Source: a virus (taxonomy: Duplodnaviria; Caudoviricetes). Taken from it: DNA of 64,000 bases. Positions 1-64,000 of this stretch are shown here, piece after piece. The DNA is taken from the IMG/VR virus record IMGVR_UViG_3300017700_000409, positions 1-64,000 of that record. The stretch is one strand, 5' to 3'. Each line of letters starts with the position of its first letter. Position 1 is the stretch's first letter. Below the pieces are notes generated by a model that was not told where the DNA came from, did not search any database, and was given only the letters and a program-made list of their open reading frames with translations. The translations under genes and the position numbers were made by a program.

Positions 1-2
1 AT

Positions 3-134
3 GCCCTTAGCGATGATGGCAACTACGGCGACACGGACTTCACTGTCAAGAGTGGCGTTGAAACGAAATGGTATGCGATGTCCGCCAATGCTGTTGGCGA
101 ACTCGTGACCATCAGTGCCACGCCGCTCGGTTAA
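3..134 (+). CDS. 3' end of probable head decoration/cement protein (partial)
   Basis: Open frame from the window edge ending ...VETKWYAMSANAVGELVTISATPLG*, immediately upstream of the capsid gene; C-terminus resembles the gene preceding the MCP in this phage type. Confidence 0.55.
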   Translation, partial: ALSDDGNYGDTDFTVKSGVETKWYAMSANAVGELVTISATPLG

Positions 135-166
135 TCTGGCAGAACGCAAACAGGAGAAATGAAAAA

Positions 167-1273
167 ATGAAAGCTCTGACTCGCTCTGAAACGAATGCCA
201 TTCTTGCTAACTACGCAACGAAGTTTGGCATTCACTTTGACGTCAGCCAAGCGGCTGATGGCCAAATTGTGTTTATGGACCCGGATTGGGCCCACAACAT
301 CAATGTTGCTATGGACGCTCAGCCGGCACTGGTAACTCAGTCGTCAAGCGGCATCCCGGCCTTCTTGACTTCCATCGTTGATCCGAACATCCTCAAAATC
401 CGTCAGGCCGCGAACAACGCTGCTCTGATCTTCGAGGAAGTGAAGAAAGGCGATTGGACCACTGAGTCAGCTTTGTTCCCGGTCGTGGAACGCGGCGGCA
501 CGGTGACTTCCTATGGCGATCATAATGCCGGCGGCAACACCACGGCAAACATGAACTTCCCCGCCCGCAATCCGTACCTCTTCCAGACCATTTGCATCTG
601 GGGTGAGTTGCAGCTTGCTCGCGCGGGCCTCGCGAAGATTTCCTGGGCTTCGGAAATCCAGGGTGCGGCTGCTGACGTTCTCGCGAAGTTTGAAAACCTT
701 GTCTACTTCAAAGGTATGCAGGGTCTTCAGAACTACGGCATCCAGACTGACCCTGACCTGCCGGCGGCTATCGCCCCGGCTCCGAAGGCTAATGGCGGAT
801 TGGCGTGGCTCTCGGGTATGGCCCCGAATGCTACCGCCAATGAAATCTTCCAGGACATCCAGACCTTGGTCAACCAATTGATCAGCCAGTCGGCTGGCTT
901 GATTGATACCAAGTCGAAGATGAAACTGTGCTTGTCCCCGTCTCGCGAAGGAGCGTTGACTGCTACCAACTCCTTCAACGTCGGGGTCATGGACTTGCTC
1001 AAGAAGAACTACCCCAATATGGAAGTTGTTAGTGCCATTCAGTATGGCGCCATCACCTCCCAGAACCCCCAGGGTGTTGCGGCTGGCGAAATGGTGCAGT
1101 TGATTGCTCCGGATGCCGGCAGTCAGGCCACGGGTTGGGTTGCGTTCAGCGAGAAGCTCCGCACGCATCGCGTTGTTCTCGACATGAGCGCCTTCAAGCA
1201 GAAGTACACGTCAGGCGTCTATGGCGCGGTCATTCGCCAGCCTTTCGCAGTTGCAACAATGATCGGCATCTAA
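167..1273 (+). CDS. Major capsid protein (DUF2184-like, HK97 fold)
   Basis: Start moved to ATG167 (MKALTR; SD CAGGAG at 151-156). Motifs KKGDWTT, YGDHN..G, WGELQL.RAG, YFKG.QGLQNYG, RQPFA.A.M.GI; strongly biased codon usage. Confidence 0.9.
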   Translation: MKALTRSETNAILANYATKFGIHFDVSQAADGQIVFMDPDWAHNINVAMDAQPALVTQSSSGIPAFLTSIVDPNILKIRQAANNAALIFEEVKKGDWTTESALFPVVERGGTVTSYGDHNAGGNTTANMNFPARNPYLFQTICIWGELQLARAGLAKISWASEIQGAAADVLAKFENLVYFKGMQGLQNYGIQTDPDLPAAIAPAPKANGGLAWLSGMAPNATANEIFQDIQTLVNQLISQSAGLIDTKSKMKLCLSPSREGALTATNSFNVGVMDLLKKNYPNMEVVSAIQYGAITSQNPQGVAAGEMVQLIAPDAGSQATGWVAFSEKLRTHRVVLDMSAFKQKYTSGVYGAVIRQPFAVATMIGI

Positions 1274-1289
1274 TAAGGAGGCTACCAAT

Positions 1290-1784
1290 ATGAACGCACA
1301 AGCGCAACCTCGGCAAAAGTCGGGCGATACCGTTACCGTGATCTGCAAAATCCCGATGGGTATGATCCTTCATATCCACAAGGCCGAAGATATCACGGAA
1401 GTCACACCAGCGGGCAACCGGAAAACTGTTCGTCACTTTCCGGATGAGAAGGCGGGAACCGTTACCATCAACGGTCCCGCTCACGCCCAGAACGAAGCGC
1501 CCCGCTGCAAAGTTGTTGGCGGGTTTGCTTTGACGGAAGGAGTTTCCAAGGCCTTCTTTGACAAGTGGATGCAGCAAACAGGCATCGCCTTGCCGGCAGT
1601 GGAGAAGGGTTTGATTCAAGCCTTCCCGGATAACGCCAAGGCTTCAGCTGCGGCGCGAGAAAACAAGAAGGCCCTGGTTGGGCTGGAACGGCTTAATCCC
1701 AATGCTCTCCCGGATATGGGCGGGGGTTTCAAGATTAAGACCGATGAAGGCCAAGTCGCGGCAATCAATCTTACGGAGGAATAA
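1290..1784 (+). CDS. Conserved virion-associated protein downstream of MCP
   Basis: SD AGGAGG; TVTVICKIPMGMIL and GGFALTEGV.K.FFDKW motifs typical of the post-MCP gene. Confidence 0.65.
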   Translation: MNAQAQPRQKSGDTVTVICKIPMGMILHIHKAEDITEVTPAGNRKTVRHFPDEKAGTVTINGPAHAQNEAPRCKVVGGFALTEGVSKAFFDKWMQQTGIALPAVEKGLIQAFPDNAKASAAARENKKALVGLERLNPNALPDMGGGFKIKTDEGQVAAINLTEE

Positions 1785-1785
1785 A

Positions 1786-2262
1786 ATGACGACGTCATCG
1801 GGCTGTGGAGGGGTGGTTGTATTTAACTATACTCTGTGGATCACTTCGTTCCCTGAGTTCGCTGCCGTTACACAACCGAGGGCGCAGTCATTTTTTGATC
1901 GGGTTACGACTGGGGGTTTTGTGGACAACACAACCCTCAGTCCAATCCAAAACTTAGCTGAACGAACGATCTTGTTGAACCTTGCAACTTGCCACATTGC
2001 CGTTTTGTCTGGGGCTCTAAGCCCAGCACAGGCGCAAACGGTTGGGCGGGTATCTTCTGCTACACAAGGTTCTGTGAGTGTAAATCTCGACTTTACGCCA
2101 AAGGGTGGCGCGCTAGCGCAGTGGTGGAACCAAACTCAGTACGGGGCGCAATTCTACGCGGCAACACTTCGTTATCGCACCGCCACTTACTTCCCGCCTC
2201 CAGCTGCGATTTCAACGCTTCCCTACTTCAACCGCTTCGGCCTCGGGATAAGGAGACGTTGA
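1786..2262 (+). CDS. Head-tail adaptor (DUF4054-like)
   Basis: Start moved to ATG1786 (SD GGAGG); FPEF, GRVSSATQGSVSV, WWNQTQYG motifs. Confidence 0.8.
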   Translation: MTTSSGCGGVVVFNYTLWITSFPEFAAVTQPRAQSFFDRVTTGGFVDNTTLSPIQNLAERTILLNLATCHIAVLSGALSPAQAQTVGRVSSATQGSVSVNLDFTPKGGALAQWWNQTQYGAQFYAATLRYRTATYFPPPAAISTLPYFNRFGLGIRRR

Positions 2263-2263
2263 T

Positions 2264-2836
2264 GTGGCGAAGATCGAAGGCGGCAACGGGCTGAATAGCG
2301 CCTTAAAAAACATCGCAACAAAACTACAGAACGCATCCTCTGTTGAAGTCGGCTTCATTGACGGGAGGACGTATCCTGATGGACAATATGTCGCAGCAAT
2401 TGCGGCAGTCCAAGAGTTCGGCGGAACTATCCAAGTTCCAGAGAAAGAGACAACGATTTATCGGAAACTAGATAAAGAAGGCGAGCTAGCAAACAATGGG
2501 CGGTTTGTAAAACAATCTAAATCAAATTTCGCCACAACACACGTTGTCCCAGCCCACACGATAAACATACCACCTCGCCCTTTCTTTCGGAACATGATCA
2601 ATAAGAGCTCAAAGAATTGGCCCGCGAACCTTATGACTGCGTTGAAGACAACTAAATTTGACGCGGAAAAAGCACTTGGACTTGTTGGCCAACACATCAG
2701 CGATGAACTCCAAGAGTCAATTAGAAGTAACACGCCACCTCCAAACGCCAAGTCAACAATAAAGGGCAAGGGCTCCGCCCGCACCCTCATAGACACCGGG
2801 CTCATGCTCGATAGTGTAACCCATCTCGTCAAATGA
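2264..2836 (+). CDS. Neck/tail-completion protein (HK97 gp10-like)
   Basis: VA.IAAVQEFG, IPPRPFFR, PPNA.STI..KG....LIDTG.M motifs; position. Confidence 0.7.
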   Translation: MAKIEGGNGLNSALKNIATKLQNASSVEVGFIDGRTYPDGQYVAAIAAVQEFGGTIQVPEKETTIYRKLDKEGELANNGRFVKQSKSNFATTHVVPAHTINIPPRPFFRNMINKSSKNWPANLMTALKTTKFDAEKALGLVGQHISDELQESIRSNTPPPNAKSTIKGKGSARTLIDTGLMLDSVTHLVK

Positions 2837-2848
2837 ACAGGAGAACAC

Positions 2849-3439
2849 ATGACAAAGGCATATACGCTTTTTGACCCGAACTGGGGCAACATTCCTCTCG
2901 CGGTAGCTATCGCGGAAACGCCATTCAATCCGAACCCTTTGGTTGACGCGACCATTACCAACCCGACTATCACAAGCGGAACGATGGATGACACTCCCAT
3001 CGGCCAGTCAACCTCGGCTAAGGGCTCCTTCACGACTTCGCAGATTGGCGCTCTCACGGCCACACAGCTTACAGCAACAACGGCGACAATCACCCGCGCT
3101 GGCCTAACCACATTGCAAGTCGGGTCGTTGAATGCCACCCAGATCGTAGCACTCTCGACTTGCCAGATTGCCTCTCTTACCACGACACAGATCGGAACCC
3201 TTAGCGCCACTATGCTCCTGGGCGCCGGAACGTTTACGTGTAATGGAGCGACTGGGGTATCAACGCAGGTTGGCGGCTTGACTTCAACCTCTGTCCTTCT
3301 CTTCTCGCTCAAGACCGTAGGCGGAACCGTTGGCGCTACACCGCGCGCCCTCTTCCCGCCCAATACCACCTCGGGCATTGTGGTTATCGCCGGCAGCGCG
3401 AGCGATACGTCAGTCTACAACGTCGCAGCAATCGGGTAA
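2849..3439 (+). CDS. Thr-rich putative head fibre/decoration protein with 8-aa LTTxQIxx repeats
   Basis: SD CAGGAG; ITNPTITSGTMDDTPIG beta-repeat segment, tandem LTTLQVGS/LNATQIVA/LSTCQIAS/LTTTQIGT. Confidence 0.55.
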   Translation: MTKAYTLFDPNWGNIPLAVAIAETPFNPNPLVDATITNPTITSGTMDDTPIGQSTSAKGSFTTSQIGALTATQLTATTATITRAGLTTLQVGSLNATQIVALSTCQIASLTTTQIGTLSATMLLGAGTFTCNGATGVSTQVGGLTSTSVLLFSLKTVGGTVGATPRALFPPNTTSGIVVIAGSASDTSVYNVAAIG

Positions 3440-3444
3440 ATTAA

Positions 3445-3825
3445 ATGGACCTTCTCGCCATCACAACCCCAGCCATAGGTGTCGTCAACCCTCGGGTTCC
3501 GATGTCTTTGGAAGTCAGCACAGGGAATTCAATAAGCTCAGACGGTACGCAAGTGCCTACTTATGCTGACGCTGTGACTGTGATGGCGGAAATCCAACCT
3601 CTTACCTCGAATGACTTGCGGCAGTTGGATGCGCTGAATATCCAAGGATCGTTCCAGGCAATTTACATCGAAGGCCAGACAAGTGGCATCGTTCGTGCCG
3701 AGAATAAAGGCGGGGACCTTATCACAGATCAAAGCGGTAAGGTGTGGCTCGTCACTATGGTTCTTGAGTCTTGGCCGGATTGGTGCAAAGTTGCAGTTAC
3801 GCTCCAACTCACCCCTGAAGAATAA
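3445..3825 (+). CDS. Head-closure/adaptor protein
   Basis: AEIQPL, GIVRAENKGGDLI, WLVTMVLESWPDW motifs; position. Confidence 0.7.
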   Translation: MDLLAITTPAIGVVNPRVPMSLEVSTGNSISSDGTQVPTYADAVTVMAEIQPLTSNDLRQLDALNIQGSFQAIYIEGQTSGIVRAENKGGDLITDQSGKVWLVTMVLESWPDWCKVAVTLQLTPEE

Positions 3826-3836
3826 GGAGATGGTCC

Positions 3837-4133
3837 ATGGGACCTTTAAAGATGCTCCCGCTCGGGACACAGCAGATTTTGGCGGCGGGTCTTTCTGCCG
3901 CTGTCGGTCTTACGGTCCCGAATGGAACGAACATGGCGGTGTTGAGTATTGCCGGTGACTCTGGTGACTCAGTCAACTGGAGAGACTTCGGAAACCCGAC
4001 TGACGCGATTGGAATAAATATTGCTGGAGGCCAGCCGCCATATGAATATTGGGGCAACGTTGCTGCTCTGAAATTCATCATAGCCACAGGCACTCCAATC
4101 CTCAACGTCTCTTACTACAAGATAGCCGGATGA
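3837..4133 (+). CDS. Hypothetical virion protein
   Basis: SD AAGGAG; ATGA-coupled to the next gene; PLGTQQI, VNWRD.G.P motifs. Confidence 0.6.
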
Positions 4134-4861
4134 CAACAATCCCGACCCAATCAGCAATTGACACGGCCATAAGATCATTTTTGACGGCGGTTCTCCCGCC
4201 CGGTATTCCCATCATCAAGGGCCAGGTCAACCGGGTCGCGGAACCTTCTCAAAAAAACTATGTCGTGTTTTGGCCCCTCACCCGTTTTCGTTTGGGCACC
4301 AACATCGATAACTACAAGGATGCAGTCTTCACTGGCTCTATAGCCGGGGACGTTCTTACAATAACGGCAGTGGACCCTGCCTTCACCGGGCAACTCGGGG
4401 TCGGCATCTACATTTTTGGTGTAGGTGTAACGGACAATACACAGATCACAGCATTAGGAACAGGGACGGGAGGAGTAGGCACATACATAGTGTCCCCGTC
4501 ACAAACAGTTTCGAGTAGCCAGCTTGCTGCCGGGACTGCGAACTTGATGCAAAAGACTAAGCTACACGTCCAGTGTGATGTACACGGGCCGGAAAGCTCT
4601 AACAATGCCGTCGCAATTGAAATTGCGATGTGGGATGATATAGCCAATCGTTTCTTCAATCCGGATGTTAGCGGGGTTGCGCCGCTCTATGCTGATGATC
4701 CTCGCCAGTCTCCTTTCGTCAACGGGGAAAATCAGTTTGAAGACCGATGGGTTGTTGATATCTATGTTCAGACAAACCAAACAGTCTACTTCTCTCAACA
4801 GTTTGCTGCTGCGGTGGACGTTGATGTTATAAGCGTTGCTGCGCAGTATCCTCTCACTTAA
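4130..4861 (+). CDS. Tail terminator/neck protein with an inserted ~60-aa beta module
   Basis: Start ATG4130; [37 protein letters not shown] motifs; directly upstream of the sheath. Confidence 0.7.
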
Positions 4862-4882
4862 TCATTCAAAAGGAGACAAACC

Positions 4883-7117
4883 TTGGGCACAATTCCTGCT
4901 CGTATTGATGCGAACGTCATCCCCGGAGTTCTTGGCGCGGGCGGAACTGCGCTGGATGCTATCGGCCTGTTCCTTGACAACAGCACAGAAGTCCCGATTG
5001 ATCCGCTTGGTGCAATCCTTTCGTTCCCTTCGGCTCCGGCTGTTGCTGACTATTTCGGTGCCGGCTCCTCTCAGGCGGAAATTGCGAGCGTTTACTTCAA
5101 TGGATTTGAAGGCCGCACCGCTATCCCTTCTGCGATCTTGTTCACGCAGTACCCGGCTCATGATGTTGCCGCTTACCTTCGCGGCGGCTTGCTGACCGAG
5201 ACGCTTGCTGACCTTCAAGAAATCACAGCCGGTTCGTTGACGGTTGTTATTGATGGTTACACTCACGTAATCGCCTCTATCGATCTGTCTGGTGACGCGA
5301 GCCTCTCGGCCATCGCAGCGGCGCTTACTGCTGCGTTCACGAACCCGACTGAAGCTAGCTTTACCGCCTCGATGGGCTCGGCTTTCACGGCATCTCGCGC
5401 GGGCACAACTCTTACCGTCTCTGCGATTTCTGCGGGCTATCTCTCTGCAGGGGATGTTGTAACGCACGGCACAATCCAGGTTGGCACTCTTATCGTCAGT
5501 CAACTTAGCGGCTCCCCGGGCGGCATCGGCACTTATCAAACCGATACAACCGGCACGGCTTCTTCTGGCGCTTCAACCGCTACCTCTAGCGTCTTGAATG
5601 TAACCATTTGCGCTTCCCCGGATATCGCGGTTGGGCAGACGGTTGTTATGACGAGCATCCAGGTTGGAACTCTTATTACAACCCAGATAAGCGGGACGGC
5701 AGGAGGTGTCGGCCTTTACCAAACCGAAGTGAATGGGGTCAAGGTCCAGCAAACCGTTGCGAGTGCGGCGGGAACCTCGACTGCGACAGCGCCCATCGTT
5801 ACATACAATAGCAACCACGGTGCTTTCGTAATTACCTCGGGCATTTGTGGCGGCTCCTCGCTCGCGGCCTTCGCAACCGGCACTCTTGCTATCCCGCTTG
5901 CGTTGACGCTAGCAACTGGCGCCGTTCTTAGCCAGGGCGCTGCAATGACTACGCCCTCAGCTTTCATGACGGCCCTAATCGCCCAGGAACAAAACTTCAT
6001 CTCGTTTACTACCACCTTCGATCCTGACGGTTGCTTCTTCAACGGAACTATCGCCACGACAACGCTGACTGTTGATGATGTTTACTCCGGTGAACTTTCA
6101 ATCGGGGATGTCATATCGGGCCCGGGTGTAACTGAGGGAACTATCATCACCGCGTTGGTGTCGGGAACTGGTGGCACCGGGACCTACACCGTGTCGCCGT
6201 CGCAGACTGTCGCGACGTTGGCTAATATGACCGCCTACCAGCCCGGTGGCGTTCATGGGAATGAACAGAAGCTCGCTTTTGCTGCCTGGAACAATTCTGT
6301 TCCTGACGAGTTCCTCTATGCCGGCTGGGACACAGACGTGTCCCCGACCCTCAACACCCCGGCTGCAGCTTCTTTCGGTTATATCTGCATGACCGGCCTC
6401 CAGTACCAGGGCACTGTGCCTATCTGGGAGCCGGATAATACCGGATATTACCACGAAGCCTTCTTGATGGGCTCCATCGCCTCGATCAATTTCAACGAGA
6501 CGAATGGCCGGACAAATATGAAGTTCCGGAGGCAGACTGGATTGGTACCGAGTGTTACCAGCGAAACGGTAGCCACCAATCTCGGCTCTGGCGAAAGTGA
6601 CGGGGTCAACGGATACAACTGTGTTGGTGCTGTTGCTACCGCCACCAACCAGAATATCTATTGGCGCAATGGGCAGATCAGCGGGGATTTCTCTTACATC
6701 GATAGCTACGTCAATCAGGTTTGGTTGAATAAGTCGATGCAAGCTGCGGTTCTCAACTTGATGCTTACCATTAAGTCACTCCCATATAACCAAGTTGGTT
6801 ATGACATGGTTGCGGGGGCGTTGACTGGTGGTGCCGCTCAACCTATTCAGCTTCCGGCATCTAGCCCGGTTGCTGCTGCGCTTAACTTCGGGGCTATCCG
6901 CCCGAATATTCCGCTCTCGGCAACGCAAGCTGAGGCGGTTAACAATGCGGCCGGCACGACCATCGACGGTATCTTGAGCACTCGCGGCTGGTATCTCCAG
7001 GTTCTTCCGCCTCCTCCCGAAGTCAGGGCGGTTCGCGGAAGTCCAATTTGCAACTTCTGGTACACCGATGGCGGTTCAATCAACCACATCAGTCTCGCTA
7101 GCATTGAACTCGAATAA
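4883..7117 (+). CDS. Tail sheath protein (DUF3383-like) with three inserted beta modules
   Basis: TTG start, SD AAGGAG; VADYFG..S, GRTNMKFRRQTGL, GYNCVG, GDFSYIDSYVNQVWL, PYNQ.G, GWYLQV, WYTDGGSI motifs; 744 aa. Confidence 0.9.
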   Translation: MGTIPARIDANVIPGVLGAGGTALDAIGLFLDNSTEVPIDPLGAILSFPSAPAVADYFGAGSSQAEIASVYFNGFEGRTAIPSAILFTQYPAHDVAAYLRGGLLTETLADLQEITAGSLTVVIDGYTHVIASIDLSGDASLSAIAAALTAAFTNPTEASFTASMGSAFTASRAGTTLTVSAISAGYLSAGDVVTHGTIQVGTLIVSQLSGSPGGIGTYQTDTTGTASSGASTATSSVLNVTICASPDIAVGQTVVMTSIQVGTLITTQISGTAGGVGLYQTEVNGVKVQQTVASAAGTSTATAPIVTYNSNHGAFVITSGICGGSSLAAFATGTLAIPLALTLATGAVLSQGAAMTTPSAFMTALIAQEQNFISFTTTFDPDGCFFNGTIATTTLTVDDVYSGELSIGDVISGPGVTEGTIITALVSGTGGTGTYTVSPSQTVATLANMTAYQPGGVHGNEQKLAFAAWNNSVPDEFLYAGWDTDVSPTLNTPAAASFGYICMTGLQYQGTVPIWEPDNTGYYHEAFLMGSIASINFNETNGRTNMKFRRQTGLVPSVTSETVATNLGSGESDGVNGYNCVGAVATATNQNIYWRNGQISGDFSYIDSYVNQVWLNKSMQAAVLNLMLTIKSLPYNQVGYDMVAGALTGGAAQPIQLPASSPVAAALNFGAIRPNIPLSATQAEAVNNAAGTTIDGILSTRGWYLQVLPPPPEVRAVRGSPICNFWYTDGGSINHISLASIELE

Positions 7118-7131
7118 GGGAGCCAGCAACA

Positions 7132-7566
7132 ATGGCCGATATTACATCAAGCAATAGCGTTCTCACCATCGGGGTCTTCGCTTTGTTTCCGACCCCGCAG
7201 CAGCTTCAAGGGTTCGCTCAGGATGACGCCTACTCTATGTCATCCATCGAGGTGTCCGAGAATATGATTGGTGTTGACGGGGTGAAGTCCTCGGGCTTTA
7301 TCCCGACCTTGAAGGAAATGGAAATCACACTCCAGGCCGATAGCCCGAGTAATGATTTTTTTGAAGCCTGGTTCAACGCGCAAGAAAGCGGTCAGTCTCA
7401 AATGATCGCTTTTGGAACTTTGTCTCAGCCTTCAGTCGGGAAGTCCTACAGCCTCTCAAACGGGACGCTTAAGGGCTACTCTCCGATTGCCGCCGCGAAG
7501 AAGGTTTTGCAACCTCGCAAATTCTCCATCGTGTGGCAGAATATTTCTGGCGCCCCTCTTTTCTAG
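7132..7566 (+). CDS. Tail tube protein
   Basis: ITSSNSVLT, LQGFAQDD, GVDG, ITLQADSPS, KKVLQPRKF motifs; follows the sheath. Confidence 0.85.
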   Translation: MADITSSNSVLTIGVFALFPTPQQLQGFAQDDAYSMSSIEVSENMIGVDGVKSSGFIPTLKEMEITLQADSPSNDFFEAWFNAQESGQSQMIAFGTLSQPSVGKSYSLSNGTLKGYSPIAAAKKVLQPRKFSIVWQNISGAPLF

Positions 7567-7576
7567 GATGAAATAA

Positions 7577-8107
7577 ATGCGTGTAACCCGCACAGTTACA
7601 ATTACGCAAGACGGTCGAGACAAGGGCAAAATCTTCGTTCTATCTGAAATGCCTGCGTCACAAGCCGAAGAATGGGCAATGAAAGCCCTTAATGCAATAG
7701 CGCAAAACTCCGACATCCCAGCGGGCTTGAGTAATGCTGGGATGCTCGGGGTTTTTATTCTAGGCCTAAAGCCAATCCTTGCGGCCCCTTGGGACCTTGT
7801 TAAACCTCTTATGAATGAGTTGTTTGACTCATGTCTAAGCATAATGCCGGATAAAGGCAATCCCGCGCTGCTTAGAGGTGCTGGGACTGAACTGGTTAAA
7901 CCCGCTGGTAAGCTTTTTGAAGTTGACATCGAGGAAGTTTCAACGCGCATGTTCTTGCGCAATGAGATCATCGAGCTACACACGGGTTTTTCTTTGGCCG
8001 CTGTGCTGTCCCAAGGATGGAAGCAAATCATCACAGTGGCCGCTTCAGTCAATACCCCAACCTCTCAAGGTTCATCGGCCTCGCCCTCTCCAAAGATGCA
8101 ACATTGA
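7577..8107 (+). CDS. Tail assembly chaperone (G-like)
   Basis: GRDKGK.F.L.EMPA.QAEEWA, DIEEVSTR..LR.E...LH.GF motifs; between tube and tape measure. Confidence 0.75.
   Translation: MRVTRTVTITQDGRDKGKIFVLSEMPASQAEEWAMKALNAIAQNSDIPAGLSNAGMLGVFILGLKPILAAPWDLVKPLMNELFDSCLSIMPDKGNPALLRGAGTELVKPAGKLFEVDIEEVSTRMFLRNEIIELHTGFSLAAVLSQGWKQIITVAASVNTPTSQGSSASPSPKMQH
7984..7990 (+). promoter_or_regulatory. Probable -1 ribosomal slippery site G GGT TTT
   Basis: X XXY YYZ heptamer in frame in the chaperone gene; the -1 frame is open to 8232. Confidence 0.65.
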
Positions 8108-8232
8108 TATCTAGCCTTCAGCGAGATTTATCTGTTAAAGACCTTCATGATTTGGTTGAAGTGATATCCGTTGACAACTTTAACCAATCTGTGGCGGTAG
8201 AGATTGCCCGCGAGGAGGCCGAAAATGAGTGA
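7991..8232 (+). CDS. Chaperone -1-frame extension (GT-like)
   Basis: -1 frame relative to 7577; IG...S...ATL..L....SV.DL.DL.EV..VDN.N motif; ends overlapping the TMP start. Confidence 0.65.
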
Positions 8233-9991
8233 AGGTAATGTCCTTGACACTTTAAAAATTGTAGTTGATCTTGACCCTACTAAATTTCAGCAAGGTCAGA
8301 AGAAGATCAATGAAGATTTTGAGTTAACAAAGACAAACGCAAAAAAGACAGCTGACGAACTTGAGACGCATGGCAAACAAGCGTCTTTGTTCTTCGATGA
8401 AATCACAAGCAAAGCCCTTAAGCTCGGGACCGTCCTTCTTGGTGGCATCGGGCTTAAGGACTTCATCGGCAACTCTGTTAAGACCGGGGCCGCTCTCGGG
8501 TACACCGCGCAAAACGCAGGCGTCAGCGCCCAGGCTCTAACGAAGTGGAAAAATGTTGTTCGCCAACTTGGCTTCGATGCCGAGGAGGTAGCGCCATCTA
8601 TCCAAGGCTTAAGCCAAGCCCTCACAGAGATACAATTAACTGGGAGGGATTCAGCTGGGTTAATCCCCGCTCTCCAGACGCTCGGCATCACAGACCTTCT
8701 CGACCGGACAACCGGGCAGCTTAAGACTGTTGATCAACTCCTCCCTGAAATACACAAAGGCTTGACGGCTCTTGGTGATGACGGGAAGCCGAAATTCAAC
8801 GCCCAGCAGCAATACAATCTCGCCAACCGGCTCGGATTGTCCCAAGGTCTAGTCCAAGCCCTTCTTCAAGAAGGGGCTGCTTATGACAAGTCAGTAGACA
8901 GGGCAGATAAAGCATCGAGGATAACCAAGGAACAGATCGAAGACTATAAGCGCCTGATTGGAGTTGTTGGGCAATACCAAAGCGACCTTGAGAGCACAGG
9001 CTACGAAGCCTCAACGTTCTTAATCGGAACCTTTGATGTTATTTCTAAAGCAGCACATTCGACTTCAGAGGCGTTTGGTTCTGCTTTCGATGCGATTGGA
9101 GATGCATTCAGTGCGCTGGGAAAGAAATTCCCCGTTCTCAACACCATCTTCAAACCGCTTCTTAGAGATGTTGAGTCAATCGGGAATGCGGTTGCGGGAG
9201 TAAAGAAACATATCCTGGCTTTGTTAGGCATCGGAGTTGGCGGGACGGTTGGAGTTGCTGCTAGCACCATCCTCCTTCCCTTCCTCGGGCCTCTCGCTCC
9301 TTTCGTTGGTGGGGCGATAGGAGCCGGGGTGGGGTGGGCAGCGGGGCACACCGCCGATAAAACAGCCGCCTCCTATTCGGAACCGGGGCCCCCGGGGCCT
9401 CCCGGTAAGCAAGGGGCTCCTGGCGCACCCGGTAAGCCTAGCTCTCCTGTGGCCCCGGGAGCCCTCCCGGAGAGGGTGTTTAGGACGATACAGACACTAG
9501 AAAGCGGGGGCCGGGATAACCTCCCGCCAACTCCAACCCACAACCCAAAGGACCCGTATGCGTACGGGAGGAACCAGATCACCTTGGAAACAGCCAGGGC
9601 CCGTGACAAAGACGTCACAATTGAGAAGTTGAAGGACCCTGTATACAACGACAATATGGCAAAGCAGATACAAGCCGAGTACATAAAGAAATACGGGGAC
9701 AACACAGACGCAATAGCAATCGCCTACCACAATGGCCCCGGGGCGGCTGACCAGTTCGTTGCACAAGGCGGAAGTACAGCGAACATAAAAGACTTCGGAA
9801 GTCAGTCGCAAAAGTATCTTTCCGATGCGAGAGCTAAATTGTCTGGCGGAGCCCCGACAACGAATAACACCAGCACAGTTCATATCGGGTCTATGAATAT
9901 TGCAACAAACGCTACGGATGCGAGAGGGGTTGCATCTGGAATGCGTGATAATCTAAAGACTGTAATGGCAGCCCCAAATGGACAGAATTAA
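8225..9991 (+). CDS. Tape measure protein with collagen-like segment and C-terminal lytic transglycosylase domain
   Basis: Start ATG8225 (SD GAGGAGG); helical N-half, hydrophobic segments, (GXY)6, SLT motifs LESGG, YGRNQI, AYHNGPG. Confidence 0.85.
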   Translation: MSEGNVLDTLKIVVDLDPTKFQQGQKKINEDFELTKTNAKKTADELETHGKQASLFFDEITSKALKLGTVLLGGIGLKDFIGNSVKTGAALGYTAQNAGVSAQALTKWKNVVRQLGFDAEEVAPSIQGLSQALTEIQLTGRDSAGLIPALQTLGITDLLDRTTGQLKTVDQLLPEIHKGLTALGDDGKPKFNAQQQYNLANRLGLSQGLVQALLQEGAAYDKSVDRADKASRITKEQIEDYKRLIGVVGQYQSDLESTGYEASTFLIGTFDVISKAAHSTSEAFGSAFDAIGDAFSALGKKFPVLNTIFKPLLRDVESIGNAVAGVKKHILALLGIGVGGTVGVAASTILLPFLGPLAPFVGGAIGAGVGWAAGHTADKTAASYSEPGPPGPPGKQGAPGAPGKPSSPVAPGALPERVFRTIQTLESGGRDNLPPTPTHNPKDPYAYGRNQITLETARARDKDVTIEKLKDPVYNDNMAKQIQAEYIKKYGDNTDAIAIAYHNGPGAADQFVAQGGSTANIKDFGSQSQKYLSDARAKLSGGAPTTNNTSTVHIGSMNIATNATDARGVASGMRDNLKTVMAAPNGQN

Positions 9992-10948
9992 ATGGCAAAC
10001 CCTGATGGTGTCCCCGTCCTCCAAGACAATGATGTATTCTTTGAGAATACTGAACCTGTTTTCGAGGACGGTTTTGATCTTCCTGATGTGTCCTCCTTCG
10101 TTCAATGGGGGATTTTTAACGGGGATGGGACACCAGTTATCGTAGGTGACTCTGTCCTTGCTTTTCAATATGCGCGTGATTCAAATATATCGATGTACCC
10201 GGTCGAGGACGGGGGTTTTGCTGCTTACAATAAAGTGCAGACCCCTTTTGGTGTCCGCTTCTCTTTCACTAAAGGCGGAACCGATAGCGAGCGAACTGAT
10301 TTTTTGAATGACGTAAAGATTGCGCAAGACACCTTGGAGCTATTTCAAGGGATAACGTCTGATAAGTCATATTCAAATATCACAATCGATCACGTGGACT
10401 ATCGGAAAACCTCCCGCCACGGTGTACAACTTCTTATCGTTGATGTGTGGTGTGTTGAAGTTAGGCAGGCTCCTCCTCTTCAATTCTCCAACTCCAATTC
10501 AACGGAAGCCGCCACAGACCCTGCTCCGATTGTTTCGGCTATTGAACCTCAGGCAAATAACTCAATCAATAACGGGACTGTTCAAGGTATCGCCCCGACG
10601 CCACAGCGAGCTTTGAATGAGCAGAGGTTCCTTATTGACGCGCCTCTTCCTGGGAGCGTTGTTGTTACAGGCGGGGATCGAGGATCGCTTGTATCGCCTG
10701 CGACAATAACCGCGCCTTTGATTTCGCTTACCAACTCGGTTGGAAATATAGCGCCCCCTGCGATTGCGACTGCGGTGCGTAGTCAGATAACCTACGGGAC
10801 TGTTAACAGCCCCGCCTCTGCCTTGGTTTCGGGGGTTCTTCGCGGGGCCCTTAATCAGACAATCGGGTATGTGACAAATAGCGGGTTGAGTGTTTCTGTT
10901 AACGTTGTTCAGCACATAATTCCCCCGGGCTTCACGGTGGTTCAATGA
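9992..10948 (+). CDS. Baseplate/tail-tube initiator (Dit-like N-terminus)
   Basis: YPVEDGGF.AYNKV..PF motif; follows the TMP. Confidence 0.7.
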   Translation: MANPDGVPVLQDNDVFFENTEPVFEDGFDLPDVSSFVQWGIFNGDGTPVIVGDSVLAFQYARDSNISMYPVEDGGFAAYNKVQTPFGVRFSFTKGGTDSERTDFLNDVKIAQDTLELFQGITSDKSYSNITIDHVDYRKTSRHGVQLLIVDVWCVEVRQAPPLQFSNSNSTEAATDPAPIVSAIEPQANNSINNGTVQGIAPTPQRALNEQRFLIDAPLPGSVVVTGGDRGSLVSPATITAPLISLTNSVGNIAPPAIATAVRSQITYGTVNSPASALVSGVLRGALNQTIGYVTNSGLSVSVNVVQHIIPPGFTVVQ

Positions 10949-11265
10949 TACAAATTCCTCTTCAAGCCGTAGCGTCGCAGGTTCTTTCTATAGTCTTGGG
11001 TGGGCAAAATACTCAGCTGAATATTTATAGCAAATTTGGCACTCTCTATATGGATGTGTCGGTTAACAACTCTCCTATCATTCTTGGTGTTCAATGCCAG
11101 AATGGTAACCGCATCGTTCGTTCCGTCTATCTCGGGTTCCAAGGTGACTTGATATTTGTAGATACTCAAGGCTCCAGCAATCCGAACTTTGAAGGTTTGA
11201 ATTCTCGTTTCCTTCTTCAGTATCTGACTGTTGATGATCTTGAGACGCTAGGGATTGAAACATAA
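10945..11265 (+). CDS. Small baseplate plug protein
   Basis: IPLQA..SQ....VLGGQ, YLGF.GDL.F.DTQG..P motifs. Confidence 0.7.
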   Translation: MIQIPLQAVASQVLSIVLGGQNTQLNIYSKFGTLYMDVSVNNSPIILGVQCQNGNRIVRSVYLGFQGDLIFVDTQGSSNPNFEGLNSRFLLQYLTVDDLETLGIET

Positions 11266-12248
11266 TGCCTTTCATCGAGCGGCAAATAACAGTAACGATC
11301 ACCCTACAGTCAAGGCTTGGTTCCCCAACGAGAGGTATCGCAGCGAATGCGAACCCGACATTTGCAGGGACATCGAGCAACACAGTCAAGATAACCGGGG
11401 GTGGCGCTGCTGCACAAAATGGCTATCGGATTTCAGCCCGGGTAACTAGGGCGGGCAATCCGAGTTTTGGGGATGCTGATGTACAGATTTACAATCTCCC
11501 GGAGTCAATTGCTAAGCAGGTTTCAACTCTGGGCGTCCCGTTGGCTTATATGGTCGGAGCCAACAGCATAATAATTCAGGCAAATGATGTCGGCTCTCCT
11601 CCGACAACGATATTCTACGGAACGATAAACACTGCCTGGATGGACTATCAAGCGTTGCCCGATAGCATCTTCAATATCTCAGCCCACTCTCTCGGGATAT
11701 ATGGCTCTGCCCCTGCTGCCCCTTTGAGCATACAAGGCGCAAGTCTTATCTCTTCGATCCTCGGAAATCTTGCGCCGCTTGTTGGATTGAAACTCATAAG
11801 CCTTTTTTCGAGTGGGGACACAGAGCCTAGTCTTTCAAATCAGTATCTCCCCGGCTCTCTTCGTGATCAGATAAGGGCTGTGTGTCAAAAGGCGGGTATT
11901 GATTATACAATTGACGATGTAACAAGCTCACTAATCATAGCTCCAAAAAACAAAAGCCTTAATTTGACCGGGGCTCCCGTTCCGATTATCGGGCCTCCTC
12001 CTATTGGAAACATGGTTGGTTATCCGTCTTACACAGCACAGGGCCTCCGGGTTAGAAGCGAGTTCACAACCGCGATAGGCTTCGGGAGTGATGTGATAAT
12101 AAAAGGCAGCAGCCAGGATGTCGCAAACGGGACGTGGAAGGTTACATACCTTGACTATGATCTCGAATGCCAGGCAGAAAACGGACCTTGGTTTACTAAT
12201 CTTGAACTTGCAGCCCCAGGCTACGCTGTAGCAGCACCATCGAGGTAA
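11265..12248 (+). CDS. Baseplate hub protein (Mu gp44-like)
   Basis: A.VQIYNL, F.G.I..A..DY, GMVGYP.Y, G.W.V...YDLE....GPWF motifs. Confidence 0.75.
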   Translation: MPFIERQITVTITLQSRLGSPTRGIAANANPTFAGTSSNTVKITGGGAAAQNGYRISARVTRAGNPSFGDADVQIYNLPESIAKQVSTLGVPLAYMVGANSIIIQANDVGSPPTTIFYGTINTAWMDYQALPDSIFNISAHSLGIYGSAPAAPLSIQGASLISSILGNLAPLVGLKLISLFSSGDTEPSLSNQYLPGSLRDQIRAVCQKAGIDYTIDDVTSSLIIAPKNKSLNLTGAPVPIIGPPPIGNMVGYPSYTAQGLRVRSEFTTAIGFGSDVIIKGSSQDVANGTWKVTYLDYDLECQAENGPWFTNLELAAPGYAVAAPSR

Positions 12249-12251
12249 TAA

Positions 12252-12923
12252 ATGGCCGAAGGCAATCAGGCGTACGCAGGGCAAAGAGATTTCCCGTCCG
12301 CCAACTCGCAATACAATGTTATGGAGTTTGTATTCCGTGTCTTAGCTGGACAGATGGCGACCTGTACCCTGGTTAAAGTCATGGCGGTTTATCCTGGGGA
12401 CGATCTAACCCCAGGGTCAATTGATGCGCTTCCCTTAGTTAATCAACAAGATGCTCTCGGCAACACGACGCCACACGCAACTATATATGGCCTTCCTTTC
12501 TCTCGGGTACAAGCCGGGGCAGCGGCTGTAATTGTAGACCCTGCTGTTGGTGATATCGGCATCGCAGTTTTCGCGAGCCGGGATATTACATCAGTCAAGA
12601 ACAATGTAAGAGATGATAAAGACCCGCAATCAAGTCCAGGTTCATTCCGGCAATTTGATTACTCGGATGGCTTGTATCTCTTCACGGCTCTTAGCAAGAC
12701 CGAACCAACAGACTATGTCCAAATACTTCCAGATGGCGGAATAAACCTAAAGGACCGCTTCAACAATAGCATCGAGATGGCTAGCGGGGGAATAACTATC
12801 AACGGCATCTTCTTCCCGACTAGTGGAATAGAATTCAACATCAAGACGCACAAGCACACACAGCCTAACGATAGCCACGGCGACACGGAACAGCCGACAA
12901 ACGCCCCAACAAATGGATCGTAA
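12252..12923 (+). CDS. Baseplate central spike (gp138/gpV-like)
   Basis: DP.VGDIG.AVFASRDI, RQFD.SDG, C-terminal HKH metal-binding motif. Confidence 0.85.
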   Translation: MAEGNQAYAGQRDFPSANSQYNVMEFVFRVLAGQMATCTLVKVMAVYPGDDLTPGSIDALPLVNQQDALGNTTPHATIYGLPFSRVQAGAAAVIVDPAVGDIGIAVFASRDITSVKNNVRDDKDPQSSPGSFRQFDYSDGLYLFTALSKTEPTDYVQILPDGGINLKDRFNNSIEMASGGITINGIFFPTSGIEFNIKTHKHTQPNDSHGDTEQPTNAPTNGS

Positions 12924-13274
12924 ATGTCAACATCAATCCTTCTTAATCCCTCGACATGGGACCTTCTAATTGATGTTAATGGGAATATCGCTCTTGCTTC
13001 TGAGCCTTACTCCCTTGCTCAAGATGTCGCTTGCGCTTGTAAGCTTCAAAAAGGGGAACTTTATTATGACACAACGCAAGGTGTGCCTATCTGGTCAATC
13101 CTCGGGAAACTCCCGACGCTCCAATTTATAAAAAATTCTTATGTAGCCGCTGCGCTTACCGTTCCGACTATTAAAGCTGCAGTGTGTTACATCACCCGGA
13201 TCGAGAACAGAGTTGTTGCCGGGCAAGTCCAAACTACAAACCGAGATGGCAGAACAACATTAACAAGGTTTTAA
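12924..13274 (+). CDS. Baseplate wedge protein (gp25-like)
   Basis: TWDL..D..GNIA, AQDVA.A..L..GELYYDT..G.P motifs. Confidence 0.75.
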   Translation: MSTSILLNPSTWDLLIDVNGNIALASEPYSLAQDVACACKLQKGELYYDTTQGVPIWSILGKLPTLQFIKNSYVAAALTVPTIKAAVCYITRIENRVVAGQVQTTNRDGRTTLTRF

Positions 13275-13277
13275 ACC

Positions 13278-14942
13278 GTGGGCACCAATGTACCTTTACC
13301 TAATTTTGGTCCGCAGGGATTTCAGGCCCCGACAGATGCCCAGATACTAGCGGGCGTTCAAGCGGATATGAATGCCGCTTTTGGTGGTGGTTTAAATTTC
13401 TCCACATCAACAGGGTCGGCAGTAAATCCTACTCCTCAGGGGCAACTTGCGATTAGCCTGACTGCGATTATCTCTGCTGTGTATGCCGAGTTTGTGAATT
13501 TCACAAACCAGGTAAATCCGGCTTTTGCCGAAGGCCGGATGCAAGATGCTATAGGCAACATTTATTTTATCCAAAGATATCCGGCGCAAGGAACCGTTGT
13601 TCAATGCATTTGCACCGGGGCGGAAGGAGTTACAATTCCAGGCGGATCGATTGGAACGCCTCCTGCTGTGATGGCGGTCGATGAATCTGGAAATCAATAT
13701 CGCTGCTCCGAGGGTGGTGTAATTCCTGCAGGCGGCTCTCTTACTCTTCCTTTTGTTAACATTCTTCCCGGCCCTATACAGTGTCTCGCGGGGACGCTGA
13801 ATGTTATTTACAGCACGATCCCGGGCTGGGATAGCATAACCAACCCATCAGATGGGGTGGTTGGGAATGACGCTGAAAGCCGCGCTGCCTTTGAAACGCG
13901 ACGTGTCGCAACAGTCGAAGGAAACAGCTTCGGCCCGGTTGGGGCGGTTATCGGTGCTGTTGCAAACGTTGATGGCGTCTTGGATTTTATCGGTTATAGC
14001 AACAACACCGCAGCGCCAGTGAACTATCTCGGGGTCATGGTCCCGGCCAACTCGATGTTCATATGTGTAGCCGGGGGAAGTGAAGCCGATATCGGAGCGG
14101 CTATCTTTAGCAAGCTCAACCCTGGCCCGCCGATGTTTGGAAATACAACGGTTACTGTTTATGACGACAATCCGTTGTATACCGCGCCAATCCCGTATGA
14201 GGTGACGTTTGAAGTTCCGGAAGAACTCGCAATCATATTCTCGGTCGTTATCCACAATGGCCCGACCGTTCCTTCAGATGCAGTTGCATTGATACAAAAC
14301 GCCATCGTCAATGCCTTTAATGGAGTTGACGGTGGGCCTCGCGCGCGGATTGGGTCGCTTCTCTTCGCGAGCCGCTATTACTCGGCTGTTGCTGTCCTCG
14401 GGTCTTGGGCTCAAATTGTTAGCCTAAAGATTGGGTCAAACAACTCCCCGGGCGCAGTGTTCTCTGGAACTATCGCAGGTACAGTCCTAACCGTTGATAA
14501 TCTAGTCTCCGGGTCTATTGCTATAGGTCAAATTCTATCTGACCCGTTGGGCCGTGTAGCGGCTGGAACCCGGATAACAGGCGGGGCGAGTATGACCTGG
14601 TCTGTTGACAAGACGCAAACGGTAGAGGGCGCGAGCTTCACTGGTGATGTAGGCTCTCCTACAACCCGGCTTATCGTTACAGCTGTAACCGGGACGATCA
14701 ACATAGGAGATACTGTTGCGGGAACCGGGATCACAGCAGGCACAACGATCCTATCACAAGTAAGCGGGACCCCGGGGGCAGCAGGAACGTATGAACTTAG
14801 CGCGACAAACACCGCATCAAGCTCATCGTTAACCACCTCCGATACTTTTACGGCCTCGACCGCGAGCCTCAATGACCTACAGGTTCAAGCGGACCAAGTC
14901 CCTGTTACATCAGCCCCTCTTATCTATGTTACAACTGGGTGA
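13278..14942 (+). CDS. Baseplate J-like protein with two C-terminal inserted beta modules
   Basis: GTG start; TPQGQL, A.GRMQDAIG.IYF..R, GPIQC.AG, GWDSITN, G..AESR..FE.RR motifs. Confidence 0.85.
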   Translation: MGTNVPLPNFGPQGFQAPTDAQILAGVQADMNAAFGGGLNFSTSTGSAVNPTPQGQLAISLTAIISAVYAEFVNFTNQVNPAFAEGRMQDAIGNIYFIQRYPAQGTVVQCICTGAEGVTIPGGSIGTPPAVMAVDESGNQYRCSEGGVIPAGGSLTLPFVNILPGPIQCLAGTLNVIYSTIPGWDSITNPSDGVVGNDAESRAAFETRRVATVEGNSFGPVGAVIGAVANVDGVLDFIGYSNNTAAPVNYLGVMVPANSMFICVAGGSEADIGAAIFSKLNPGPPMFGNTTVTVYDDNPLYTAPIPYEVTFEVPEELAIIFSVVIHNGPTVPSDAVALIQNAIVNAFNGVDGGPRARIGSLLFASRYYSAVAVLGSWAQIVSLKIGSNNSPGAVFSGTIAGTVLTVDNLVSGSIAIGQILSDPLGRVAAGTRITGGASMTWSVDKTQTVEGASFTGDVGSPTTRLIVTAVTGTINIGDTVAGTGITAGTTILSQVSGTPGAAGTYELSATNTASSSSLTTSDTFTASTASLNDLQVQADQVPVTSAPLIYVTTG

Positions 14943-14945
14943 TAT

Positions 14946-15632
14946 ATGTCGGAAGATGAAATCAGCTTTTATCCTTCGATTGATGTATCAAGTGCATTCG
15001 GGGAGTTTATATTTGGTGTAAGCCCGTTTGGAACTGTTCCGATCCTTAATTGGAGAGATACGGTTGTTACGCAATATGCGAATAGCCCAATTCTTCTTCA
15101 CCTTATTGAAAGCTGGTTCCAAAGCATAGATCAAGAGCAAGATATTGATTCATTCTTTGATCTAATCTGGAATGTGATGACCGCCCAAGGTTACGGGCTA
15201 GATATCTGGGGCACGATTGTCGGAGTTGATAGGAACCTTGAGGTTGCCGATCCAGAAGAGGCGTTTGGGTTTAGTCAGGGTGAAACTTGGGATACATTCG
15301 GTCCTGCCGGAACTGCCCCGTTCTATACAGGGGCCTCCTTGACTAATATCTTCACTCTAACAGACACCGCCTATCGCCAATTGATATTGGCGAAGGCGCT
15401 TGCAAATATATGTGATGGATCGATACCGTCAATAAATGCAATTCTCCTGGCCCTTTTTGGACCATCTAATCCGTTTGGGCCAGGAGGTAATTGCTATGTT
15501 ACAAATGGGCAAGATATGACTATGACGTTCACTTTTGAGTTCACTCTGAATCCAGTTCAGAATTCTATCATCTACAACGCAGATGTGCTCCCCGTTCCAA
15601 GCGGCGTAGTAATATCAATTGTTGTCCCATAG
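14946..15632 (+). CDS. Baseplate wedge subunit (DUF2612-like)
   Basis: QYANSP, TA.GYGLD.WG.IVG, L.D..YR.LI.AKA..NI motifs. Confidence 0.85.
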   Translation: MSEDEISFYPSIDVSSAFGEFIFGVSPFGTVPILNWRDTVVTQYANSPILLHLIESWFQSIDQEQDIDSFFDLIWNVMTAQGYGLDIWGTIVGVDRNLEVADPEEAFGFSQGETWDTFGPAGTAPFYTGASLTNIFTLTDTAYRQLILAKALANICDGSIPSINAILLALFGPSNPFGPGGNCYVTNGQDMTMTFTFEFTLNPVQNSIIYNADVLPVPSGVVISIVVP

Positions 15633-15643
15633 GAGCATTACAA

Positions 15644-16480
15644 ATGCAACTTTCAAATTTGCCGCTGAAGTTTCTTAAAAGGTTTGGCGAAAGCGCAAAC
15701 CCGGTAAACATTCGGCCCATCCCGGTAACAACAGCCGATCCAACAGCAGCCTCACAAACGACTGGTTGGCCCGCCAACGCCTTCGTTCCCTCGGGGGCCG
15801 GGGGTATTCCCCCTGATGGCCGGGATATGAATGGCCTGGACAATCAGCTTTCATCTTGGGCGCAATGGCAATCGGCTGGTGGATATGTCCCTTATGATTC
15901 TGTATTCCAGATTGCTATTGGGGGCTATCCAATATGGTCTGTTGTTGGATCGGTAACAAACCCTGGATCATATTGGCAGTCGACTGCTGAAAATAATCTA
16001 ACCAACCCAGATACCGGGGGAGCCGGGTGGCAGGCTTGGCCTGCCGCTGCGGCTATCCCTTGGAGTTCTCCCGGAGCTATCGGGAACGTCGCACCTAACT
16101 CGGGTACATTTACGTCTCTGTATTCTGCGGCGGGTTTAACGGCAAACGGGCCTGTTAATGCAACTGACCTTAGAATAGGCGGAGTTGGGTTCACTCAGTT
16201 CTTTGGTGTTCCTTCAAGTTACGCAAAGCTTCCGAGTGGTATGATCATCCAATGCGGCCGCTTCTTTTCCGCAACGGGCAATGGTGATGTTACTGCATTC
16301 CCTGCAACCTTCCCTAACACTTGCGCAATGGCGATGGTCGCCGGAACTGATAGCAGTAGCAATCGTCATGAAGTGAACGTTAAACTCGATGCCGGCTTTG
16401 GCTTCTTCACAACGTGGACTTGGCGTAATGGCTCTATCTCTTCGGCGGTTCCTGTTGGTTGGATAGCGATAGGGAATTAA
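15644..16480 (+). CDS. Tail fibre protein (short)
   Basis: N-terminal AS..TG.P, GG.PP.G.D.NG, GGYP, W.S..ENN..NP baseplate-binding motifs; C-terminal LPSG.IIQ.G / FP..FPN domain. Confidence 0.8.
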   Translation: MQLSNLPLKFLKRFGESANPVNIRPIPVTTADPTAASQTTGWPANAFVPSGAGGIPPDGRDMNGLDNQLSSWAQWQSAGGYVPYDSVFQIAIGGYPIWSVVGSVTNPGSYWQSTAENNLTNPDTGGAGWQAWPAAAAIPWSSPGAIGNVAPNSGTFTSLYSAAGLTANGPVNATDLRIGGVGFTQFFGVPSSYAKLPSGMIIQCGRFFSATGNGDVTAFPATFPNTCAMAMVAGTDSSSNRHEVNVKLDAGFGFFTTWTWRNGSISSAVPVGWIAIGN

Positions 16481-16484
16481 AAAT

Positions 16485-17132
16485 ATGAAATTCTTCAAAA
16501 GAAATAAAGCAAAGTCAGAACAACCCGCAGAAGTCGCGGAAGGTGAAAAGCCTCCTGAAGTAAAATTCTCGACCGCGAAAGAACCTCTTAAGCGTTATGT
16601 GAAGACAGATGGCGCTGGTGTGATTGTTGGGTTTTATTCGAGCGACATAAATCCAGTGATCCCTCCTGAGGCTGTTCCGATTAAGGAAGAGGATTATCAG
16701 CGCATCCATAGCGAAGGTGGAACGAAATATAGGTTTCTCAAAGGCAAGCTTATATTTGTTGACACCCCTTCAACTCGGGATCATCACGCGCGTAACGCAA
16801 TTCATTCCGGTTTAACAATAACCATAGCGGGTGTCCTCAAAAAAGTAACCTTCTCGGCAGACCGCACGACTGTTCGGAGACTGGTAAATGTTATGTGTCT
16901 CCTAACGAACAAAGGAAAGTTCCCCGGAAGCGCTGAAAAATACCCAATCAAAGACGCAAAGGACGGATGGCACGTTCTTACAATGGAACAATATAAGGCG
17001 GTAGCTCTAGCGATCATCTCTTATGCCGAGGGCTGTGAGATAGTTGCTGATGGATGCACGCTACACGATGACGATGGGGACCCGACAAATGGCGCGGGTC
17101 TTCCAGCCTCTGATATAACTATCAAGATATGA
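16485..17132 (+). CDS. Tail fibre assembly chaperone-like protein
   Basis: GFY......IP.EAV.I.EE.YQ motif; follows the fibre. Confidence 0.6.
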   Translation: MKFFKRNKAKSEQPAEVAEGEKPPEVKFSTAKEPLKRYVKTDGAGVIVGFYSSDINPVIPPEAVPIKEEDYQRIHSEGGTKYRFLKGKLIFVDTPSTRDHHARNAIHSGLTITIAGVLKKVTFSADRTTVRRLVNVMCLLTNKGKFPGSAEKYPIKDAKDGWHVLTMEQYKAVALAIISYAEGCEIVADGCTLHDDDGDPTNGAGLPASDITIKI

Positions 17133-17142
17133 GGATTGAAAC

Positions 17143-18498
17143 ATGAAACAAATGTTCAAGAAGCTTTTTCTTTTAGCTGTCCTGACGATCTTCCCTGCCA
17201 TAGAAGCACAAGCCCTTACTGCTGGGTGCTCTGCTCCGCCCCCCTCTTATGGGGTGGTGTGGTCTCCAAGCCAGTGGGTTACTTGCCTTTCATCTTTTCA
17301 AGCTAACCTTGGATATGTTCCGCTAAATTCAGCGGGCGGCTCGATGAGCGGGGAGCTATTTGTTGCCCCGTCAATTACCTCTAACGCTCCTCTGAATTTC
17401 CCATTGGGAGTTGCGCCTACATCTCCAACGAATGGAGACTTGTGGTTCACCTCCTCGGGCCTCTTCTATCGGGCGGGTGGAGTTTCGGTTGGGCCTCTTG
17501 CTGGAACCACCAGCCAGACCTTCATCAACCCGACCTTCACAGGAACCGCGACGTTCCCTGATGGAACCACCTGGACGTCAGCTGTAATTACTCCGGGAAC
17601 GGCACCTTGGGCGTCTCTTACATCTACAGGCACAACGATACTTGGCGGGGCTTCAGCGGCTGAAGGCCTTCGTGTATATCCTATCGCAAGTGCGGTAAAT
17701 CGATGGTCAATGAGCGGCAATACAACGGGAAATTCCCCCGTTCTTATTGCCGATGGAAGCAACACAGATATCTCGGGCACCTACTATACGAAGGGAACGG
17801 GCGGTCATTCTTTCTATACAGGCGCGGCGGGTGGAGGGTCTACGAGCGGAGGTGTCTTACAGGTTGCGATCCTCAACACCTCATCCGCTTCCCGATATGT
17901 TACGATTACAGGAAGTAACGGGGGAACCCCTGCGATAAACACTTCCGCTGGCGCATTACAGCTTGGGTCAGCTGCTTCTGCTGGTCTTAATGTAACTGGG
18001 GGAACGAACCAACTAACAATAACCGGGGGAACCGCTCCGGCGATAAACACCAGCGCTGGTAATTTAGCGATAGGAAGCGCAGGGGCAACAACATCGCTTT
18101 CTGATGCTGCCGTTCAGCTTTCTAATGCCGGCTATCACAGTTGTGATAGTTTAGGAACGAGTGGCGCCGGGACTATAACTTGTGGTGGCGCGCCATCTGG
18201 ATATATCACATATAACGATGATATAACAACCAATACAGCCGCAGCCACAGGCAATCTCTATTGTATGAATACTGCCTCGGGGGCGTTGACACTAACTCTC
18301 CCTGCCTCCCCAAGCAATGGAGCTTATGTTGCTTTCTCGGATTGTGGCGGAAACTTTGGAGCTAACGCCTTGACGATTGCTAGGAATGGCAGCAATATTA
18401 TGTATTCGGCGGGTAACATGACGGTATCAACCCCCTACGCAGGCGGGGTTCTCCGGTACTCGAATGGACGCACAAGCTGGATACTTAGCCCGCTCTAA
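17143..18498 (+). CDS. Fibre-like protein with N-terminal Sec signal peptide
   Basis: MKQMFKKLFLLAVLTIFPAIEAQA signal; GYVPLN.AG..MSG.L, SPTNGDLW and C-terminal NTASGALTLTLPASP.NG...D.GGNF..N.LTIARNGS.I fibre motifs. Confidence 0.65.
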   Translation: MKQMFKKLFLLAVLTIFPAIEAQALTAGCSAPPPSYGVVWSPSQWVTCLSSFQANLGYVPLNSAGGSMSGELFVAPSITSNAPLNFPLGVAPTSPTNGDLWFTSSGLFYRAGGVSVGPLAGTTSQTFINPTFTGTATFPDGTTWTSAVITPGTAPWASLTSTGTTILGGASAAEGLRVYPIASAVNRWSMSGNTTGNSPVLIADGSNTDISGTYYTKGTGGHSFYTGAAGGGSTSGGVLQVAILNTSSASRYVTITGSNGGTPAINTSAGALQLGSAASAGLNVTGGTNQLTITGGTAPAINTSAGNLAIGSAGATTSLSDAAVQLSNAGYHSCDSLGTSGAGTITCGGAPSGYITYNDDITTNTAAATGNLYCMNTASGALTLTLPASPSNGAYVAFSDCGGNFGANALTIARNGSNIMYSAGNMTVSTPYAGGVLRYSNGRTSWILSPL

Positions 18499-18513
18499 AA
18501 AGGACACGGACAA

Positions 18514-19653
18514 ATGAACAAGCTTCTCAAGACAATTATTATTTGTATCTCTCTTCTCTTCTCGATTCAGTTGGCGACTTCGCCTGATGTATCTGCGCAG
18601 ACAAACTTTAGCCAGTTCGCTGGTGCGCCTGCTATAGTATCCTACGATCAATGGGGCCGAGCGGGAACATTTACATATGTTGCCCCGGCCACGGGTTGGT
18701 ATTATGCAGAGGCCCTCGGGTCTGGCGGTGGTGGCGGGTCTGGGCGCTTTACTGGAATTGTGGGTGGTGGCGGTGGTGGCGGTGGTGGCTGCGGCTTCGG
18801 CTGGGTTTTTCTAACTAGCGGCACATCTGTAACAGTAACAGTTGGGGCTGGAGGGGCTGGGGGTTCTGGACCCGGCTCTGGTGCCTCTGGGAACACTTCA
18901 TCGTTTGGGTCATTTATATCGGCTCCAGGGGGAGGCGGTGGTGCGCTTGGTGGAGCCGCTGGAACTGCAGGATCAGCTGCAACTCTATCTTCAAGCGTTA
19001 TAAACGGCATCGCATACGCTGGTGGAACGGGGGGTGCAGCAGGAGCTTCATCTAGCGCGGGTGCTGGCGGTGGCGGGGCTTGTACCCGTTGGGGGGCCGG
19101 GGGTACAGGCGGAGCGTCCCAGGCCTCTGGGACCCTTGCCGGTGGCGGTGCTGGTGCAAATGGGAACGCAGGTCCAACCGCAGCTGCGTCAACCAGCGGC
19201 CAGGGCGGCTTTGCGATGTCAAATGGGACTATAAACGTCACAACGCCAAATAGGACAATGCCGATTGCGACTGCTATTTTCCCTGGTGTGGGGAGCGTTA
19301 CTGCAACTGACGCGTCAGGCCCAGGGTATCCTCTTCCGTGGGGGCTTATGAGTCCGGGAACAGGGGACATGTTTTATGGGGCTGCTGGAGTTGCCCCAAG
19401 CGGCCCTGGCCTCGCAGGAGGGGCGTTTGGCGGCGGCTCTGGAGGCTCTGTTTCTGGCGGGGCTGCACAGCCTGGTGGCGCTGGCGGAATATTCGGTGGT
19501 GGTGGTGGTGGTGTAAATGGGACAGGAGGCTTGGGCGCTGTAGGAGGACTTGGTGGCGGTGGCGGTGGTGGCGGTGGTACGACAGGAGACTGGGCCCCCG
19601 GTGGGGCTGGTGGCGCCGGATATGTTTTTGTTGCCCTAATCAACTTCCCATAG
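18514..19653 (+). CDS. Glycine-rich adhesin-like protein with N-terminal Sec signal peptide
   Basis: MNKLLKTIIICISLLFSIQLATSPDVSA signal; GTFTYVAP......ALGSGGGGG, VTVTVGAGG, GN.SSFG..I.A.GG, GG.G.V motifs. Confidence 0.65.
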   Translation: MNKLLKTIIICISLLFSIQLATSPDVSAQTNFSQFAGAPAIVSYDQWGRAGTFTYVAPATGWYYAEALGSGGGGGSGRFTGIVGGGGGGGGGCGFGWVFLTSGTSVTVTVGAGGAGGSGPGSGASGNTSSFGSFISAPGGGGGALGGAAGTAGSAATLSSSVINGIAYAGGTGGAAGASSSAGAGGGGACTRWGAGGTGGASQASGTLAGGGAGANGNAGPTAAASTSGQGGFAMSNGTINVTTPNRTMPIATAIFPGVGSVTATDASGPGYPLPWGLMSPGTGDMFYGAAGVAPSGPGLAGGAFGGGSGGSVSGGAAQPGGAGGIFGGGGGGVNGTGGLGAVGGLGGGGGGGGGTTGDWAPGGAGGAGYVFVALINFP

Positions 19654-19662
19654 GAGGATAAC

Positions 19663-20163
19663 ATGAACGCATATTGCAGAGTTGTTGATGGAAAGGGCAC
19701 GGATGTATGCTATGGAGAAAACGCCGAATTAGCCATCACCACTTCTTTTGTTACGGAATATATTGAAGAGGTTGGAGGTGTACCGGCTTGGCTCCCTATC
19801 CAAGATGGTGTTACGGTTAATGGCGGGTGGCTTGTTACAGTGACAGATGGTGTTGTTACAGCTTCGGTTGCCCCTTCACCTCCGCCACCCGTTCCGAAGA
19901 CAATAAATAAGCAGGAATACAATGACGTTTGTATCGGGGCCTTGGGCGGCATCCCGGCTGGCGTTGCGGCATTCCAAGCGGTTATTGACGCTGCTGTTGC
20001 GGCCGGGGGAGCGGCCCGAGGAACTATCACTTATTACAACGGAGCTAACACCTTCACTCTTCCCCAAACCCAAGCGTTCTTCGTTATCCTGGTTGACGCG
20101 CAATGCTGTACGCAAGAGCAAGCTGATGCGGTCATTGCCGCATGGCCTATGGTGGCTTCATGA
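19663..20163 (+). CDS. Hypothetical protein, possibly a fibre-associated chaperone
   Basis: SD AGGAGG; Pro-rich linker; follows the Gly-rich gene. Confidence 0.55.
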   Translation: MNAYCRVVDGKGTDVCYGENAELAITTSFVTEYIEEVGGVPAWLPIQDGVTVNGGWLVTVTDGVVTASVAPSPPPPVPKTINKQEYNDVCIGALGGIPAGVAAFQAVIDAAVAAGGAARGTITYYNGANTFTLPQTQAFFVILVDAQCCTQEQADAVIAAWPMVAS

Positions 20164-20606
20164 ACTCTGGGGATCGTGATACTATTCTCCTCGCTCTAAC
20201 TGCCTATGGCGAGGCAAGCGATCAAGGCCGCGACGGTATTCGGGCCCAAGTCCACTCTGTGCTTAATCGGCACAGGGCAGGGGCTTGGTACTCCCGTAAG
20301 ACCCTCGCGGCTTGCGTAATGCTCGGCTATGCCTACTCGATGTGGAATGACGATGATAAAAATAGGGTAAGGGTTTGTGAAGCTTCGCTTGACGATCCCA
20401 CTATGAAAATCTGTATCGAAGAGGTTGAAGCGGCAATCGCAGGGAAGACCCAGGACCCGACCGGCGGGGCAACTCATTACTATGTCGCCGGCACTCCGGA
20501 ACCAACCTGGGTTTCGGGCAAGAATAAGAAGGGGGAGCAAGTTGCTCCGCCCGCAACATACACAACAATGATCGGAGCACATCGTTTTTACAAGGGGGTA
20601 GCCTAA
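20160..20606 (+). CDS. Cell-wall hydrolase (SleB/Hydrolase_2), probable endolysin
   Basis: LALTAYGEA, V.NR, PTGGATHYY, IGAHRFY motifs; ATGA-coupled. Confidence 0.8.
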   Translation: MNSGDRDTILLALTAYGEASDQGRDGIRAQVHSVLNRHRAGAWYSRKTLAACVMLGYAYSMWNDDDKNRVRVCEASLDDPTMKICIEEVEAAIAGKTQDPTGGATHYYVAGTPEPTWVSGKNKKGEQVAPPATYTTMIGAHRFYKGVA

Positions 20607-20954
20607 ATGGAAAAGCGCAAAAGAAATGAAAAGTTCGCCTTCTTTCTCGTCATCGCAGTCATCTTCCTCTTCATCCTAATCCTCGGGGCAATCGTCTTCG
20701 GCAATATGAAGCCCGAGGATAAAACCGCAGTCATCGGTTGGGGCTCGCTTCTCCTTGGTGTCCTTACTACCGCTGCCTCTTATGAATGGGGAGCCAGCAA
20801 GGAGGCCATCACAAAAAACGAAGTTCCCCCGCCTACACCTGGGAAGACAACAATGACGGCAGACGTTCACATGTCATCGGCTTCCGCGGAACCTAAAACG
20901 CCTGACCCTAAAACTCCAGAACCTTCGACATTACAACCAAAGACAGGAGACTAA
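20607..20954 (+). CDS. Putative holin
   Basis: Basic N-terminus, two hydrophobic segments, Y.WG.S motif, charged Pro-rich tail; next to the lysin. Confidence 0.55.
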   Translation: MEKRKRNEKFAFFLVIAVIFLFILILGAIVFGNMKPEDKTAVIGWGSLLLGVLTTAASYEWGASKEAITKNEVPPPTPGKTTMTADVHMSSASAEPKTPDPKTPEPSTLQPKTGD

Positions 20955-20957
20955 AAG

Positions 20958-21350
20958 ATGAACCGCACAAAATTAGTTATTCTGACTTCCGCTATCTTGG
21001 TCGCCCTCTCTATGGCGGCTTGCTCTTCTGACGGGAAGCTCGCCAACAAGGATAAACCTTTTGATAAGCAAGTCACACTCACCGCCGTTTGTAGCGGGAT
21101 CGTAAAGGCCAACGAAGTATTCCAGACCCTCGCGGCCACTCTCCCCGGGGTCATCGACCAAAATGGGATGGACTTTGAGGGGGCTCTCCTCGATACCGTG
21201 GGGTTATCTGCAAACGTTTCCCCGCCTAAGCCCCCGAGGCCGGGGAGTGTTTGTGCTTCGCCTTATGCCGGCGATCTTAATGTGGCGCTTAACGCGGCCA
21301 TTACCGCTTCGGTGAATATTACGAAGCTCCTAGCGACTTGGAATAAATAA
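20958..21350 (+). CDS. Lipoprotein
   Basis: SD CAGGAG; hydrophobic leader with lipobox MAAC followed by SSDG. Confidence 0.7.
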   Translation: MNRTKLVILTSAILVALSMAACSSDGKLANKDKPFDKQVTLTAVCSGIVKANEVFQTLAATLPGVIDQNGMDFEGALLDTVGLSANVSPPKPPRPGSVCASPYAGDLNVALNAAITASVNITKLLATWNK

Positions 21351-21581
21351 GTGGGGTGGTGGGAGGCAATAAAACTCTTCCTTGGCCTCGGTAAGAACGT
21401 CACCGACATCGTAAAGAACAACCAGGAAGAGAAGAAGACAACCGCGATAGAGAAACAAGGGGAAGCAAATGCTACAGCGAAATCAAATGCAGAGACGCTC
21501 GATGCAGTTCGCACGTCCAATCGCGCTAATACTGACCCTGTTATTGACGACTTCGTGCGTTCACGATGGGAACGCCCCTAA
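21351..21581 (+). CDS. Putative i-spanin
   Basis: Amphipathic/hydrophobic N-terminus then coiled-coil; overlapped by an out-of-frame lipoprotein. Confidence 0.6.
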   Translation: MGWWEAIKLFLGLGKNVTDIVKNNQEEKKTTAIEKQGEANATAKSNAETLDAVRTSNRANTDPVIDDFVRSRWERP

Positions 21582-21735
21582 GCTTCCGACTACAATACAC
21601 GACTTCTGCCTCTTCTATCGCCCGTATCCTTATCACCTAAGTGACGGGCCGAAGTCTTCGGCGGATGCTACCTACTCGCTTAAAAACCACACTTGTCTTT
21701 GTACGGACAACCCGCCGAAGGAGTGCAAGCCTTGA
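21502..21735 (+). CDS. Putative o-spanin lipoprotein (overlapping, +1 frame)
   Basis: MQFARPIALILTLLLTTSC lipobox, DFC..Y.P, Cys/Pro-rich. Confidence 0.65.
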   Translation: MQFARPIALILTLLLTTSCVHDGNAPKLPTTIHDFCLFYRPYPYHLSDGPKSSADATYSLKNHTCLCTDNPPKECKP

Positions 21736-21908
21736 TGGCGTATGTTCTTGCTGGGATCGTCTTTTCTATCTCGGTTATCTATGCTGCTCTGGTTTGTCTC
21801 GCTAATTCGATGAGCAGCGCACCTCTAGTTACGATTAGCTACAAGCCGTCAATTGTTGGGGTGATAATGTCTATAGTTGTCTTGATCGTCCACCACTACC
21901 GGGGATAA
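21735..21908 (+). CDS. Small two-TM membrane protein
   Basis: TGATG coupling to the o-spanin; two hydrophobic runs. Confidence 0.55.
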   Translation: MAYVLAGIVFSISVIYAALVCLANSMSSAPLVTISYKPSIVGVIMSIVVLIVHHYRG

Positions 21909-21956
21909 AGGGCTGCGGGGCGCATTTCACTTAACTCTATAAAGGAGACTACGCCC

Positions 21957-22154
21957 TTGGACTTATTTTCTCTAATCGCTCTCATCCTAATTGTTGGTGT
22001 TGTCGTGTTCCTTATCAACGCGGCTCCCTTCATTGACGCTAGGTTCAAGCAGATCGCAACCTGGCTTCTTCTCGCTGTCGTCATAATCTATGTGATCCTA
22101 ACTGTGTTCGGCCCTCTTCCTAATGTTCACATTGGGCGAGGACGTTTGAACTGA
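21957..22154 (+). CDS. Small two-TM membrane protein (Thivi_2564-like)
   Basis: TTG start, SD AAGGAG; L.LI.LIVGVV.FLIN..P.ID..FK.I...L...VV.IY.I...FG pattern. Confidence 0.65.
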   Translation: MDLFSLIALILIVGVVVFLINAAPFIDARFKQIATWLLLAVVIIYVILTVFGPLPNVHIGRGRLN

Positions 22155-22160
22155 CGGTTG

Positions 22161-22245
22161 TCCTCGCGCTTTAGAGCCTCCCCTTGGGCGCGAGGAACAG
22201 GGCGCGGGGCCTGTGTGCGGACTGGGCCCCGCGTCTATTTTTTTG
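22161..22245 (+). terminator. Tandem hairpins, the second followed by a U-tract
   Basis: TCCTCGCGC/GCGCGAGGA (22161-22195) and CGCGGGGCC/GGCCCCGCG followed by TCTATTTTTT. Confidence 0.6.
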
Positions 22246-22257
22246 AAAGGCTTCTCG

Positions 22258-23046
22258 ATGAATAAAACTTTCGCGCTTATCTTTCTTCTCTTCCTATCGG
22301 CTTGTGGTGGGGGAACGTCTCCCGGCCCGGGGCCAAACCCCACCCCAACCAATCCAAGCTCTCTTGTCTTTGAGGCGGATTGGAATGCCCCGCTCGGGCA
22401 ATCTCTCGTTTGCGGGGGCCCAGGGCACGTTCATCCTTTTAGCTGTAGTCTACCGCCCGGGGCAGTCTGGGGATTGCTTCCGGATGAGCAGGGCGGCTCG
22501 CCTTGCGCGGGGCCTTTACCTAATGTCTGCTACCAACTCGGCACAGGTAAGCTCGGTTACACCTCCAATGTAATTCCTGCCTTTGCGCTCATAAACGCAA
22601 ACAGCGTTCCCCGTCTCAAGCCCATTTCAGTTGAGGCCGAGGTTACAGCGACAAATGATTGCACCGCCCCGGTTGCATTTGTAGGCCCGGTTATCTATGA
22701 TGGAGAGGGGGCAGGCGAAGGAGACACAGGGAAATATTACGCGCTGTATTTGAACTGCTGGACGCTTACGGGTGACCGAAATGTTTATGCCTGGGTGTAC
22801 TCGGGAATTTATGCAGGGGCTACGAACGGAACAATATATGCCCCGGGGTCTACCCACAAGTTGCGGATTGATTATCTCCCGGGCATCTCGGTGACCTATA
22901 AGGTCGATGATATTGTTGTTATGGTAGAGACGCCAGGGTCACTTACCCCGGGTCTAATAATGTTTGATCAAGACCCGCACCCGGCTTTGTGGTTCGGCAA
23001 TTCAGTCGGCTCTATCGGCCCATTCAAAGTTTATTCTGGACCTTAA
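22258..23046 (+). CDS. Lipoprotein with probable beta-sandwich (ConA-like) domain
   Basis: Start ATG22258; lipobox LSAC-GGG; Pro-Gly linker; HKLRIDY...VTYKVDD pattern. Confidence 0.65.
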   Translation: MNKTFALIFLLFLSACGGGTSPGPGPNPTPTNPSSLVFEADWNAPLGQSLVCGGPGHVHPFSCSLPPGAVWGLLPDEQGGSPCAGPLPNVCYQLGTGKLGYTSNVIPAFALINANSVPRLKPISVEAEVTATNDCTAPVAFVGPVIYDGEGAGEGDTGKYYALYLNCWTLTGDRNVYAWVYSGIYAGATNGTIYAPGSTHKLRIDYLPGISVTYKVDDIVVMVETPGSLTPGLIMFDQDPHPALWFGNSVGSIGPFKVYSGP

Positions 23047-23077
23047 ATACAAAACGAAATTGGTAGCCATAAACTCA

Positions 23078-23110
23078 GGGGGCGCGGGAAACTGCGCTCC
23101 CTATTTTTTT
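23078..23110 (+). terminator. Rho-independent terminator ending the late arm
   Basis: GGGGGCGCGG-GAAA-CTGCGCTCCC followed by TATTTTTTT. Confidence 0.8.
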
Positions 23111-23275
23111 GTCCGTGGGGGATTGGTTCCGGCTCTAGGGCCGAAGGCTGGCACGGGCTCGATGCCGTACGCAGCTGTGTACCTTCCTCGGGTCGAGAGC
23201 TACGGGTGGACCCGGGAAGGAGAAGGCCCACTGCAGGGCCTTAAAAGGGGCCGGATAGCCCCTCATAAAAGGGCC

Positions 23276-23350
23276 TAAAAGCCCTTATTTTTCAACGACT
23301 TAGCTGGTATTCAAACTAATGGCTAAAAACCCTTATATTTCAAGGACTTA
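23276..23350. repeat. Imperfect 27-bp direct repeat (24/27), 48-bp period
   Basis: TAAAAGCCCTTATTTTTCAACGACTTA (23276-23302) and TAAAAACCCTTATATTTCAAGGACTTA (23324-23350). Confidence 0.85.
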
Positions 23351-23464
23351 AGAGCCGCCCTGTAGGCCTTAAAACAAGACCCTAGGGTGGCCCCGGCTCC
23401 CGCGCGCTAGGACGGGAGCCGAGGAAGGCCGCGAGCGACACTGTGCCTTGCGGCAATCGATCCT

Positions 23465-23692
23465 CTACCCCGAGGACATAAGGTCCCAAGCCTCCGAACA
23501 CATCGCCATGTAGAGGGCCTTACTTGTCTGACCTGTCTCGATAGAGAGGAGAGCCCCACTAACAATCGCGCCCATCGCCATGACCCTTTGCGATTGAGGA
23601 TAGGCGTTGCGCAACAAGTCCGCGACAATAAGATAATGCTGACCCTCAAAGCACCGTCTAACAACTTCCTTCGCCTCTTTTTCGTAATCCAT
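23465..23692 (-). CDS. Hypothetical protein
   Basis: SD AGGAGG; last gene of the minus arm. Confidence 0.65.
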   Translation of the reverse strand: MDYEKEAKEVVRRCFEGQHYLIVADLLRNAYPQSQRVMAMGAIVSGALLSIETGQTSKALYMAMCSEAWDLMSSG

Positions 23693-23693
23693 T

Positions 23694-25481
23694 TCAACCT
23701 CCTGATGCTAATTCTTTCCAACCTTCCGGCTCATCCAGAAAGAGACGGCTTACAGTTATCTTCTTGACGACTGCTTTGTGGATGTAATCGTCAATCGTCT
23801 TAGGCGCGCGGAGCCGTCCATAAAGGCAAGACCCTACCGCGCCAATCCTTCGGGTTCGGCCTTTGCTCTGGTAGTGATAGAGGCTGTCGAAGTATTCCGA
23901 ATAGAACAAGACAAGCTGACACATCTTTTGTAGACCATCTAGCCCCGCTGACCCGGAGGCTTGATTGATTAACATGATGCCTGCTTTCTTAGTTATAAAG
24001 TCATTTAGAAAGCGGGCACGGTCAGTCTTGCTTATCGTTCCATCATAGCGATAGACCCGAGGCGGGTTTTTTATTTCTCCAAAGGCCTCGGTTAGAATAT
24101 CAAAGTCAGCGTGGAACCTCGCCCAGATAACCATAGGCGCTCTGTTGCCCTCGATCCAAAAGTCAATAGCTGCTTGCGCCCGGTTACTCGGCACGCGCGT
24201 TGCCCTAACATTCTCCGACCCATCGTCATTCGTGCTCGTAACAATCGGGACGTGACCGCAGACAACTTGCTGCATCCTCATCATCCGGGTAATAGCCTGG
24301 TCGGCCTTTACATGCCCGCCCGAATGATCAATCATGTATTCAAACTTATCGTTCAACTGCTTGTAGAGATTTTCTTGCTCCTTCGTAAGCTTCACATCAA
24401 TAACAACATCTCGCGCGGGCGGAAGGTCGAGGCAATCTTCAGCCTTAACCCGCATACAGTGAGCATCTACCTTGTCCCACAACTCCTTCACATTCCGATA
24501 GCCCGTTATCTTCACCGCACCATGAGGCGCACCCTTATAGGCTGGGATGACATCGCAGTAGCGGTTGCGGAATGTATAGAAGGAGCTATAGCCCAAGACA
24601 TCTTCAGACAGGAACTTCATCTGTCCAAACAGGTCTTCCAACCCCTCCGGTGTAGGGCTCCCCGTTTCGATGGCGCGCACCTTCGCCTCCTCGCCCCATT
24701 TCCAGCACCATTCCGAACGCTCCGAGGACGGGGATTTTATTGTGAAGCTTTCCACGATTAAGAACATACACCGGCCCGAACGTATGAAACCTTCAGCGAG
24801 CCTTCGGCCTTCACCGGGGCGCGAGATGGCTTCGATGTTCATGGCGTAGCAGCGTAGCTTATCGCCCGCAATGAACAGTTTTGGGTCGTGGTGCTTACGG
24901 CGCTTTGGGCTGTACCAATCTGATATCGTTTTAACGTCCGTGGGAACGTGATCAATAAGGGCTTGCTCCACGTATTGTTCTGCGATCCCGGATGGCCAGA
25001 CTAGGATGAAGAAACAATCAATTTCACCTTTCATGTATTTGTACGAGGCAATGTCGATCATCGCCTTGCTCTTTCCGGTCCCGATATCGAATAGGAGGCC
25101 GAAATATTTAGCATCCTTGAAGCGGTGGAAGGACTTTAACTGGTGCTCATAACATTTTCTGCGGAAGGGGAATGACTTCGCGGCCTCGGGCGGGAGCTTG
25201 CGTTTCTTGCCTTCGCGTCCTGCCTTCTCTAGCCGGTCGGCCTCCTCAATTTCCTTGAGGCGTTTTCCTTCGTCAATCCACTTCGCCTCAGGAAGTTCTT
25301 TCTTGAGGTGTCGGATATTCGCGGCACTCGGCTCGAATAGAAGTTGACCGTTGTTATCCCAACGCTTGCGGCCGGGCATGTCGCGGATAGCTTCTAATAT
25401 CTTCGCGTTCACGGACCCGGACAACGTACAATTCCGGGGGCCGGTAGTGATAACGAGAGGACGGCGCTTTTTATTAATCAC
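23694..25481 (-). CDS. SNF2-family (SF2) DNA helicase/translocase
   Basis: YEHQ, DIGTGKS, ESFTIKSP (variant motif II), TGSP, WARF, YDG, S.GLDGLQ, QSKGR.RRIG. Confidence 0.9.
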   Translation of the reverse strand: MINKKRRPLVITTGPRNCTLSGSVNAKILEAIRDMPGRKRWDNNGQLLFEPSAANIRHLKKELPEAKWIDEGKRLKEIEEADRLEKAGREGKKRKLPPEAAKSFPFRRKCYEHQLKSFHRFKDAKYFGLLFDIGTGKSKAMIDIASYKYMKGEIDCFFILVWPSGIAEQYVEQALIDHVPTDVKTISDWYSPKRRKHHDPKLFIAGDKLRCYAMNIEAISRPGEGRRLAEGFIRSGRCMFLIVESFTIKSPSSERSEWCWKWGEEAKVRAIETGSPTPEGLEDLFGQMKFLSEDVLGYSSFYTFRNRYCDVIPAYKGAPHGAVKITGYRNVKELWDKVDAHCMRVKAEDCLDLPPARDVVIDVKLTKEQENLYKQLNDKFEYMIDHSGGHVKADQAITRMMRMQQVVCGHVPIVTSTNDDGSENVRATRVPSNRAQAAIDFWIEGNRAPMVIWARFHADFDILTEAFGEIKNPPRVYRYDGTISKTDRARFLNDFITKKAGIMLINQASGSAGLDGLQKMCQLVLFYSEYFDSLYHYQSKGRTRRIGAVGSCLYGRLRAPKTIDDYIHKAVVKKITVSRLFLDEPEGWKELASGG

Positions 25482-25888
25482 AGTGGTGCGGCTCCTTGTG
25501 CGTCAATCGCATTTCTCAAAACTTCATCTAGGCTAGTGCCAGTGTAACTCTTCTTTCCGACTTGGATATAAGCAGTCGTGGTGGCGTCATCCCAGAATAT
25601 TTTTACAGTTGTATTAGAACCGTCTTGAACGAACCCGATTAGATTTTTTAATCCCTTCCAATAATCGGCTTGGTCGAGAGCTTTTAGAATATCTGTGACC
25701 GGCTTGAAACCTATGCTGCCTCGTAGCTGTTCAGCTGATGCCTTCATCTCCGCTAGTGCTTTCTCTTTCTCTTCTCCTTCAGTCTGGGTAACACGGAACA
25801 TAGCGGCTGTTCCTTTTGAAACAAGTTCACGCGCTTCCCTGCGCCATTTGTCTAGATCAAAAACATAGGGTGGAATTTTATCGCTCAT
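25478..25888 (-). CDS. Hypothetical protein
   Basis: SD CAGGAG; coupled to the helicase. Confidence 0.65.
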   Translation of the reverse strand: MSDKIPPYVFDLDKWRREARELVSKGTAAMFRVTQTEGEEKEKALAEMKASAEQLRGSIGFKPVTDILKALDQADYWKGLKNLIGFVQDGSNTTVKIFWDDATTTAYIQVGKKSYTGTSLDEVLRNAIDAQGAAPL

Positions 25889-25891
25889 TTT

Positions 25892-26101
25892 CTACTCCTG
25901 AATTTCTATTAAAACATTGCGGGCTCGGAAGCCTCTGGCGTGAAGGTTCTTATGGTCGGCTCCAGTCCCCATTATGTAATCTCCTTCTAGGCGGGTGTTT
26001 TCATAATTGCACCAGGCATCTTGTGCGGTTGTACCAGGAGGAGAGAACACAAGTTCATTCTTAGGGCCGACAAGCATATAAAGGCTATGGCGGGTTTTCA
26101 T
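25892..26101 (-). CDS. Hypothetical protein
   Basis: ATGA-coupled small ORF. Confidence 0.6.
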   Translation of the reverse strand: MKTRHSLYMLVGPKNELVFSPPGTTAQDAWCNYENTRLEGDYIMGTGADHKNLHARGFRARNVLIEIQE

Positions 26102-26352
26102 TGTGCCAATTCCTTCTTTCCATTGCTTTCGAGATACGCAACTGTCGGCTTCTCTTCCCCGAGGTATCCAGCCCGGAAGCCAAAGAGAAGATAAGGGTAC
26201 AATGTCTTGTCCTTATATTCGTCTATCCATAGCGCCTCGGCATATCTGAGATCGGTTCCGAACCAGCCGTTGTTCTTTAGAGTTGAACCGAACTCAAACG
26301 CCATATCAATCGCTTCTTCCTTTGTTGTTGATACGTTCTCTCTGATGAACAT
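26098..26352 (-). CDS. Hypothetical protein
   Basis: Start moved to ATG26352 (SD AGGGG). Confidence 0.6.
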   Translation of the reverse strand: MFIRENVSTTKEEAIDMAFEFGSTLKNNGWFGTDLRYAEALWIDEYKDKTLYPYLLFGFRAGYLGEEKPTVAYLESNGKKELAQ

Positions 26353-26362
26353 GCTAATCCCC

Positions 26363-26557
26363 TTAAAACGCAACTGCTTTCCGGATGTCATAGAACACCT
26401 CTGTAATGGGCCCGAGGCTAATGTGAAAAACCGGGTAGGCCTTCCCATCTCGCCCAAGAAGCTTAATCGCCTCGACCGGATAGCCGCTGCGGCTCTTGGC
26501 TGCGATCCGACGCGATTTAATTGTGAAGAAGTCATCGGCAACTTTTTCTTTCTTCAT
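26363..26557 (-). CDS. Hypothetical protein
   Basis: Start moved to ATG26557 (SD GGGAG). Confidence 0.55.
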   Translation of the reverse strand: MKKEKVADDFFTIKSRRIAAKSRSGYPVEAIKLLGRDGKAYPVFHISLGPITEVFYDIRKAVAF

Positions 26558-26558
26558 T

Positions 26559-26720
26559 TCAAGCTCCCATTGTCCAGTTGAAATTATCATCATAGATTGC
26601 GAGCATCCGGTGAGCCCAATAAGCGAATTGTTTTGAAGGCTCGTACTTCTCTGGGCTTTCAAATTTCTTCTTAAGCTTCTTCCCACGGCCAACGCTCCAC
26701 GTAACGAATACACAATACAT
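26559..26720 (-). CDS. Hypothetical 53-aa protein (not in ORF track)
   Basis: MYCVFVTWSVGRGKK...WTMGA*; fills the gap; SD GGAG. Confidence 0.55.
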   Translation of the reverse strand: MYCVFVTWSVGRGKKLKKKFESPEKYEPSKQFAYWAHRMLAIYDDNFNWTMGA

Positions 26721-27059
26721 TTAGTTCTCCATCTGGTTATCGAGGAACACAACCCGCCCCTTCATCGTTAAGTAAGGCGAATTAGAAATGGCGTCCGATA
26801 GGTATTGATCCTCTGGCGTCTCCGGAGGAAACAAAGGATCAAGCAACAGCCCTATCATCCACTGAATAATCTGGTAAGCCCTTTGTGTATTTACGCCAAG
26901 GCGCTCTCCGATGCTCCTATATGTGTGACCGATAAGCCTCATTTTAACAGCCGCTCTCGCTCGGTCGTGGTTACCCATCTCGCTCACCACACAAAGATTG
27001 CGGAATAAATCGAAGCGATAACGCCTCCAATAATCCCGAGGAGGATACAAGCTCCCCAT
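26721..27059 (-). CDS. HTH protein (sigma-70 region 4-like)
   Basis: MRLIGHTYRSIGERLGVNTQRAYQII. Confidence 0.6.
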   Translation of the reverse strand: MGSLYPPRDYWRRYRFDLFRNLCVVSEMGNHDRARAAVKMRLIGHTYRSIGERLGVNTQRAYQIIQWMIGLLLDPLFPPETPEDQYLSDAISNSPYLTMKGRVVFLDNQMEN

Positions 27060-27109
27060 ATCTGTACCATGTCCATATCCTGAACGAAGTCAATAAACTT
27101 TCTCATCTT

Positions 27110-27409
27110 CTACTCCTCACAAATCATCGCCCCGTGATCGGGGCACAAAGGCGGTCCAACGTCGCGTATCCACTTGCGCGCAACCCGGGAGATGTAGCCG
27201 CAGGTAACGCACTCGCACTTCAAGAGGCGCGCATTATCCTTCTTCTTCTCCTTCACTCTCTCGGGCTTGCGCTTGCCTGATTCTAAGGCCACTAGGTAAG
27301 CCTTAGCCCCGCCCCGGGTCGAGAAGCGGGGCGCAAGCTCCTCTCCCCCAAAGACAACAGAGTATCCATCCTTCATCTTCCTAGTTCGGTTCGGGTTCAC
27401 TTCGCCCAA
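27110..27409 (-). CDS. Zn-ribbon protein
   Basis: RLLKCEC.TCGY.SR...KW....PPLCPDH motif. Confidence 0.6.
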   Translation of the reverse strand: MGEVNPNRTRKMKDGYSVVFGGEELAPRFSTRGGAKAYLVALESGKRKPERVKEKKKDNARLLKCECVTCGYISRVARKWIRDVGPPLCPDHGAMICEE

Positions 27410-27696
27410 GCCCGGGCACTAGCCCAAGACCATTTGTTAGAGCCCCCTAGAGCATTACCGAATGCCTTGAGGGTAGCGGACTGGGGCTTGCGGGTTCCTC
27501 CCTCAAACCATCCATGGACAGTGTTAGGGCTAACCCTCGACCGGCGGCAAGCCTCCCGGATGACCCAACCTTTCGAGACGTTGTTTGCTTTCGCTAAGTC
27601 ATCGACCCGCGTGCGCATGACGTCAATCTCCGGGTCCTTCTCTTTAAAGAAGTATGTGGGATAAACCCCTGCGGCTTTCAAAATACCTCGGGCCAT
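27397..27696 (-). CDS. XRE/Cro-like HTH regulator
   Basis: REACRRSRVSPNTVHGWFEGGTRKPQSATLKAFGNALG. Confidence 0.7.
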   Translation of the reverse strand: MARGILKAAGVYPTYFFKEKDPEIDVMRTRVDDLAKANNVSKGWVIREACRRSRVSPNTVHGWFEGGTRKPQSATLKAFGNALGGSNKWSWASARAWAK

Positions 27697-27697
27697 A

Positions 27698-28021
27698 TTA
27701 CACCTTCACCCATTGTCCGCGCTTCGGATGCTTCACTAGTTTCAACCGCACAAGAGAGCGGAGGTGAAACCCGGCAGTGCCGGCGAGCATCTTTCCAATC
27801 CTCCCAAGCTCCACGGTACGGTAGACGATGCCCTTGTGCATGTTCCCATAGATACGCATTTGGGCAGAGGTCAACTCAGGAATATCTCCCCGTTCCTTCG
27901 TTTCGATGACGGGGGAGAATTCAGGGCAGATCGTAATGCCGGCCTCGACCATCTTGCGGAGGAAGCCGCCGACATCTGTGTCCTCGATCCGGAAGATGAT
28001 GTTTGTTACATTGGTATTCAT
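27698..28021 (-). CDS. Winged-helix DNA-binding protein
   Basis: LTSAQMRIY...TAGFHLRSLVRLKLV...RGQWV. Confidence 0.55.
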   Translation of the reverse strand: MNTNVTNIIFRIEDTDVGGFLRKMVEAGITICPEFSPVIETKERGDIPELTSAQMRIYGNMHKGIVYRTVELGRIGKMLAGTAGFHLRSLVRLKLVKHPKRGQWVKV

Positions 28022-28023
28022 AG

Positions 28024-28266
28024 CTATGTTCCTTTCTTTTGCTTCGCCTCTAGTTTCTTGAATTTCTTCACATCTCTATCAAGCTCCTTTGCCCGGTGCC
28101 GAAGTTCAAAAGCAACATCTTCGGTTATCCAGGTTACACAGCCGAGACAAAGGCATTCCCCCTCTTCATTAGGAGGGTCACGCGGGTCTTCATAAAATGG
28201 TAGCGGCTTTTTATCTCCGCACTCGATACATTCCATCTTTCTCTTCGCCATTACAAGCACTCCCAA
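28024..28266 (-). CDS. Zn-finger hypothetical protein
   Basis: CIEC...CLCLGC; coiled-coil tail. Confidence 0.55.
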   Translation of the reverse strand: MGVLVMAKRKMECIECGDKKPLPFYEDPRDPPNEEGECLCLGCVTWITEDVAFELRHRAKELDRDVKKFKKLEAKQKKGT

Positions 28267-28412
28267 GCAGATCGAAGAGAGCCCTGCGCCTTCTTAAGAT
28301 ACTCAAGAACATCCGGCCTTTGGTTTTCGGTTCTTCCTTCAAGCTCTCGCGAAAGCTCCTTTACAACTTGTTCCAGGCGCTTGATGCGGAGGTTCAATGC
28401 CTCATTTGGCAT
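28251..28412 (-). CDS. Hypothetical 53-aa coiled-coil protein (not in ORF track)
   Basis: MPNEALNLRIKRLEQ...; SD AAGG. Confidence 0.5.
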   Translation of the reverse strand: MPNEALNLRIKRLEQVVKELSRELEGRTENQRPDVLEYLKKAQGSLRSAWECL

Positions 28413-28433
28413 ACCTTTAAAATTAGCCATAGC

Positions 28434-28847
28434 TCATGATCCTTTCTTTGGGTTCAATACCGGGTGGAATGGATTATCGTGCTGTAGGTCTAATACCACC
28501 TCCCGGGCTCGCTCTGTCTGCGCCTCCAGGTCTTCCACCCGCTCTAGGGCTACCTTGTATTGGGCGGCTATCCCGGCTTGTTGCTCATCCCACTCCTTCT
28601 TCCCGGCCTCGGTCTTTAGCTCATAGTAATCGGTTTGGATGAGGCGCTTGAGTTGATTGATCAATCGCTTGGCTACCTCGACCGATTTAGTGCGGGAGTA
28701 GAACTCTTCTTTCACGAAGATGTTGTGCCACCCTTCGCGGTCTGTGTAGGCGTAGATGTCCCCGGGAAGGTAGTCCACCATGACGAGAGCAAGCACCTTA
28801 TACTTCTCTCGCCTCTCGGGATCGAAGAACTCAGCGCGATTGGGCAT
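28434..28847 (-). CDS. Hypothetical coiled-coil protein
   Basis: SD GGAGAGG; coding-like composition. Confidence 0.65.
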   Translation of the reverse strand: MPNRAEFFDPERREKYKVLALVMVDYLPGDIYAYTDREGWHNIFVKEEFYSRTKSVEVAKRLINQLKRLIQTDYYELKTEAGKKEWDEQQAGIAAQYKVALERVEDLEAQTERAREVVLDLQHDNPFHPVLNPKKGS

Positions 28848-29244
28848 TGAGGCCTCTCCCTTTGTTTAGAGCTTCGCAGATTAGCTTCGCTTCATCTTCG
28901 TAGAAGCCCGAGCCTTGATAAAAAAGTCCGATGCTTAGACCGTATTTTTTACAAACTGGCGCCCCACACTGACACTTTACCGGGGCAATAGGGGTTAGAC
29001 CGAAAGCTTGTATCAGCTTGTCCTTTAGGGTCGGGAGGGGTTGTTTTTTACCCTCTCTCATCGCCTTCTCGCCTCCCCAATCGATATTATGTACAGCCCT
29101 GGCGGCATAGCCAGCCTTCTCATGGTGTTGGCAAAAGTCGCTTCCTCTCTTCGCTATTTTTGCGCAGCGATGGGCGGGAGGGCGAGCGACTTCAAACTGA
29201 CACTGCCGTTTCTCCCATCCTTTCTTTAGAGGCCGAACGGTCAT
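28831..29244 (-). CDS. Cys/His-finger hypothetical protein
   Basis: QCQ...RCAK.AKRGSDFCQHH; second CQCG..C. Confidence 0.6.
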   Translation of the reverse strand: MTVRPLKKGWEKRQCQFEVARPPAHRCAKIAKRGSDFCQHHEKAGYAARAVHNIDWGGEKAMREGKKQPLPTLKDKLIQAFGLTPIAPVKCQCGAPVCKKYGLSIGLFYQGSGFYEDEAKLICEALNKGRGLNAQSR

Positions 29245-29399
29245 GCTTCGGTCCTTTCACAAATGAACTTGTTGCGCCTCTCGACTTCCCGCCGCGTCAT
29301 CTTACACTTTCGGCAATAGCTTGCGTTTATGTCATCGCCTTCCGTGAACCAATGAAGCCTCTTTCTCCCGGGCGGGGCTTTTGAATATACAGTTACCAT
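29241..29399 (-). CDS. Hypothetical 52-aa protein (not in ORF track)
   Basis: MVTVYSK...HWF......CRKC...C; ATGA-coupled; SD GGAGG. Confidence 0.5.
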   Translation of the reverse strand: MVTVYSKAPPGRKRLHWFTEGDDINASYCRKCKMTRREVERRNKFICERTEA

Positions 29400-29400
29400 T

Positions 29401-29595
29401 TCACCTCCCCTCCCTCTTCATTTTCTGGTTGGCTTTCTCTTTGTCGCGAGCCCGCTGAATTGCTCGGCTAACATCGTTGCGGTGGTCCCAGCACCCAGCT
29501 AGGACTTCCCGCGCGAATGTGTGTTCGCCATCGGCTCGCGCCATCTTCGCAATCTCCTCGCGCCCGATTTCATCTGGGGTCTTGTTCGTATTCAT
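29401..29595 (-). CDS. Hypothetical protein
   Basis: Coupled small ORF. Confidence 0.6.
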   Translation of the reverse strand: MNTNKTPDEIGREEIAKMARADGEHTFAREVLAGCWDHRNDVSRAIQRARDKEKANQKMKREGR

Positions 29596-30326
29596 TTATC
29601 ACCTGTTGAAATATCTATCGCCGCATTAAGCCGACTGCTTGCCGTCAATAGATTATCTGTTTCATCAGCACGGGCGATTTTAGAAATACGGCTAAGCCTT
29701 ATTTCCTTTTCATTTATCTGATCCGCGAAGAAGATGATATCCACCTCCATCCAGGCGCCCATCCGTTGACTGGCAATAAATTGCTCACCTGTCTCTAGGT
29801 CATTACAAGCGATCCATTTCGGGCAGTCAGAAGAACTAGTCCACTTCGTCATGACCTGGCACTGGACGTATCTTCCATTGCGCCGGACAATCTCGCGGGT
29901 TGGGTATACTCTCGGGTCTTCGGGCTTCGGCGGCTCGCTCATCTTTTTTATCTTGGCTAGCTCCAACCGGGCGTATCGGTGTTCATCTAGGAAGTCGAGG
30001 CAGCGGAAGACATCGACCTTGAACCCGTCTCCGAGCTTGGAGAAAAATTCAGAACCTCCCGGGACAAGCTTGAGGAGCCGCTGGCCGAGTTCATGAAGCT
30101 CATCATCCGTTAGCTCCACAACAGCGTCGCCCTTCCTAGACTTCCGCGCAACAGCTTGTAGGATGTCGTACAGCCGCACCATGCTGTCCGGGGAGGTAGA
30201 GAGGGCTAGGGTGGCCTCCCGAACGCGCAAGGCGGTCGAGGCACGGCCTGACTGCTCATATTCCCCAGCTAAGGTCTGGAGCGCGAAGAGGAGAGCGTTG
30301 GATTTTTGAAGTTCGTTCATGTTCAT
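29592..30326 (-). CDS. Hypothetical protein
   Basis: SD AAAGGA; 244 aa. Confidence 0.7.
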   Translation of the reverse strand: MNMNELQKSNALLFALQTLAGEYEQSGRASTALRVREATLALSTSPDSMVRLYDILQAVARKSRKGDAVVELTDDELHELGQRLLKLVPGGSEFFSKLGDGFKVDVFRCLDFLDEHRYARLELAKIKKMSEPPKPEDPRVYPTREIVRRNGRYVQCQVMTKWTSSSDCPKWIACNDLETGEQFIASQRMGAWMEVDIIFFADQINEKEIRLSRISKIARADETDNLLTASSRLNAAIDISTGDK

Positions 30327-30334
30327 ATTCCTTT

Positions 30335-30610
30335 CTAAATCTCATTCCACGGGAAGCGAGGAGATACAATCTTAAGCCGCATGTGCCGCTTACAGTCATA
30401 AAGCCGAGGCTGGTAGACCCCGCCAAACTCTTCGCGCCTCCCGCTAGTTGCATATTCAAGAGCATCAGCGAGACGGCGGAAGCGGGCTTCATTCCGCCCA
30501 TCTTCATTCCGCCAGATTAAGAGGAAGCGACCTTCCATCATCATTCGCCTGTGGAAGTTATCATGGGCGCTTTCTTCCCATACGTTTTCTGGATATCCAA
30601 ACTGGTCCAT
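30335..30610 (-). CDS. Hypothetical protein
   Basis: SD GGAGG. Confidence 0.6.
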   Translation of the reverse strand: MDQFGYPENVWEESAHDNFHRRMMMEGRFLLIWRNEDGRNEARFRRLADALEYATSGRREEFGGVYQPRLYDCKRHMRLKIVSPRFPWNEI

Positions 30611-30611
30611 A

Positions 30612-30923
30612 TTAAATATCCTCCAAGGTTCTAATGACGCGCAGGCCGTTCTTCCCTACGACAAAGAGCATGCGGCGAGGGTTTGACCTCTTGTATTCAA
30701 TCGCATCTCCCTTGTTGCGGAATTTTATGCGATCAGGTTCCCCGCCCCGCTTGTCTACGAAGCTTGTGACTTCGTAGTGGCTAGGATTTTTCAAAGCCTC
30801 TTGCTCAGCTGCCGTAAGCGGGGAGGGTTTCAAAGTCATCTCCTGTGTTGTTAGAATTATTACCGGCCTCCATGAAATCCGAGGGTCGAGGTCAAACCAC
30901 TCTTCTAAGGTTGTTTGTTTCAT
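30612..30923 (-). CDS. Hypothetical protein
   Basis: SD GGGGA. Confidence 0.6.
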   Translation of the reverse strand: MKQTTLEEWFDLDPRISWRPVIILTTQEMTLKPSPLTAAEQEALKNPSHYEVTSFVDKRGGEPDRIKFRNKGDAIEYKRSNPRRMLFVVGKNGLRVIRTLEDI

Positions 30924-30932
30924 GTCTTCCCC

Positions 30933-31310
30933 CTAACACCCGAACCGTCTTTCAGCGGCCTGAATAGCATCCATCTCTGCTATAGCCTCTCGCTCATTAT
31001 CGTAGGCTTTTATCTGCTCCTTCGTGCACTTCGCTCTATCGAGGACGGCGATGACCCGCTGGCCTTCGCACCTGTAGCAAGCTACGTCATAAGCCCCGCC
31101 TAGATAGTCGGCCTTGAAGTCGGGGTCTTGATCGAAGTCCTCTTGGGTTAGGCCGTTCCCATCTATCGAAGGGTTGACGTGCGTTCCTTTCCCTGAACAC
31201 CTTGGACACACCTTGAACTTAGTAGGGAGAGTTACTTCAACCTCTTCCATCGCTCCATTGATACTGATCATCATGAAGGTGGTGCATTCTTGCTTATTTT
31301 TCATTTCCAT
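30933..31310 (-). CDS. CxxC-CxxC Zn-finger protein
   Basis: CPRCSGKG.HVNPSID...YDVAC..C.G. Confidence 0.65.
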   Translation of the reverse strand: MEMKNKQECTTFMMISINGAMEEVEVTLPTKFKVCPRCSGKGTHVNPSIDGNGLTQEDFDQDPDFKADYLGGAYDVACYRCEGQRVIAVLDRAKCTKEQIKAYDNEREAIAEMDAIQAAERRFGC

Positions 31311-31315
31311 TACTC

Positions 31316-32389
31316 CTATTTGACTTGCTTGAGAGGATCGTAACCAACCTGTTGGTTGAGAGAAATTTTCTCGGCTCTCGCGTGACCTGCGTTGAAGGCC
31401 CCGTGGTCGCGCTTTGCGGCCTCGCGTTCTTCCTTGCGGTCTTGGCGCTCCCAGTACTTCCGGTTGCTTTCCTCTTCCTTGGCCTTTTCCTTCGCGGCCT
31501 TCTCGATGATGCGGGCGTAGAGCTTAGGATGGAAGATAGCGAGGCATTCCATCCCTTCGGCTTCATAGCGTTCTTCCCGCTCAATCTTGGCGTAATACTT
31601 CGCCATAGCGTCGGGATCGACAACTTGTCGCGCTTGCCGTCTCGCCCAGGCCCCTTCGCCATAGCGAGCGTCATAGTTGCCGGCTTCTTCCGATGCGGCA
31701 TAGTCCGCCAACACCAAGGCGGTCCCGGTCGAGGGAGCCGAGGCGGGGTGTGCGGCCCGTCTCTCTTCTTCCTTCGCCTTCTTCTGGCGCTCTAGGTCAA
31801 CGCGGTCCCGCTCCTCTTGGATACGGTCGATCAGGTTCGCCACAGCACCCTCGCGGAAGTTCATTGCTTTCCGGGAGAAGAGCATTGTTGAATCATAGTT
31901 GTACTCGGCCATCCACTCCCGAAGAAGGCGTTCAATTGCCTGGTCGAGATATCCAACCATTACCTTCGTCATTGCGACGTTGACCTTGCGGCCGATGAGC
32001 TTGTGGACCGGGCGAAGAATACGGAAATTTTCCGGGCATCCTTGCGACTTCCATTCCCGCCGGTCATTTGAGTTTTTCGGAGGAAGCTGCGATTGAATCA
32101 TCTCCTTCGTGATCCAGTGCATGCAGAAGTTGAGCTTGGCGACAGCTGCGTATAAGTCGTGGTTGTATTTGTAGAAGCTACCTTCCACGGCTTCCTTCTC
32201 GCGCTTTTCGTCCGTGGCTCCGGACTTCCGCTCAATCGACCCCATGTCCAGGTTGTGCTGGGTCATGATCTCCTGGGCCTTCGCGGCCGCAGATGCCGCT
32301 TCTTCCGCATTGGGGTTGTTGCTCGCGAGCTTAAGGAGCTTCACAACGCGGTCGAGGATTTTGTTCATGTCAGGTGTGTTATTAGACAT
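31316..32389 (-). CDS. DUF2786-domain protein
   Basis: ILDRVVKLLKLA..NPN.EEA.SA.AKAQE.M..HNL N-terminus; F..G motifs. Confidence 0.8.
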   Translation of the reverse strand: MSNNTPDMNKILDRVVKLLKLASNNPNAEEAASAAAKAQEIMTQHNLDMGSIERKSGATDEKREKEAVEGSFYKYNHDLYAAVAKLNFCMHWITKEMIQSQLPPKNSNDRREWKSQGCPENFRILRPVHKLIGRKVNVAMTKVMVGYLDQAIERLLREWMAEYNYDSTMLFSRKAMNFREGAVANLIDRIQEERDRVDLERQKKAKEEERRAAHPASAPSTGTALVLADYAASEEAGNYDARYGEGAWARRQARQVVDPDAMAKYYAKIEREERYEAEGMECLAIFHPKLYARIIEKAAKEKAKEEESNRKYWERQDRKEEREAAKRDHGAFNAGHARAEKISLNQQVGYDPLKQVK

Positions 32390-32400
32390 GTGGTTATTCC

Positions 32401-32640
32401 TTATTTGCTATTCGGGTGAGGGATGACGGTGTCGGAGTAAATCTTGTCCCGGGTAACAACGGACATGATCCCGCGTTCAAGAAGCTCTTCCACCTCGACA
32501 GGGTGGATGTCCTGGCCGATCTTATAGCGGATAGTGTTGAAGGCCTCGATGACGCGGAAGCCCAAGCGTACATCCGGCTTGCCGGAGGCGGCAGAGCCGT
32601 AGACTTCGTTGACGATGATCTTCTTTTGTAGGTTAGCCAT
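32401..32640 (-). CDS. Hypothetical protein
   Basis: SD AAGGA; GC3-rich codons. Confidence 0.65.
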   Translation of the reverse strand: MANLQKKIIVNEVYGSAASGKPDVRLGFRVIEAFNTIRYKIGQDIHPVEVEELLERGIMSVVTRDKIYSDTVIPHPNSK

Positions 32641-32641
32641 T

Positions 32642-32818
32642 TTAATTCCTTCCTTGGAGGATGCGTTGAAATTTAACGATGGACCATTTTATTGAGCGAA
32701 TTTTTCCTTTCGATGGGTTAGGGAATTTAGACAAGGCTTGAAGTTCAAGGTCCAACGCTTGTATGCGCTTTTTAGCAAACTCGCGGCGCTGAAGCGTTGA
32801 TGGTTCTGTTCTTCTCAT
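32642..32818 (-). CDS. Hypothetical basic protein
   Basis: Start moved to ATG32818 (SD AGGAG). Confidence 0.55.
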   Translation of the reverse strand: MRRTEPSTLQRREFAKKRIQALDLELQALSKFPNPSKGKIRSIKWSIVKFQRILQGRN

Positions 32819-32828
32819 TTCAATTCTC

Positions 32829-33047
32829 CTAGCGCAAGACGATTGCTGAAATAGTTTCCCCACTCTCATCATCCTCGATGAGTTTCGGCATGTTGTGATA
32901 TGATGAATGTTTTACGGGCATTTCTTCTATGCTAGAGACTTCCGGGGCCACAACTGTTTTCCAATAGTCTCCATAGTTGTAGGCGAAGTGGACGGGGAGG
33001 TTTTTGTCTAACCCCTTAAGTTGTTCAATCAATTCTCCAACGGTCAT
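32829..33047 (-). CDS. Hypothetical protein
   Basis: MTVGELIEQL...D..LPV N-terminus common in phage proteins. Confidence 0.65.
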   Translation of the reverse strand: MTVGELIEQLKGLDKNLPVHFAYNYGDYWKTVVAPEVSSIEEMPVKHSSYHNMPKLIEDDESGETISAIVLR

Positions 33048-33065
33048 CTTATGTTCCTTTTTAAG

Positions 33066-33287
33066 TTAGCCGAAAACCATGAAGCCTTTTTGGGCGATGT
33101 GTATTGCGGCAACGTTTGCGTCACGGCCCTGTCCCTGAGGGTTGGCGAAGATCGCAGTGAACCGATGCTCCCGGTTGAGGACGATTATGTGACGCTCTTT
33201 GTCGAAGCCGTATTTTTTGATGTGCTTTTTCAAAAGGTCTTCGGTTGCGTATGAGCGGGAGTGGTCGATGTTGTTGAGAGCTTCCAT
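33066..33287 (-). CDS. Hypothetical protein
   Basis: SD GGAAGG. Confidence 0.6.
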   Translation of the reverse strand: MEALNNIDHSRSYATEDLLKKHIKKYGFDKERHIIVLNREHRFTAIFANPQGQGRDANVAAIHIAQKGFMVFG

Positions 33288-33288
33288 C

Positions 33289-33621
33289 TTATTTTTCCTT
33301 CCAGGTGCGAAGCCAAATATTTATGAAGCCGTCAGCGAACCAGACGGCCTCCGGGTCGTTGCTATCTCCGAGGAGGAAGAGACGCCCACCACACTCGAAA
33401 GTCTCCTTGTTCATGCAGAGCATCTTTAGCTTCTGGCATATCTCTTCCAGAACCTCGATGTTACATTTTGAAAGTCGCACCCTTGCAACGAAGGTGTCGA
33501 CTTCAGCGTTTGTCGAGTGGAAACTTACATCGACATCTATCATCAAATTATTCACGCTGAATAATTCTTTGGTGATTTCGTGAGCGACTTTCTTTTTGAG
33601 AGTTTCTCTATCCATTTTCAT
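33289..33621 (-). CDS. Hypothetical protein
   Basis: Start moved to 33621 or 33615 (SD GGGAG). Confidence 0.6.
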   Translation of the reverse strand: MKMDRETLKKKVAHEITKELFSVNNLMIDVDVSFHSTNAEVDTFVARVRLSKCNIEVLEEICQKLKMLCMNKETFECGGRLFLLGDSNDPEAVWFADGFINIWLRTWKEK

Positions 33622-33625
33622 CTCC

Positions 33626-33793
33626 CTACGGTTGGCCGATAGCGTGAGCGACTTTGTTCGCAATCTCTTGATCGTCTTGCGAAGGGTCGCGGTGGATTTC
33701 CTCTAGCGCCATATCAGCGGCATCGTCAATGTCGTAGTCCTTGAGAACGATCAGCGCGATGTCTTCGGCTCTAGTCCAGATTGTCCGTCCCAT
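33626..33793 (-). CDS. Hypothetical acidic 55-aa protein (not in ORF track)
   Basis: MGRTIWTRAEDIALIVLKDYDIDD...; SD GGGAG. Confidence 0.55.
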   Translation of the reverse strand: MGRTIWTRAEDIALIVLKDYDIDDAADMALEEIHRDPSQDDQEIANKVAHAIGQP

Positions 33794-33804
33794 TTTAGTT
33801 CTCC

Positions 33805-34077
33805 CTAGATGTGCTTATGAAAAACAGCCCAGAAGATTAGCTTGGAGTTTTTAATTCCAATCCACATCGGCCCGAGGCCCGCTCCAATTATCCTTTCGCA
33901 GTCTTGCCTTAAAGTCTGTAAGCTGCTTGAATCAGCGATGTTGCCCATTGTATCTATGATAGAACTTGAGAACTCGATGCCTTTATCATTTACAACAACC
34001 TGCCCATCAATAAAGATGTTGATGCATTTATTAGCAGCGCGGAGAAGTTCATTCTGTGATTTTTTTGTAATTTTCAT
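33805..34077 (-). CDS. Hypothetical protein
   Basis: SD AAGGA; AT-rich. Confidence 0.6.
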   Translation of the reverse strand: MKITKKSQNELLRAANKCINIFIDGQVVVNDKGIEFSSSIIDTMGNIADSSSLQTLRQDCERIIGAGLGPMWIGIKNSKLIFWAVFHKHI

Positions 34078-34143
34078 TTGATGTTCCTTTCTTGAGAGGC
34101 TTACTGGCCATCATCGTCAGCGCTGTGGAGCCATCCACAACGT

Positions 34144-34169
34144 AAAAGAGCGGACCAACCGGCCCGCTC
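34144..34169 (-). terminator. Rho-independent terminator (short U-tract)
   Basis: Minus strand GAGCGGGCC-GGTT-GGTCCGCTC-TTTT; 9 bp including one G.U pair. Confidence 0.7.
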
Positions 34170-34545
34170 TCTTTTCGATTTTGTAAGCTGTTTAGTTTTT
34201 AGAAGCCCGAGGCGCGTGCCCAGGGGGAGACGGGTGTATTTAATCAGGCGGTCATTCTCCGGTAGAGAACGATCCTGTACCCGGGCAAGCCCCTGGGCAC
34301 TCGTCTCGGGCCTCTAACGTATGCGCGTTCAACTGAGCTTCACAGCGGCAGTCACGTATCGCATTTATCTTCCGGCTTGGCCGGGTCCTAAGTCCTAGAG
34401 CTAATGCGACTGGCGCTCGCTCCTCGGGCTTCGATGTCGCGTGCTGACTAGGGGTCTGGGCTCCCTGTCTCACCTCGCCTCGGTAGGGCTTCGCCCTTCG
34501 CCTGATGCCCTAGTCCCGCGCTGTGCGCTAGAGGGCCTGTCCTGG

Positions 34546-34587
34546 CTACCGTTGCGGGCCTCTAGTTGCGCTTTCTTCCGGGAACAT
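34546..34587 (-). CDS. Candidate 13-aa leader peptide MFPEESATRGPQR
   Basis: SD GGAGGAG 8 nt upstream of ATG34587. Confidence 0.35.
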   Translation of the reverse strand: MFPEESATRGPQR

Positions 34588-34809
34588 TTCTAAGTCTCCT
34601 CCGGGTTCGCAACCAGTCAGCTTTCGCGTCCCCCGTATTTGTCCGCCCCGGGGGAGGGGTCGGGAGGGGCTCCGTAGGCCCGTCCTTCGATTAAGAGTGT
34701 AATATATAGAGTGTAGGGCTCAAAACCCTATTTCAGCCATATTCCCCAACAAAACAAGCAATTCACTATCCGCCCGGGGCCTATTCGGCTCAAAACCGGC
34801 CTCGGGGCC

Positions 34810-35004
34810 CTAGTCGTGGCGGGCGGGTATCGGTTCGTCCTTTTGTTCTTCTTGTTCGTGGAGAAGACGGCGCACCAGTTCCGCTTCTTTGTGAAACTCT
34901 GGAGAGAATATAGCAACCGGAATTCCATGCCCTGGGTGTGGAGAGCGGAACAAATGAATTGAGCCGTGGTCAGAGAGGTGTGTTGTCCAGCGATACATCT
35001 TCAT
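34810..35004 (-). CDS. Hypothetical protein
   Basis: Start moved to ATG35004 (SD AAGGG). Confidence 0.55.
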   Translation of the reverse strand: MKMYRWTTHLSDHGSIHLFRSPHPGHGIPVAIFSPEFHKEAELVRRLLHEQEEQKDEPIPARHD

Positions 35005-35096
35005 TCCCTTTCTTTGTAGCGAAGCGGGGTGCGCCAGCAAGACTTCCTTAAAGGGAGGAAGCGTTGACGGGCCTAGCGCACCCCTCTCCTCGGCTC

Positions 35097-36086
35097 TTAG
35101 AACTTCCCGTCACCTTGCGCGGCTCTGTCCGCGTCACGGTTCTCGTCAGTGTAGTTCATCCGGACTTCGCCCTTGTTGATGCTATCTTTGAATTGCTCAG
35201 CGCGGTTGACGATATCTTCCCCGCCCGGCAGATCGAAGGTCAGGAAGCTTTCATCATCCGGGTGATCGGCGGGTTTGTAAACCTGAACCTTCCACGACAT
35301 CCAGTCGCCATCGTCATTGCTTTCGGGTTGCGTCGTGAGACGATACGGACGGAAGTACATTTCCGGATTGTAGGTTCCGCTCTCGCCTTCTCCCTTCGGC
35401 TCCTGCCAGCCTTGGATCAAGGAGTTGAGGCGCTTGGCCGCTTTCCAGTTGCTAGAGGTCATCGAGATGATGCACTCATCGGCCTTGCCGCTTTCGGGAT
35501 CAACCAAGAACCCGAAGTAATCGCCTGACTCAACGATCTGCTCCTTGCCGCCGGCAAGAAGGTTGCGGCCCTTCTTGTCCGTCTCGACAACGAGCGCCAT
35601 TGCGCCCTTTTCGTCCTGGCCCCAGTCCTTCACGAAGCCACCGCCATCGCCTTCCTTGCCGCGAAGCTTCCACTGGGTCCAGCGGCGAGTGTACTTCGTG
35701 GGAACGAAAATGATGCCCTCTTCGCCATCGAAAAGATCAGCATTAGCGTTGTTGTAAATCATCCCTTCCGCTGCGCCATCCACAAACTTGTCGCTGCTCT
35801 TAACGCAAGGTTGCGACTTCGCTTGGAGGATAACAACGAACGGGATCAGAAGGTCACGCTGCTCAAAGCCGTGGCCTTTAGTCTTAGAAGCAGCCGCAAG
35901 CATCCGGCTCCTGGCGTCTCCGGTCGTCAGGGCCGTACTTCCCTTGGAGCGGTTAGCAACAGCGCGGCTCCCCGAGGAAGCGTTGCCGGCTTCCGGCTTG
36001 GTCTTGTTGTTCTTCGTTTTGGCTTTGGCTGCTGCGGCCTTCGCGGCTTTATCAGCAGCGGCTTTCTTCGGATCAATTTTTCCCAT
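35097..36086 (-). CDS. Putative ssDNA-binding/annealing protein
   Basis: IPF..ILQ..S, GA.EG.IYN, FVP..Y...W..W..R..GGGF, Y.LTT..E.ND.G.W motifs; acidic C-terminus; high GC3; K/A-rich N-tail. Confidence 0.6.
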   Translation of the reverse strand: MGKIDPKKAAADKAAKAAAAKAKTKNNKTKPEAGNASSGSRAVANRSKGSTALTTGDARSRMLAAASKTKGHGFEQRDLLIPFVVILQAKSQPCVKSSDKFVDGAAEGMIYNNANADLFDGEEGIIFVPTKYTRRWTQWKLRGKEGDGGGFVKDWGQDEKGAMALVVETDKKGRNLLAGGKEQIVESGDYFGFLVDPESGKADECIISMTSSNWKAAKRLNSLIQGWQEPKGEGESGTYNPEMYFRPYRLTTQPESNDDGDWMSWKVQVYKPADHPDDESFLTFDLPGGEDIVNRAEQFKDSINKGEVRMNYTDENRDADRAAQGDGKF

Positions 36087-36091
36087 AGCAC

Positions 36092-36331
36092 TTATTCCCT
36101 TATTAGATTTTCGATGCCTTTTTCAACCGCCAGCCACTCCGGCATTGTGAAGATGTGGCCATCGCGTTTAACAATACTCATCGGTAAAAATAAAATCTCT
36201 TCCTTGGCGACTAGCGCCTGCCTCATTCCTTTCTTGTAGTTAGGATTTTTAACAATGTAGGACGCTGGGCCGTCCTTCTCATATACAAGTTCAATTTCAA
36301 CCAGCCGTTTACTACCGCGCCCCGCCATCAT
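36092..36331 (-). CDS. Hypothetical protein
   Basis: Start moved to 36331; FLP.S, MPEWLA.EKG motif. Confidence 0.55.
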   Translation of the reverse strand: MMAGRGSKRLVEIELVYEKDGPASYIVKNPNYKKGMRQALVAKEEILFLPMSIVKRDGHIFTMPEWLAVEKGIENLIRE

Positions 36332-36953
36332 CACCCCTCTTCGGAAAATCAATGCGAACAAAAACCCCCGTCTCTCCATCGAAGACATCAAAAGGAATAT
36401 CCTTGCCTGCCTTAAGCCGCTCGCGGAAGAACGCCTGGAGCGTTTGCGGGTGGACCCGTTCTTTCAATTCAACAACAGCCTTGCCCCCCTTCTTAAGCTG
36501 CTCAAAGAATTTGCGAGCTAGGGCTGAATCGTTACGGGAGAACTTTCCAATCAGTTCGCACTTCAGAAGGTCCTCCGCCTTCCACTTCTTCAAGAGGCCC
36601 AGTGCAGTTTTGAGCTTCTTCGGTTCCTTGGGCCAAGTCCCGGTGAGGTAGCTATCCAACTCTAAGTGAGCGCCTGAATCTTGATCTGTGAAATCTCGGA
36701 TGCCCGCTTCAGCGAAGACGGCGGGGAGAGTTTTTCTTTGCATCTCCAACATCTTTGACCGGATTTCATCGCAAGAGGTTTCGAGCGCATTCAATTCTCC
36801 TTGCAACGCTTCGTATTCCGCGACGCACCTGTGTACTTGCTTAAGGTCTTTGTTGCTGGCCTTGACCGTCCGCGCGAACATGTCGCGCTTTTGATCCGAC
36901 TTCTTATCCTTCTTCGCGGGGGCTTTTGCCGCCGCTTTCTTCTTTGACGCCAT
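36312..36953 (-). CDS. Conserved replication-region protein
   Basis: Coiled-coil, LP..F.EAGI, VHPQTL.AF..E....G..IP.D.F motif typical of the gene next to this SSB-like family. Confidence 0.65.
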   Translation of the reverse strand: MASKKKAAAKAPAKKDKKSDQKRDMFARTVKASNKDLKQVHRCVAEYEALQGELNALETSCDEIRSKMLEMQRKTLPAVFAEAGIRDFTDQDSGAHLELDSYLTGTWPKEPKKLKTALGLLKKWKAEDLLKCELIGKFSRNDSALARKFFEQLKKGGKAVVELKERVHPQTLQAFFRERLKAGKDIPFDVFDGETGVFVRIDFPKRGDDGGAR

Positions 36954-36969
36954 AACGGATGTTCCTTTC

Positions 36970-37332
36970 TTAGATGTAGATGATTTTTGTTGGTGTATAA
37001 AAGCCGCCTTTAGTTCTTTCTCCTTCCGTGTCTCGCTCGCGCTCCCACCGGAGCCAATTGATTGGTTCCTTCATCATGTTCTCTCGGGCGAAGACCATCC
37101 CCGCCAGGAACAATCCAGCCGGGTCCGCGAGGCCGTAAGCAATATAATCATCCGGGTGGTAGTCCTTAAGGGCCTTCTTCAATTTGAATAGCGCGGGCCC
37201 GGGCATCCGGCCTGGGTGGTCTTGCGGGGTAAGGATCGGCATAACAGTTCCATAACGTTGAGCAGAGCTTAGGTCAGCGTTTTGCGACCAACTCTCTTGT
37301 ATCAACCAAACCTTTGGTTCACGTTCACTCAA
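36970..37332 (-). CDS. Hypothetical alpha/beta protein, paralog of 59878-60243
   Basis: V.L.QE, A..YGT, L.D...DY, DP, WLR., G.FY.P.KI shared with the paralog. Confidence 0.7.
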   Translation of the reverse strand: MSEREPKVWLIQESWSQNADLSSAQRYGTVMPILTPQDHPGRMPGPALFKLKKALKDYHPDDYIAYGLADPAGLFLAGMVFARENMMKEPINWLRWERERDTEGERTKGGFYTPTKIIYI

Positions 37333-37371
37333 ATCAATTCTCCTTTCTCGGGAGATTATAGAAGGGAAATT

Positions 37372-37764
37372 TTAACCAAGTCTTCCACGTTTAAACGGTC
37401 CTGCTATTGCGCGACTTAGCGAGGTATAACGGGTGTCCCCGCTAAACCAGTTCCACTCATGTGTATTCATCCATCTTACCAGTACGTACTTCTCCCCGGG
37501 CCATCCGCCTATATCAGAGAAGAATGGAATTTGCGGGGCCTCTAGTCCTAATTCAAACATGTGAGTGCGGTTAGGCGGGCACTTCGCAAGCTCCTTCACC
37601 TCTACAAAAAACTGCCGTCCTTTATCGGGTCCTTTGTAGATATCGAGGCGCGGAGAAACCCAAACGATGTAATCAGGTATTCCACGCATCCCATGAAGAC
37701 GCTTCCAAACACCAGGGAACTCGCCCCGCTCAATAGCAGCATAACAGTTGCCTTCATTTACCAT
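37372..37764 (-). CDS. PD-(D/E)xK nuclease (VRR-NUC/Holliday-junction resolvase-like)
   Basis: GIPDY...FVEVK, Q..F motifs. Confidence 0.75.
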   Translation of the reverse strand: MVNEGNCYAAIERGEFPGVWKRLHGMRGIPDYIVWVSPRLDIYKGPDKGRQFFVEVKELAKCPPNRTHMFELGLEAPQIPFFSDIGGWPGEKYVLVRWMNTHEWNWFSGDTRYTSLSRAIAGPFKRGRLG

Positions 37765-37847
37765 CGGTCGTTTCCTTACATCCGCCCCCTAGTGAATCAT
37801 AATCCAGGTATATCGTCTCCCACTCCTCCATCTCATCTTCGGAGGCC

Positions 37848-40811
37848 TCATCTAGCGGCAACCCGTTTCTCACTCTTCTTCGGCTTCTGGGCCTCGGGCT
37901 CCTTCTCCTGATCCTCTTGTTCGCCATTTTTACTCTCCAGCAACGCTGTGTTTACTTCTAGCTTGCGAACCTTCTCAACGAACACCATCCCATAGGTCGG
38001 GGCGTATTGTCCGCGAACAAGGTACCAATCCTCATCAATAACCCCGTGCTCAACAATAGGCAGCGCCATCTCTTCGTAGGGTTGCCCCTTCTTAATTCGA
38101 CACATCACGATCCCAGAGTCATCGGCAACCCGGAAGTTCAAGGCGAGCGTCGGCCCAGTCAACACCTTCCCGTTACGCTTTTGAACGCTGATCGTTTCAT
38201 TCGCATCTCGCACGTTCTTAGTCTTTAGCTTCCCGAGGAACACAATATTTTGATCTGGTTCCTGGTCGATGACCTCAAGTATTTTCCAAACATGCCCCCG
38301 TATCCCGAACTTCTCAGGGTCCTCATAGTATTCAGCAAATAAAGTCTCAGCTTCAAAGATGTTATCGAAAGGCGTAACGGGGTTCTCTAGCTTCTTCGCG
38401 AGCCCCGCCGGAAGCTGGTATTGCCTCATCGCAACTTCTTTTACTTTTTTCTTCCCGACTTTTTTGACGATGTTTATTTCAGTGAGTTTTTTATTGCGCC
38501 AATCGATAATCTTTTGGGCGGCATTACCGCCGACACCCCGGATATTCGTAAGCCCTCCATATAGCACACCATTCTTAACAGCCCAGTTGATTTCAGACTT
38601 TTCCGCGTCAACGGGGATATATTTGAAACCTTCTTTGACTAATTCGCGAAGTGTTAGAATGGTACTATCATCCCCCTTGGAGTTACGTAACTGAGCCGCT
38701 GCGTATTCAAGAGGAAACTTGCTTTTAAGAACACAGCACCAGTAGGAGACATTTCCATAAGCCACAGCATGGCTTCGGTTGAAGCCGTAGGAGCCCATCG
38801 TACACATGTGATCCCAAACGTGCTGACTTTCCTTTTCGGTGAGTCCATTCTTCTTCGCTCCTTCCCAAAACTTCCCATAGTAGCCATCGAAGTATTCTTT
38901 GCCGAGGCTCTTGCCCATCGCTTTACGCAGCGCGTTGACTTCTTCCCAGGTCAGATTGCCGATGTCTTTGGCGATCTTCATGACCTGCTCTTGATAGATA
39001 ACAGTGCCGAAGGTCACTTTTGTGATAGGCTCGGCCATTGGGTGGAGGTACTTAACCGCCTTCTTACCCGTCCGGACGTTCACGAAGTCGCCTGCAGACC
39101 CTGAGACTAGCGGCCCGGGGCGCGCGAGAGCGGTTAAAGCGATGATGTCCTCGATGTTCTCCACCTTCATCTGCCGGCACAAGCCCTCGACCGCGCGCCC
39201 CTCGAATTGGAAGATGCCGGTCATGCGGCGCTTGTTGATTACGTCAAAGGCCTTCTTATCGTCTAACGGATAGCTCTGGAGCCAGTGTATGTCCTTGCCT
39301 ACGTGCTCCAAGGTGTCTTGTATCACAGATAGGGTCCGGAGGCCTAGTGCGTCAATCTTTAGAAGATTGATCTTAGCCGCGTCACGCCAGTCGACTTGCG
39401 CCACACCCGTCCGTAGGTCCACCGAACAATAATGGTTAACCGGGTGCTGGGTGATAATAATTCCGGCCGCATGCTGCCCCGTATGGTTGGCGTGGTTCTC
39501 GATTTCTCCCGCGACCTTCATGGCGGGATACTTCTTGATGAACTCGCGCCCCATTGTATTGTCGGTGAACGTATCCATAATACACAGCATCGCACGCGCG
39601 TCGCCCGAGGACCGCTTGAGCATCGCGGCCTTAAGCGCCTCAGTCTCTTTAATCGGCACCTTCAATTCTTTTGCGACATCGTTGATGGCGCTGTCCGACT
39701 TGTACCGGCTTATGGTTCCGATGCGGGCGATGCGGTTACTCCCGTACTTCTCCTTGATGTAATCAAATACAAGCTCGCGCCTATCGTCCTGGAAGTCCAC
39801 ATCAATGTCGGGCAAGTCTGCGCGGCTAACGTCAATGAACCTCTCGAAGAGGAGCCCATAGTGGATAGGGTCAATGTCCGTGATACCTAGAAGGTAGCAA
39901 GTCAAAGAGCCGCAAGAGGAGCCGCGAGCCGGTCCCACCACCATATGTTGCTTCGCCCAGGCAATCATATCCGCCAATACAAAGAAGTAATCTTCAAACT
40001 TCTTATCCGAGATTAGCGTCAACTCGTTATGAAGCCGGTCACCATAAACCCTATTTTTCAAGTCAACCTTGCGGACCTTCGCGCCCTCGATACAAAGCTG
40101 GCGAAGCGTCTTCTTTGATTCAAACTTAACCATCTCCGCTTTCGGAAGCGTGACGTTACACTGATCATATAACTTCCCCGTCTCCTTGATAGCGGCCTCG
40201 GGGCACCAAGGTACATACACCCTCAACTCTTCCTCAGTGAGAATGTGAAAGCCCTCGGCAACGTTCTCCTTGAAGCGCGGGGAAATAATCTCATAGGCCC
40301 CATAATGCTCGGGACGGGGGTAGTAGTTATTTGAACCAGCGAGAGGCTTTAGGCCCCGCTCCATTGCTTGCTTGACGTTATACTCCTGGGCCCCGGGCGT
40401 TACGGCAACGTATGCCTTCGGCGGGGCCTTCCTCCAGTCTGTATCCGGGGCGATGACGATTAGGTTGGCCCAGTCTATCTCGTGTAGACCCAACCTGCTA
40501 AGCCGCCCCTTATCGTCCTCTGTGCTCTTCGTGGTTATCCGGTATATCTCCCGGAGCCCTACGTCATTGCGCGCTAGGAAGCGGTAGAAGTACACAGGCA
40601 CCTTAGTCTCATGCGAGGTGTCCATGACCGGAAGCTCTACGCCTAGGACGGGTTTCACGTTCGCCTTCTTCGCGGCATTGAAGAAGTCAACATGCCCCCA
40701 CGTCCCAGCGCGGTCAGCGATGCCCACTCCACCAGCAGTGAGAACCTTAGAGGTTTGCCCGAAGGTGCTGCGATAGGAATATTCAGTGCGGCAGAATAGG
40801 TTTTTGAACAT
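37848..40811 (-). CDS. dnaE: DNA polymerase III alpha subunit (family C)
   Basis: GPARGS..GSL..Y.LGITDIDP, LLFERF, PDIDVDF, HAAG, KIDALGLRTL, IYQEQ, Y.FNRSHA.AY, C-terminal OB fold; 987 aa. Confidence 0.95.
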   Translation of the reverse strand: MFKNLFCRTEYSYRSTFGQTSKVLTAGGVGIADRAGTWGHVDFFNAAKKANVKPVLGVELPVMDTSHETKVPVYFYRFLARNDVGLREIYRITTKSTEDDKGRLSRLGLHEIDWANLIVIAPDTDWRKAPPKAYVAVTPGAQEYNVKQAMERGLKPLAGSNNYYPRPEHYGAYEIISPRFKENVAEGFHILTEEELRVYVPWCPEAAIKETGKLYDQCNVTLPKAEMVKFESKKTLRQLCIEGAKVRKVDLKNRVYGDRLHNELTLISDKKFEDYFFVLADMIAWAKQHMVVGPARGSSCGSLTCYLLGITDIDPIHYGLLFERFIDVSRADLPDIDVDFQDDRRELVFDYIKEKYGSNRIARIGTISRYKSDSAINDVAKELKVPIKETEALKAAMLKRSSGDARAMLCIMDTFTDNTMGREFIKKYPAMKVAGEIENHANHTGQHAAGIIITQHPVNHYCSVDLRTGVAQVDWRDAAKINLLKIDALGLRTLSVIQDTLEHVGKDIHWLQSYPLDDKKAFDVINKRRMTGIFQFEGRAVEGLCRQMKVENIEDIIALTALARPGPLVSGSAGDFVNVRTGKKAVKYLHPMAEPITKVTFGTVIYQEQVMKIAKDIGNLTWEEVNALRKAMGKSLGKEYFDGYYGKFWEGAKKNGLTEKESQHVWDHMCTMGSYGFNRSHAVAYGNVSYWCCVLKSKFPLEYAAAQLRNSKGDDSTILTLRELVKEGFKYIPVDAEKSEINWAVKNGVLYGGLTNIRGVGGNAAQKIIDWRNKKLTEINIVKKVGKKKVKEVAMRQYQLPAGLAKKLENPVTPFDNIFEAETLFAEYYEDPEKFGIRGHVWKILEVIDQEPDQNIVFLGKLKTKNVRDANETISVQKRNGKVLTGPTLALNFRVADDSGIVMCRIKKGQPYEEMALPIVEHGVIDEDWYLVRGQYAPTYGMVFVEKVRKLEVNTALLESKNGEQEDQEKEPEAQKPKKSEKRVAAR

Positions 40812-40816
40812 GTTAG

Positions 40817-40987
40817 TTACTCCAAGCTAGCGATGAACTCTTTTGCCTTCTTATCCGCCCACTCTCCATCAGACATAACCGGAGCGTCCTTCGGGCAGAT
40901 AACTCCGGCGGCTCCCATAAACCGCCCTAGCTCTAGGGCTTGTTTAAGAAGCATCGCAATTCCAACCTCAATATGTCTCTCTTTCAT
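40817..40987 (-). CDS. Hypothetical protein
   Basis: Start moved to ATG40987 (SD AAGGA). Confidence 0.5.
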   Translation of the reverse strand: MKERHIEVGIAMLLKQALELGRFMGAAGVICPKDAPVMSDGEWADKKAKEFIASLE

Positions 40988-41000
40988 CTTCTTGTCCTTT

Positions 41001-41330
41001 CTAAGCGAGCAGATGCCAGCCGCGCAAATGTAGTTGCTTTTTCTCGCGTCTATGAAGAATGTAAACGTTCCATTCCTCTGTATCAAAATAAGCTTCACGC
41101 AAAAGATTTATGCCCGCGAGAACGTCTGCGATTTCATCGGCAACCCAAACGCGGTTTACCTTCTGAGTAACCGGCTCACGCTCATCGATCCCTTGTATAA
41201 TACAGCGAGCCAACGCAGATTGAAGCTCTCCAAGCTCCTCGATTAGTTTGCCTAACTGTTTCAGTGTAACCGGGTCCGTAATAGGATGCCACGGGTTTGC
41301 TGGCTTTAGATCATCTACATCAATCGGCAT
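41001..41330 (-). CDS. MazG-like nucleotide pyrophosphohydrolase
   Basis: KLIEELGEL...DEIADV motif (ExxE...ExxD). Confidence 0.75.
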   Translation of the reverse strand: MPIDVDDLKPANPWHPITDPVTLKQLGKLIEELGELQSALARCIIQGIDEREPVTQKVNRVWVADEIADVLAGINLLREAYFDTEEWNVYILHRREKKQLHLRGWHLLA

Positions 41331-41331
41331 C

Positions 41332-41586
41332 TCACCCTCTCTTTTCTCTGTAACCATTTGTTGCGCAAAAATGAGTAAAGTCCAAAGTCTTTAATTTATT
41401 AACATAATCTGCTTTTGACCTCCAAAGAGATGGGCATTTTTCACATGTAACAGAACTATAACGACTTGGTGAAAAACGGTAACCATTGAAGGCGGACCTG
41501 TTGCCGTTTCTTTCGACAACCCACCAGCGTCTTTTTTCTAATGGTTTGTTTCTCTCTTTGCAATTACAAACTGCTCCGCCACTCAT
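41332..41586 (-). CDS. Zn-finger hypothetical protein
   Basis: CNC...SAFNG...S.YS...C..C...WRS.A.YV. Confidence 0.6.
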   Translation of the reverse strand: MSGGAVCNCKERNKPLEKRRWWVVERNGNRSAFNGYRFSPSRYSSVTCEKCPSLWRSKADYVNKLKTLDFTHFCATNGYREKRG

Positions 41587-42443
41587 TTTCTATTCTCCAG
41601 AATATGGAAGTAACAACGAGCGCAGGCAATAACATCAGGTGTGGCGCGGTGAGCCGGGAAGCCTTCGCCAAAGAGATGCTCGTGAAGTTGAGTTAGCGTC
41701 ATTCTATGGCCCTTGATATCCATACTCATCTGAACTGTATCAACAACCGTTAACGGCCAAGGGAACCCTTCCGCCCCAACTCGCTTAAGTTCAAACCCGA
41801 GCATTTGAAAATCAAACCAAGGATTGTGACCGACAGCGCGGCGTACACCCCAGAACAATTCTTTGAGCGTCGGGAGGTAGGTGATGAACTTCGGTTGATC
41901 CTTTAGCATCTCATCTGTGATGCCTGTGATCTTCGGGATATTCGGAACCCTTGAGTTGTTAGGATCACCTTTAGGAAGGAGGAAGCCGGGGTTAATAAGA
42001 AACTCAACATGCTCAACCTCCTTCTTCCCCTCGAATATTGTACCAGAGAACTCAATGACGGACGGCTGAAGGTTTAGGTCAACAGCGCCATTAACAGGAA
42101 GGCCTGTTGTCTCAGTGTCAAACACCAGCGTCAGGTCGGGCTTTGCGATCTGCTTTTGAACCTTCCGTTGTACGCCTATCACCAGCGGTACGTTTGCGTC
42201 GGCAATCGAAGCGGATGCGGAGGATACGGATGCGCCTGTCTTCTCCCGAGCGGCCCCGGGCTTCGCGCCCGCTGTCCCAGAGACGGCGCGATCCTTCCCT
42301 GGCGTTTCCCGGGAAACCAACTCCGATTTCTTCTGCTCCGCGCCTTTCGCCTTTGCGCTCATCTCTTGCTTTTGCTTCTTCACGCTTTTCTTCTTCACCA
42401 CAAGAGCACTCACGCTGCGCCTCTTCAACTGCTGCATCCGCAT
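41583..42443 (-). CDS. DEDDh 3'-5' exonuclease (DnaQ/epsilon-like) with long basic N-terminal extension; start uncertain
   Basis: FDTETTGL, GHN..FD, DT, HRA..DV motifs. Confidence 0.85.
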   Translation of the reverse strand: MRMQQLKRRSVSALVVKKKSVKKQKQEMSAKAKGAEQKKSELVSRETPGKDRAVSGTAGAKPGAAREKTGASVSSASASIADANVPLVIGVQRKVQKQIAKPDLTLVFDTETTGLPVNGAVDLNLQPSVIEFSGTIFEGKKEVEHVEFLINPGFLLPKGDPNNSRVPNIPKITGITDEMLKDQPKFITYLPTLKELFWGVRRAVGHNPWFDFQMLGFELKRVGAEGFPWPLTVVDTVQMSMDIKGHRMTLTQLHEHLFGEGFPAHRATPDVIACARCYFHILENRK

Positions 42444-42792
42444 ATTCCCCGTTCTCGACATTGTCTAGCTCCTGTTGTATTGCCCAGTAGACGATTGAAT
42501 CAATTGCGCTGTCTTCGTGCCCGCCTGTATTAAAGTTCTTACAATAGCGAGAGAGCTTGCTTATGATGTTGAAGAGATTAGATGCCCTCGCAAAATCCCC
42601 TTCCGTCTCTAGTTTCAATCCGGACGGGAACAATACTTTCAGCATAACCCCGAAATATTCATAGTTGTTCCCATACTCGCGGTTTTTCTCTTTGAACATT
42701 TCGATTGCGCATCTCATTACCGCAACGGGATTGTGAATATTCACCTCTTTCATCGCCTTAACAAACTCCGGATCAGGCCGATTCATTTGCAT
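42118..42792 (-). CDS. All-alpha NTP-pyrophosphatase-like protein (DUF6378/NMAD1-type) with charged C-tail
   Basis: KN.EYG, KL.RY, GH.DS..D..VY.A motifs. Confidence 0.6.
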   Translation of the reverse strand: MQMNRPDPEFVKAMKEVNIHNPVAVMRCAIEMFKEKNREYGNNYEYFGVMLKVLFPSGLKLETEGDFARASNLFNIISKLSRYCKNFNTGGHEDSAIDSIVYWAIQQELDNVENGEYADAAVEEAQRECSCGEEEKREEAKARDERKGERRGAEEIGVGFPGNAREGSRRLWDSGREARGRSGEDRRIRILRIRFDCRRKRTAGDRRTTEGSKADRKARPDAGV

Positions 42793-43336
42793 TGATCCTT
42801 ATGCAAGCTTTGAAATCGAAGCCCAGTGCCTCGCGGCTCCCGAAGATAATATTATGGTAGGTGCGCTTGCCGGCAATAATCGGGTTGGTGTGCTTGTAGG
42901 AGGTGTCTTCCCAGACGGGGTGTATATCTCGCTGCCCAAGATGAAAACGCCAATCCTTCCCCTCTTCCTCTGTGCAATGAATTCCGAGATGGCTTATGAA
43001 AGGCATATCCACACCCATGCTTCCGAGTTTTTCATAAAGGCTCGGAGCATAGAGGCCCAGTGGAGATATTCCACGGTTTGAAACAGAGTGGAAATTGTGA
43101 AGCGAAAGGAACTGGATCAACTCCAACTCCTTAAAAGGAATGTCTTGCTCATAGTTATAGAACAGTTTGAACTCAACTTCCTTGGGCTCCGGATAACCGG
43201 CAACAACCGCTCTGCTATAAGCGTGGTCGTGAGACCATGTTGATCCGCCAATCCACTTCATCAAAGTAGATGGGAACCGCGTGGCGATAGCGAGTTGATC
43301 GAAGTCCGCTTCACGCCCAAAAATATTCATCTTCAT
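42773..43336 (-). CDS. VOC/glyoxalase-fold-like protein
   Basis: FDQLAIA (beta1), LELIQF (beta4), SHLGIHC (second repeat); fold inferred by eye. Confidence 0.5.
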   Translation of the reverse strand: MKMNIFGREADFDQLAIATRFPSTLMKWIGGSTWSHDHAYSRAVVAGYPEPKEVEFKLFYNYEQDIPFKELELIQFLSLHNFHSVSNRGISPLGLYAPSLYEKLGSMGVDMPFISHLGIHCTEEEGKDWRFHLGQRDIHPVWEDTSYKHTNPIIAGKRTYHNIIFGSREALGFDFKACIRINANESA

Positions 43337-43470
43337 AGTTCTAAGTCTCCATCGCAATCGCCAATTGAACCTTTTTCATTCGCCTCGCGCTCTTTCTTAG
43401 CGTCCTCGGGCGTCCAACCCGCTTCAATTAATCTTTGCTCAAACTCATCACACGACATGTCCTTACCCAT
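43333..43470 (-). CDS. Hypothetical acidic 45-aa protein (not in ORF track)
   Basis: MGKDMSCDEFEQRLIEAGWTPEDA...; ATGA-coupled. Confidence 0.5.
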   Translation of the reverse strand: MGKDMSCDEFEQRLIEAGWTPEDAKKEREANEKGSIGDCDGDLEL

Positions 43471-43472
43471 CT

Positions 43473-44234
43473 CTAGGCTCCATACGGAATGATACAGCCG
43501 GTTAGATACTTATGCCGCTCTTTGTTCTGGAGGAGGAAGGCAATGAACTCAGCGACTGCCTTCGGGGGTGTCGGAACCCCGTTGGGGATCATGGATGCTT
43601 GCTTAGCTTCCGCCTCTTCCTCTGTCCAGCCCCGGAGCCCCGGGACTTGGGACTTCACTGAATTACTAATCCCCGTCCCCTCTAGGACGTTCGGAGCGAT
43701 AGCGAACACATCGATGCCGTGCCTCGGCTTAAGCTCGCGGGCCATTTGCCGCGTCATCATGTGAACTGCGGCCTTACTCGCGTTGTAGATGTGGGTGCAG
43801 GTCATCGGTGTCCAGGCCGCTGTGGAGCCGATGTTGATAATTGTGCCGCCTTCAGACTTATCGAATGGGCGATACTTGCGGCCGTCCGGTCCTCGGGCCG
43901 ACAGATAGGGGATAGCCGCCCGGGTCATGTTGAAGATGCCCTTGCAGTTTGTATCCATAATCGCATTCCAGTCTTCGTCTTTGGCGTTCTCGATAAAGCT
44001 GAGCGGGGAAACTCCTGCGCAGTTGATGAGCACGTCAATCGAGCGTTTGCGTTTCTCTCCTGGAGGACAGTGATGATCAAGGAACGCTTCGCAATCAATC
44101 GGGCTTCTCACATCATATACAGGATATGAGAAATCCAAAACTTCATGTGTGGTCTGGGCGTTGTCTCCTTGAAGCGCAAATTTAATCTCTTGACCAAGGC
44201 CGCTGGACGCTCCGGTGATAACAATACGACTCAT
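43473..44234 (-). CDS. Short-chain dehydrogenase/reductase (classical SDR)
   Basis: ITGASSGLG, NCAG, NIGS, YNASK catalytic motif. Confidence 0.9.
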   Translation of the reverse strand: MSRIVITGASSGLGQEIKFALQGDNAQTTHEVLDFSYPVYDVRSPIDCEAFLDHHCPPGEKRKRSIDVLINCAGVSPLSFIENAKDEDWNAIMDTNCKGIFNMTRAAIPYLSARGPDGRKYRPFDKSEGGTIINIGSTAAWTPMTCTHIYNASKAAVHMMTRQMARELKPRHGIDVFAIAPNVLEGTGISNSVKSQVPGLRGWTEEEAEAKQASMIPNGVPTPPKAVAEFIAFLLQNKERHKYLTGCIIPYGA

Positions 44235-44692
44235 TTAAAAAACTCCTGTCTGTAGAGAAGGGCGGGGATGCCGTTCATGTTGAATGCGTTCGCAACGTCT
44301 TTCCGGTCTTCGATGATTAGAGAGGCCTTTGCTATGGGTTTGAAATCTCCAAGAAATTGAGCGTACATCTTCATCTTTAGAACAGGCGACGTGTCTTCAT
44401 TCCCGTAAGGACGCATGAAAACGGCATCTTGCGGGATGTTGGCGGCTTTTATCTGCTCAATAGTTTCGTTGCGGTACTCCTCGGAACGGGCCGTAAAGAT
44501 GATGGAGTTGTTATCGAGAGCGAAAGCCCGCGCCACCATTACCATTTGCGGGATAGGAGGGGCTACGAGTTGGAACCTTACAACCGCGTCATAGTCCTTT
44601 TTGGCGTAAGCCTCCTTGGAGACATCCCGGAACTTAAACAAAACACCATCCAGGTCCCAGATGATTGATGTTTTAAATTTTAGCGGCGGCAT
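44231..44692 (-). CDS. HAD-family phosphatase (PNKP-phosphatase-like)
   Basis: Start moved to ATG44692; WDLDGVL, FTAR, MRP, K, IEDR motifs. Confidence 0.85.
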   Translation of the reverse strand: MPPLKFKTSIIWDLDGVLFKFRDVSKEAYAKKDYDAVVRFQLVAPPIPQMVMVARAFALDNNSIIFTARSEEYRNETIEQIKAANIPQDAVFMRPYGNEDTSPVLKMKMYAQFLGDFKPIAKASLIIEDRKDVANAFNMNGIPALLYRQEFFK

Positions 44693-44870
44693 CTTTTGTT
44701 CCTTTCTTACAGGCTTTAGGGTCTGGAGACCAACGGGTGAATACTGACTTTGTATTACAAGATGAAGCGACCCGTTTTTGTTCAAAGGCGCAGTTAACAC
44801 AAACCCGGTGTTCGTCCGTTGGATAGCTCCAGGCGTGCGCTACATATACAGTTGGCTTCCGCGCCATCAC
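44673..44870 (-). CDS. Small Cys-containing hypothetical protein
   Basis: SD GGAGG; H.W...C.NC...C. Confidence 0.5.
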   Translation of the reverse strand: MMARKPTVYVAHAWSYPTDEHRVCVNCAFEQKRVASSCNTKSVFTRWSPDPKACKKGTKDAAAKI

Positions 44871-44962
44871 ACGCCCTCCTCAGGCGGTTGCTTCTCACAA
44901 TGGTTAGGATCGCCAATTACAGCAATTTCATTTGGGGTGGCGGAACAATATTTACAAAGCAT
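44867..44962 (-). CDS. Possible 31-aa protein
   Basis: MLCKYC...HC; stop overlaps the next start. Confidence 0.3.
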   Translation of the reverse strand: MLCKYCSATPNEIAVIGDPNHCEKQPPEEGV

Positions 44963-45045
44963 ATTTCCGCCATGACCTAGGTTTGCATATTTAAATTCAT
45001 GAGGACCATACTTCGCCCGCTCCTCTTCCGGCTTCCAAGCGAACA

Positions 45046-45774
45046 TTAGCCAATCTCCTGACGGGCGCGGTCAATATCCTTGAGCGCATCGACAGCCAGA
45101 GTGGTGTCTTGGTTCCGGAACTTCGCAATGAACGCCTCGACCTTATCGAAGACACCCCGGCCCCTCGGGAATAGGAACTGCTCCGCCCAGGGGTGGACAT
45201 CGAGAATAGCGGAGTGCATAGCCGCTAGAACCTCGCGGTATTCGTCCTGGACCCGTCCGCCCGTCCGCTTCCGGGCTAGCTCCGACATTGTGCGGAGGTT
45301 GAATTTAGCGACAAGGTTGGTGTGGATGTTTAAAGGAAGGACGCCCCGGGCATCTTCCGCCGGCACTCCCATAGCAATCATATCATTATAACCTTCGCGA
45401 ATTTTATCCATTGTGCGCTGATAAATCCCGAATTGTTCTCTCATCATCAGAGGGACAAGAGACTTCGGCACAACGTAAGTGAATGCCGCATTGATAAGCA
45501 TCCGCAACGTTTGTTGAGCATAGGAGCCTTGGCGCGTCCTTACGAGTTGATTGGCGAAGGCGCGGCTCACGTCCGTAATCAAGAAGACATAATCACAGAA
45601 CTCCCAAGAGCTAGGGATTGTGCGGCTCATATACTTGAGGCCTTCGGCCTTCTCCTCTTCCGACATCGCCTGTATCTTCTCGAAAGTATCCTTGCCAAGC
45701 GTCAGCCGGGTTTCCTTTGTGAAGAGAAGAAGGTCAACGGCACCGTGAGTGTAGTTAATCAGTTCAACTTTCAT
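45046..45774 (-). CDS. ThyX-fold flavoprotein with divergent active site
   Basis: SRAFANQLVRTRQGSYAQQTLR, EDARGVLP, N.R, QDEYR align to ThyX; canonical RHRx7S reads RTRx7T. Confidence 0.85.
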   Translation of the reverse strand: MKVELINYTHGAVDLLLFTKETRLTLGKDTFEKIQAMSEEEKAEGLKYMSRTIPSSWEFCDYVFLITDVSRAFANQLVRTRQGSYAQQTLRMLINAAFTYVVPKSLVPLMMREQFGIYQRTMDKIREGYNDMIAMGVPAEDARGVLPLNIHTNLVAKFNLRTMSELARKRTGGRVQDEYREVLAAMHSAILDVHPWAEQFLFPRGRGVFDKVEAFIAKFRNQDTTLAVDALKDIDRARQEIG

Positions 45775-45780
45775 TTCCTA

Positions 45781-46722
45781 TTATCCTTTCTTTACGATTT
45801 CTTTGATCATTCCATAGCGGTCTTTTTGTCCAATCATCTTATCAACAAGTTGGACATCTTGTACAACATCATCAAGGAGTATCTGCCTCCAAGTCGCGAA
45901 ACGCCCCACAGAGTAAATCCCAAACTTCTCAGTCGCATAAAGAATGAATGAGCGGCGCACCTCATCATCGACCGAAAGAAGCTTACCAAACTTCTGGGCC
46001 TTTACTCCTTCAACTTTTACCTGCGCACCTTCGATCCCGAAAACTTGCTCAAGCAACGGGTGTATACGCCACCCGCCCTTATCCACCCCCTCAGGGTCAG
46101 AAACATATTCGAGCGTTAAACGGCTCCCCGTTATCGAAGCCCGATACAAAGCAATATCACTCTCGGGAAAATAAACAGTTTGGTACAAATCAATATCGGG
46201 GCTCTCAATGGTAATCGTCTTTGTCCATATCTTCTTCGCCTCAAACTTCACCTGAGGCTCAACCCCGAGAATGTTAGCTAAAGCCGGCATTGGGATGGTG
46301 CTAATAAGCGGCACAGAGCCATCGCCATGGACTGCAAACTCTTCTAGCCCAGTTCCATAGACAATATTAACACCTTGCGCGAGCCGCTTTAGAAAGTCGG
46401 GAGGTGCGATGTACCGCTCGGCTGGCGCGAGGTTGAGGATGCTGCGGCCTGTCGCGCGCCCCGATACCTTAAGCGAATACTGATTGTTGTGTTGAAGCGT
46501 GCCCGTAGTCCGGAGGCGCTTACCATCCCACAATCCTTTTTGAACAGCCACCTTCTTAAAAGCAATCCCCGTTGCCTCGGCCACTGCGTTAGTTCGGAAG
46601 CGGAGGAGAGCGGCGTGGTTGTCGGGTAAGCTCGGCTGAAGTTCGTGTATGACGGGGGAACGGTTTTTCAGAATGTGTGCGGTTAGCAGGCCAGCCATCC
46701 CGGCCCCGAAGATTTTTATCAT
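45781..46722 (-). CDS. FAD/NAD(P)-dependent oxidoreductase (UDP-galactopyranose-mutase/HemY-like architecture)
   Basis: N-terminal GAGMAGL dinucleotide fold; ISTIP; C-terminal GRFA.W...LDDVV. Confidence 0.75.
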   Translation of the reverse strand: MIKIFGAGMAGLLTAHILKNRSPVIHELQPSLPDNHAALLRFRTNAVAEATGIAFKKVAVQKGLWDGKRLRTTGTLQHNNQYSLKVSGRATGRSILNLAPAERYIAPPDFLKRLAQGVNIVYGTGLEEFAVHGDGSVPLISTIPMPALANILGVEPQVKFEAKKIWTKTITIESPDIDLYQTVYFPESDIALYRASITGSRLTLEYVSDPEGVDKGGWRIHPLLEQVFGIEGAQVKVEGVKAQKFGKLLSVDDEVRRSFILYATEKFGIYSVGRFATWRQILLDDVVQDVQLVDKMIGQKDRYGMIKEIVKKG

Positions 46723-46750
46723 AAATTACACCCCTTGGTAGAAAAGCGAA

Positions 46751-46780
46751 ACGCCCCCGGGGAGATAACCCCGGAGGCGC
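46751..46780 (-). terminator. Rho-independent terminator
   Basis: Minus strand GCGCCTCCGGGG-TTATCT-CCCCGGGGGCGT followed by TTCGCTTTT. Confidence 0.7.
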
Positions 46781-46806
46781 TTTCTTAGTCGATTGTAGCA
46801 GGCAGA

Positions 46807-47493
46807 TTACTTGCTGACGCGGACGTACTTTTTGCGGACAGCGAGGCCTTGAAGGTCGTTGAGCGTTCCGCCCTTCTTCAAGAAGTCCTCATAAGTGATG
46901 CCGGGCTTGTCGAGGACGATCTGCATGCACTTGTGGCGCTGCCCCGGCTTGCCGGCGAACATCGGGTTGCAGGGGTTCTCCTTCTCGATGGGGTAGAGCT
47001 TTGCGGTGGGCTCGTAGGGCGACTTGCGGCCCGCGCCACTCGGAGCGGCCTTCTTCGCGGCTCCCTTCTTGGCCGGGGCCTTCTTCGCGGACTTCTTGGA
47101 AGCAGTCTTTTTGGTAGCAGCCATTTCAGTATCCTCTTCTTCGCTTTTGGTTTCCGTCTCCTCCGGATTGGTGGAGCGGTCTCTGTCTGTAGCGGGGTTG
47201 TAAGGCTCGGGCCCGGTATTTTTCAACTCGGGGTAATCGGCCTCACGCACCTTCGATTTAGCAACACTGACTTCAAGCGGCTCTTCATCGTCCTTGAACT
47301 TCGGGATTTTGAAACCAGCCGCCTTCTCAAACATTTCTTCATCGAATGCTTTTTTCACCTTCGGGTACACATCCATCAGGTAGCGAGGGAACGGCTTGAG
47401 TTCCTTCCCGGTGAAAAAGGTGTAGAGTGCCTTGAGTTGGTTTGGAGAGAGTTTCTCAATGGCAGCGTCTTTGTTTTCCAGAACGACAAACAT
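46807..47493 (-). CDS. Histone-like/DNA-binding protein with probable in-frame internal start at 47124
   Basis: K/A repeats; C-terminal KENP...G.TYE.F...GG...DL domain; very high GC3. Confidence 0.65.
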   Translation of the reverse strand: MFVVLENKDAAIEKLSPNQLKALYTFFTGKELKPFPRYLMDVYPKVKKAFDEEMFEKAAGFKIPKFKDDEEPLEVSVAKSKVREADYPELKNTGPEPYNPATDRDRSTNPEETETKSEEEDTEMAATKKTASKKSAKKAPAKKGAAKKAAPSGAGRKSPYEPTAKLYPIEKENPCNPMFAGKPGQRHKCMQIVLDKPGITYEDFLKKGGTLNDLQGLAVRKKYVRVSK

Positions 47494-47687
47494 TGTATTG
47501 CCTCGACCCTGTTGGGCGCAGGCTTGAACGATTGTCGCGTTGTTACCCTTGACGGCATAACGAACCTTAAAATTCCAAAACTGGACGCCAAAGATCATCT
47601 AATGCTCCTTTCCTGTGGCCGAGGGGTTCCCCTCAGCGGCTGTGATTATAATTGAATTGGTTAGGGCCTCATAGCGCGTTTAAACGA

Positions 47688-49169
47688 CTAAATGCGGAAA
47701 GCCCTTTCTGTCTTCGGTTGTATCAAATAAAGGTTTTCTTTGGTCCTTGTTATGCCCACGAAGAAAACCCGCGTTTCATCGTCCTCCCCTCTTCTCATCA
47801 TTCTCTCCACTCGCTTTGAAACATCCAAACACAATACCACGTTATCTTCTTCCCATCCTTTAGCCCCGTGAATTGTGCTCAATCTGATATCTCCCTCTTC
47901 CTTCAAGCTCTGCCCATTGCGGCGAAGCGAGCGGATATATTCGCGCATGGTAGGTGAGAGACGCGTCAGCCCTTCAATCCAACTCGGCAAGTCCTCTGCG
48001 GGCGCTAGCCCCATCTCTTCGCTTCCATATCTCTCTAGCCCCGGGATACGTGCGGGCGTCTTCGCGTCTGTTATCCAGCTACATATCAACCGGGCTTCCG
48101 AGTAAGGCACCCGGTTGCCCCGCCGCAAGCTCTCGTAAGCTATGACCGCCTTTATCTCTTCTGCTGTATTGGACCACTTCCCTTTGTGGAAGTAAACCAG
48201 CCCGAGGTTCATACAAGCATTCGCCGCATCCGTTAGCTGCCAGTGGTGCCGGGCCAGCAGTAGCCATTTTCCAACACTGATTGGAGCTTCTCCGAAGTCT
48301 TTGACCCACTGTACTGTTCCCGGAACGCCTCTTGAGGCGAAATGTTTTGGAATACGATTACTGATCCGTTCGACAACTTCCATAGCGAGGTTTTTGACGG
48401 TGTCAGGGAGGCGAAAGCTTTTTGGGAGAATGATCCGATCTCCTCTAAAGCTAAGCATCGCGGTGGCGTCTGCACCAGCCCAGGTATAAATAGATTGGTC
48501 ATCATCTCCGGCGATAATAATTGATTTTGCGGCAGCACCAATAAACCGTACAAACCCCCACTGCTGAAGTGTGAGGTCTTGCCCCTCATCGACAATAAGG
48601 GCATCAACGTCCAATATCTGCTTAGGTAGTTCCAGCATGTCAGTGAAGTCGAGGAGATGGCGAGTTGTCTTATATTCATATAACTCCTTCCGGAAATTCT
48701 CGACCGTAACAAAAGCGAGTTGTTCTTCATCAGCAAAGCGCCAAGCTTCATCTAACGTTATCCCTTTGGCAAGAGATAATGCATGTATCTTCAAACAACG
48801 ATCCCCGAGCGAGCCGCCTTCAAACGTTGTCCATACAGTATTGTCCGCCCGGATGTTAAAAGTTGTTCCGAGAATTTCCCCTAGCTCTTCCCAATGCTTC
48901 TTATTCATCACCTCATCGCGGCTAAGGCCGTGAAGCCTAAAGGCCGCAGAATGAATTGTACGAAACCAGATGAAGTCCGCCTCGGTGAAGTGTGGGAACA
49001 GTTCCAAAACGCGGCGCTTCGCTTCCTCGGCAGCGGCCCGGGTGAAAGCGAGATAGGCGATGCGCTTGGGGTGTATTCCCGCCTCGACAAGCCGCAGGAC
49101 TTCATCTAGCAGGGTCTTAGTCTTCCCAGTCCCGGGAGGACCTAGATATATTTTTACCTTGCGCTTCAA
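47688..49169 (-). CDS. UvrD/Rep-like SF1 helicase
   Basis: GPPGTGKT, AFTRAA, TIHS, DEGQD, GDDDQSIY, STIHGAKG.E, FVGITR. Confidence 0.9.
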   Translation of the reverse strand: MKRKVKIYLGPPGTGKTKTLLDEVLRLVEAGIHPKRIAYLAFTRAAAEEAKRRVLELFPHFTEADFIWFRTIHSAAFRLHGLSRDEVMNKKHWEELGEILGTTFNIRADNTVWTTFEGGSLGDRCLKIHALSLAKGITLDEAWRFADEEQLAFVTVENFRKELYEYKTTRHLLDFTDMLELPKQILDVDALIVDEGQDLTLQQWGFVRFIGAAAKSIIIAGDDDQSIYTWAGADATAMLSFRGDRIILPKSFRLPDTVKNLAMEVVERISNRIPKHFASRGVPGTVQWVKDFGEAPISVGKWLLLARHHWQLTDAANACMNLGLVYFHKGKWSNTAEEIKAVIAYESLRRGNRVPYSEARLICSWITDAKTPARIPGLERYGSEEMGLAPAEDLPSWIEGLTRLSPTMREYIRSLRRNGQSLKEEGDIRLSTIHGAKGWEEDNVVLCLDVSKRVERMMRRGEDDETRVFFVGITRTKENLYLIQPKTERAFRI

Positions 49170-49669
49170 TTGCTTCTCGATTTTCTTACGGTGTCGGCAC
49201 TGTTGTTAATGTAGCTACGCGCAATTGCGTCCGCTGCTTTCTTGTGTCCCGCATCGGAAAGCTGAATGAAGATTTCCTGTATGGTGTAGTTGTCCATAAC
49301 CCCGGCCCGGTGAGGGAGGCAGATGGGATGATCCGCCTGACCTTTCGTGTAAAGCTCTTTGACGCCCACTGTCGGAACGTCTGAAGGACGCCAGATATAT
49401 CCGCAGTCATGGCAAAGGTGCGAGCGGTGTGGCGGATTGGTCCAAGTACCTTGAGGTTCATCGACGTGCTGCGCCCCACAAGACGGGCAATACAAAACCA
49501 TTCTCACCGGCCCGTTATAGTCCGTCTTCTTTGCGATGTAGTTGTGTAGGTTCTTGGCTATGCCTAGCAACTCGCGGTTCAATTTAGAAGGAGCCCCGCC
49601 CACAGCATCAAAACCACCCTCGATAAAATCGAGCCGGTCACGTACCGCGTCCATTTCACTCTTCGCCAT
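49166..49669 (-). CDS. Zn-ribbon hypothetical protein
   Basis: CPSCGAQHVD....W.NPPHRSHLC..CG..WRP. Confidence 0.65.
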   Translation of the reverse strand: MAKSEMDAVRDRLDFIEGGFDAVGGAPSKLNRELLGIAKNLHNYIAKKTDYNGPVRMVLYCPSCGAQHVDEPQGTWTNPPHRSHLCHDCGYIWRPSDVPTVGVKELYTKGQADHPICLPHRAGVMDNYTIQEIFIQLSDAGHKKAADAIARSYINNSADTVRKSRSN

Positions 49670-49718
49670 CTCTCTTCTCCTCGATCAAAAAACCACCCCT
49701 AAGACCCGTTTCCGGGGC

Positions 49719-49826
49719 CCCTCAGGCCTTAAAATCCGGTCCTGCAGTGTCGGTTCCCTTAAAACGGGCTACCTCGGGACGCCCCGGAGCCCGAAACCCA
49801 CCCTCAGGCCTTATTCCGGGGCGTCC
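49719..49826. repeat. Intergenic 13-bp direct repeat and 12-bp inverted repeat
   Basis: CCCTCAGGCCTTA at 49719 and 49801; GGACGCCCCGGA (49777-49788) / TCCGGGGCGTCC (49815-49826). Confidence 0.8.
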
Positions 49827-49845
49827 TAAACGCCCTCCCGGGCCC

Positions 49846-50049
49846 CTAATCGCCCCTCAAGATTTTACCTAGTTCAGACTCAGGGCTAACAATCTTCTTC
49901 ATATCGTCAATAATTCTTTGATTTCGCACTGCTCTGTCTCTCCACTCTTTTAAATCAAAAACTAAAATTTCAAGCTCGTCAGCAGAGAGCCTTAAGTCAT
50001 TAGCAATTTTACTCGCAACATCAGAATTCCATTTAGGGTCGCTTACCAT
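49846..50049 (-). CDS. Hypothetical protein
   Basis: Small coupled ORF. Confidence 0.55.
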   Translation of the reverse strand: MVSDPKWNSDVASKIANDLRLSADELEILVFDLKEWRDRAVRNQRIIDDMKKIVSPESELGKILRGD

Positions 50050-50050
50050 C

Positions 50051-50329
50051 TCAAGGCCCTCTGTCGTCCGTTTCTAAAATATGAATTCGTTCGTGCATCC
50101 AACTTTGAACATTCGGGTTCGCTTCCAGGTTTTGAATATCCAAGGCCGTAAGTTCCCGGACAACTTGCCCTGAAGGTTGAACAATAAAGCCGCGAAGGTT
50201 CTTCACCTCAGGGTCTTCATCTTTATAAGCAATTTCATAATCAAAAGTCAGATTTACATACTGCCCGCGCGACAAACTGATCCCCGTCGGCAACGGGGAG
50301 TTGTCTATTTTGATTGTTGTAGTCGGCAT
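50051..50329 (-). CDS. Hypothetical protein
   Basis: SD AGGGG. Confidence 0.6.
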   Translation of the reverse strand: MPTTTIKIDNSPLPTGISLSRGQYVNLTFDYEIAYKDEDPEVKNLRGFIVQPSGQVVRELTALDIQNLEANPNVQSWMHERIHILETDDRGP

Positions 50330-50330
50330 C

Positions 50331-50711
50331 TCAGTTCCCCTTCTCTAACAAAACTTCACGGTCATTGTCGAAGAGGCGAAGCCCCGAGAGCTTGCCCCAG
50401 TATTGTGATCCGTCAAACCACACTCTCTTTTTGTCCGGGTTCTTGATCTTCGATAGTAGCTTCATTAGTTCTAGCACTGTGAGATGCTTCTTGTTCTGGT
50501 CGAATACCGCCTGCCCATAGTCCTCTTCGCCTTTCGCTAGAGGCTTAGGGGATGTTGCCGGCATATCCGAACGCCCGTGGAGCTTGGTGAGTTGATCTTT
50601 ACTTAATTTGTTGTCGCGCTTCGATGCGAAGAACTCTAGGGGCTTTAATTGCTTCTTCCCTATCTTCGACACCTTTGCCTTAAGTTGCTTCGACATCGCT
50701 ATCTGTTTCAT
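50331..50711 (-). CDS. Lys-rich hypothetical protein (start uncertain)
   Basis: ORF track 50331-50783; LTV.EL..LL motif. Confidence 0.55.
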   Translation of the reverse strand: MKQIAMSKQLKAKVSKIGKKQLKPLEFFASKRDNKLSKDQLTKLHGRSDMPATSPKPLAKGEEDYGQAVFDQNKKHLTVLELMKLLSKIKNPDKKRVWFDGSQYWGKLSGLRLFDNDREVLLEKGN

Positions 50712-51051
50712 CGTTTTCGCTTCCGATAGCTTTTGCTTCACTTTGGATTTTGTCGAGTTCTTCATATTCGTCTTCTTCGACATTTGGAAATTCCTTTGCC
50801 TCTTTCTCGATTGCTTCGGCGCAGGAGAAACACATCATAGGCAAATCGTCCTCGACATGTACCCCGCGCAAATGGTTACCGCAAAAATATCCTTCGCAAG
50901 CGCCATCAGGCCCGACCCCGTGCATCCCGCCGCAAGCGTAGGATAAGCCCCGGTCAATAGTCTCGGTACAACCTGGGTGGTCGCAGAAGGCCTCGATGGC
51001 GTAACCAATCTTGCGGCCCTTGCTGTCCTCTCCGCAGTTAGCCCAGCCCAT
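50680..51051 (-). CDS. Cys/His-rich conserved phage protein
   Basis: GY...A.CDHPGC...IDRGL.Y.CGG.HG....C.GYFC..H. Confidence 0.7.
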   Translation of the reverse strand: MGWANCGEDSKGRKIGYAIEAFCDHPGCTETIDRGLSYACGGMHGVGPDGACEGYFCGNHLRGVHVEDDLPMMCFSCAEAIEKEAKEFPNVEEDEYEELDKIQSEAKAIGSENDETDSDVEAT

Positions 51052-51718
51052 TGATCTTCTCCTTCTTCACCTTCCAGTTTGGGTGGCTATTTGCACCTAG
51101 AAACTTTAAGGCGCTTTCTTCATCTGGAAAACTTTTTGCCTTGTGCTGGTGTGCTGTAGGTGTATCGTTGCCGCAGCTATCTAATCCCTGCCTTATATAC
51201 ACTCCGGTTATTTCGTTTCTGATATAATATCTTTCTTCCTCTCTCGCCATATCAATCCCAATCCAGTGAACGGCGATTATGGGCTGTATCTCCCATTCAC
51301 GCCCCATAGCTTTCCACCTCTCCTCAGAGTCAGAGTGGTTCGGGTAGGGTGCCGCAGCAACGATGCGCTTAGCGTTAGGAAGAGCAATCAACATATCCAC
51401 GCAGAATTTGCAGGGCGACACCGTCACATAGATCGTGTGTACCCGGCTCGGGTCCGTACAATGCGCTAAGGCATTTACCTCGGCATGAATAGCCTTACAT
51501 TCCGTCAACGCAGTCCCGCTCGGGGCGTCCGCTCCCTTACAAGGGAACCCTTCGTTACAGTGAGGCTGGCCCTTAGGCACGCCATTGCGGCCGGTCGAGA
51601 GGATGTGCCCGTTCTCATCTACGAGAACGCACCCGACCGAACGGCGGATACAAGTAGAGCGTTTCGAGGCTACAGCAGCGTGCTCTAGGTTCGTTTGGTC
51701 TTCTGTAGGGCGGTTCAT
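51038..51718 (-). CDS. dCMP deaminase
   Basis: RSTC.R..VG, G.NG.P, HAE.NA, SPC..C; extra C-terminal domain. Confidence 0.9.
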   Translation of the reverse strand: MNRPTEDQTNLEHAAVASKRSTCIRRSVGCVLVDENGHILSTGRNGVPKGQPHCNEGFPCKGADAPSGTALTECKAIHAEVNALAHCTDPSRVHTIYVTVSPCKFCVDMLIALPNAKRIVAAAPYPNHSDSEERWKAMGREWEIQPIIAVHWIGIDMAREEERYYIRNEITGVYIRQGLDSCGNDTPTAHQHKAKSFPDEESALKFLGANSHPNWKVKKEKINGLG

Positions 51719-51906
51719 CTCACAATCCTTTTTGATCCTGATTCCCATTGCTTCTCTAACTCTTTCATAAAGGCATATGGTGGGCTTTGTACTCCTGTTA
51801 TGTATTGTCTAAGCAAATCATCGGAGCAATTAAGGACATCCATAACCTTTGCGAATTTATCCGGATCAGCAACAAGCTTGAGAAGTTGGTTCTGGTGAAC
51901 GCTCAT
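51715..51906 (-). CDS. Hypothetical protein
   Basis: ATGA-coupled on both sides. Confidence 0.55.
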   Translation of the reverse strand: MSVHQNQLLKLVADPDKFAKVMDVLNCSDDLLRQYITGVQSPPYAFMKELEKQWESGSKRIVR

Positions 51907-52439
51907 ACCTTCGCAACCTTCCCAGCTAAATTTGACTCTTGAACCACGTCTGCGGCCTTCACTTCCTTGATGCTACTATTCTCGACTGTGACTGAACCAT
52001 TAGGCCAGATGATCTTTAAGGGAACCTTCGCGGCTCTCGTGTAGCGTATCGTGGCCCAGGTCCCGCTTTTTAACTCCTCCTCGAAACCTGCAGGCGTAGC
52101 AATCATCCCATTAGCCTTCGCAACAATGACGCGGTTGCGGTCGAGAGGTGGAGCGGGCCGGTGAAGGACAATCTTCGCCATAAAATCTTCAAGAGGATTA
52201 TTCCAAACTGAATTAAAATTCCTTAGCTCACGGCAAGGATAAATATTGATCGTCTCAAAGTAGCGGACCTTAGCAATACAATGCGCTTCGTAGTCCGCAC
52301 CCTCGGCGCCACCATGGTCGAAGTTCAATTTTATTCCTACTTGGTTACAAGCAGAATAAACCTCTCCAAAGATACAGCGAAGCATCGCTTGCTGCTCGGG
52401 TGTCATTCCTTTGCGTGTACCTGTGAATCCAATGTTCAT
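51903..52439 (-). CDS. SLOG-superfamily (YspA/DprA-like) nucleotide-binding protein
   Basis: IGFTG.R, HGG..GAD, RN..IV, SGTW.TI..A motifs. Confidence 0.75.
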   Translation of the reverse strand: MNIGFTGTRKGMTPEQQAMLRCIFGEVYSACNQVGIKLNFDHGGAEGADYEAHCIAKVRYFETINIYPCRELRNFNSVWNNPLEDFMAKIVLHRPAPPLDRNRVIVAKANGMIATPAGFEEELKSGTWATIRYTRAAKVPLKIIWPNGSVTVENSSIKEVKAADVVQESNLAGKVAKV

Positions 52440-52580
52440 CTCACTCTTCCTTCTTCGGAATAACAGTCCAGCGAGCTTGCCCTGTGTATTGATTTACATA
52501 TAACTGTTCTAAAATATTCTCATTCCACCGCAATCGAGGTGTGGGATAAAAACCTCTTTCTTCTAGCTCTTTAGCTTCCA

Positions 52581-52961
52581 TCACTTATTTCTCCCCTTCG
52601 GGGCCTTACGTCCCGAGGTAACATGTACAATCTTCCCACCGCCAATTTGATCTTCAGGTCCTAATACAACTTCACCTTGAGCCGGTTCTAGTTTCGACAT
52701 CGCCTCTTCAAAATTAAATCCGCTCGTCTCCCAAGGTTTCATCCAAGGTGCAATAGCGCGCATAATCTGCTTCGCCTTATCCCGGGAGTTACCGCGCAAA
52801 ATCTTTAAGGCCGCAGGCGAATACTCCTTCATGGCCTTCTCTTCCCAAAGCCACGGGGTCAAGACCTTCGCAACCTCGGTTACAATATGACCCTTATAAA
52901 CAATCTCCCGTTCACGGTCAGTCATCGAAAATACAGTTTCATCATGACTGGTCTTAGGCAT
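52581..52961 (-). CDS. Hypothetical protein
   Basis: SD GGAGAAGG. Confidence 0.6.
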   Translation of the reverse strand: MPKTSHDETVFSMTDREREIVYKGHIVTEVAKVLTPWLWEEKAMKEYSPAALKILRGNSRDKAKQIMRAIAPWMKPWETSGFNFEEAMSKLEPAQGEVVLGPEDQIGGGKIVHVTSGRKAPKGRNK

Positions 52962-53416
52962 CACACCTTCTCCCAAACATACACCTTTTGAACTTCATAA
53001 AGGCGCGCATCCCGGGGACGGGAGATTATTTTGTAAGGTTCTTCTTGCTCTTTGTATTGATCCTCAATCCCGAGATACTGCCCAATCCAATTTAGGTTGC
53101 TGTGCTCTTCATCGGCTTTCATCAAATAGTATCTGCCCCACTCTGGGTCGTGCCTCGGGTTGGGTTCTTTAGCCACAGGCTTCTCCTCTTCCTTTTTAGG
53201 CAATAACGTCTCGGCCATATCCATCGCATGGGCGAAGCTCTCGGCTTCGATCATCTGCCCTTCCTTCTTACTCCGGGCATTGACGCGGATTTTGCGAAGG
53301 TACATAGCCCCATCGTCAACTGAGATGAAGCCTGCTTTGCTTCTTGAGATAAAGAACTGCATATCACTCTCCCTTGCGAGCCGCTCTAATTTCTTTGGCC
53401 TGTCTGCATCTCTCAT
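52961..53416 (-). CDS. Hypothetical protein
   Basis: 151-aa ORF, coupled. Confidence 0.6.
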   Translation of the reverse strand: MRDADRPKKLERLARESDMQFFISRSKAGFISVDDGAMYLRKIRVNARSKKEGQMIEAESFAHAMDMAETLLPKKEEEKPVAKEPNPRHDPEWGRYYLMKADEEHSNLNWIGQYLGIEDQYKEQEEPYKIISRPRDARLYEVQKVYVWEKV

Positions 53417-53711
53417 TACACCATTCTACTAAAGCCCCACCAACAATCGGGCCTCGGGAAGTTGCGAGTGCGTCAACACACAAAGAGGCGTGAAGTCCAA
53501 TTGCCGTAAAATGAATCCAGGTTCCGTCTCGGCCTACGTTGACCCTAAGGCCTGCTTTATCAATCGGGATATCAACCGCTAACTCAGGGGCAACAGGCCC
53601 GCTCTGAGTTGTAAGTTCAAAAATCCTACTGAGGCTTTCTTTTGCCAACTCAATTTTCGGCATGGAAAGAAGTATCGAAGCAATCTCTTTCAGTCTTTCT
53701 TCAGCGTTCAT
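53364..53711 (-). CDS. Hypothetical protein
   Basis: ATGA-coupled. Confidence 0.55.
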   Translation of the reverse strand: MNAEERLKEIASILLSMPKIELAKESLSRIFELTTQSGPVAPELAVDIPIDKAGLRVNVGRDGTWIHFTAIGLHASLCVDALATSRGPIVGGALVEWCNERCRQAKEIRAARKGE

Positions 53712-53989
53712 CTTAGTTTCCTTTCTTGGGTTCCTAGCATTAACTTTGCGACTTCTAGCCGTTGTTCGTGACTATTTATTGCGTGTAGTACGGTCTTGGG
53801 ATCGTGCGTCCATCCGATTGCCTTAGCTATGAGGCGATAGGTCAACTGTGTTTCTCTCCGGAGACGGAAGCAGGCTTCATGGCGCGCGGCAATTGGTATC
53901 GGCTCCCTTGACTTCCCACGGACGGCCCGGACTGTAATCCCATATTTGGCTGCGGTTTCTTGTATGATATCGTTAGATGTCTTTACCAT
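53708..53989 (-). CDS. Stand-alone DnaA domain IV-like HTH protein
   Basis: II...A.KYG.T.....G.SR......AR...........TY..IA...G..HD..TVLHA. Confidence 0.75.
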   Translation of the reverse strand: MVKTSNDIIQETAAKYGITVRAVRGKSREPIPIAARHEACFRLRRETQLTYRLIAKAIGWTHDPKTVLHAINSHEQRLEVAKLMLGTQERKLR

Positions 53990-54162
53990 CTATCTGCAAC
54001 CTTCTCTTTCTTTGCTTCTTCCTCCTCAACGTGATCTTGAAACGCAGCAGAAGCGCCCATCCCGGTGAAATGTCCTAAAGAAGACCACCCGCAAGTGCAT
54101 CTGGCCGCAATACCACCTGCCTCGACCTTTACGCAGCCGTCCACCAACTTATGCTTTGTCAT
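53983..54162 (-). CDS. Hypothetical 59-aa protein (not in ORF track)
   Basis: H.L...A.C.CGW...H; SD AAGGA. Confidence 0.5.
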   Translation of the reverse strand: MTKHKLVDGCVKVEAGGIAARCTCGWSSLGHFTGMGASAAFQDHVEEEEAKKEKVADRW

Positions 54163-54301
54163 CTTCCTTCTCCACCTTTACAGTCATCTTCCCGCGTGCG
54201 GCCGCAATAGCCCCGACTATTATTGATCCAACAGTTCCGAGAAGCACCAGGCAACCGATAAAGCGCCAGAACCCCGCGAATATGAATTCAAGGTAAATCA
54301 C
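54149..54301 (-). CDS. Small membrane protein (not in ORF track)
   Basis: GTG start; LEFIF.GFW.F.G hydrophobic run. Confidence 0.5.
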   Translation of the reverse strand: MIYLEFIFAGFWRFIGCLVLLGTVGSIIVGAIAAARGKMTVKVEKEDDKA

Positions 54302-54792
54302 ATATCACCAAGCCTCTCACGCGCATTCCAGATAAGTTCACGAAGCTCATTCATTTTAGGATCAGAAAATTTGCCGTTGTGACGGGCTTCTGTGAATGCT
54401 TTAAGCATAACACGAGTTACACCTTCAGCGCCATTCACGTGTCCTCGCCACCAAGCCGGATGCGCTCCATCTGTTGAATCAAGCTCCGGGTTATTGGCCT
54501 CTAGCAGTTTCTTATTCGAGGCTTGTAACAATTCAATTGCCTTCTTCTCCTTACCCGGGCAAACAATATCGCAATCCAACTGACAAAATATATCATTCTC
54601 TTCATGTATCTCGCAAACCTCAGGAGAGACGCGAGATAAAAGCGCGCGGGTTATCTTCTCGAAATAAGGGTCAGCGGCTTGTGACGCCTTGCTCAATTTT
54701 GCAGCGGCCAAAAATTTGAGGGCGTTGTTACAAAGTTTTATGAGTTCTTCATCTGTTGTAGTGGGGCTATTCACTTGTCTGCCCCTTTTCAT
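54298..54792 (-). CDS. Hypothetical protein
   Basis: DSTDGAHPAWWRG motif. Confidence 0.65.
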   Translation of the reverse strand: MKRGRQVNSPTTTDEELIKLCNNALKFLAAAKLSKASQAADPYFEKITRALLSRVSPEVCEIHEENDIFCQLDCDIVCPGKEKKAIELLQASNKKLLEANNPELDSTDGAHPAWWRGHVNGAEGVTRVMLKAFTEARHNGKFSDPKMNELRELIWNARERLGDM

Positions 54793-55393
54793 CTTCCACA
54801 GTTCCTATTCCCACATTGGGTTTAACTATCTCCCGCGCGAAATTCTCGGCAATGTGCTTATCGATATAGACCGGGATTTCACCAAAGGCCGTTTCCTCAT
54901 CGTCCTTAAACCGGATGGGAACCCGAAGGATCGCATCTACAATATTCTCAAACGAACGGGCGGACGGCCAATGATCGATAACAACAGTGAAGCTTCCGTC
55001 ATCTTCTTTATCAACCTTAAGGATCGGAGCAGTAGTTGTTCCGATTGCCTCACCGCACTTTGTGTAAAATTGAGCGTTAATTACAGGGAACTTATGCTCA
55101 ACAAGCAAGTCCGCTTTCTCAAGCCTGTCAATAAGCATTCCAATCGGAAGCGAGTTGGATAGACCTAGCTCCCGCGCGAATGTAAAGGCAATAGAGCGGG
55201 CCGCAGAAATAGCGTTACAATCCTCTGGTGCTTCCTTTCCTTCTGCCTCCTTCCTCCTCTCAGCTAGCTCCTTGCGCGTCATCGGGCGGGTAGAGCAATT
55301 AGCCGAGTGGTGAATGTGGCACCGCCCTAGCTCCGCACAAACGTGTAAAGGGCAAGGGGGCCTCTTCGCTTTCTTATCAGACATCTTACGCAC
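54767..55393 (-). CDS. Hypothetical protein
   Basis: Cys/His N-terminus; 208 aa. Confidence 0.6.
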   Translation of the reverse strand: MRKMSDKKAKRPPCPLHVCAELGRCHIHHSANCSTRPMTRKELAERRKEAEGKEAPEDCNAISAARSIAFTFARELGLSNSLPIGMLIDRLEKADLLVEHKFPVINAQFYTKCGEAIGTTTAPILKVDKEDDGSFTVVIDHWPSARSFENIVDAILRVPIRFKDDEETAFGEIPVYIDKHIAENFAREIVKPNVGIGTVEDEKGQTSE

Positions 55394-55640
55394 TCCCTTT
55401 CGTTTCCATCAATCCAGCAAGGATTTGAGCATTACCTCGCTCAACATTTTTCGCCACAACCTCTAAGACTTGAGCAGAGGTGTACTGCCTTTGATCTTGA
55501 AGCGCAGTCAACTTTCCCACGACATTCGAGGCTATCGCAAGAAGCTCTATTGCATTCACTTTGTCCTTGTGCTTATTCATCAAATTCAAAATATCTTGGT
55601 AAGCTATCTCATGCTCCGGCTTAGCTAGATAATCGCCCAT
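55386..55640 (-). CDS. Hypothetical protein
   Basis: TAATG coupling. Confidence 0.65.
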   Translation of the reverse strand: MGDYLAKPEHEIAYQDILNLMNKHKDKVNAIELLAIASNVVGKLTALQDQRQYTSAQVLEVVAKNVERGNAQILAGLMETKGSA

Positions 55641-56131
55641 TAGTGTAACCTTGTCCCGAGAGGAACAACTTGCGGATCAAGTTCATTCCACTGATCAATA
55701 GGCATCCAGTAAGGCTTTCCAAAGTTCTCCTTCCCGGTGGCGAAATACTTTATGCAAAGAACACCATCGTGCGGCTCGGCTCCCTGGGGCTCGTAGGGCT
55801 GGGGCGGGAGGGCTGTGGCGACAGGAATAGGCGAAGGAGTAGGGGCGGGAGAAGGCGCATCCTCTATAACATCGATACGCTCCGCCATATCATCTTCTGT
55901 CATCCCAAACACCTTCCCATCCGGCATCCGCAAAATATATTCCCCGGGCTCAAACAGGTTCGTCTTCAAAGTCTCATTGCCCCTGATCATAAGGCACCAA
56001 AGCTCAGTCATCGGAACAGGGAGGATCGCAATAAATCGAAGGTTCACCCAAGCCGGGGCCGTAGACAGATCAAGCTGCTTCCCCGTCCACTTAAAAATAT
56101 CAACGGGGAGGGGTTTAAGGCGATAACTCAT
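55640..56131 (-). CDS. Hypothetical protein with Pro-rich linker
   Basis: Start moved to ATG56131; Y..KP..V....W.G and PG.YI....DG motifs. Confidence 0.6.
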   Translation of the reverse strand: MSYRLKPLPVDIFKWTGKQLDLSTAPAWVNLRFIAILPVPMTELWCLMIRGNETLKTNLFEPGEYILRMPDGKVFGMTEDDMAERIDVIEDAPSPAPTPSPIPVATALPPQPYEPQGAEPHDGVLCIKYFATGKENFGKPYWMPIDQWNELDPQVVPLGTRLH

Positions 56132-56141
56132 TTCAGTGTTC

Positions 56142-56432
56142 CTATTTGTTTGATGGCTTCTTAGATGTAACAACGTGCTTGGGCGGGTTGGAGGGGATAT
56201 ACACGCCACCTACGCTGCGCTGGTTCGTCCCGGGTATACAACCTCTATCATCCCGGTCCACCTTCTCTTTATCAGTGAAGATGGCTTTAGAAAAAGAAAC
56301 ACCCAGAGAAATACCAATCATAATTCCGAGAGCCCAGAAGATAACAAAGTCATTCTTCCAGATCCCAATGACGATGTACCTATCAACGAAAAAATAAAGC
56401 GACAGGATACAGGCGATGATTAAACCGATCAT
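56142..56432 (-). CDS. Two-TM membrane protein
   Basis: Two hydrophobic runs; ATGA-coupled. Confidence 0.55.
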   Translation of the reverse strand: MIGLIIACILSLYFFVDRYIVIGIWKNDFVIFWALGIMIGISLGVSFSKAIFTDKEKVDRDDRGCIPGTNQRSVGGVYIPSNPPKHVVTSKKPSNK

Positions 56433-56998
56433 TTTGATTGGCTCCCTTTCAAGTGATCGCGAGTGTAGGGAATAAGCTTAGCGGCCCCTCGGATATACAA
56501 GGGGTGCTTGGGTGTGCCGTCTGAGTTGATGGTAAGACAATGGGTCCAGGGTTTAGTTTCCCAGACATACTCAAGAACAACCCCATCTTGCGCGAGGAGC
56601 TTACCGTCCAAGCCCCACCCGAGGATTATAGCATCAGCCTTGCGCAAGGTCTTGGCTAGCTGGTCCCAGTACTCGGGGCCGATGATGTCCTTGTCGTAGC
56701 GAACAGCCCGCAACTCCTCGCGGGAGGAGGTACGATAGGCGAAGAGGTTGGCGACAACGAGACGGTTGGAGCCGTTCATCTTCGCGAAGGAAACGCACCG
56801 GCGAATAGTCGGGTCATCTTCGGTGGCGTCTGCTGTGCTCGGATTGAGCATAATAAAGAGGGTTGTCTTGGGTTTTGGCGCGGGGTCCGTCTTACGGATG
56901 CGCGGGGGCAGAGCCCACTCACGCGTCAACTCATATCGGTAATGCTTGCAATTCGATATGATTGCGCTGGTAGCGGTATATAGATTTTGCTTCGTCAT
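56429..56998 (-). CDS. DUF1643-domain protein
   Basis: YRY.L.R.W, IMLNPSTAD...DDPTI.RC, NLFA.R, WG, HPLY. Confidence 0.85.
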   Translation of the reverse strand: MTKQNLYTATSAIISNCKHYRYELTREWALPPRIRKTDPAPKPKTTLFIMLNPSTADATEDDPTIRRCVSFAKMNGSNRLVVANLFAYRTSSREELRAVRYDKDIIGPEYWDQLAKTLRKADAIILGWGLDGKLLAQDGVVLEYVWETKPWTHCLTINSDGTPKHPLYIRGAAKLIPYTRDHLKGSQSK

Positions 56999-57197
56999 CT
57001 CAGATGATCCTTTCTAGTCGCTTTATTCTAGTCTTCTTGGTCTGCGTAAATTCTCAATACCTTCGGGCCTGAACAAGTTGGTTCAATCTTCATAGCGCGA
57101 ATTGAATTTACGCCTTCGCCAGACGCCTCAACTAAAACCTCGCAATCCAATTCGCTTATGAATACAGCATCAAGGAGCTTCTTCATCTCTCTTACGG

Positions 57198-57455
57198 TCA
57201 TTTTGTTTCTCCTAATATCCGTTCACGCTCTGCCTTGAGTTGTTCTGGTGTGAATTCGGGCGTTCCATAATGCTTTCCGGTAAAGTGCCGGTTGTAATAG
57301 GCATCATAAAGAGCTTTATGGTCGATGGAGATTTTTGTCTCCTTCAAAAGCTTACCATGAGCAACCTCTCCACGCGTCCAAACGCTATGATCATCGGACA
57401 TAGCATAATACCAATCGTGACAAGCGAGAGCCTTATCAAATTCTTTTAAGTTCAT
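57198..57455 (-). CDS. Hypothetical protein
   Basis: L..HDW.Y..SDD..VW..G motif. Confidence 0.65.
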   Translation of the reverse strand: MNLKEFDKALACHDWYYAMSDDHSVWTRGEVAHGKLLKETKISIDHKALYDAYYNRHFTGKHYGTPEFTPEQLKAERERILGETK

Positions 57456-57459
57456 TCCC

Positions 57460-57732
57460 TTATCCTTTCTTTATCAAATCAATAACCTGTTGAGCGGTAA
57501 CAGGTTTGGCTTGATCGTAAGTCTCATAAAAATAATCTCCAGGCTTTAGCTGATCACGCCAGCCATGAAGACGTAAGATTTGATTTGTAGCCATATCTTT
57601 ACAGACAAGCTCTCGGCATCCAGAAGGCTCTTGGCGAATTACCCGGCAAAATTTGTTCTCGGATGGCACGCCACCAAGATAGGATCGAATGTCAATTTGG
57701 AATGGAGCTTTCATGTAATCGTTCCTTATCAA
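57460..57732 (-). CDS. Hypothetical protein
   Basis: ATGA-coupled. Confidence 0.55.
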   Translation of the reverse strand: MIRNDYMKAPFQIDIRSYLGGVPSENKFCRVIRQEPSGCRELVCKDMATNQILRLHGWRDQLKPGDYFYETYDQAKPVTAQQVIDLIKKG

Positions 57733-58253
57733 AGAGCCCCTATCTGTGCCCCAGAAAACTTATCAACCCATTCATCGTCAGCTTCACGAGTTATCATAAT
57801 TTTCCCCTTCTCTACAACTTGATAAAATTCCGGGGCTATCCTTGCTTTCTGATAATTCCGAAAAGTCTTTATAGAAACCCCTCTCAATAAGCACCATTCC
57901 TTTAATGATAGAGATAATCCAATTTTATGACGAAGTTTTATCTCATCAATATTCTCTTTCGTCTCGCTCTGTTTATCAAAACCTAATCTCTCAATCATTT
58001 TCTTAAGATTAAGTGGTGTAACGTCAAACCATTCACCATGGAGACGATAAGAAGAAAAATTTTCATGTATAACAGTTTCAATCCTCCTCAAGTCAGAATT
58101 AGGAGGGAACTTAAACACATGAAATATTTTCAATACAACAGGGGACCCAACCTGAAGTTCACGAAGTCTCTGGGCAACAGACTTCTTCCTAGTTGATCCA
58201 ATCTTAGTTGGGGCGCGACCTGTCGCTGCGGCAATAAGATAAATCCCACTCAT
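57729..58253 (-). CDS. GIY-YIG (T5orf172-like) domain fused to an excisionase-like HTH
   Basis: IYLI, KIG.T, RL..LQ.GSP, E..IH..F, GEWF; visibly AT-rich. Confidence 0.75.
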   Translation of the reverse strand: MSGIYLIAAATGRAPTKIGSTRKKSVAQRLRELQVGSPVVLKIFHVFKFPPNSDLRRIETVIHENFSSYRLHGEWFDVTPLNLKKMIERLGFDKQSETKENIDEIKLRHKIGLSLSLKEWCLLRGVSIKTFRNYQKARIAPEFYQVVEKGKIMITREADDEWVDKFSGAQIGAL

Positions 58254-58254
58254 A

Positions 58255-59832
58255 TCAAAACTCCTCGGTCCCGCCCTTCTTCGCGGCTGTGCCTGTCGCC
58301 TTCGTGTCCGGGGCCTTGGGCGAAGGCAACTCCCAAAGGTTCATAGGCTTACCCCCGACCTTCTTGACGTTACTCGACCCGCCTTTATCCTGGAGCATAC
58401 GGTAGACCGATTGCCTAGAACGCCCATAGTCAACTCTTCGTTGATCGAGATAGGTAAAAAGGTCCACAGAGCGGAAATAAATAAATTTCCCGTCATTGTG
58501 TGGGCGCCCAGTCCATACTTCATCGAGGGTTTTGGCTTGGGCCTTTTGGAGACAAAACATCTCAATGTGATCCCAGAGCAATCCCTTCGGGCCTGCCTCA
58601 ACGGGGAGTTGTATTATGTCGGCTCCTAGTACCATCTCCCCTAGCGTCTTAATCCACTGGGCTGGCGGAAGGTGGACGGGTATGATGCCTAGCTCGCCTA
58701 GACAATACTTGTTGAAGCTGTCGCGGTTGTAGAGCGTTTCGTTGTCCATGAAGAGCCGCGAGCCCGCAACTTCTAATCCCCACCACACTGGATCGCCAGG
58801 GGACGTTATGTAACGGGTCATGCCGCCTATCTCTAGGACGCCCTTGCGCGTCTCGCCAATTCCATACTCACGCTTGAGGCACTCTGGCTTATTACAAAAG
58901 TCACATATGGGCGCTTCTTCGCATTTGTATTTGTACTCTTTCTTAGAGACTGACTTGCGTATCTCGTTAATCTCGTTCTTAGAGAGAAGAGGCTTGCAAA
59001 ACTCAGCGTTGTATTCGTCCAGCTTGTGTTCCCAGTCACCCGGGAAGCGGGACTTTAGGTACACAGCAACATCAAACATCCCATCGTTGCGCGTCCCGTC
59101 CGGAAAGCCACCATCTTCGTGCAGTATCTGGAGGCAAGGCGGGGCCTCAAAGAGAAGTGTATCACCCTCGGGGCGCTTGAGGGCTTTTGTCTTTACGTTA
59201 TCGAAGGTGACCTTTGACTTTTCCGCGCGGTCGAGGAAGGCCCCTAGTTCGGCTTTCTCGCCGTCTAGGATGCCGTAGCGGTTACAGTCTTTCCCGAATG
59301 CCCCGAAATAGGGCATGTTGATCCAATTGCCGAAGTCCTCGGGGGAGCCGCGCCCACTCTGCTTGGGGAATATCTCGCACCCGCCAAACCCAAGCTCAGC
59401 AGACCAATCGGCTAAACGCTCGCGGACCTTCGCGGCCTCGACTGGCTTTTTGAAGAAGATATAGAGGTGAGCGCCACCCGACTTAGAGCGGCATATCAGC
59501 AGCGGATATTTCTTCGCCTTTATCTTCGCTTCGAGCTTCTTGTGATTGATGTCGTTTTGGTCGATGTCGAGGGCTGACCAAAGTACGCAATTGTCGGCCA
59601 TCAAGGGTATAACACCCATAGCATCAGACGGGGAGGCCCCGAAGAGGTGCTTTATATAGTCCTCTAGGGTTGCGCCGCGCTTGTGGGTGATGGCGCGGCC
59701 TTTGACTTTGCCGTTAGCTTCTTTGGTCTTTATCTCGTAGGTGCCGAAGGCTTCTTCATAGCCCGCGAAGAGAGCGGAGAAGCGCAAAGCCAGCGCGTTC
59801 TGCTCATCCGTCATGGATGGTTTCTTTGCCAT
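58255..59832 (-). CDS. Archaeo-eukaryotic (AEP) primase-polymerase
   Basis: ALDID, RSKSGGAHLY.F, EIFPKQ, GNWINMPY, PPCL, G.RN..MF; C-terminal CEE.PIC.FC....C. Confidence 0.85.
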   Translation of the reverse strand: MAKKPSMTDEQNALALRFSALFAGYEEAFGTYEIKTKEANGKVKGRAITHKRGATLEDYIKHLFGASPSDAMGVIPLMADNCVLWSALDIDQNDINHKKLEAKIKAKKYPLLICRSKSGGAHLYIFFKKPVEAAKVRERLADWSAELGFGGCEIFPKQSGRGSPEDFGNWINMPYFGAFGKDCNRYGILDGEKAELGAFLDRAEKSKVTFDNVKTKALKRPEGDTLLFEAPPCLQILHEDGGFPDGTRNDGMFDVAVYLKSRFPGDWEHKLDEYNAEFCKPLLSKNEINEIRKSVSKKEYKYKCEEAPICDFCNKPECLKREYGIGETRKGVLEIGGMTRYITSPGDPVWWGLEVAGSRLFMDNETLYNRDSFNKYCLGELGIIPVHLPPAQWIKTLGEMVLGADIIQLPVEAGPKGLLWDHIEMFCLQKAQAKTLDEVWTGRPHNDGKFIYFRSVDLFTYLDQRRVDYGRSRQSVYRMLQDKGGSSNVKKVGGKPMNLWELPSPKAPDTKATGTAAKKGGTEEF

Positions 59833-59877
59833 ATATCCCTAGTCCTTATATAAGCAGCTGCGAGTGAATGTGCGCGC

Positions 59878-60243
59878 TTAAAAGACAACCGGGATTTTTT
59901 CGGGGATGTAAGTGAACTCGCCTGTGGGCTGGCCCTTGCTCCGGTCGATGTGCTTAGAGAAGCGCAGCCACATGAAGTGAGGAATGCTCAGCTTTGCTAG
60001 AGCAATGCCGACCATCAGCGGGGCGAGGGGATCGCCGATGGCCCAGAGGATATAATCATTCCAATGATCGAAGTTTTTCAGACCCTTCTCAATCTCCCCG
60101 AGAACCAGGAGAGGATTTTGAGATGCCTTGACGTCTTCGTGGAGGAGAGATTTGATTGTGCCGAACTTGCGGGCAGGATCAAGATTGATTGGTGATGCGC
60201 GGTTCTTCTGACGTGGTTCTTGAACGAGATAGACTGTAGGCAT
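59878..60243 (-). CDS. Hypothetical alpha/beta protein, paralog of 36970-37332
   Basis: VYLVQE, ARKFGT, NDYI...GDP, WLRF, EFTY.P.KI. Confidence 0.7.
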   Translation of the reverse strand: MPTVYLVQEPRQKNRASPINLDPARKFGTIKSLLHEDVKASQNPLLVLGEIEKGLKNFDHWNDYILWAIGDPLAPLMVGIALAKLSIPHFMWLRFSKHIDRSKGQPTGEFTYIPEKIPVVF

Positions 60244-60274
60244 AATTATTTCCCCAAGTTATAGAAACGAAAAA

Positions 60275-60309
60275 GCAGCACTCATAACTGGTCCCAACCA
60301 GAGTGCTGC
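60275..60309 (-). terminator. Probable terminator
   Basis: GCAGCACTC/GAGTGCTGC 9-bp stem followed by TTTTT on the minus strand. Confidence 0.6.
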
Positions 60310-60624
60310 CTTCTCAATATAGCGCCCCGTCACATGACGGTCCTTGCTTCGGGGCAGTTCAGGCCTTCTAGGATTTCGAGCAATCCCCAGGGGCATCATC
60401 AGGGTGGGGGAGGAGAAAGTCAAAAGTCCAGTGCCGCGACCTACGCCTAGTTAGCCTCCGGAAAATGAGAAAGGGAAGAGGTTAGTAAAAAGGCCCGAGG
60501 CTTCGGGGTTTCCGGCCCCTCCCGGGGGCGTAGGGGAGTGGATAGGGCTTCGCGGCTCGGGATAGACCGGCCCCGGGGGAGATGTGCGCCTGCAGGCCTT
60601 AAAAATGGCGCGGGAGGGGAGGGA

Positions 60625-61014
60625 TTAAGCGGGCTCTTCCATTAGATCGAAGTCCTCGATGCGGGCTGTAGTCTCGGGGAAGACGTGGGGCTTGAACCAA
60701 TACTTCGGGCCGTCACCTCTTACCATGTTTTCCATATGTGTGACTGCCTCTAGGTGATCTGGATTAGCGCACTGACGGACTTTACAAAGATGATCAACCA
60801 CTAGGCCTTTAGGAACTTCTTTCCCATGGAACAGTTTCCAAGCCGCCCGGTGAATATATTCGCACCTACCCTCAAACCATATCTTAACGTGGGACTTATC
60901 TTCGCCCTTGCCGTTGTCGGCACTGCCTTCATATATCCAGCACCCACAATGCGGGATTGTGAAGCAACGGTTGAAAATATCCTCTAGGGTCTTGATTGGG
61001 GGATTAACGTTCAC
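60625..61014 (-). CDS. HNH endonuclease
   Basis: CWIY.G, HR.AW....G, VDHLC..R.C.NP.HLEAVT..EN; GTG start at 61014 inferred. Confidence 0.85.
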   Translation of the reverse strand: MNVNPPIKTLEDIFNRCFTIPHCGCWIYEGSADNGKGEDKSHVKIWFEGRCEYIHRAAWKLFHGKEVPKGLVVDHLCKVRQCANPDHLEAVTHMENMVRGDGPKYWFKPHVFPETTARIEDFDLMEEPA

Positions 61015-61459
61015 CGGGAATTTTCCTTCCAATGCGGCGGAAATTCTTATTACGCTTTGCGATACGAGCGTCAAATTTATCGAGGCCCCTGCGGGCATCG
61101 TAAGGTTCGCGCTCGATAGTGCGCTTGATCTCTTGGGCCTTCGCTTCTTTCATCCCGCGCTTCCTCGCTAGCCAATATGCCTTATTCGCTCGCACTTCAA
61201 GAAGGTCTTTCGCTGCGGCGTGACGTCTCCGGAGAAGGGCGCGATGGAGTACTGCTTTTAGGTCATCGTCCTTTAGCGTTTCGCGAATTGCCTTCACGAG
61301 AGACACTAGGTTGTCTTCATTGAAGAGAACTAGCTCAATTTCATGGCGGAGATATTTGTACATCCTGTCCATCTCCCGCTCCACCCGTTCTTGCGGGGTG
61401 ATCAGGTAATCTTTTACTTCGTATTTTTCGAGACGGTCAGGGAATTTAGTTTTGGGCAT
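61004..61459 (-). CDS. Basic hypothetical protein
   Basis: Arg/Lys-rich helical ORF. Confidence 0.6.
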   Translation of the reverse strand: MPKTKFPDRLEKYEVKDYLITPQERVEREMDRMYKYLRHEIELVLFNEDNLVSLVKAIRETLKDDDLKAVLHRALLRRRHAAAKDLLEVRANKAYWLARKRGMKEAKAQEIKRTIEREPYDARRGLDKFDARIAKRNKNFRRIGRKIPGER

Positions 61460-61838
61460 TTTGTTTTCTCTTTTCTTCCCGCTTCTCAAAAGCACGCTGC
61501 CTTTGTTCTAGTTTCATTTTGAAAATGTTAAGTTCACTTCTTAGATTTCCTCTTATCTCTTTGCTTAGGGTCCTGTCTTTCAGTTTATCTTCAATCAACC
61601 TAATCCATTTAAGAAGCCCGCCAAATGTTCCATTCCTTCTTTTAGCGTCCATGTTCTTTGGATCGCTATGCCACTTCTTCATACGCGCGGATTGTTCCAT
61701 TTTATTTCGAGGGTCTTTCCAATACCTTTGCCTTCCCATTTTTACCGCAGCAGACCAGTGCCTCTTAAATGAGGGATTTTTGTGAAGCTCTTTCATTCTC
61801 TGAGACTGTTCCAACGCGGCCTTCGATCCTTTTTTCAT
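61446..61838 (-). CDS. Basic protein with NUMOD3-like helical repeats
   Basis: QS.RMK.LH.NP / R..W.DP / QSARMKKW.SDP repeats; first gene of the minus arm. Confidence 0.55.
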   Translation of the reverse strand: MKKGSKAALEQSQRMKELHKNPSFKRHWSAAVKMGRQRYWKDPRNKMEQSARMKKWHSDPKNMDAKRRNGTFGGLLKWIRLIEDKLKDRTLSKEIRGNLRSELNIFKMKLEQRQRAFEKREEKRKQNAQN

Positions 61839-61839
61839 T

Positions 61840-62380
61840 CTCTTCGCTCCAAGGCTAGCGGGACGGATAATATATACTAAAGCCTTGAACTATTTTAAGG
61901 ACGCTGATGGGAGGAAAAGGAGGTGAGGCCGGTACGGTAATACTAGGGAAAGGCAGATATAGTTTTTTTCTATAACTATCTTGATTTTGTATCGTGTATA
62001 ACCTGTAGTGGTACTTAACCCATAAACATAAGGCTAAGTTACAGGTTATAGAGAAGGTTATAGCAGTTATTCAATAACTTGGGAGAAGATGTAGATGATA
62101 CGGGGATTAGTTTAGTTATGGTTGTAAAAAAATTCGCTATTCTCCAGTGGGTCCTCGTTCATGTAAAAAATATATATCTGGCTTTCTCGCGTATATAACC
62201 GGAGACGCTTCCCCGTCTCTCCAATGATTTCGCGGCGATGTTGTACTTTTTCTGGGTATAACCCTTATAATCACTGAGCAACTTGTGGGTGTGATTTCGC
62301 TGGTTCAAACCAATTCACATCACCACAAAGCTATTCCCCGTACTGGCTAACGTTTATCCTCCTGCCCTATTGATTAGTGA
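61840..62380. promoter_or_regulatory. AT-rich divergent control region with TATAAC(C) repeats; candidate origin and/or promoters
   Basis: TATAAC(C) at 61971, 61997, 62194, 62257; GGTTATA at 62044, 62056; 11-bp inverted repeat 61997-62007/62040-62050. Confidence 0.6.
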
Positions 62381-62383
62381 CTG

Positions 62384-62980
62384 ATGCGGGCGGGGGCCGA
62401 AACCAAATTGAATGAGCATTTCGTAATTGAAACGAATATGATGAGTGAGGCACTCGCTCAAAGTGAAGTTTCAAATCTCGGCTTTGACGTCACGTGGTTG
62501 AATACCAGAATTGAATTAAGAACCAAAAACGGAAGACGGGTGATCATCACCTCGCTCTTCCCATCCTACATCTTCGTAGCATTCGACCGTAGACAGAACT
62601 ATTGGAAACGCATAATACAATGCCGAGGTGTTAAGCAAATCCTCGGCTCCACACCCGATAAACCTCAACCATTGCCCGCTGGAGCTTTAGACTTAATCCG
62701 GTCACGGTTCGCGGCAGGTGAGTTTTCGGGGGTGGAGCCGAAGGAGAAGAAGACCGAAGAACCAAAACGTGTGCTACAACGTCGCGTTGAAGAAGGTGAC
62801 TTGGTCTTAGTCGAGATGGGAAGCCTGGGCGGAAAGGTTTCTGGGGTTTGTACGATGAGCGCCAAGGACAGAGTGAAAGTCCTAATGGAGTTCATGGGTG
62901 GGTTACGCCAGTTGGAATTTGCTTCCTCTCGCGTAACATTAGCAACTAGCAATATATCAAAACAACTTGAACTAGCCTAG
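62384..62980 (+). CDS. NusG-family transcription antiterminator (NGN + KOW)
   Basis: LFPSYIFV, RGV..I.G, P.PLP, GD.V.V..G.L.G..G, RV.VL..F.G. Confidence 0.85.
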   Translation: MRAGAETKLNEHFVIETNMMSEALAQSEVSNLGFDVTWLNTRIELRTKNGRRVIITSLFPSYIFVAFDRRQNYWKRIIQCRGVKQILGSTPDKPQPLPAGALDLIRSRFAAGEFSGVEPKEKKTEEPKRVLQRRVEEGDLVLVEMGSLGGKVSGVCTMSAKDRVKVLMEFMGGLRQLEFASSRVTLATSNISKQLELA

Positions 62981-63075
62981 CTAGCATCGACAGGCCACCT
63001 TGCCCTCGGGCAATCCAACCTCACGTGTGTAGCTCGGCCCTACCAACTTCCAGAACTAATGGGAGAGCGTGAGCA

Positions 63076-63726
63076 ATGGCCAAACCCGCACGGAAGCCAA
63101 AGCCCAAGACCAAAGCTAAAGCGAAGGCGACAAAGAAGCCAGACGGCCCGAAGATCAAAAACAACTTCGTGTCCAGACGCCACCATGCCGCGTCATTAGG
63201 CAAGCGTCCCCCGGTCGAGGGTGCTGAGCTTATCCTTCCTAAAGCCAAGGCTGGGCGCCCTTCTCTCTACAAACCTGAAATTTATTGGCCTATCCTTGAG
63301 CGCATCTCGGCAGGTGAAAGTCTCATCCGCATTTGCGCGGAAGAAGGCCAGCCTGATGCGAATACAGTAAATGGCTGGGTTACTCGATATCCAGAGTTCA
63401 AAGAGAAATACAAAGAAGCTCTGGCCCTTCGCACCCATCACTGGGCTGAACAGCTTGTCGAGATTGCCGACACTCCTGAGATAATGGAGAAGGTGATCAC
63501 GAAGACGGGCGGCAAGGAAGGCGACACCGAACAGGTCATCAGTGGCGATGCTGTTGAGCACCGCAAGCTCCGGATCGAAACCCGGTTGAAGATGATGGCG
63601 CGCCACAATCGCGCGGAGTATGGGGAGAAGGTTGAGACTTCTGGCACAATGGAACATAACCACACCATCAAGGTTATCCGGATGCATGCTGTGAAGCCGA
63701 AGCCTTGGATTGAACATGAGGGATGA
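63076..63726 (+). CDS. terS: Terminase small subunit
   Basis: GRPSLY, I..GESL..IC...P...TV..W, F...Y..A, IAD, TR...MA.....YG.K. Confidence 0.85.
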   Translation: MAKPARKPKPKTKAKAKATKKPDGPKIKNNFVSRRHHAASLGKRPPVEGAELILPKAKAGRPSLYKPEIYWPILERISAGESLIRICAEEGQPDANTVNGWVTRYPEFKEKYKEALALRTHHWAEQLVEIADTPEIMEKVITKTGGKEGDTEQVISGDAVEHRKLRIETRLKMMARHNRAEYGEKVETSGTMEHNHTIKVIRMHAVKPKPWIEHEG

Positions 63727-64000
63727 GAAAGCAGAAGCCGAAATCTCTGATAAGGAAGCGTTGGATTGGGATTACGCTGAAGCATTCAAACCGCTGATTG
63801 ATCCGAGACGCTACAAAGGCGCGCGAGGTGGGCGTGGTTCTGGTAAGTCTCACTTCGTTGCTGAGCGTCTTGTGCTTGACTGTATTGAAGAGCACCACCG
63901 CGTTGCTTGTATGCGCGAGTTTCAATCTTCAATATCTGAGTCAGCGAAAAGAACCATTGAAGATAAGATTGCGAAGTTCAAGCTAAGTAAGCTCTTCAAG
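63716..64000 (+). CDS. terL: Terminase large subunit (PBSX-like), 5' part
   Basis: RYKGARGGRGSGKSH Walker A; C.REFQ.SI.ES; runs off the window. Confidence 0.9.
   Translation, partial: MRDEKAEAEISDKEALDWDYAEAFKPLIDPRRYKGARGGRGSGKSHFVAERLVLDCIEEHHRVACMREFQSSISESAKRTIEDKIAKFKLSKLFK

Follow-up and report, generated by a model that had tools for sequence, protein, structure and literature searches.

The source of the DNA is a 73,239-bp IMG/VR virus record with terminal repeats, and the window (the whole stretch that was analysed, 64,000 nt) comprises its bases 1-64000. The record represents an uncultured 73-kb DTR myophage, which is distant kin of Pbunavirus and Myosmarvirus. Structural genes occupy the plus strand up to ~23 kb, and a minus-strand arm of 38 kb begins at 61.8 kb and ends at 23.4 kb. 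Upstream of the locus on the minus strand, a gene for a dnaE-type polymerase (37848-40811) is followed by Pam3 gp32-, gp33- and gp34-like genes, as assigned with Pfam and PHROGs. Between the end of this operon and a block of small genes lies a long gap, 34078-34809. The gap list confirmed the impression from a first reading that it is the longest of the minus arm, with 732 nt against 377 nt for the runner-up. The features of the gap and its flanks are given below in the order of minus-strand transcription.

34810-35004, minus strand: s64, a real small gene (64 aa, called protein) that closes the upstream operon running from dnaE to the gp34-like gene
34078-34809, minus strand: non-coding gap of 732 nt between s64 and d90, with 58% G+C vs ~51% for the genome
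34755-34809, minus strand: G+C-rich hairpin with a U-rich tail directly after the s64 stop, a possible weak terminator of the upstream operon
34787-34797, minus strand: distal copy of GGTTTTGAGCC, an 11-nt exact repeat found by repeat search
34717-34727, minus strand: proximal copy of GGTTTTGAGCC, a candidate protein-binding site immediately upstream of the promoter-like box
34701-34708, minus strand: TATATATT, a promoter-like -10 box with a predicted start at ~34693-34697
34320-34700, minus strand: 5' part of the putative leader, 62% G+C, U-poor, fold at chance level
34546-34602, minus strand: putative GGAGGAG Shine-Dalgarno sequence (34602-34596) and 13-codon mini-ORF MFPEESATRGPQR (34587-34546 including the stop)
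34410-34432, either strand: third "arm", a diverged direct copy of the rod arm 34290-34317, which could pair with 34202-34223
34199-34318, either strand: rod, an irregular hairpin of 120 nt, single copy in the genome
34177-34198, minus strand: A-rich single-stranded linker between rod and terminator, unpaired in the folds
34144-34176, minus strand: intrinsic terminator with a 13-bp stem, a GGUU loop and a UUUU tail, 66 nt ahead of the d90 start codon
33805-34077, minus strand: d90, first gene of the downstream small-gene block of ~10 kb

The region 34078-34809 is non-coding. Stops occur throughout its six-frame translation and leave no ORF, the codon log-likelihood across 34200-34700 is negative in all six frames while that of the flanking genes is positive, and the ORFs and called proteins of the gap are absent from a public collection of 15 billion proteins. 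The G+C content of the gap is 8-10 points over that of the genome, and its minus strand is U-poor and A-rich. On the upstream side, a homolog of s64 was found at the same place, 3' of the gp34-like gene, in a contig of the relative with 57% identity (L031:1553-1767), and the pattern RW...HL.R.P.PG...IAIF...RLL.E.EEQ of s64 is conserved in two related phages. The scan reported a terminator-like site at 34776-34755 on the minus strand behind s64, and the fold of 34700-34830 shows the hairpin.

The most prominent structure of the gap is the rod. Its outer helix of ~26 bp leads into an internal loop and a 5-bp helix; beyond an asymmetric bulge, an apical stem-loop closes the structure. The outer helix is built of 13 + 2 + 11 bp split by two 1x1 mismatches, the internal loop measures 4x6, and the bulge is one-sided with 9 nt. 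The two arms (34199-34226 and 34290-34317; 28 nt, 89% complementary) are terminal inverted repeats and form the longest inverted repeat in the window. After GC correction, the rod is the most stable 130-nt fold of the 73-kb genome, both strands included. When it was folded alone (128 nt), its z value was -9.4 on the minus strand and -7.0 on the plus strand, and 0 of 200 shuffles folded as well. The ~115-nt rod with internal loops that had been read by eye therefore does exist, in the form of a 120-nt hairpin with an internal loop and a bulge. Its energy is -72.0 kcal/mol on the minus strand vs -72.6 kcal/mol on the plus strand, and its 44 pairs include 3 G.U pairs on either strand, hence it shows no strand preference. 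The earlier argument that G.U pairs mark the minus strand as the transcribed one consequently fails for the rod (3 on each strand) and stands for the terminator (2 vs 0).

TA stands on both sides of the rod in the phage and may merely belong to the palindrome. The third arm sits 118 nt from the rod, and two repeat searches gave its match as 18 nt at 89% and 23 nt at 87% complementarity. A switch by alternative pairing through this third arm, as a standard design, was rejected because the competing arms are direct repeats of each other and not complementary. The rod was also compared with integron attC sites and rejected as one, since its plus-strand ends TTAGAAG...CTCTAAC are the reverse of the required RYYYAAC...GTTRRRY order. 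No further copy of the rod was found in the phage, and a covariance model run with filters off found no degenerate copies in the gap. The same survey of 130-nt windows placed 15361-15490, within tail/baseplate coding sequence, third in stability on both strands, with a residual z of ~-4.4.

The excess of folding over chance is confined to a small part of the region. Against shuffles, the whole 551 nt had a z of -5.1 for the minus strand; for the plus strand the value was -2.8. With the rod and the terminator left out, 34320-34700 reached a z of -1.09 (minus strand; 14 of 100 shuffles did as well) and +1.29 (plus strand), and sliding 150-nt windows inside it ranged from -1.4 to +0.9. Because these other ~380 nt reach a z of only -1.1, the value of -5.1 for the whole region arises from the rod and the terminator. 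All stems listed in the earlier note are present in the sequence where it placed them; the further ones, however, are a chance product of 62% G+C, since both the z value and the sliding windows stay at shuffle level. The intergenic region 60424-60800, which is equally G+C-rich (58%), has no excess structure (z +0.8). Thus the description of the region as a large structured RNA applies to the rod and the terminator, and is not sustained for the other 380 nt, which make up ~70% of the proposed RNA. Folding no better than shuffled controls, which had been named as grounds for giving up the proposal, is what the 5' 380 nt display (z -1.09) and not what the rod displays.

Comparison with known RNA families was also made. 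The families of Rfam 15, including ROOL, GOLLD, riboswitches, ribozymes and introns, gave 0 matches in the window at gathering thresholds. At E<=10 the matches were a plant miRNA-precursor model (29.9 bits vs a threshold of 100) and sub-threshold chance or generic hairpin matches only. ARAGORN found no tRNA or tmRNA in the window. As neither the Rfam scan nor ARAGORN gave a match, the earlier judgement by eye that the region is not tRNA, tmRNA or RNase P is borne out.

The sequence upstream of the rod carries candidate signals for transcription. TATATATT occurs three times in 73 kb, every time on the minus strand (34708, 61876 and 62176). The copies at 61876 and 62176 lie within a 545-nt A+T-rich divergent region that heads the minus arm, and all three copies fall within the two largest intergenic regions of this arm. 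At the gap, the TATATT element noticed at first reading is present in the sequence, and the box lies ~7 nt upstream of the RNA start that had been proposed at 34694. Because the two other copies sit in the region that has to contain the minus-arm promoters, the distribution of TATATATT supports a putative promoter with its start near 34694. No sigma-70 -35 match accompanies the box and the simple promoter scan reports none. Exact copies of GGTTTTGAGCC number just two in the window and are spaced by 70 nt, and L031 carries a similar GGTCTTGAGC at the place that matches the distal copy. The MFPEESATRGPQR mini-ORF is the sole small ORF led by a Shine-Dalgarno sequence on the minus strand of the gap. 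Classical leader-peptide attenuation was considered and rejected, because the mini-ORF is 370 nt away from the terminator.

Downstream of the rod, the A-rich linker and the terminator that had been described there are both present. The terminator has a G+C-rich stem-loop followed by UUUUACGUUGUGG on the minus strand, as expected of an intrinsic terminator. Its hairpin folds with -22.2 kcal/mol (z -5.3) on the minus strand vs -15.6 kcal/mol on the plus strand, and contains 2 G.U pairs on the former and 0 on the latter. The U-tract comprises only 4 U and falls short of the stricter U-tract rule of the simple scan. This short U-tract therefore suggests a partial stop, that is, 34144-34176 may terminate only part of the transcription. 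Few other terminator-like sites occur on the minus strand inside the arm. Given the distribution of TATATATT and a terminator that is stronger on the minus strand, the proposed minus-strand transcript from ~34694 to 34144 is plausible.

Several other features of the intergenic regions were recorded in the course of this work. A 16-nt sequence, TTTTAAGGCCTnCAGG, is found at 23231-23246, 23359-23374, 49719-49734 and 60589-60604, all on the minus strand. It is confined to minus-strand intergenic gaps, usually right after a G+C-rich hairpin, and has 9 matches with <=2 mismatches vs 4.0 expected; it may serve as a regulatory signal that is either associated with terminators or specific to the phage. 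A high G+C content (58-62%) was also seen in the intergenic stretches 60424-60800 and 49670-49845 of the minus arm. The region at 49.7 kb contains a perfect 12-bp hairpin (49777-49826), and that at 60.5 kb is C-rich and has the 12-mer GCCCCGGGGGAG (plus strand) in common with the gap 34078-34809. Furthermore, the two 19-nt arms of an inverted repeat, which are separated by 61 nt and 89% complementary, lie at 62643-62741, just inside the first plus-strand ORF and beside the divergent promoter region.

Relatives of the phage were then compared at the corresponding place. No homolog of the whole region was found in INPHARED, PLSDB, IMG/VR, the loci of polymerase relatives or the contigs of d90 relatives. 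The blastn search of the gap against INPHARED phages and PLSDB plasmids returned no match. The 25 IMG/VR loci of polymerase relatives reach at most 49% aa identity and have no conserved gene order, and neither blastn nor nhmmer detected DNA similarity to the gap in them. The gp34-like protein has just two closer relatives, at 80% identity (run SRR21686421) and 57% identity (runs SRR20750780 and SRR20750798), on Logan contigs of 1.1-1.8 kb that end at or before the gap. Among isolated phages, this protein has relatives of ~30% identity in Pbunavirus and Myosmarvirus, and one record annotates a gp34-like protein as ssDNA-binding. In the Serratia phage MyoSmar the gp34-like gene is followed by no gap, and the rod is absent.

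A word-based search returned no relatives of s64 or d90, and an exhaustive HMMER search revealed distant d90 homologs in three contigs (L051, L052 and L053). Each of these homologs opens a block of small genes or lies close to its start, and is preceded by 368-971 nt without coding sequence (L051, L052/L053). The non-coding heads are L051:3538-3905 and L052:3165-4135. In L052 the d90 block runs divergently from the Pam3 gp34- and gp33-like genes, and hence constitutes an independent unit there. The gaps of L051 and L052 share no sequence with the phage gap, contain no rod, fold at shuffle level and have no Rfam match. Several GCCAAAA/TTTTGGC hairpin motifs and a stretch of 62% G+C without excess fold were observed in the L052 gap. 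Because the rod is absent from the gaps of the d90 relatives and from MyoSmar, it is not a conserved part of the regulatory region. Taken together, long non-coding DNA ahead of the d90 block is a recurrent feature of the d90-bearing relatives, and the rod is lineage-specific.

Look-alikes of the rod were sought by scanning 596 Gb of genomes for its two perfect 11-nt inner arms. Four matches were obtained, three of them by chance (one of these being a palindromic tRNA-like sequence). The fourth belongs to a Verrucomicrobiota MAG (L033) and shares GACGGG, ATTT.AT, TTCTCCGG and CCCG with the rod, all in matching order and with a single orientation. The similarity reaches past the search pattern: the interior alignment of the two hairpins gave a z of 4.4 (1 of 5000 shuffles), and 7 control comparisons were null. 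A metagenome scan added four copies: three are nearly identical, and the fourth (L046) has diverged with compensatory changes. The look-alike hairpins of the MAG and the four metagenome contigs are located as follows.

L033:3724-3826, Verrucomicrobiota MAG
L046:1537-1639, metagenome contig, diverged copy
L047:4406-4490, minus strand, metagenome contig
L048:89-173, minus strand, metagenome contig
L049:2738-2822, metagenome contig

They measure ~100 nt and fold with -86 to -103 kcal/mol including flanks, one strand being ~11 kcal/mol more stable; they belong to no Rfam family and have TTCGCCCTT(T)CC nearby. The conserved apical sequence of the Verrucomicrobiota copies depends on orientation. In the alignment with the rod (4 sequences, selected by pattern), 93% of the paired cells are paired and 5 pairs are changed on both sides, a count to be read with the caveat that any two hairpins aligned at their centres show such changes. 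Two kinds of context were seen, one beside a degenerate ISAs1-like transposase and one between other genes, and the hairpins lie in either orientation relative to their neighbouring genes. Their match to the rod is antisense to the genes of the phage. The MAG contains one copy of the hairpin. L033 and L046 lack TA flanks, and L046 has TTCGCCCTT(T)CC on both sides. The covariance model found no copies in 300 further Verrucomicrobiota genomes, its sole extra match being a CRISPR array, and three rod pattern scans of IMG/VR gave no matches. The hairpin family amounts to three distinct sequence types, all picked by pattern. A search of 401 Verrucomicrobiota genomes for a gp34 homolog found none, which is uninformative on the host for a virulent phage. 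A common origin of the rod and the Verrucomicrobiota hairpins appears probable.

Several explanations of the locus were weighed against these results. The gap could be a decayed gene or an unrecognised coding region, as its length of ~730 nt suits a gene and an 86-codon stretch without stops is present on the minus strand. Its six frames nevertheless have a negative codon log-likelihood and read as Arg/Gly/Pro-rich nonsense, the 73-aa ORF has no PHROG match, and no protein of the gap occurs among the 15 billion; on the codon statistics this explanation was rejected, and we regard it as extremely unlikely. A trans-acting structured non-coding RNA of ~550 nt and of a new class (decoy, scaffold or regulator), having its own promoter and terminator and the rod as one domain, would agree with the promoter-like box and the terminator that bracket ~550 nt, with the absence of an ORF, with the raised G+C content and the U-poor, A-rich minus strand, with the whole-region z of -5.1 and with two GNRA-type loops (GAAA and GCGA) read on the minus strand of the gap. 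The excess fold, however, is entirely due to rod and terminator, as the other 380 nt stay at z -1.1, and 60424-60800 is as G+C-rich with a z of +0.8. Rfam moreover gave no match at E<=10 beyond generic hairpin models, no collection searched contained a homolog, and relatives with the same neighbourhood lack the region. Like ROOL and GOLLD, the region is ~550 nt or more of phage DNA without an ORF; those RNAs, in contrast, have strong covariation and are usually near tRNA genes, whereas here the window has no tRNA, no Rfam match was obtained and 70% of the length shows no excess fold. Like 6S RNA (RF00013), the rod is rod-like with internal loops; unlike it, the rod measures 120 nt instead of ~185 nt and has a one-sided 9-nt bulge in place of the large two-sided central bubble with which 6S mimics an open promoter. 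The 6S-like decoy role offered in the earlier note is therefore not supported, since the rod lacks that bubble and no 6S match appeared even at E<=10, and a new class of non-coding RNA is not claimable without homologs, and the searches gave none for the entire region. We hence judge a large trans-acting RNA distinctly unlikely. Its more specific version, in which the rod would come from an undescribed family of ~100-nt hairpins with a conserved apical UUCUCCGG common to the phage and Verrucomicrobiota chromosomes, is to be considered improbable; if true, it would point to a protein-recognised RNA or ssDNA module that moves between host and phage.

The rod alone may instead be a horizontally acquired palindromic element (MITE-, REP-, ERIC- or Correia-like) with no dedicated phage function, the rest of the gap being regulatory or spacer. 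ERIC, Correia/NEMIS and RUP are intergenic palindromes that occur in either orientation and, when co-transcribed, fold into an RNA hairpin. The rod resembles them as an intergenic, imperfect palindrome of ~100-130 bp with terminal inverted repeats; these repeats of 28 nt with a TA on each side, the lack of the rod in the gaps of relatives, the missing strand preference and the diverged third arm 118 nt away all agree with such an origin, as do the Verrucomicrobiota look-alikes with their interior alignment (z 4.4), two gene contexts and either orientation. Terminal inverted repeats are thus present as in MITEs and palindromic repeats, but the many dispersed copies are not: ERIC, Correia/NEMIS and RUP are multi-copy within a genome, whereas the hairpin is single copy in both the phage and the MAG. 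Nothing turned up in 300 Verrucomicrobiota genomes or in the three IMG/VR pattern scans, the family comprises just three pattern-picked sequence types, and the Verrucomicrobiota copies have no TA flanks. The rod and its look-alikes have no target duplication in common. This origin of the rod is accordingly unlikely, if still worth consideration. An element acting at the DNA level, namely an origin of replication, or a hairpin for single-strand initiation or for recombination, with the rod as a cruciform or in ssDNA, was weighed as well. The gap adjoins the replication module, a gp34-like protein is annotated as ssDNA-binding in one record, the rod is equally stable on both strands beside an A+T-rich stretch of ~30 nt, and the apical sequence of the Verrucomicrobiota copies is orientation-dependent with one strand ~11 kcal/mol more stable. 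However, the gap is free of iterons and tandem repeats, its direct repeats do not exceed chance pairs, it has no DnaA-box match, the cumulative GC skew has no inflection at 34 kb, the region is G+C-rich overall and the relatives lack the hairpin, which makes an origin or recombination hairpin very unlikely.

The explanation that we tentatively prefer, and which is possible without being probable, is that the gap forms the untranslated head of a separate minus-strand unit, with a leader, a leaky terminator and a hairpin for RNA stability or processing. A leader is preferred to a large folded RNA because folding beyond chance is confined to the rod and the terminator, and it fits the locus because the box, leader, hairpin, linker, terminator and d90 follow in that order. 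Direct observations at the locus are its non-coding status, the two structures, the positions of the motifs and the order of the genes. Further points in favour are the status of the gap as the longest of the arm, the distribution of TATATATT, the preference of the terminator for the minus strand and the non-coding heads before d90 in relatives; points against are the lack of a -35 match and the rod, which has no strand preference, is absent from the gaps of relatives and has look-alikes that match it antisense to the phage genes. Among the roles that the earlier note had offered, the leader is the one that fits the anatomy best.

The leader would operate as follows. Transcription of the upstream replication operon (dnaE to the gp34-like gene and s64) would end at the weak hairpin right after s64. 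A promoter at TATATATT (34708-34701) would start a new transcript near 34694, and the two GGTTTTGAGCC repeats upstream of the box may bind a regulator. The resulting leader of ~550 nt would contain, in order, the Shine-Dalgarno-led mini-ORF, the rod, the A-rich linker and the terminator with its short U-tract, with d90 following 66 nt on. Part of the transcripts would stop at this terminator and release a non-coding RNA, whose 3' end, made of the rod and the terminator, would be expected to resist exonucleases; the remaining transcripts would continue past the terminator into the 10-kb small-gene block. With its ~26 bp, the rod's outer helix would be long enough for an element of RNase III-type processing or stability, and it offers the near-continuous helix of ~20 bp or more that is predicted for an RNase III substrate. 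The promoter, the transcript ends, the read-through and any processing are inferred.

Phage mRNAs use hairpins of RNase III size for processing and 3' protection, ~26 bp being a size that RNase III cuts, and the R sites in the early region of T7 and lambda sib are RNase III processing or stability hairpins of this kind. The rod resembles them as a long, irregular intergenic hairpin with a near-perfect helix of at least 20 bp between transcription units; the T7 sites are ~60 nt with a characteristic internal loop, whereas the rod has 120 nt and is a candidate substrate only. Terminators in 5'UTRs that give short RNAs together with read-through mRNAs have been mapped by ONT-cappable-seq in six Pseudomonas phages including Pbunavirus 14-1 (Putzeys et al., microLife 2024; PMC10914365). 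As in those 5'UTR RNAs (PMC10914365), a terminator lies here between a promoter, in this case a putative one, and the first gene. Pbunavirus, the genus of 14-1, is also among the isolate relatives of the gp34-like protein of the phage. The Pseudomonas phage RNAs are mostly <250 nt and were demonstrated by sequencing and Northern blots, whereas the present RNA of ~550 nt is predicted from sequence alone, and the two share no sequence similarity. Nothing sets the locus outside the known kinds of phage regulatory regions.

High G+C content and many stems seen by eye do not make a structured RNA, and the signal of this region came from a single hairpin. The look-alikes in Verrucomicrobiota contigs are the sole unexpected result and comprise few sequences; if upheld, they might give a clue to the host or point to a small mobile hairpin element. 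Should the gap indeed be a leader, it would form an internal switch point in the minus arm, where a promoter and a leaky terminator would gate a 10-kb block of small genes, and leaky terminators of such a kind would be simple to test and useful parts for phage engineering.

Follow-up and report, generated by a model that had tools for sequence, protein, structure and literature searches.

A virus-borne ThyX-fold subfamily without His53, Asn85 and Tyr91 and the flavoprotein gene beside it

Genes at the locus

The window, by which we mean the whole 64,000-nucleotide stretch of phage DNA that was analysed, comes from a complete genome (its record has 73,239 bp and direct terminal repeats) of a phage that is known from metagenomes only. 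A near-identity DNA search with 20 kb of the window found no match among cultured phages. An intact open reading frame with an ATG start encodes a ThyX-like protein, and the ORF for a second flavoprotein stops 6 nt ahead of that start codon. The features that surround the two genes are listed in Table 1, in which counts out of 80 refer to the IMG/VR loci of the ThyX-like gene.

Table 1. Features of the ThyX-like gene and its surroundings in the window
Position	Strand	Feature	Evidence
37848..40811	-	DnaE-type DNA polymerase III alpha, end of the co-oriented run	homologues so annotated in many phages
41001..41357	-	MazG-like nucleoside triphosphate pyrophosphohydrolase	phrog_4856, E 7e-13
41583..42461	-	DnaQ-like 3'-5' exonuclease, FDTETTG motif	motif in translation; homologue in 60/80 loci
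42118..42792	-	224-aa ORF	phrog_4889, E 2.3e-11; homologue in 57/80 loci
42773..43357	-	194-aa module protein	homologue at the same relative position in 34/80 loci
43473..44234	-	classical short-chain dehydrogenase/reductase (SDR), FabG-like	Pfam adh_short, E 1e-33
44231..44800	-	HAD phosphatase, PNKP phosphatase-domain type, DLDGV motif	HAD_PNKP, E 1.5e-5 (under gathering score); phrog_415, E 4.6e-16
45046..45774	-	ThyX-fold flavoenzyme, 242 aa, subfamily without His53/Asn85/Tyr91	Thy1 profile, alignment, model
45781..46722	-	partner flavoprotein, 313 aa, phrog_4828	N-terminal GxGxxG dinucleotide-binding fold; UGM/protoporphyrinogen-oxidase/amine-oxidase fold
51038..51748	-	dCMP deaminase-type zinc deaminase	Pfam dCMP_cyt_deam_1, E 1.5e-18

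The HAD ORF probably starts at an internal Met near position 44692. In PB1, gp59 carries a HAD-type domain fused to a domain of the 224-aa ORF; the first ~110 residues of the 224-aa ORF match the C-terminal domain of phrog_4889, which is the non-HAD half of PB1 gp59, and its tail overlaps the exonuclease ORF in a different frame. A 'DUF6378/NMAD1' label was considered for the 224-aa ORF and rejected, as DUF6378 reached merely an E of 0.19, which is not significant. The 194-aa ORF had been labelled VOC-like in the preliminary description, a label that finds no support: Pfam and PHROGs gave no match and the ESM Atlas was uninformative. The N-terminal ~100 residues of the exonuclease ORF are of low complexity and its start is uncertain; in PB1 the corresponding protein, gp58, carries the annotation 3'-5' exonuclease.

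An SDR homologue is found downstream of the ThyX-like gene in 47 of the 80 loci, and in ECML-117 as well, and DnaE lies downstream in 54. The zinc deaminase is a possible source of dUMP. A GT2 glycosyltransferase is located between the ThyX-like gene and DnaE at locus L109, the only one of about 100 loci to carry it as part of the module.

Active site of the ThyX-fold protein

The product of the ThyX-like ORF is a genuine member of the ThyX fold. The Thy1 profile (PF02511) matches it over profile positions 2-191 with an E of 8e-31 and 107.7 bits, against a cut-off of 24.8. The AlphaFold model, for which 24 homologues were used as input, has a pLDDT of 89.9 and was matched by Foldseek to the T. 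maritima and M. tuberculosis ThyX structures with a TM of 0.65-0.78, an E of ~1e-12 and a probability of 1.00. The score against the NCBIfam thyX equivalog TIGR02170 is 82.7 bits, which is under the 87.9 cut-off.

A profile of the 24 homologues was aligned by HMMER to T. maritima ThyX, and our statements about the pocket are drawn from this alignment; residue numbering is that of T. maritima unless stated. The profile alignment exactly reproduces the by-eye alignment to Thermotoga ThyX in the preliminary description and agrees with its claim that folate-contacting and signature residues have been lost. HETPFEH of T. maritima is aligned to IPSSWEF, which places Ile at position 53. RHRIASYNELSGRY is aligned to RTRQGSYAQQTLRM, resulting in H79T, N85A, E86Q, S88T, G89L, and Y91M, and RADSHAQWEI of T. 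maritima is aligned to RTGGRVQDEY, resulting in H178R. The signature RHRx7S is absent and reads R79-T-R-x7-T89 in the numbering of the protein itself, in which the Asn85 and Tyr91 equivalents are Ala86 and Met92. A proper alignment had been proposed as the check on whether the His53 and Tyr91 equivalents are conserved, and it finds both replaced, by Ile and Met, respectively. Q75, R78, R80, S83, Y84, R90, R147, N163, R165, R174, Q180, and E182 are kept, as is Glu58.

To determine how general these replacements are, columns were counted in 111 representatives clustered at 50% identity. Of these, 103 have I/V/L and 5 have His at position 53, 96 have Ala at position 85, 100 have V/T/I/A/L/M and 7 have Tyr at position 91, and 93 have Arg at position 178. 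The replacements are therefore a fixed trait of the family (~100/111 representatives) and not drift in one gene. The arginines that bind dUMP and FAD, which had been described as retained, are all present in the window protein; R78, R80, R90, R147, R165, and R174 are each kept in 102-110 of the representatives (the uracil-polarising R174 in 107 and R90 in 102), and Q75 falls within that range as well. Other positions vary more: position 79 is Thr in 73, His in 21, Ser in 7 and Asn in 6, and position 88 is Ser in 67, Thr in 26 and Ala in 16. The RTR triplet, which had been taken as a marker of the group, is found in the window protein but is not diagnostic, as His79 is retained in 21 of the 111 representatives, often along with Ile or Val at position 53, and P0269 has RTR despite its His53 and Tyr91 and an otherwise canonical sequence. 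What sets the branch apart is H178R combined with the loss of all three of His53, Asn85, and Tyr91. Trp57, Gln87/Gln88, and His74 (His in 81 of the 111 members and Asn in the window protein) are candidates for compensating residues that could bring normal chemistry back, a point against the reading that we prefer below.

The roles of the replaced residues have been described in studies of canonical ThyX. His53 pi-stacks on FADH- and on the folate pterin and is positioned by Tyr91 and Asn85 (PMC11940539), and it is described as conserved in the mechanism literature (PMC8316439, PMC11940539). Tyr91 and Ser88 are called strictly conserved, and the Y91A variant is reported to be >100-fold slower (PMC8316439); flavin oxidation has been reported to be 1000-fold slower upon mutation of Tyr91 (cited in PMC11940539). 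The residues that have been lost are specifically those tied to folate/flavin stacking and methylene transfer.

The subfamily has conserved motifs of its own: TIPSSWEF, R-T-R-x2-S-Y-A-Q-Q-T-x-R, EDARGVLPxNIxTN, NLR, and RxGGRxQxEY. Among the 24 sequences, which are 50-66% identical, 51 columns are invariant, and two homologues carry inteins near residue 73, beside the R-x-R motif. The strong purifying selection on the new motifs, seen in the invariant columns, points to a functional enzyme whose pocket has changed; the inteins near the active site are in line with this. The loss of the signature residues is also what would be expected of a catalytically dead ThyX-like protein with a structural or regulatory role such as nucleotide sensing; we consider this very improbable, as the invariant columns include all the substrate-binding arginines and new polar pocket motifs, the inteins sit at the active-site region, and position and synteny with enzymes are conserved. 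The longer homologues were searched for informative fusions and yielded just the inteins, a Pam3 gp59-like piece, and unannotated N-terminal extensions.

No published assay of a subfamily member turned up in a literature search, and a phage transposon-mutagenesis preprint makes no mention of a ThyX gene.

The partner flavoprotein and the distribution of the pair

The flavoprotein matches phrog_4828 with an E of 9e-68. A Pfam search gave no match, including to GLF and Amino_oxidase, and sequence searches against the PDB and Pfam returned nothing significant. A profile comparison with UGM chains is not significant either (E ~0.5), with the weak motifs YFPE..YRA[ST]I and GRF..WR in common with eukaryotic UGM. 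The nearest solved folds of the model (pLDDT 85.6) are UGMs and protoporphyrinogen/amine oxidases, with Z scores of 15-18.5. T. cruzi UGM (4dsg) is matched with a VIA Z of 18.5 over 298 residues and the protoporphyrinogen oxidases (PPOs) with a Z of 17.4-17.9 (1sez 17.9), less than 1 Z unit below UGM. The two-domain FAD fold is common to all of these proteins, and the flavoprotein is just 313 aa long as opposed to 360-510. UGM, like ThyX, is a classic user of flavin N5 as a covalent catalyst.

In IMG/VR, 62 loci extend far enough upstream to show the neighbour, and all 62 have the flavoprotein gene directly upstream of the ThyX-like gene on the same strand; the median offset is -1203 bp. The pair is also found in PB1, ECML-117, and phages of Vibrio, Ralstonia, and Rhizobium, and the counts in cultured phages are equal for both genes (Pseudomonas 292, Escherichia 27, Serratia 9, Xanthomonas 6). 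Additionally, it is kept in deep relatives at 27-37% identity (L109, L103/L104, and L101). Near a canonical ThyX with His53 and Tyr91 the flavoprotein is absent at both loci examined (L107 and L110). The pairing is thus obligate for the ThyX-like subfamily. Common ancestry with the Gram-negative branch of the DnaE replication module could account for part of it; the DnaE phages that infect actinobacteria are without the pair.

The ThyX gene is otherwise often transferred (PMC2826268). The ThyX-like subfamily is apparently restricted to viruses: a motif scan of one genome for each of 185,579 prokaryotic species, which is insensitive to diverged members, gave 10 loci, all on MAG contigs and none in an isolate genome. 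The ESM Atlas clusters that contain the flavoprotein are likewise virus-only. Other genes for a His53-less ThyX are located in what are evidently nucleotide-modification clusters; the L105/L106 cluster has, in this order, Nmad2, deoxyribosyltransferase, HD, SDR, dNK, aminotransferase, ThyX-like, and PRTase genes.

Thymidine hypermodification is known to proceed by a ThyA-type dUMP hydroxymethylase and a 5-HMUDK, as in phages M6, ViI, and phiW-14. No match to a ThyA-family (PF00303) hydroxymethylase was found in the genomes of the window phage, PB1, ECML-117, VA-RY-3, PY059YO380, or RHph_Y65, and the same six genomes have no second TS-family gene, either ThyA or canonical ThyX. In RHph_Y65 the ThyX-like gene is close to dUTPase and RNR. 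Together with the dCMP deaminase of the window, this is the context of an ordinary phage dTMP synthase, and it counts against the reading that we prefer below.

The main cultured carriers of the subfamily are the PB1-like phages, in which gp61 is the ThyX-like protein and gp68 the flavoprotein. These phages belong to those most widely used in therapy against Pseudomonas aeruginosa. A study of PB1-like phages determined that ~25% of T is converted to 362-Da or 390-Da sugar-type thymidine derivatives in a TG-specific manner, and no biosynthetic genes were assigned to the hypermodified thymidine of Pbunavirus (PMC12191111). An enzyme of the mononucleotide pool cannot account for a mark that is confined to TG and to ~25% of T unless there is an extra DNA-level step, and none was found; this also counts against the preferred reading. 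The Wifcevirus carriers, which are coliphages, are resistant to all tested restriction-modification systems without any known genome protection (PMC11990801).

These data bear on whether the protein is simply a divergent ThyX that makes dTMP from dUMP, methylene-THF and NAD(P)H, with other pocket residues in the roles of His53 and Tyr91 and with a chemically unrelated flavoprotein that is adjacent just by shared descent. Clear Thy1 membership and fold, the full set of nucleotide- and FAD-binding arginines and the position as sole TS-family gene in a fitting context all agree with it, and H79T by itself is present in the otherwise canonical P0269. The TG-restricted mark of Pbunavirus requires a DNA-level enzyme in any case, and an ordinary dTMP synthase stays a strong rival because an enzyme of the nucleotide pool does not explain TG specificity. 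Mutation of Tyr91 costs 100- to 1000-fold in rate, however, and the whole triad is missing in ~100 representative clusters. The invariable adjacency to the flavoprotein, absent at the two canonical loci, would be left unexplained, and both the absence of the subfamily from every prokaryotic isolate genome in the motif scan and the score below the equivalog cut-off argue in the other direction. On balance we regard ordinary dTMP synthesis as a serious though rather unlikely account.

Possible reactions and relation to known systems

We consider there to be about an even chance that the subfamily is a partner-dependent ThyX that acts at C5 of dUMP, does without the usual folate site and probably feeds thymidine hypermodification. 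The enzyme would be active, would bind FAD and a uracil nucleotide, and would activate uracil C5 by way of R78, R80, R90, R147, R165, R174, and Q75. The His53-Asn85-Tyr91 triad, on which the folate pterin and the reduced flavin stack in canonical ThyX, has been lost, and Tyr91 has been proposed to help water leave the flavin-N5 carbinolamine; the carbon would not come from methylene-tetrahydrofolate in the usual way. The ThyX-like enzyme would function jointly with the UGM-fold flavoprotein whose gene lies 6 nt upstream, and the most likely product would be a C5-substituted dUMP formed in the nucleotide pool. The chances are somewhat less than even that its substituent is at the hydroxymethyl level or derived from a sugar and that hypermodified thymidine is made from it. 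Production of dTMP by a folate-independent two-protein route is unlikely. The HAD phosphatase, the SDR and the co-oriented module proteins would then act on the side chain or adjust the pool, and the product would be used by the phage-encoded DnaE and DnaQ.

The preliminary description had already proposed a donor other than methylene-THF, for instance a larger aldehyde, or a reaction that is purely redox. This proposal has circumstantial support from the flavoprotein neighbour, the virus-only spread and the thyX score below the cut-off, and further support of the same kind from the His53-less ThyX in modification clusters and the sugar-type thymidine hypermodification in PB1-like carriers.

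In a reading akin to the second of these proposals, no carbon would be transferred, and the enzyme would catalyse a pure flavin redox step on a pyrimidine or act on DNA instead of a mononucleotide; examples are redox at an exocyclic C5 carbon installed by another enzyme and dehydrogenation of the thymine methyl followed by capture of a nucleophile. The residues lost (Tyr91, His53, Asn85, and Ser88, which is variable) are those of the carbinolamine/methylene-transfer and folate steps, with the flavin and uracil residues remaining, and a reaction at the level of DNA or thymine fits the TG specificity and canonical T as the remaining base pool. The active sites of solved ThyX structures are buried between the subunits of the tetramer, which is hard to square with a DNA substrate. 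Moreover, we know of no precedent for abstraction of a hydride from the thymine methyl by FAD, and the C5-activating R174 and R90 have been retained, which speaks for continued use of nucleophilic chemistry at C5. A reaction of this type is thus improbable in our estimation.

The most novel version of the C5 chemistry is that a sugar-level donor replaces the one-carbon unit, with the ThyX-like enzyme and its UGM-fold partner carrying out a reductive C5-alkylation of dUMP; we regard this as a long shot. The donor, for example ribose-5-phosphate or PRPP, would be trapped as a flavin-N5 iminium, as UGM captures sugar C1, and the product after the HAD phosphatase would be a 5-(polyhydroxyalkyl)-dUMP. 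The sum of dU and a pentose minus O is 362.33 Da, which is the nucleoside mass of phage F8, and that of dU and a hexose minus H2O is 390.35 Da, which is the nucleoside mass of 14-1. Each mass also fits an O-linked isomer, in which a tetritol or a pentose is attached to 5-hmdU.

ThyX is both a textbook enzyme and a target for antibacterials. The existence of a very large branch that is apparently confined to viruses, dispenses with the 'strictly conserved' residues and is always accompanied by a second flavoprotein means either that ThyX chemistry can take a quite different route or that the fold serves a new reaction. The apparent virus restriction, the flavoprotein pairing and the status of sole TS-family gene in six genomes are new here. 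Several hundred database entries are named 'thymidylate synthase ThyX', a homology-based label that fails the family's own signature. PB1 gp61 and gp68 are two concrete candidates for the pathway of hypermodified thymidine in Pbunavirus, and the sugar-donor version, if true, would add a new class of reaction to the ThyX fold and supply the first step that is missing from that DNA hypermodification.

Compared with T. maritima ThyX (TM0449; 1O26/4GT9/8REN), the window protein has the same fold and domain family at ~20% identity and has a 40-residue C-terminal helical extension. The Pbunavirus and Wifcevirus homologues such as PB1 gp61, which are annotated 'FAD-dependent thymidylate synthase', belong to the same subfamily with at most ~40% identity to it. 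The module order (flavoprotein, ThyX-like, HAD-type protein, exonuclease, DnaE) is common to the window and the PB1-type carriers, but PB1 gp61, at 305 aa, exceeds the window protein in length and is separated from gp68 by five small ORFs. Among the carriers, TG-specific hypermodified thymidine is known for the PB1-like phages.

A precedent for the ThyX fold in C5 chemistry beyond dTMP synthesis, compared here by description only, is PolB, a neofunctionalised paralogue of ThyX by which UMP is C5-methylated in the polyoxin pathway of Streptomyces (PMC5954106). Unlike the ThyX-like protein, PolB is cellular, its methylation is folate-dependent, and no flavoprotein partner has been reported for it (PMC5954106). 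In Bacillus phage SP-15, a very divergent Thy1 protein, gp130 (Pfam just 26.2 bits), abuts the SDR gp129. An assignment of gp130 to the branch of the window protein was rejected at an hhalign probability of 1.5%. SP-15 also has a canonical-type ThyX, gp9, and no flavoprotein homologue was found in the 49-kb stretch searched. The DNA of SP-15 contains 5-(4,5-dihydroxypentyl)uracil, which is synthesized at the nucleotide level with label from ribose, and it was conjectured by the authors of that work that gp130 is a hydroxymethyluridylate synthase (PMC5977210). The product of the sugar-donor version would be a hydroxylated analogue of this ribose-derived base.

Loss of the folate-facing pocket residues

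The ThyX-like protein is a clear member of the Thy1/ThyX family (Pfam E 8e-31), and its predicted model, built with 24 homologues (pLDDT 89.9), matches the T. maritima and M. tuberculosis ThyX structures with TM-scores of 0.65-0.78. Against the NCBI thyX equivalog model it scores 82.7 bits, which is below the trusted cut-off of 87.9. Because a single-sequence search could align solely the C-terminal half to solved ThyX, residues were mapped by aligning a profile of the 24 homologues to T. maritima ThyX. Relative to that enzyme, His53 is replaced by Ile, Glu54 by Pro, His79 by Thr, Asn85 by Ala, Glu86 by Gln, Ser88 by Thr, Gly89 by Leu, Tyr91 by Met and His178 by Arg, and Q75, R78, R80, S83, Y84, R90, R147, N163, R165, R174, Q180 and E182 are kept. 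The by-eye alignment of the preliminary description, which had reported the folate-stacking histidine gone and the arginines retained, is reproduced residue for residue, and neither His53 nor Tyr91 survives proper alignment.

In the oxidised enzyme His53 pi-stacks on the folate pterin; it also stacks on the reduced isoalloxazine, and it is hydrogen bonded by Tyr91 and Asn85 (PMC8316439; PMC11940539). Tyr91 and Ser88 have been termed strictly conserved, and Tyr91, with its acidity raised by Arg90, is the proposed acid that aids water loss from the flavin carbinolamine; Tyr91 mutants are slower by two to three orders of magnitude (PMC8316439; PMC11940539). Set against these published roles, the alignment indicates that exactly the folate/methylene-transfer triad of His53, Asn85 and Tyr91 has been lost and that the side of the pocket serving the nucleotide, FAD and uracil polarisation has been kept.

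Searched exhaustively, a set of 1.84 billion representatives yielded 2,293 matches (513 at E <= 1e-10), and pocket columns were counted in 111 full-length representatives out of the best 150 of these matches. Among the 111, position 53 carries Ile, Val or Leu in 103, Ala occupies position 85 in 96 and Arg position 178 in 93, and position 91 holds Thr or a small aliphatic residue in about 100; the pocket arginines are present in 102-110. The five sequences having both His53 and Tyr91 group in a separate clade (support 0.999). Judging from these columns, the branch is defined by having lost His53, Asn85 and Tyr91 together, plus H178R, and the losses are family-wide and coordinated within an interacting triad, which is stronger than had been stated before. 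The RTR form of the RHR signature, also singled out earlier, is present here but is not defining, as His79 is kept in 21 of the 111 and RTR occurs in one otherwise canonical sequence.

The new pocket is under strong purifying selection in the 24-homologue alignment, and we consider it very improbable that the protein is a dead enzyme. Trp57, Gln87/88 and His74 (in most members, not the window protein) could compensate for the lost residues, as would suit an ordinary ThyX making dTMP. Two homologues, P0203 and P0227, carry inteins (Intein_splicing, Hint) at about query residue 73, immediately ahead of the Q-x2-R-x-R motif. A scan that took one genome per species across 185,579 prokaryotic species, based on two near-invariant peptides and thus prone to miss diverged members, found the subfamily at 10 loci only, all on MAG contigs, and in no isolate genome; ThyX is otherwise a gene often transferred (PMC2826268).

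Gene run and partner flavoprotein

The phage genome is complete at 73,239 bp, has direct terminal repeats and is known from a metagenome only; the window covers 64 kb of it, and a DNA search found no close relative among cultured phages. The ThyX-like gene lies in a run of co-oriented, closely packed genes on the minus strand in the order flavoprotein, ThyX-like gene, 59-aa ORF, HAD phosphatase, SDR, 194-aa unknown, 224-aa ORF, DnaQ-like exonuclease, MazG-like protein and DnaE. The labels 'VOC' for the 194-aa protein and 'DUF6378/NMAD1' for the 224-aa ORF found no confirmation. The overlap of the 224-aa and exonuclease ORFs may reflect one miscalled start, or a frameshift or fusion; in phage PB1 the first domain of the 224-aa ORF is fused to the HAD phosphatase instead (gp59). 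Elsewhere in the window, matches to families defined in cyanophage Pam3 hint at a wider kinship of the phage.

Features of the window and of related loci
Feature	Location	Strand	Remarks
ThyX-like ORF	45046-45774	-	intact, 242 aa; coordinates as in the preliminary description
Flavoprotein	45781-46722	-	313 aa; ends 6 nt before ThyX-like start
59-aa ORF		-	directly after ThyX-like gene
224-aa ORF	42118-42792	-	only first ~110 residues domain-like
292-aa exonuclease ORF	41583-42461	-	only last ~190 residues domain-like
Both overlapping ORFs	41583-42792	-	344-nt overlap, different frames
dCMP deaminase			5 kb upstream of first gene of run
DUF1643 protein	56429-56998	-	Pfam E 3.9e-33; early region
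Archaeo-eukaryotic primase-type protein (AEP-TOTE)	58255-59832	-	E 2.3e-12; early region
Two Pam3-family proteins	35097-36953	-	Pam3_Gp34 (E 1.4e-42); gp33-like DUF7307
RHph_Y65 gp191	L086:5458-6420		flavoprotein profile match E 2.4e-71
L109 gene cluster	L109:4186-10509		
P0257 gene cluster	L105:170-6755		also in L106; metagenome contigs
SP-15 gene cluster (KT624200)	L102:43730-46911		gp127, gp129, gp130

The flavoprotein belongs to phrog_4828, matches no family in a Pfam search, and has nearly all viral relatives in the ESM Atlas. Its predicted model (pLDDT 85.6) shows two domains in a compact FAD fold. The nearest structures are UDP-galactopyranose mutase at Z 18.5 and protoporphyrinogen oxidases at Z 17.4-17.9, with amine oxidases next; by sequence, the comparison with the eukaryotic mutase gives weak, non-significant motif echoes only.

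The ThyX-like and flavoprotein genes are obligately adjacent. Among 80 IMG/VR loci with a relative of the ThyX-like gene, upstream sequence exceeds 2.5 kb in 62, and every one of these 62 has a same-strand flavoprotein gene, the median offset being -1203 bp. In cultured phages the records per genus are equal for both genes (Pseudomonas 292, Escherichia 27, Serratia 9, Xanthomonas 6), and phages of Gordonia, Microbacterium, Bacillus, Clostridium and Sulfolobus are among the leading genera for the ThyX query only. The pair is found in PB1 (gp68/gp61), ECML-117, Vibrio VA-RY-3, Ralstonia PY059YO380 and the 207-kb Rhizobium phage RHph_Y65, and is kept in deep relatives of 27-37% identity (L109, L103/L104 and the archaeal-binned contig L101); no flavoprotein was found at two loci, L107 and L110, whose ThyX sequences are of the canonical type. 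The GenBank name 'polysaccharide deacetylase' on RHph_Y65 gp191 looks like a misannotation.

Downstream of the ThyX-like gene, the same 80 loci hold the exonuclease in 60, the 224-aa ORF in 57, DnaE in 54, the SDR in 47 and the 194-aa ORF in 34. DnaE-type polymerases occur in >1,000 phage records, several hundred of them from actinophages (Streptomyces, Gordonia, Mycobacterium). Since these genera lie outside the leading ones for the flavoprotein, the pairing may partly reflect descent within a Gram-negative branch of the DnaE replication module, again as would suit an ordinary ThyX.

Candidate C5 chemistry and thymidine hypermodification

Because R174 and R90 are kept, the enzyme would still activate C5 of the uracil nucleotide. 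The electrophile would be taken by a route that needs neither stacking of folate nor the carbinolamine step assisted by Tyr91, and the partner flavoprotein would supply or prepare the donor, or provide reducing equivalents. We give such partner-dependent, non-canonical C5 chemistry about as much credence as doubt. The earlier view of the protein as something other than an ordinary thymidylate synthase is unproven; it is plausible, and independent circumstantial evidence now favours it.

A study by Yee, Lee et al. reported that in the Pbunavirus phages F8 and 14-1 about a quarter of thymidine, in TG context, is replaced by nucleosides with masses of 362 and 390 Da, interpreted there as a tetrose sugar-alcohol derivative and a cyclised aldopentose derivative, and stated that these phages have no gene previously implicated in modification (PMC12191111). 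A 2026 preprint makes the same TG assignment and cites the Pbunavirus study as Nat Microbiol (2026). We found no literature assigning genes to this modification. No ThyA-family gene able to act as a hydroxymethylase is present in six genomes checked, so the ThyX-like protein is the only recognisable pyrimidine-C5 carbon-transfer enzyme in these phages. By mass arithmetic, dU plus a pentose minus O gives 362.33 Da (F8) and dU plus a hexose minus H2O gives 390.35 Da (14-1); these C-linked readings are isomeric with O-linked ones (5-hmdU plus tetritol or pentose), the two linkages being inseparable by mass alone. Within the partner-dependent reading, a non-methyl product feeding thymidine hypermodification is the favoured though tentative proposal, a folate-independent route to dTMP that uses two proteins is improbable, and a sugar as the donor is more doubtful still. 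The modification data cover Pbunavirus carriers, and the link to the window phage is putative.

This scope, together with the possibly inherited pairing, the candidate compensating residues and two further points, leads us to keep an ordinary ThyX as an unlikely but serious alternative. The gene is the only TS-family gene in the phages checked and sits among ordinary nucleotide-supply genes, as a plain phage dTMP synthase would; additionally, a mark restricted to TG, with canonical T elsewhere, is beyond a nucleotide-pool enzyme by itself, and the DNA-level, sequence-specific step it requires was not found. A redox-only or DNA-level role for the protein itself seems rather improbable.

Two gene contexts also point towards a link with DNA modification. 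P0257, a His53-less ThyX relative, is clustered with a methyltransferase, Nmad2, a nucleoside 2-deoxyribosyltransferase, an HD phosphohydrolase (YfbR-like), an SDR, DUF2284, a dNK-like kinase, a class III aminotransferase and a phosphoribosyltransferase; no flavoprotein was found there, and the cluster has the look of a nucleotide hypermodification pathway of its own. In L109 the order is flavoprotein, ThyX-like gene (Ile53, Tyr91 kept), 221 aa, 141 aa, GT2 glycosyltransferase and DnaE, and this glycosyltransferase is the sole one in about 100 loci. The ThyX-like branch bears on an open question of phage DNA modification through a link that can be tested directly.

The Bacillus phage SP-15 has ribose-derived 5-(4,5-dihydroxypentyl)uracil, made at the nucleotide level (PMC5977210). 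Its second, very divergent Thy1 protein (gp130), guessed by the authors to be a hydroxymethyluridylate synthase (PMC5977210), lies outside the subfamily described here and serves as an analogy only. The gp130 gene abuts an SDR (gp129) and is clustered with a nucleoside 2-deoxyribosyltransferase (gp127), and these three functions recur together in the P0257 locus L105.
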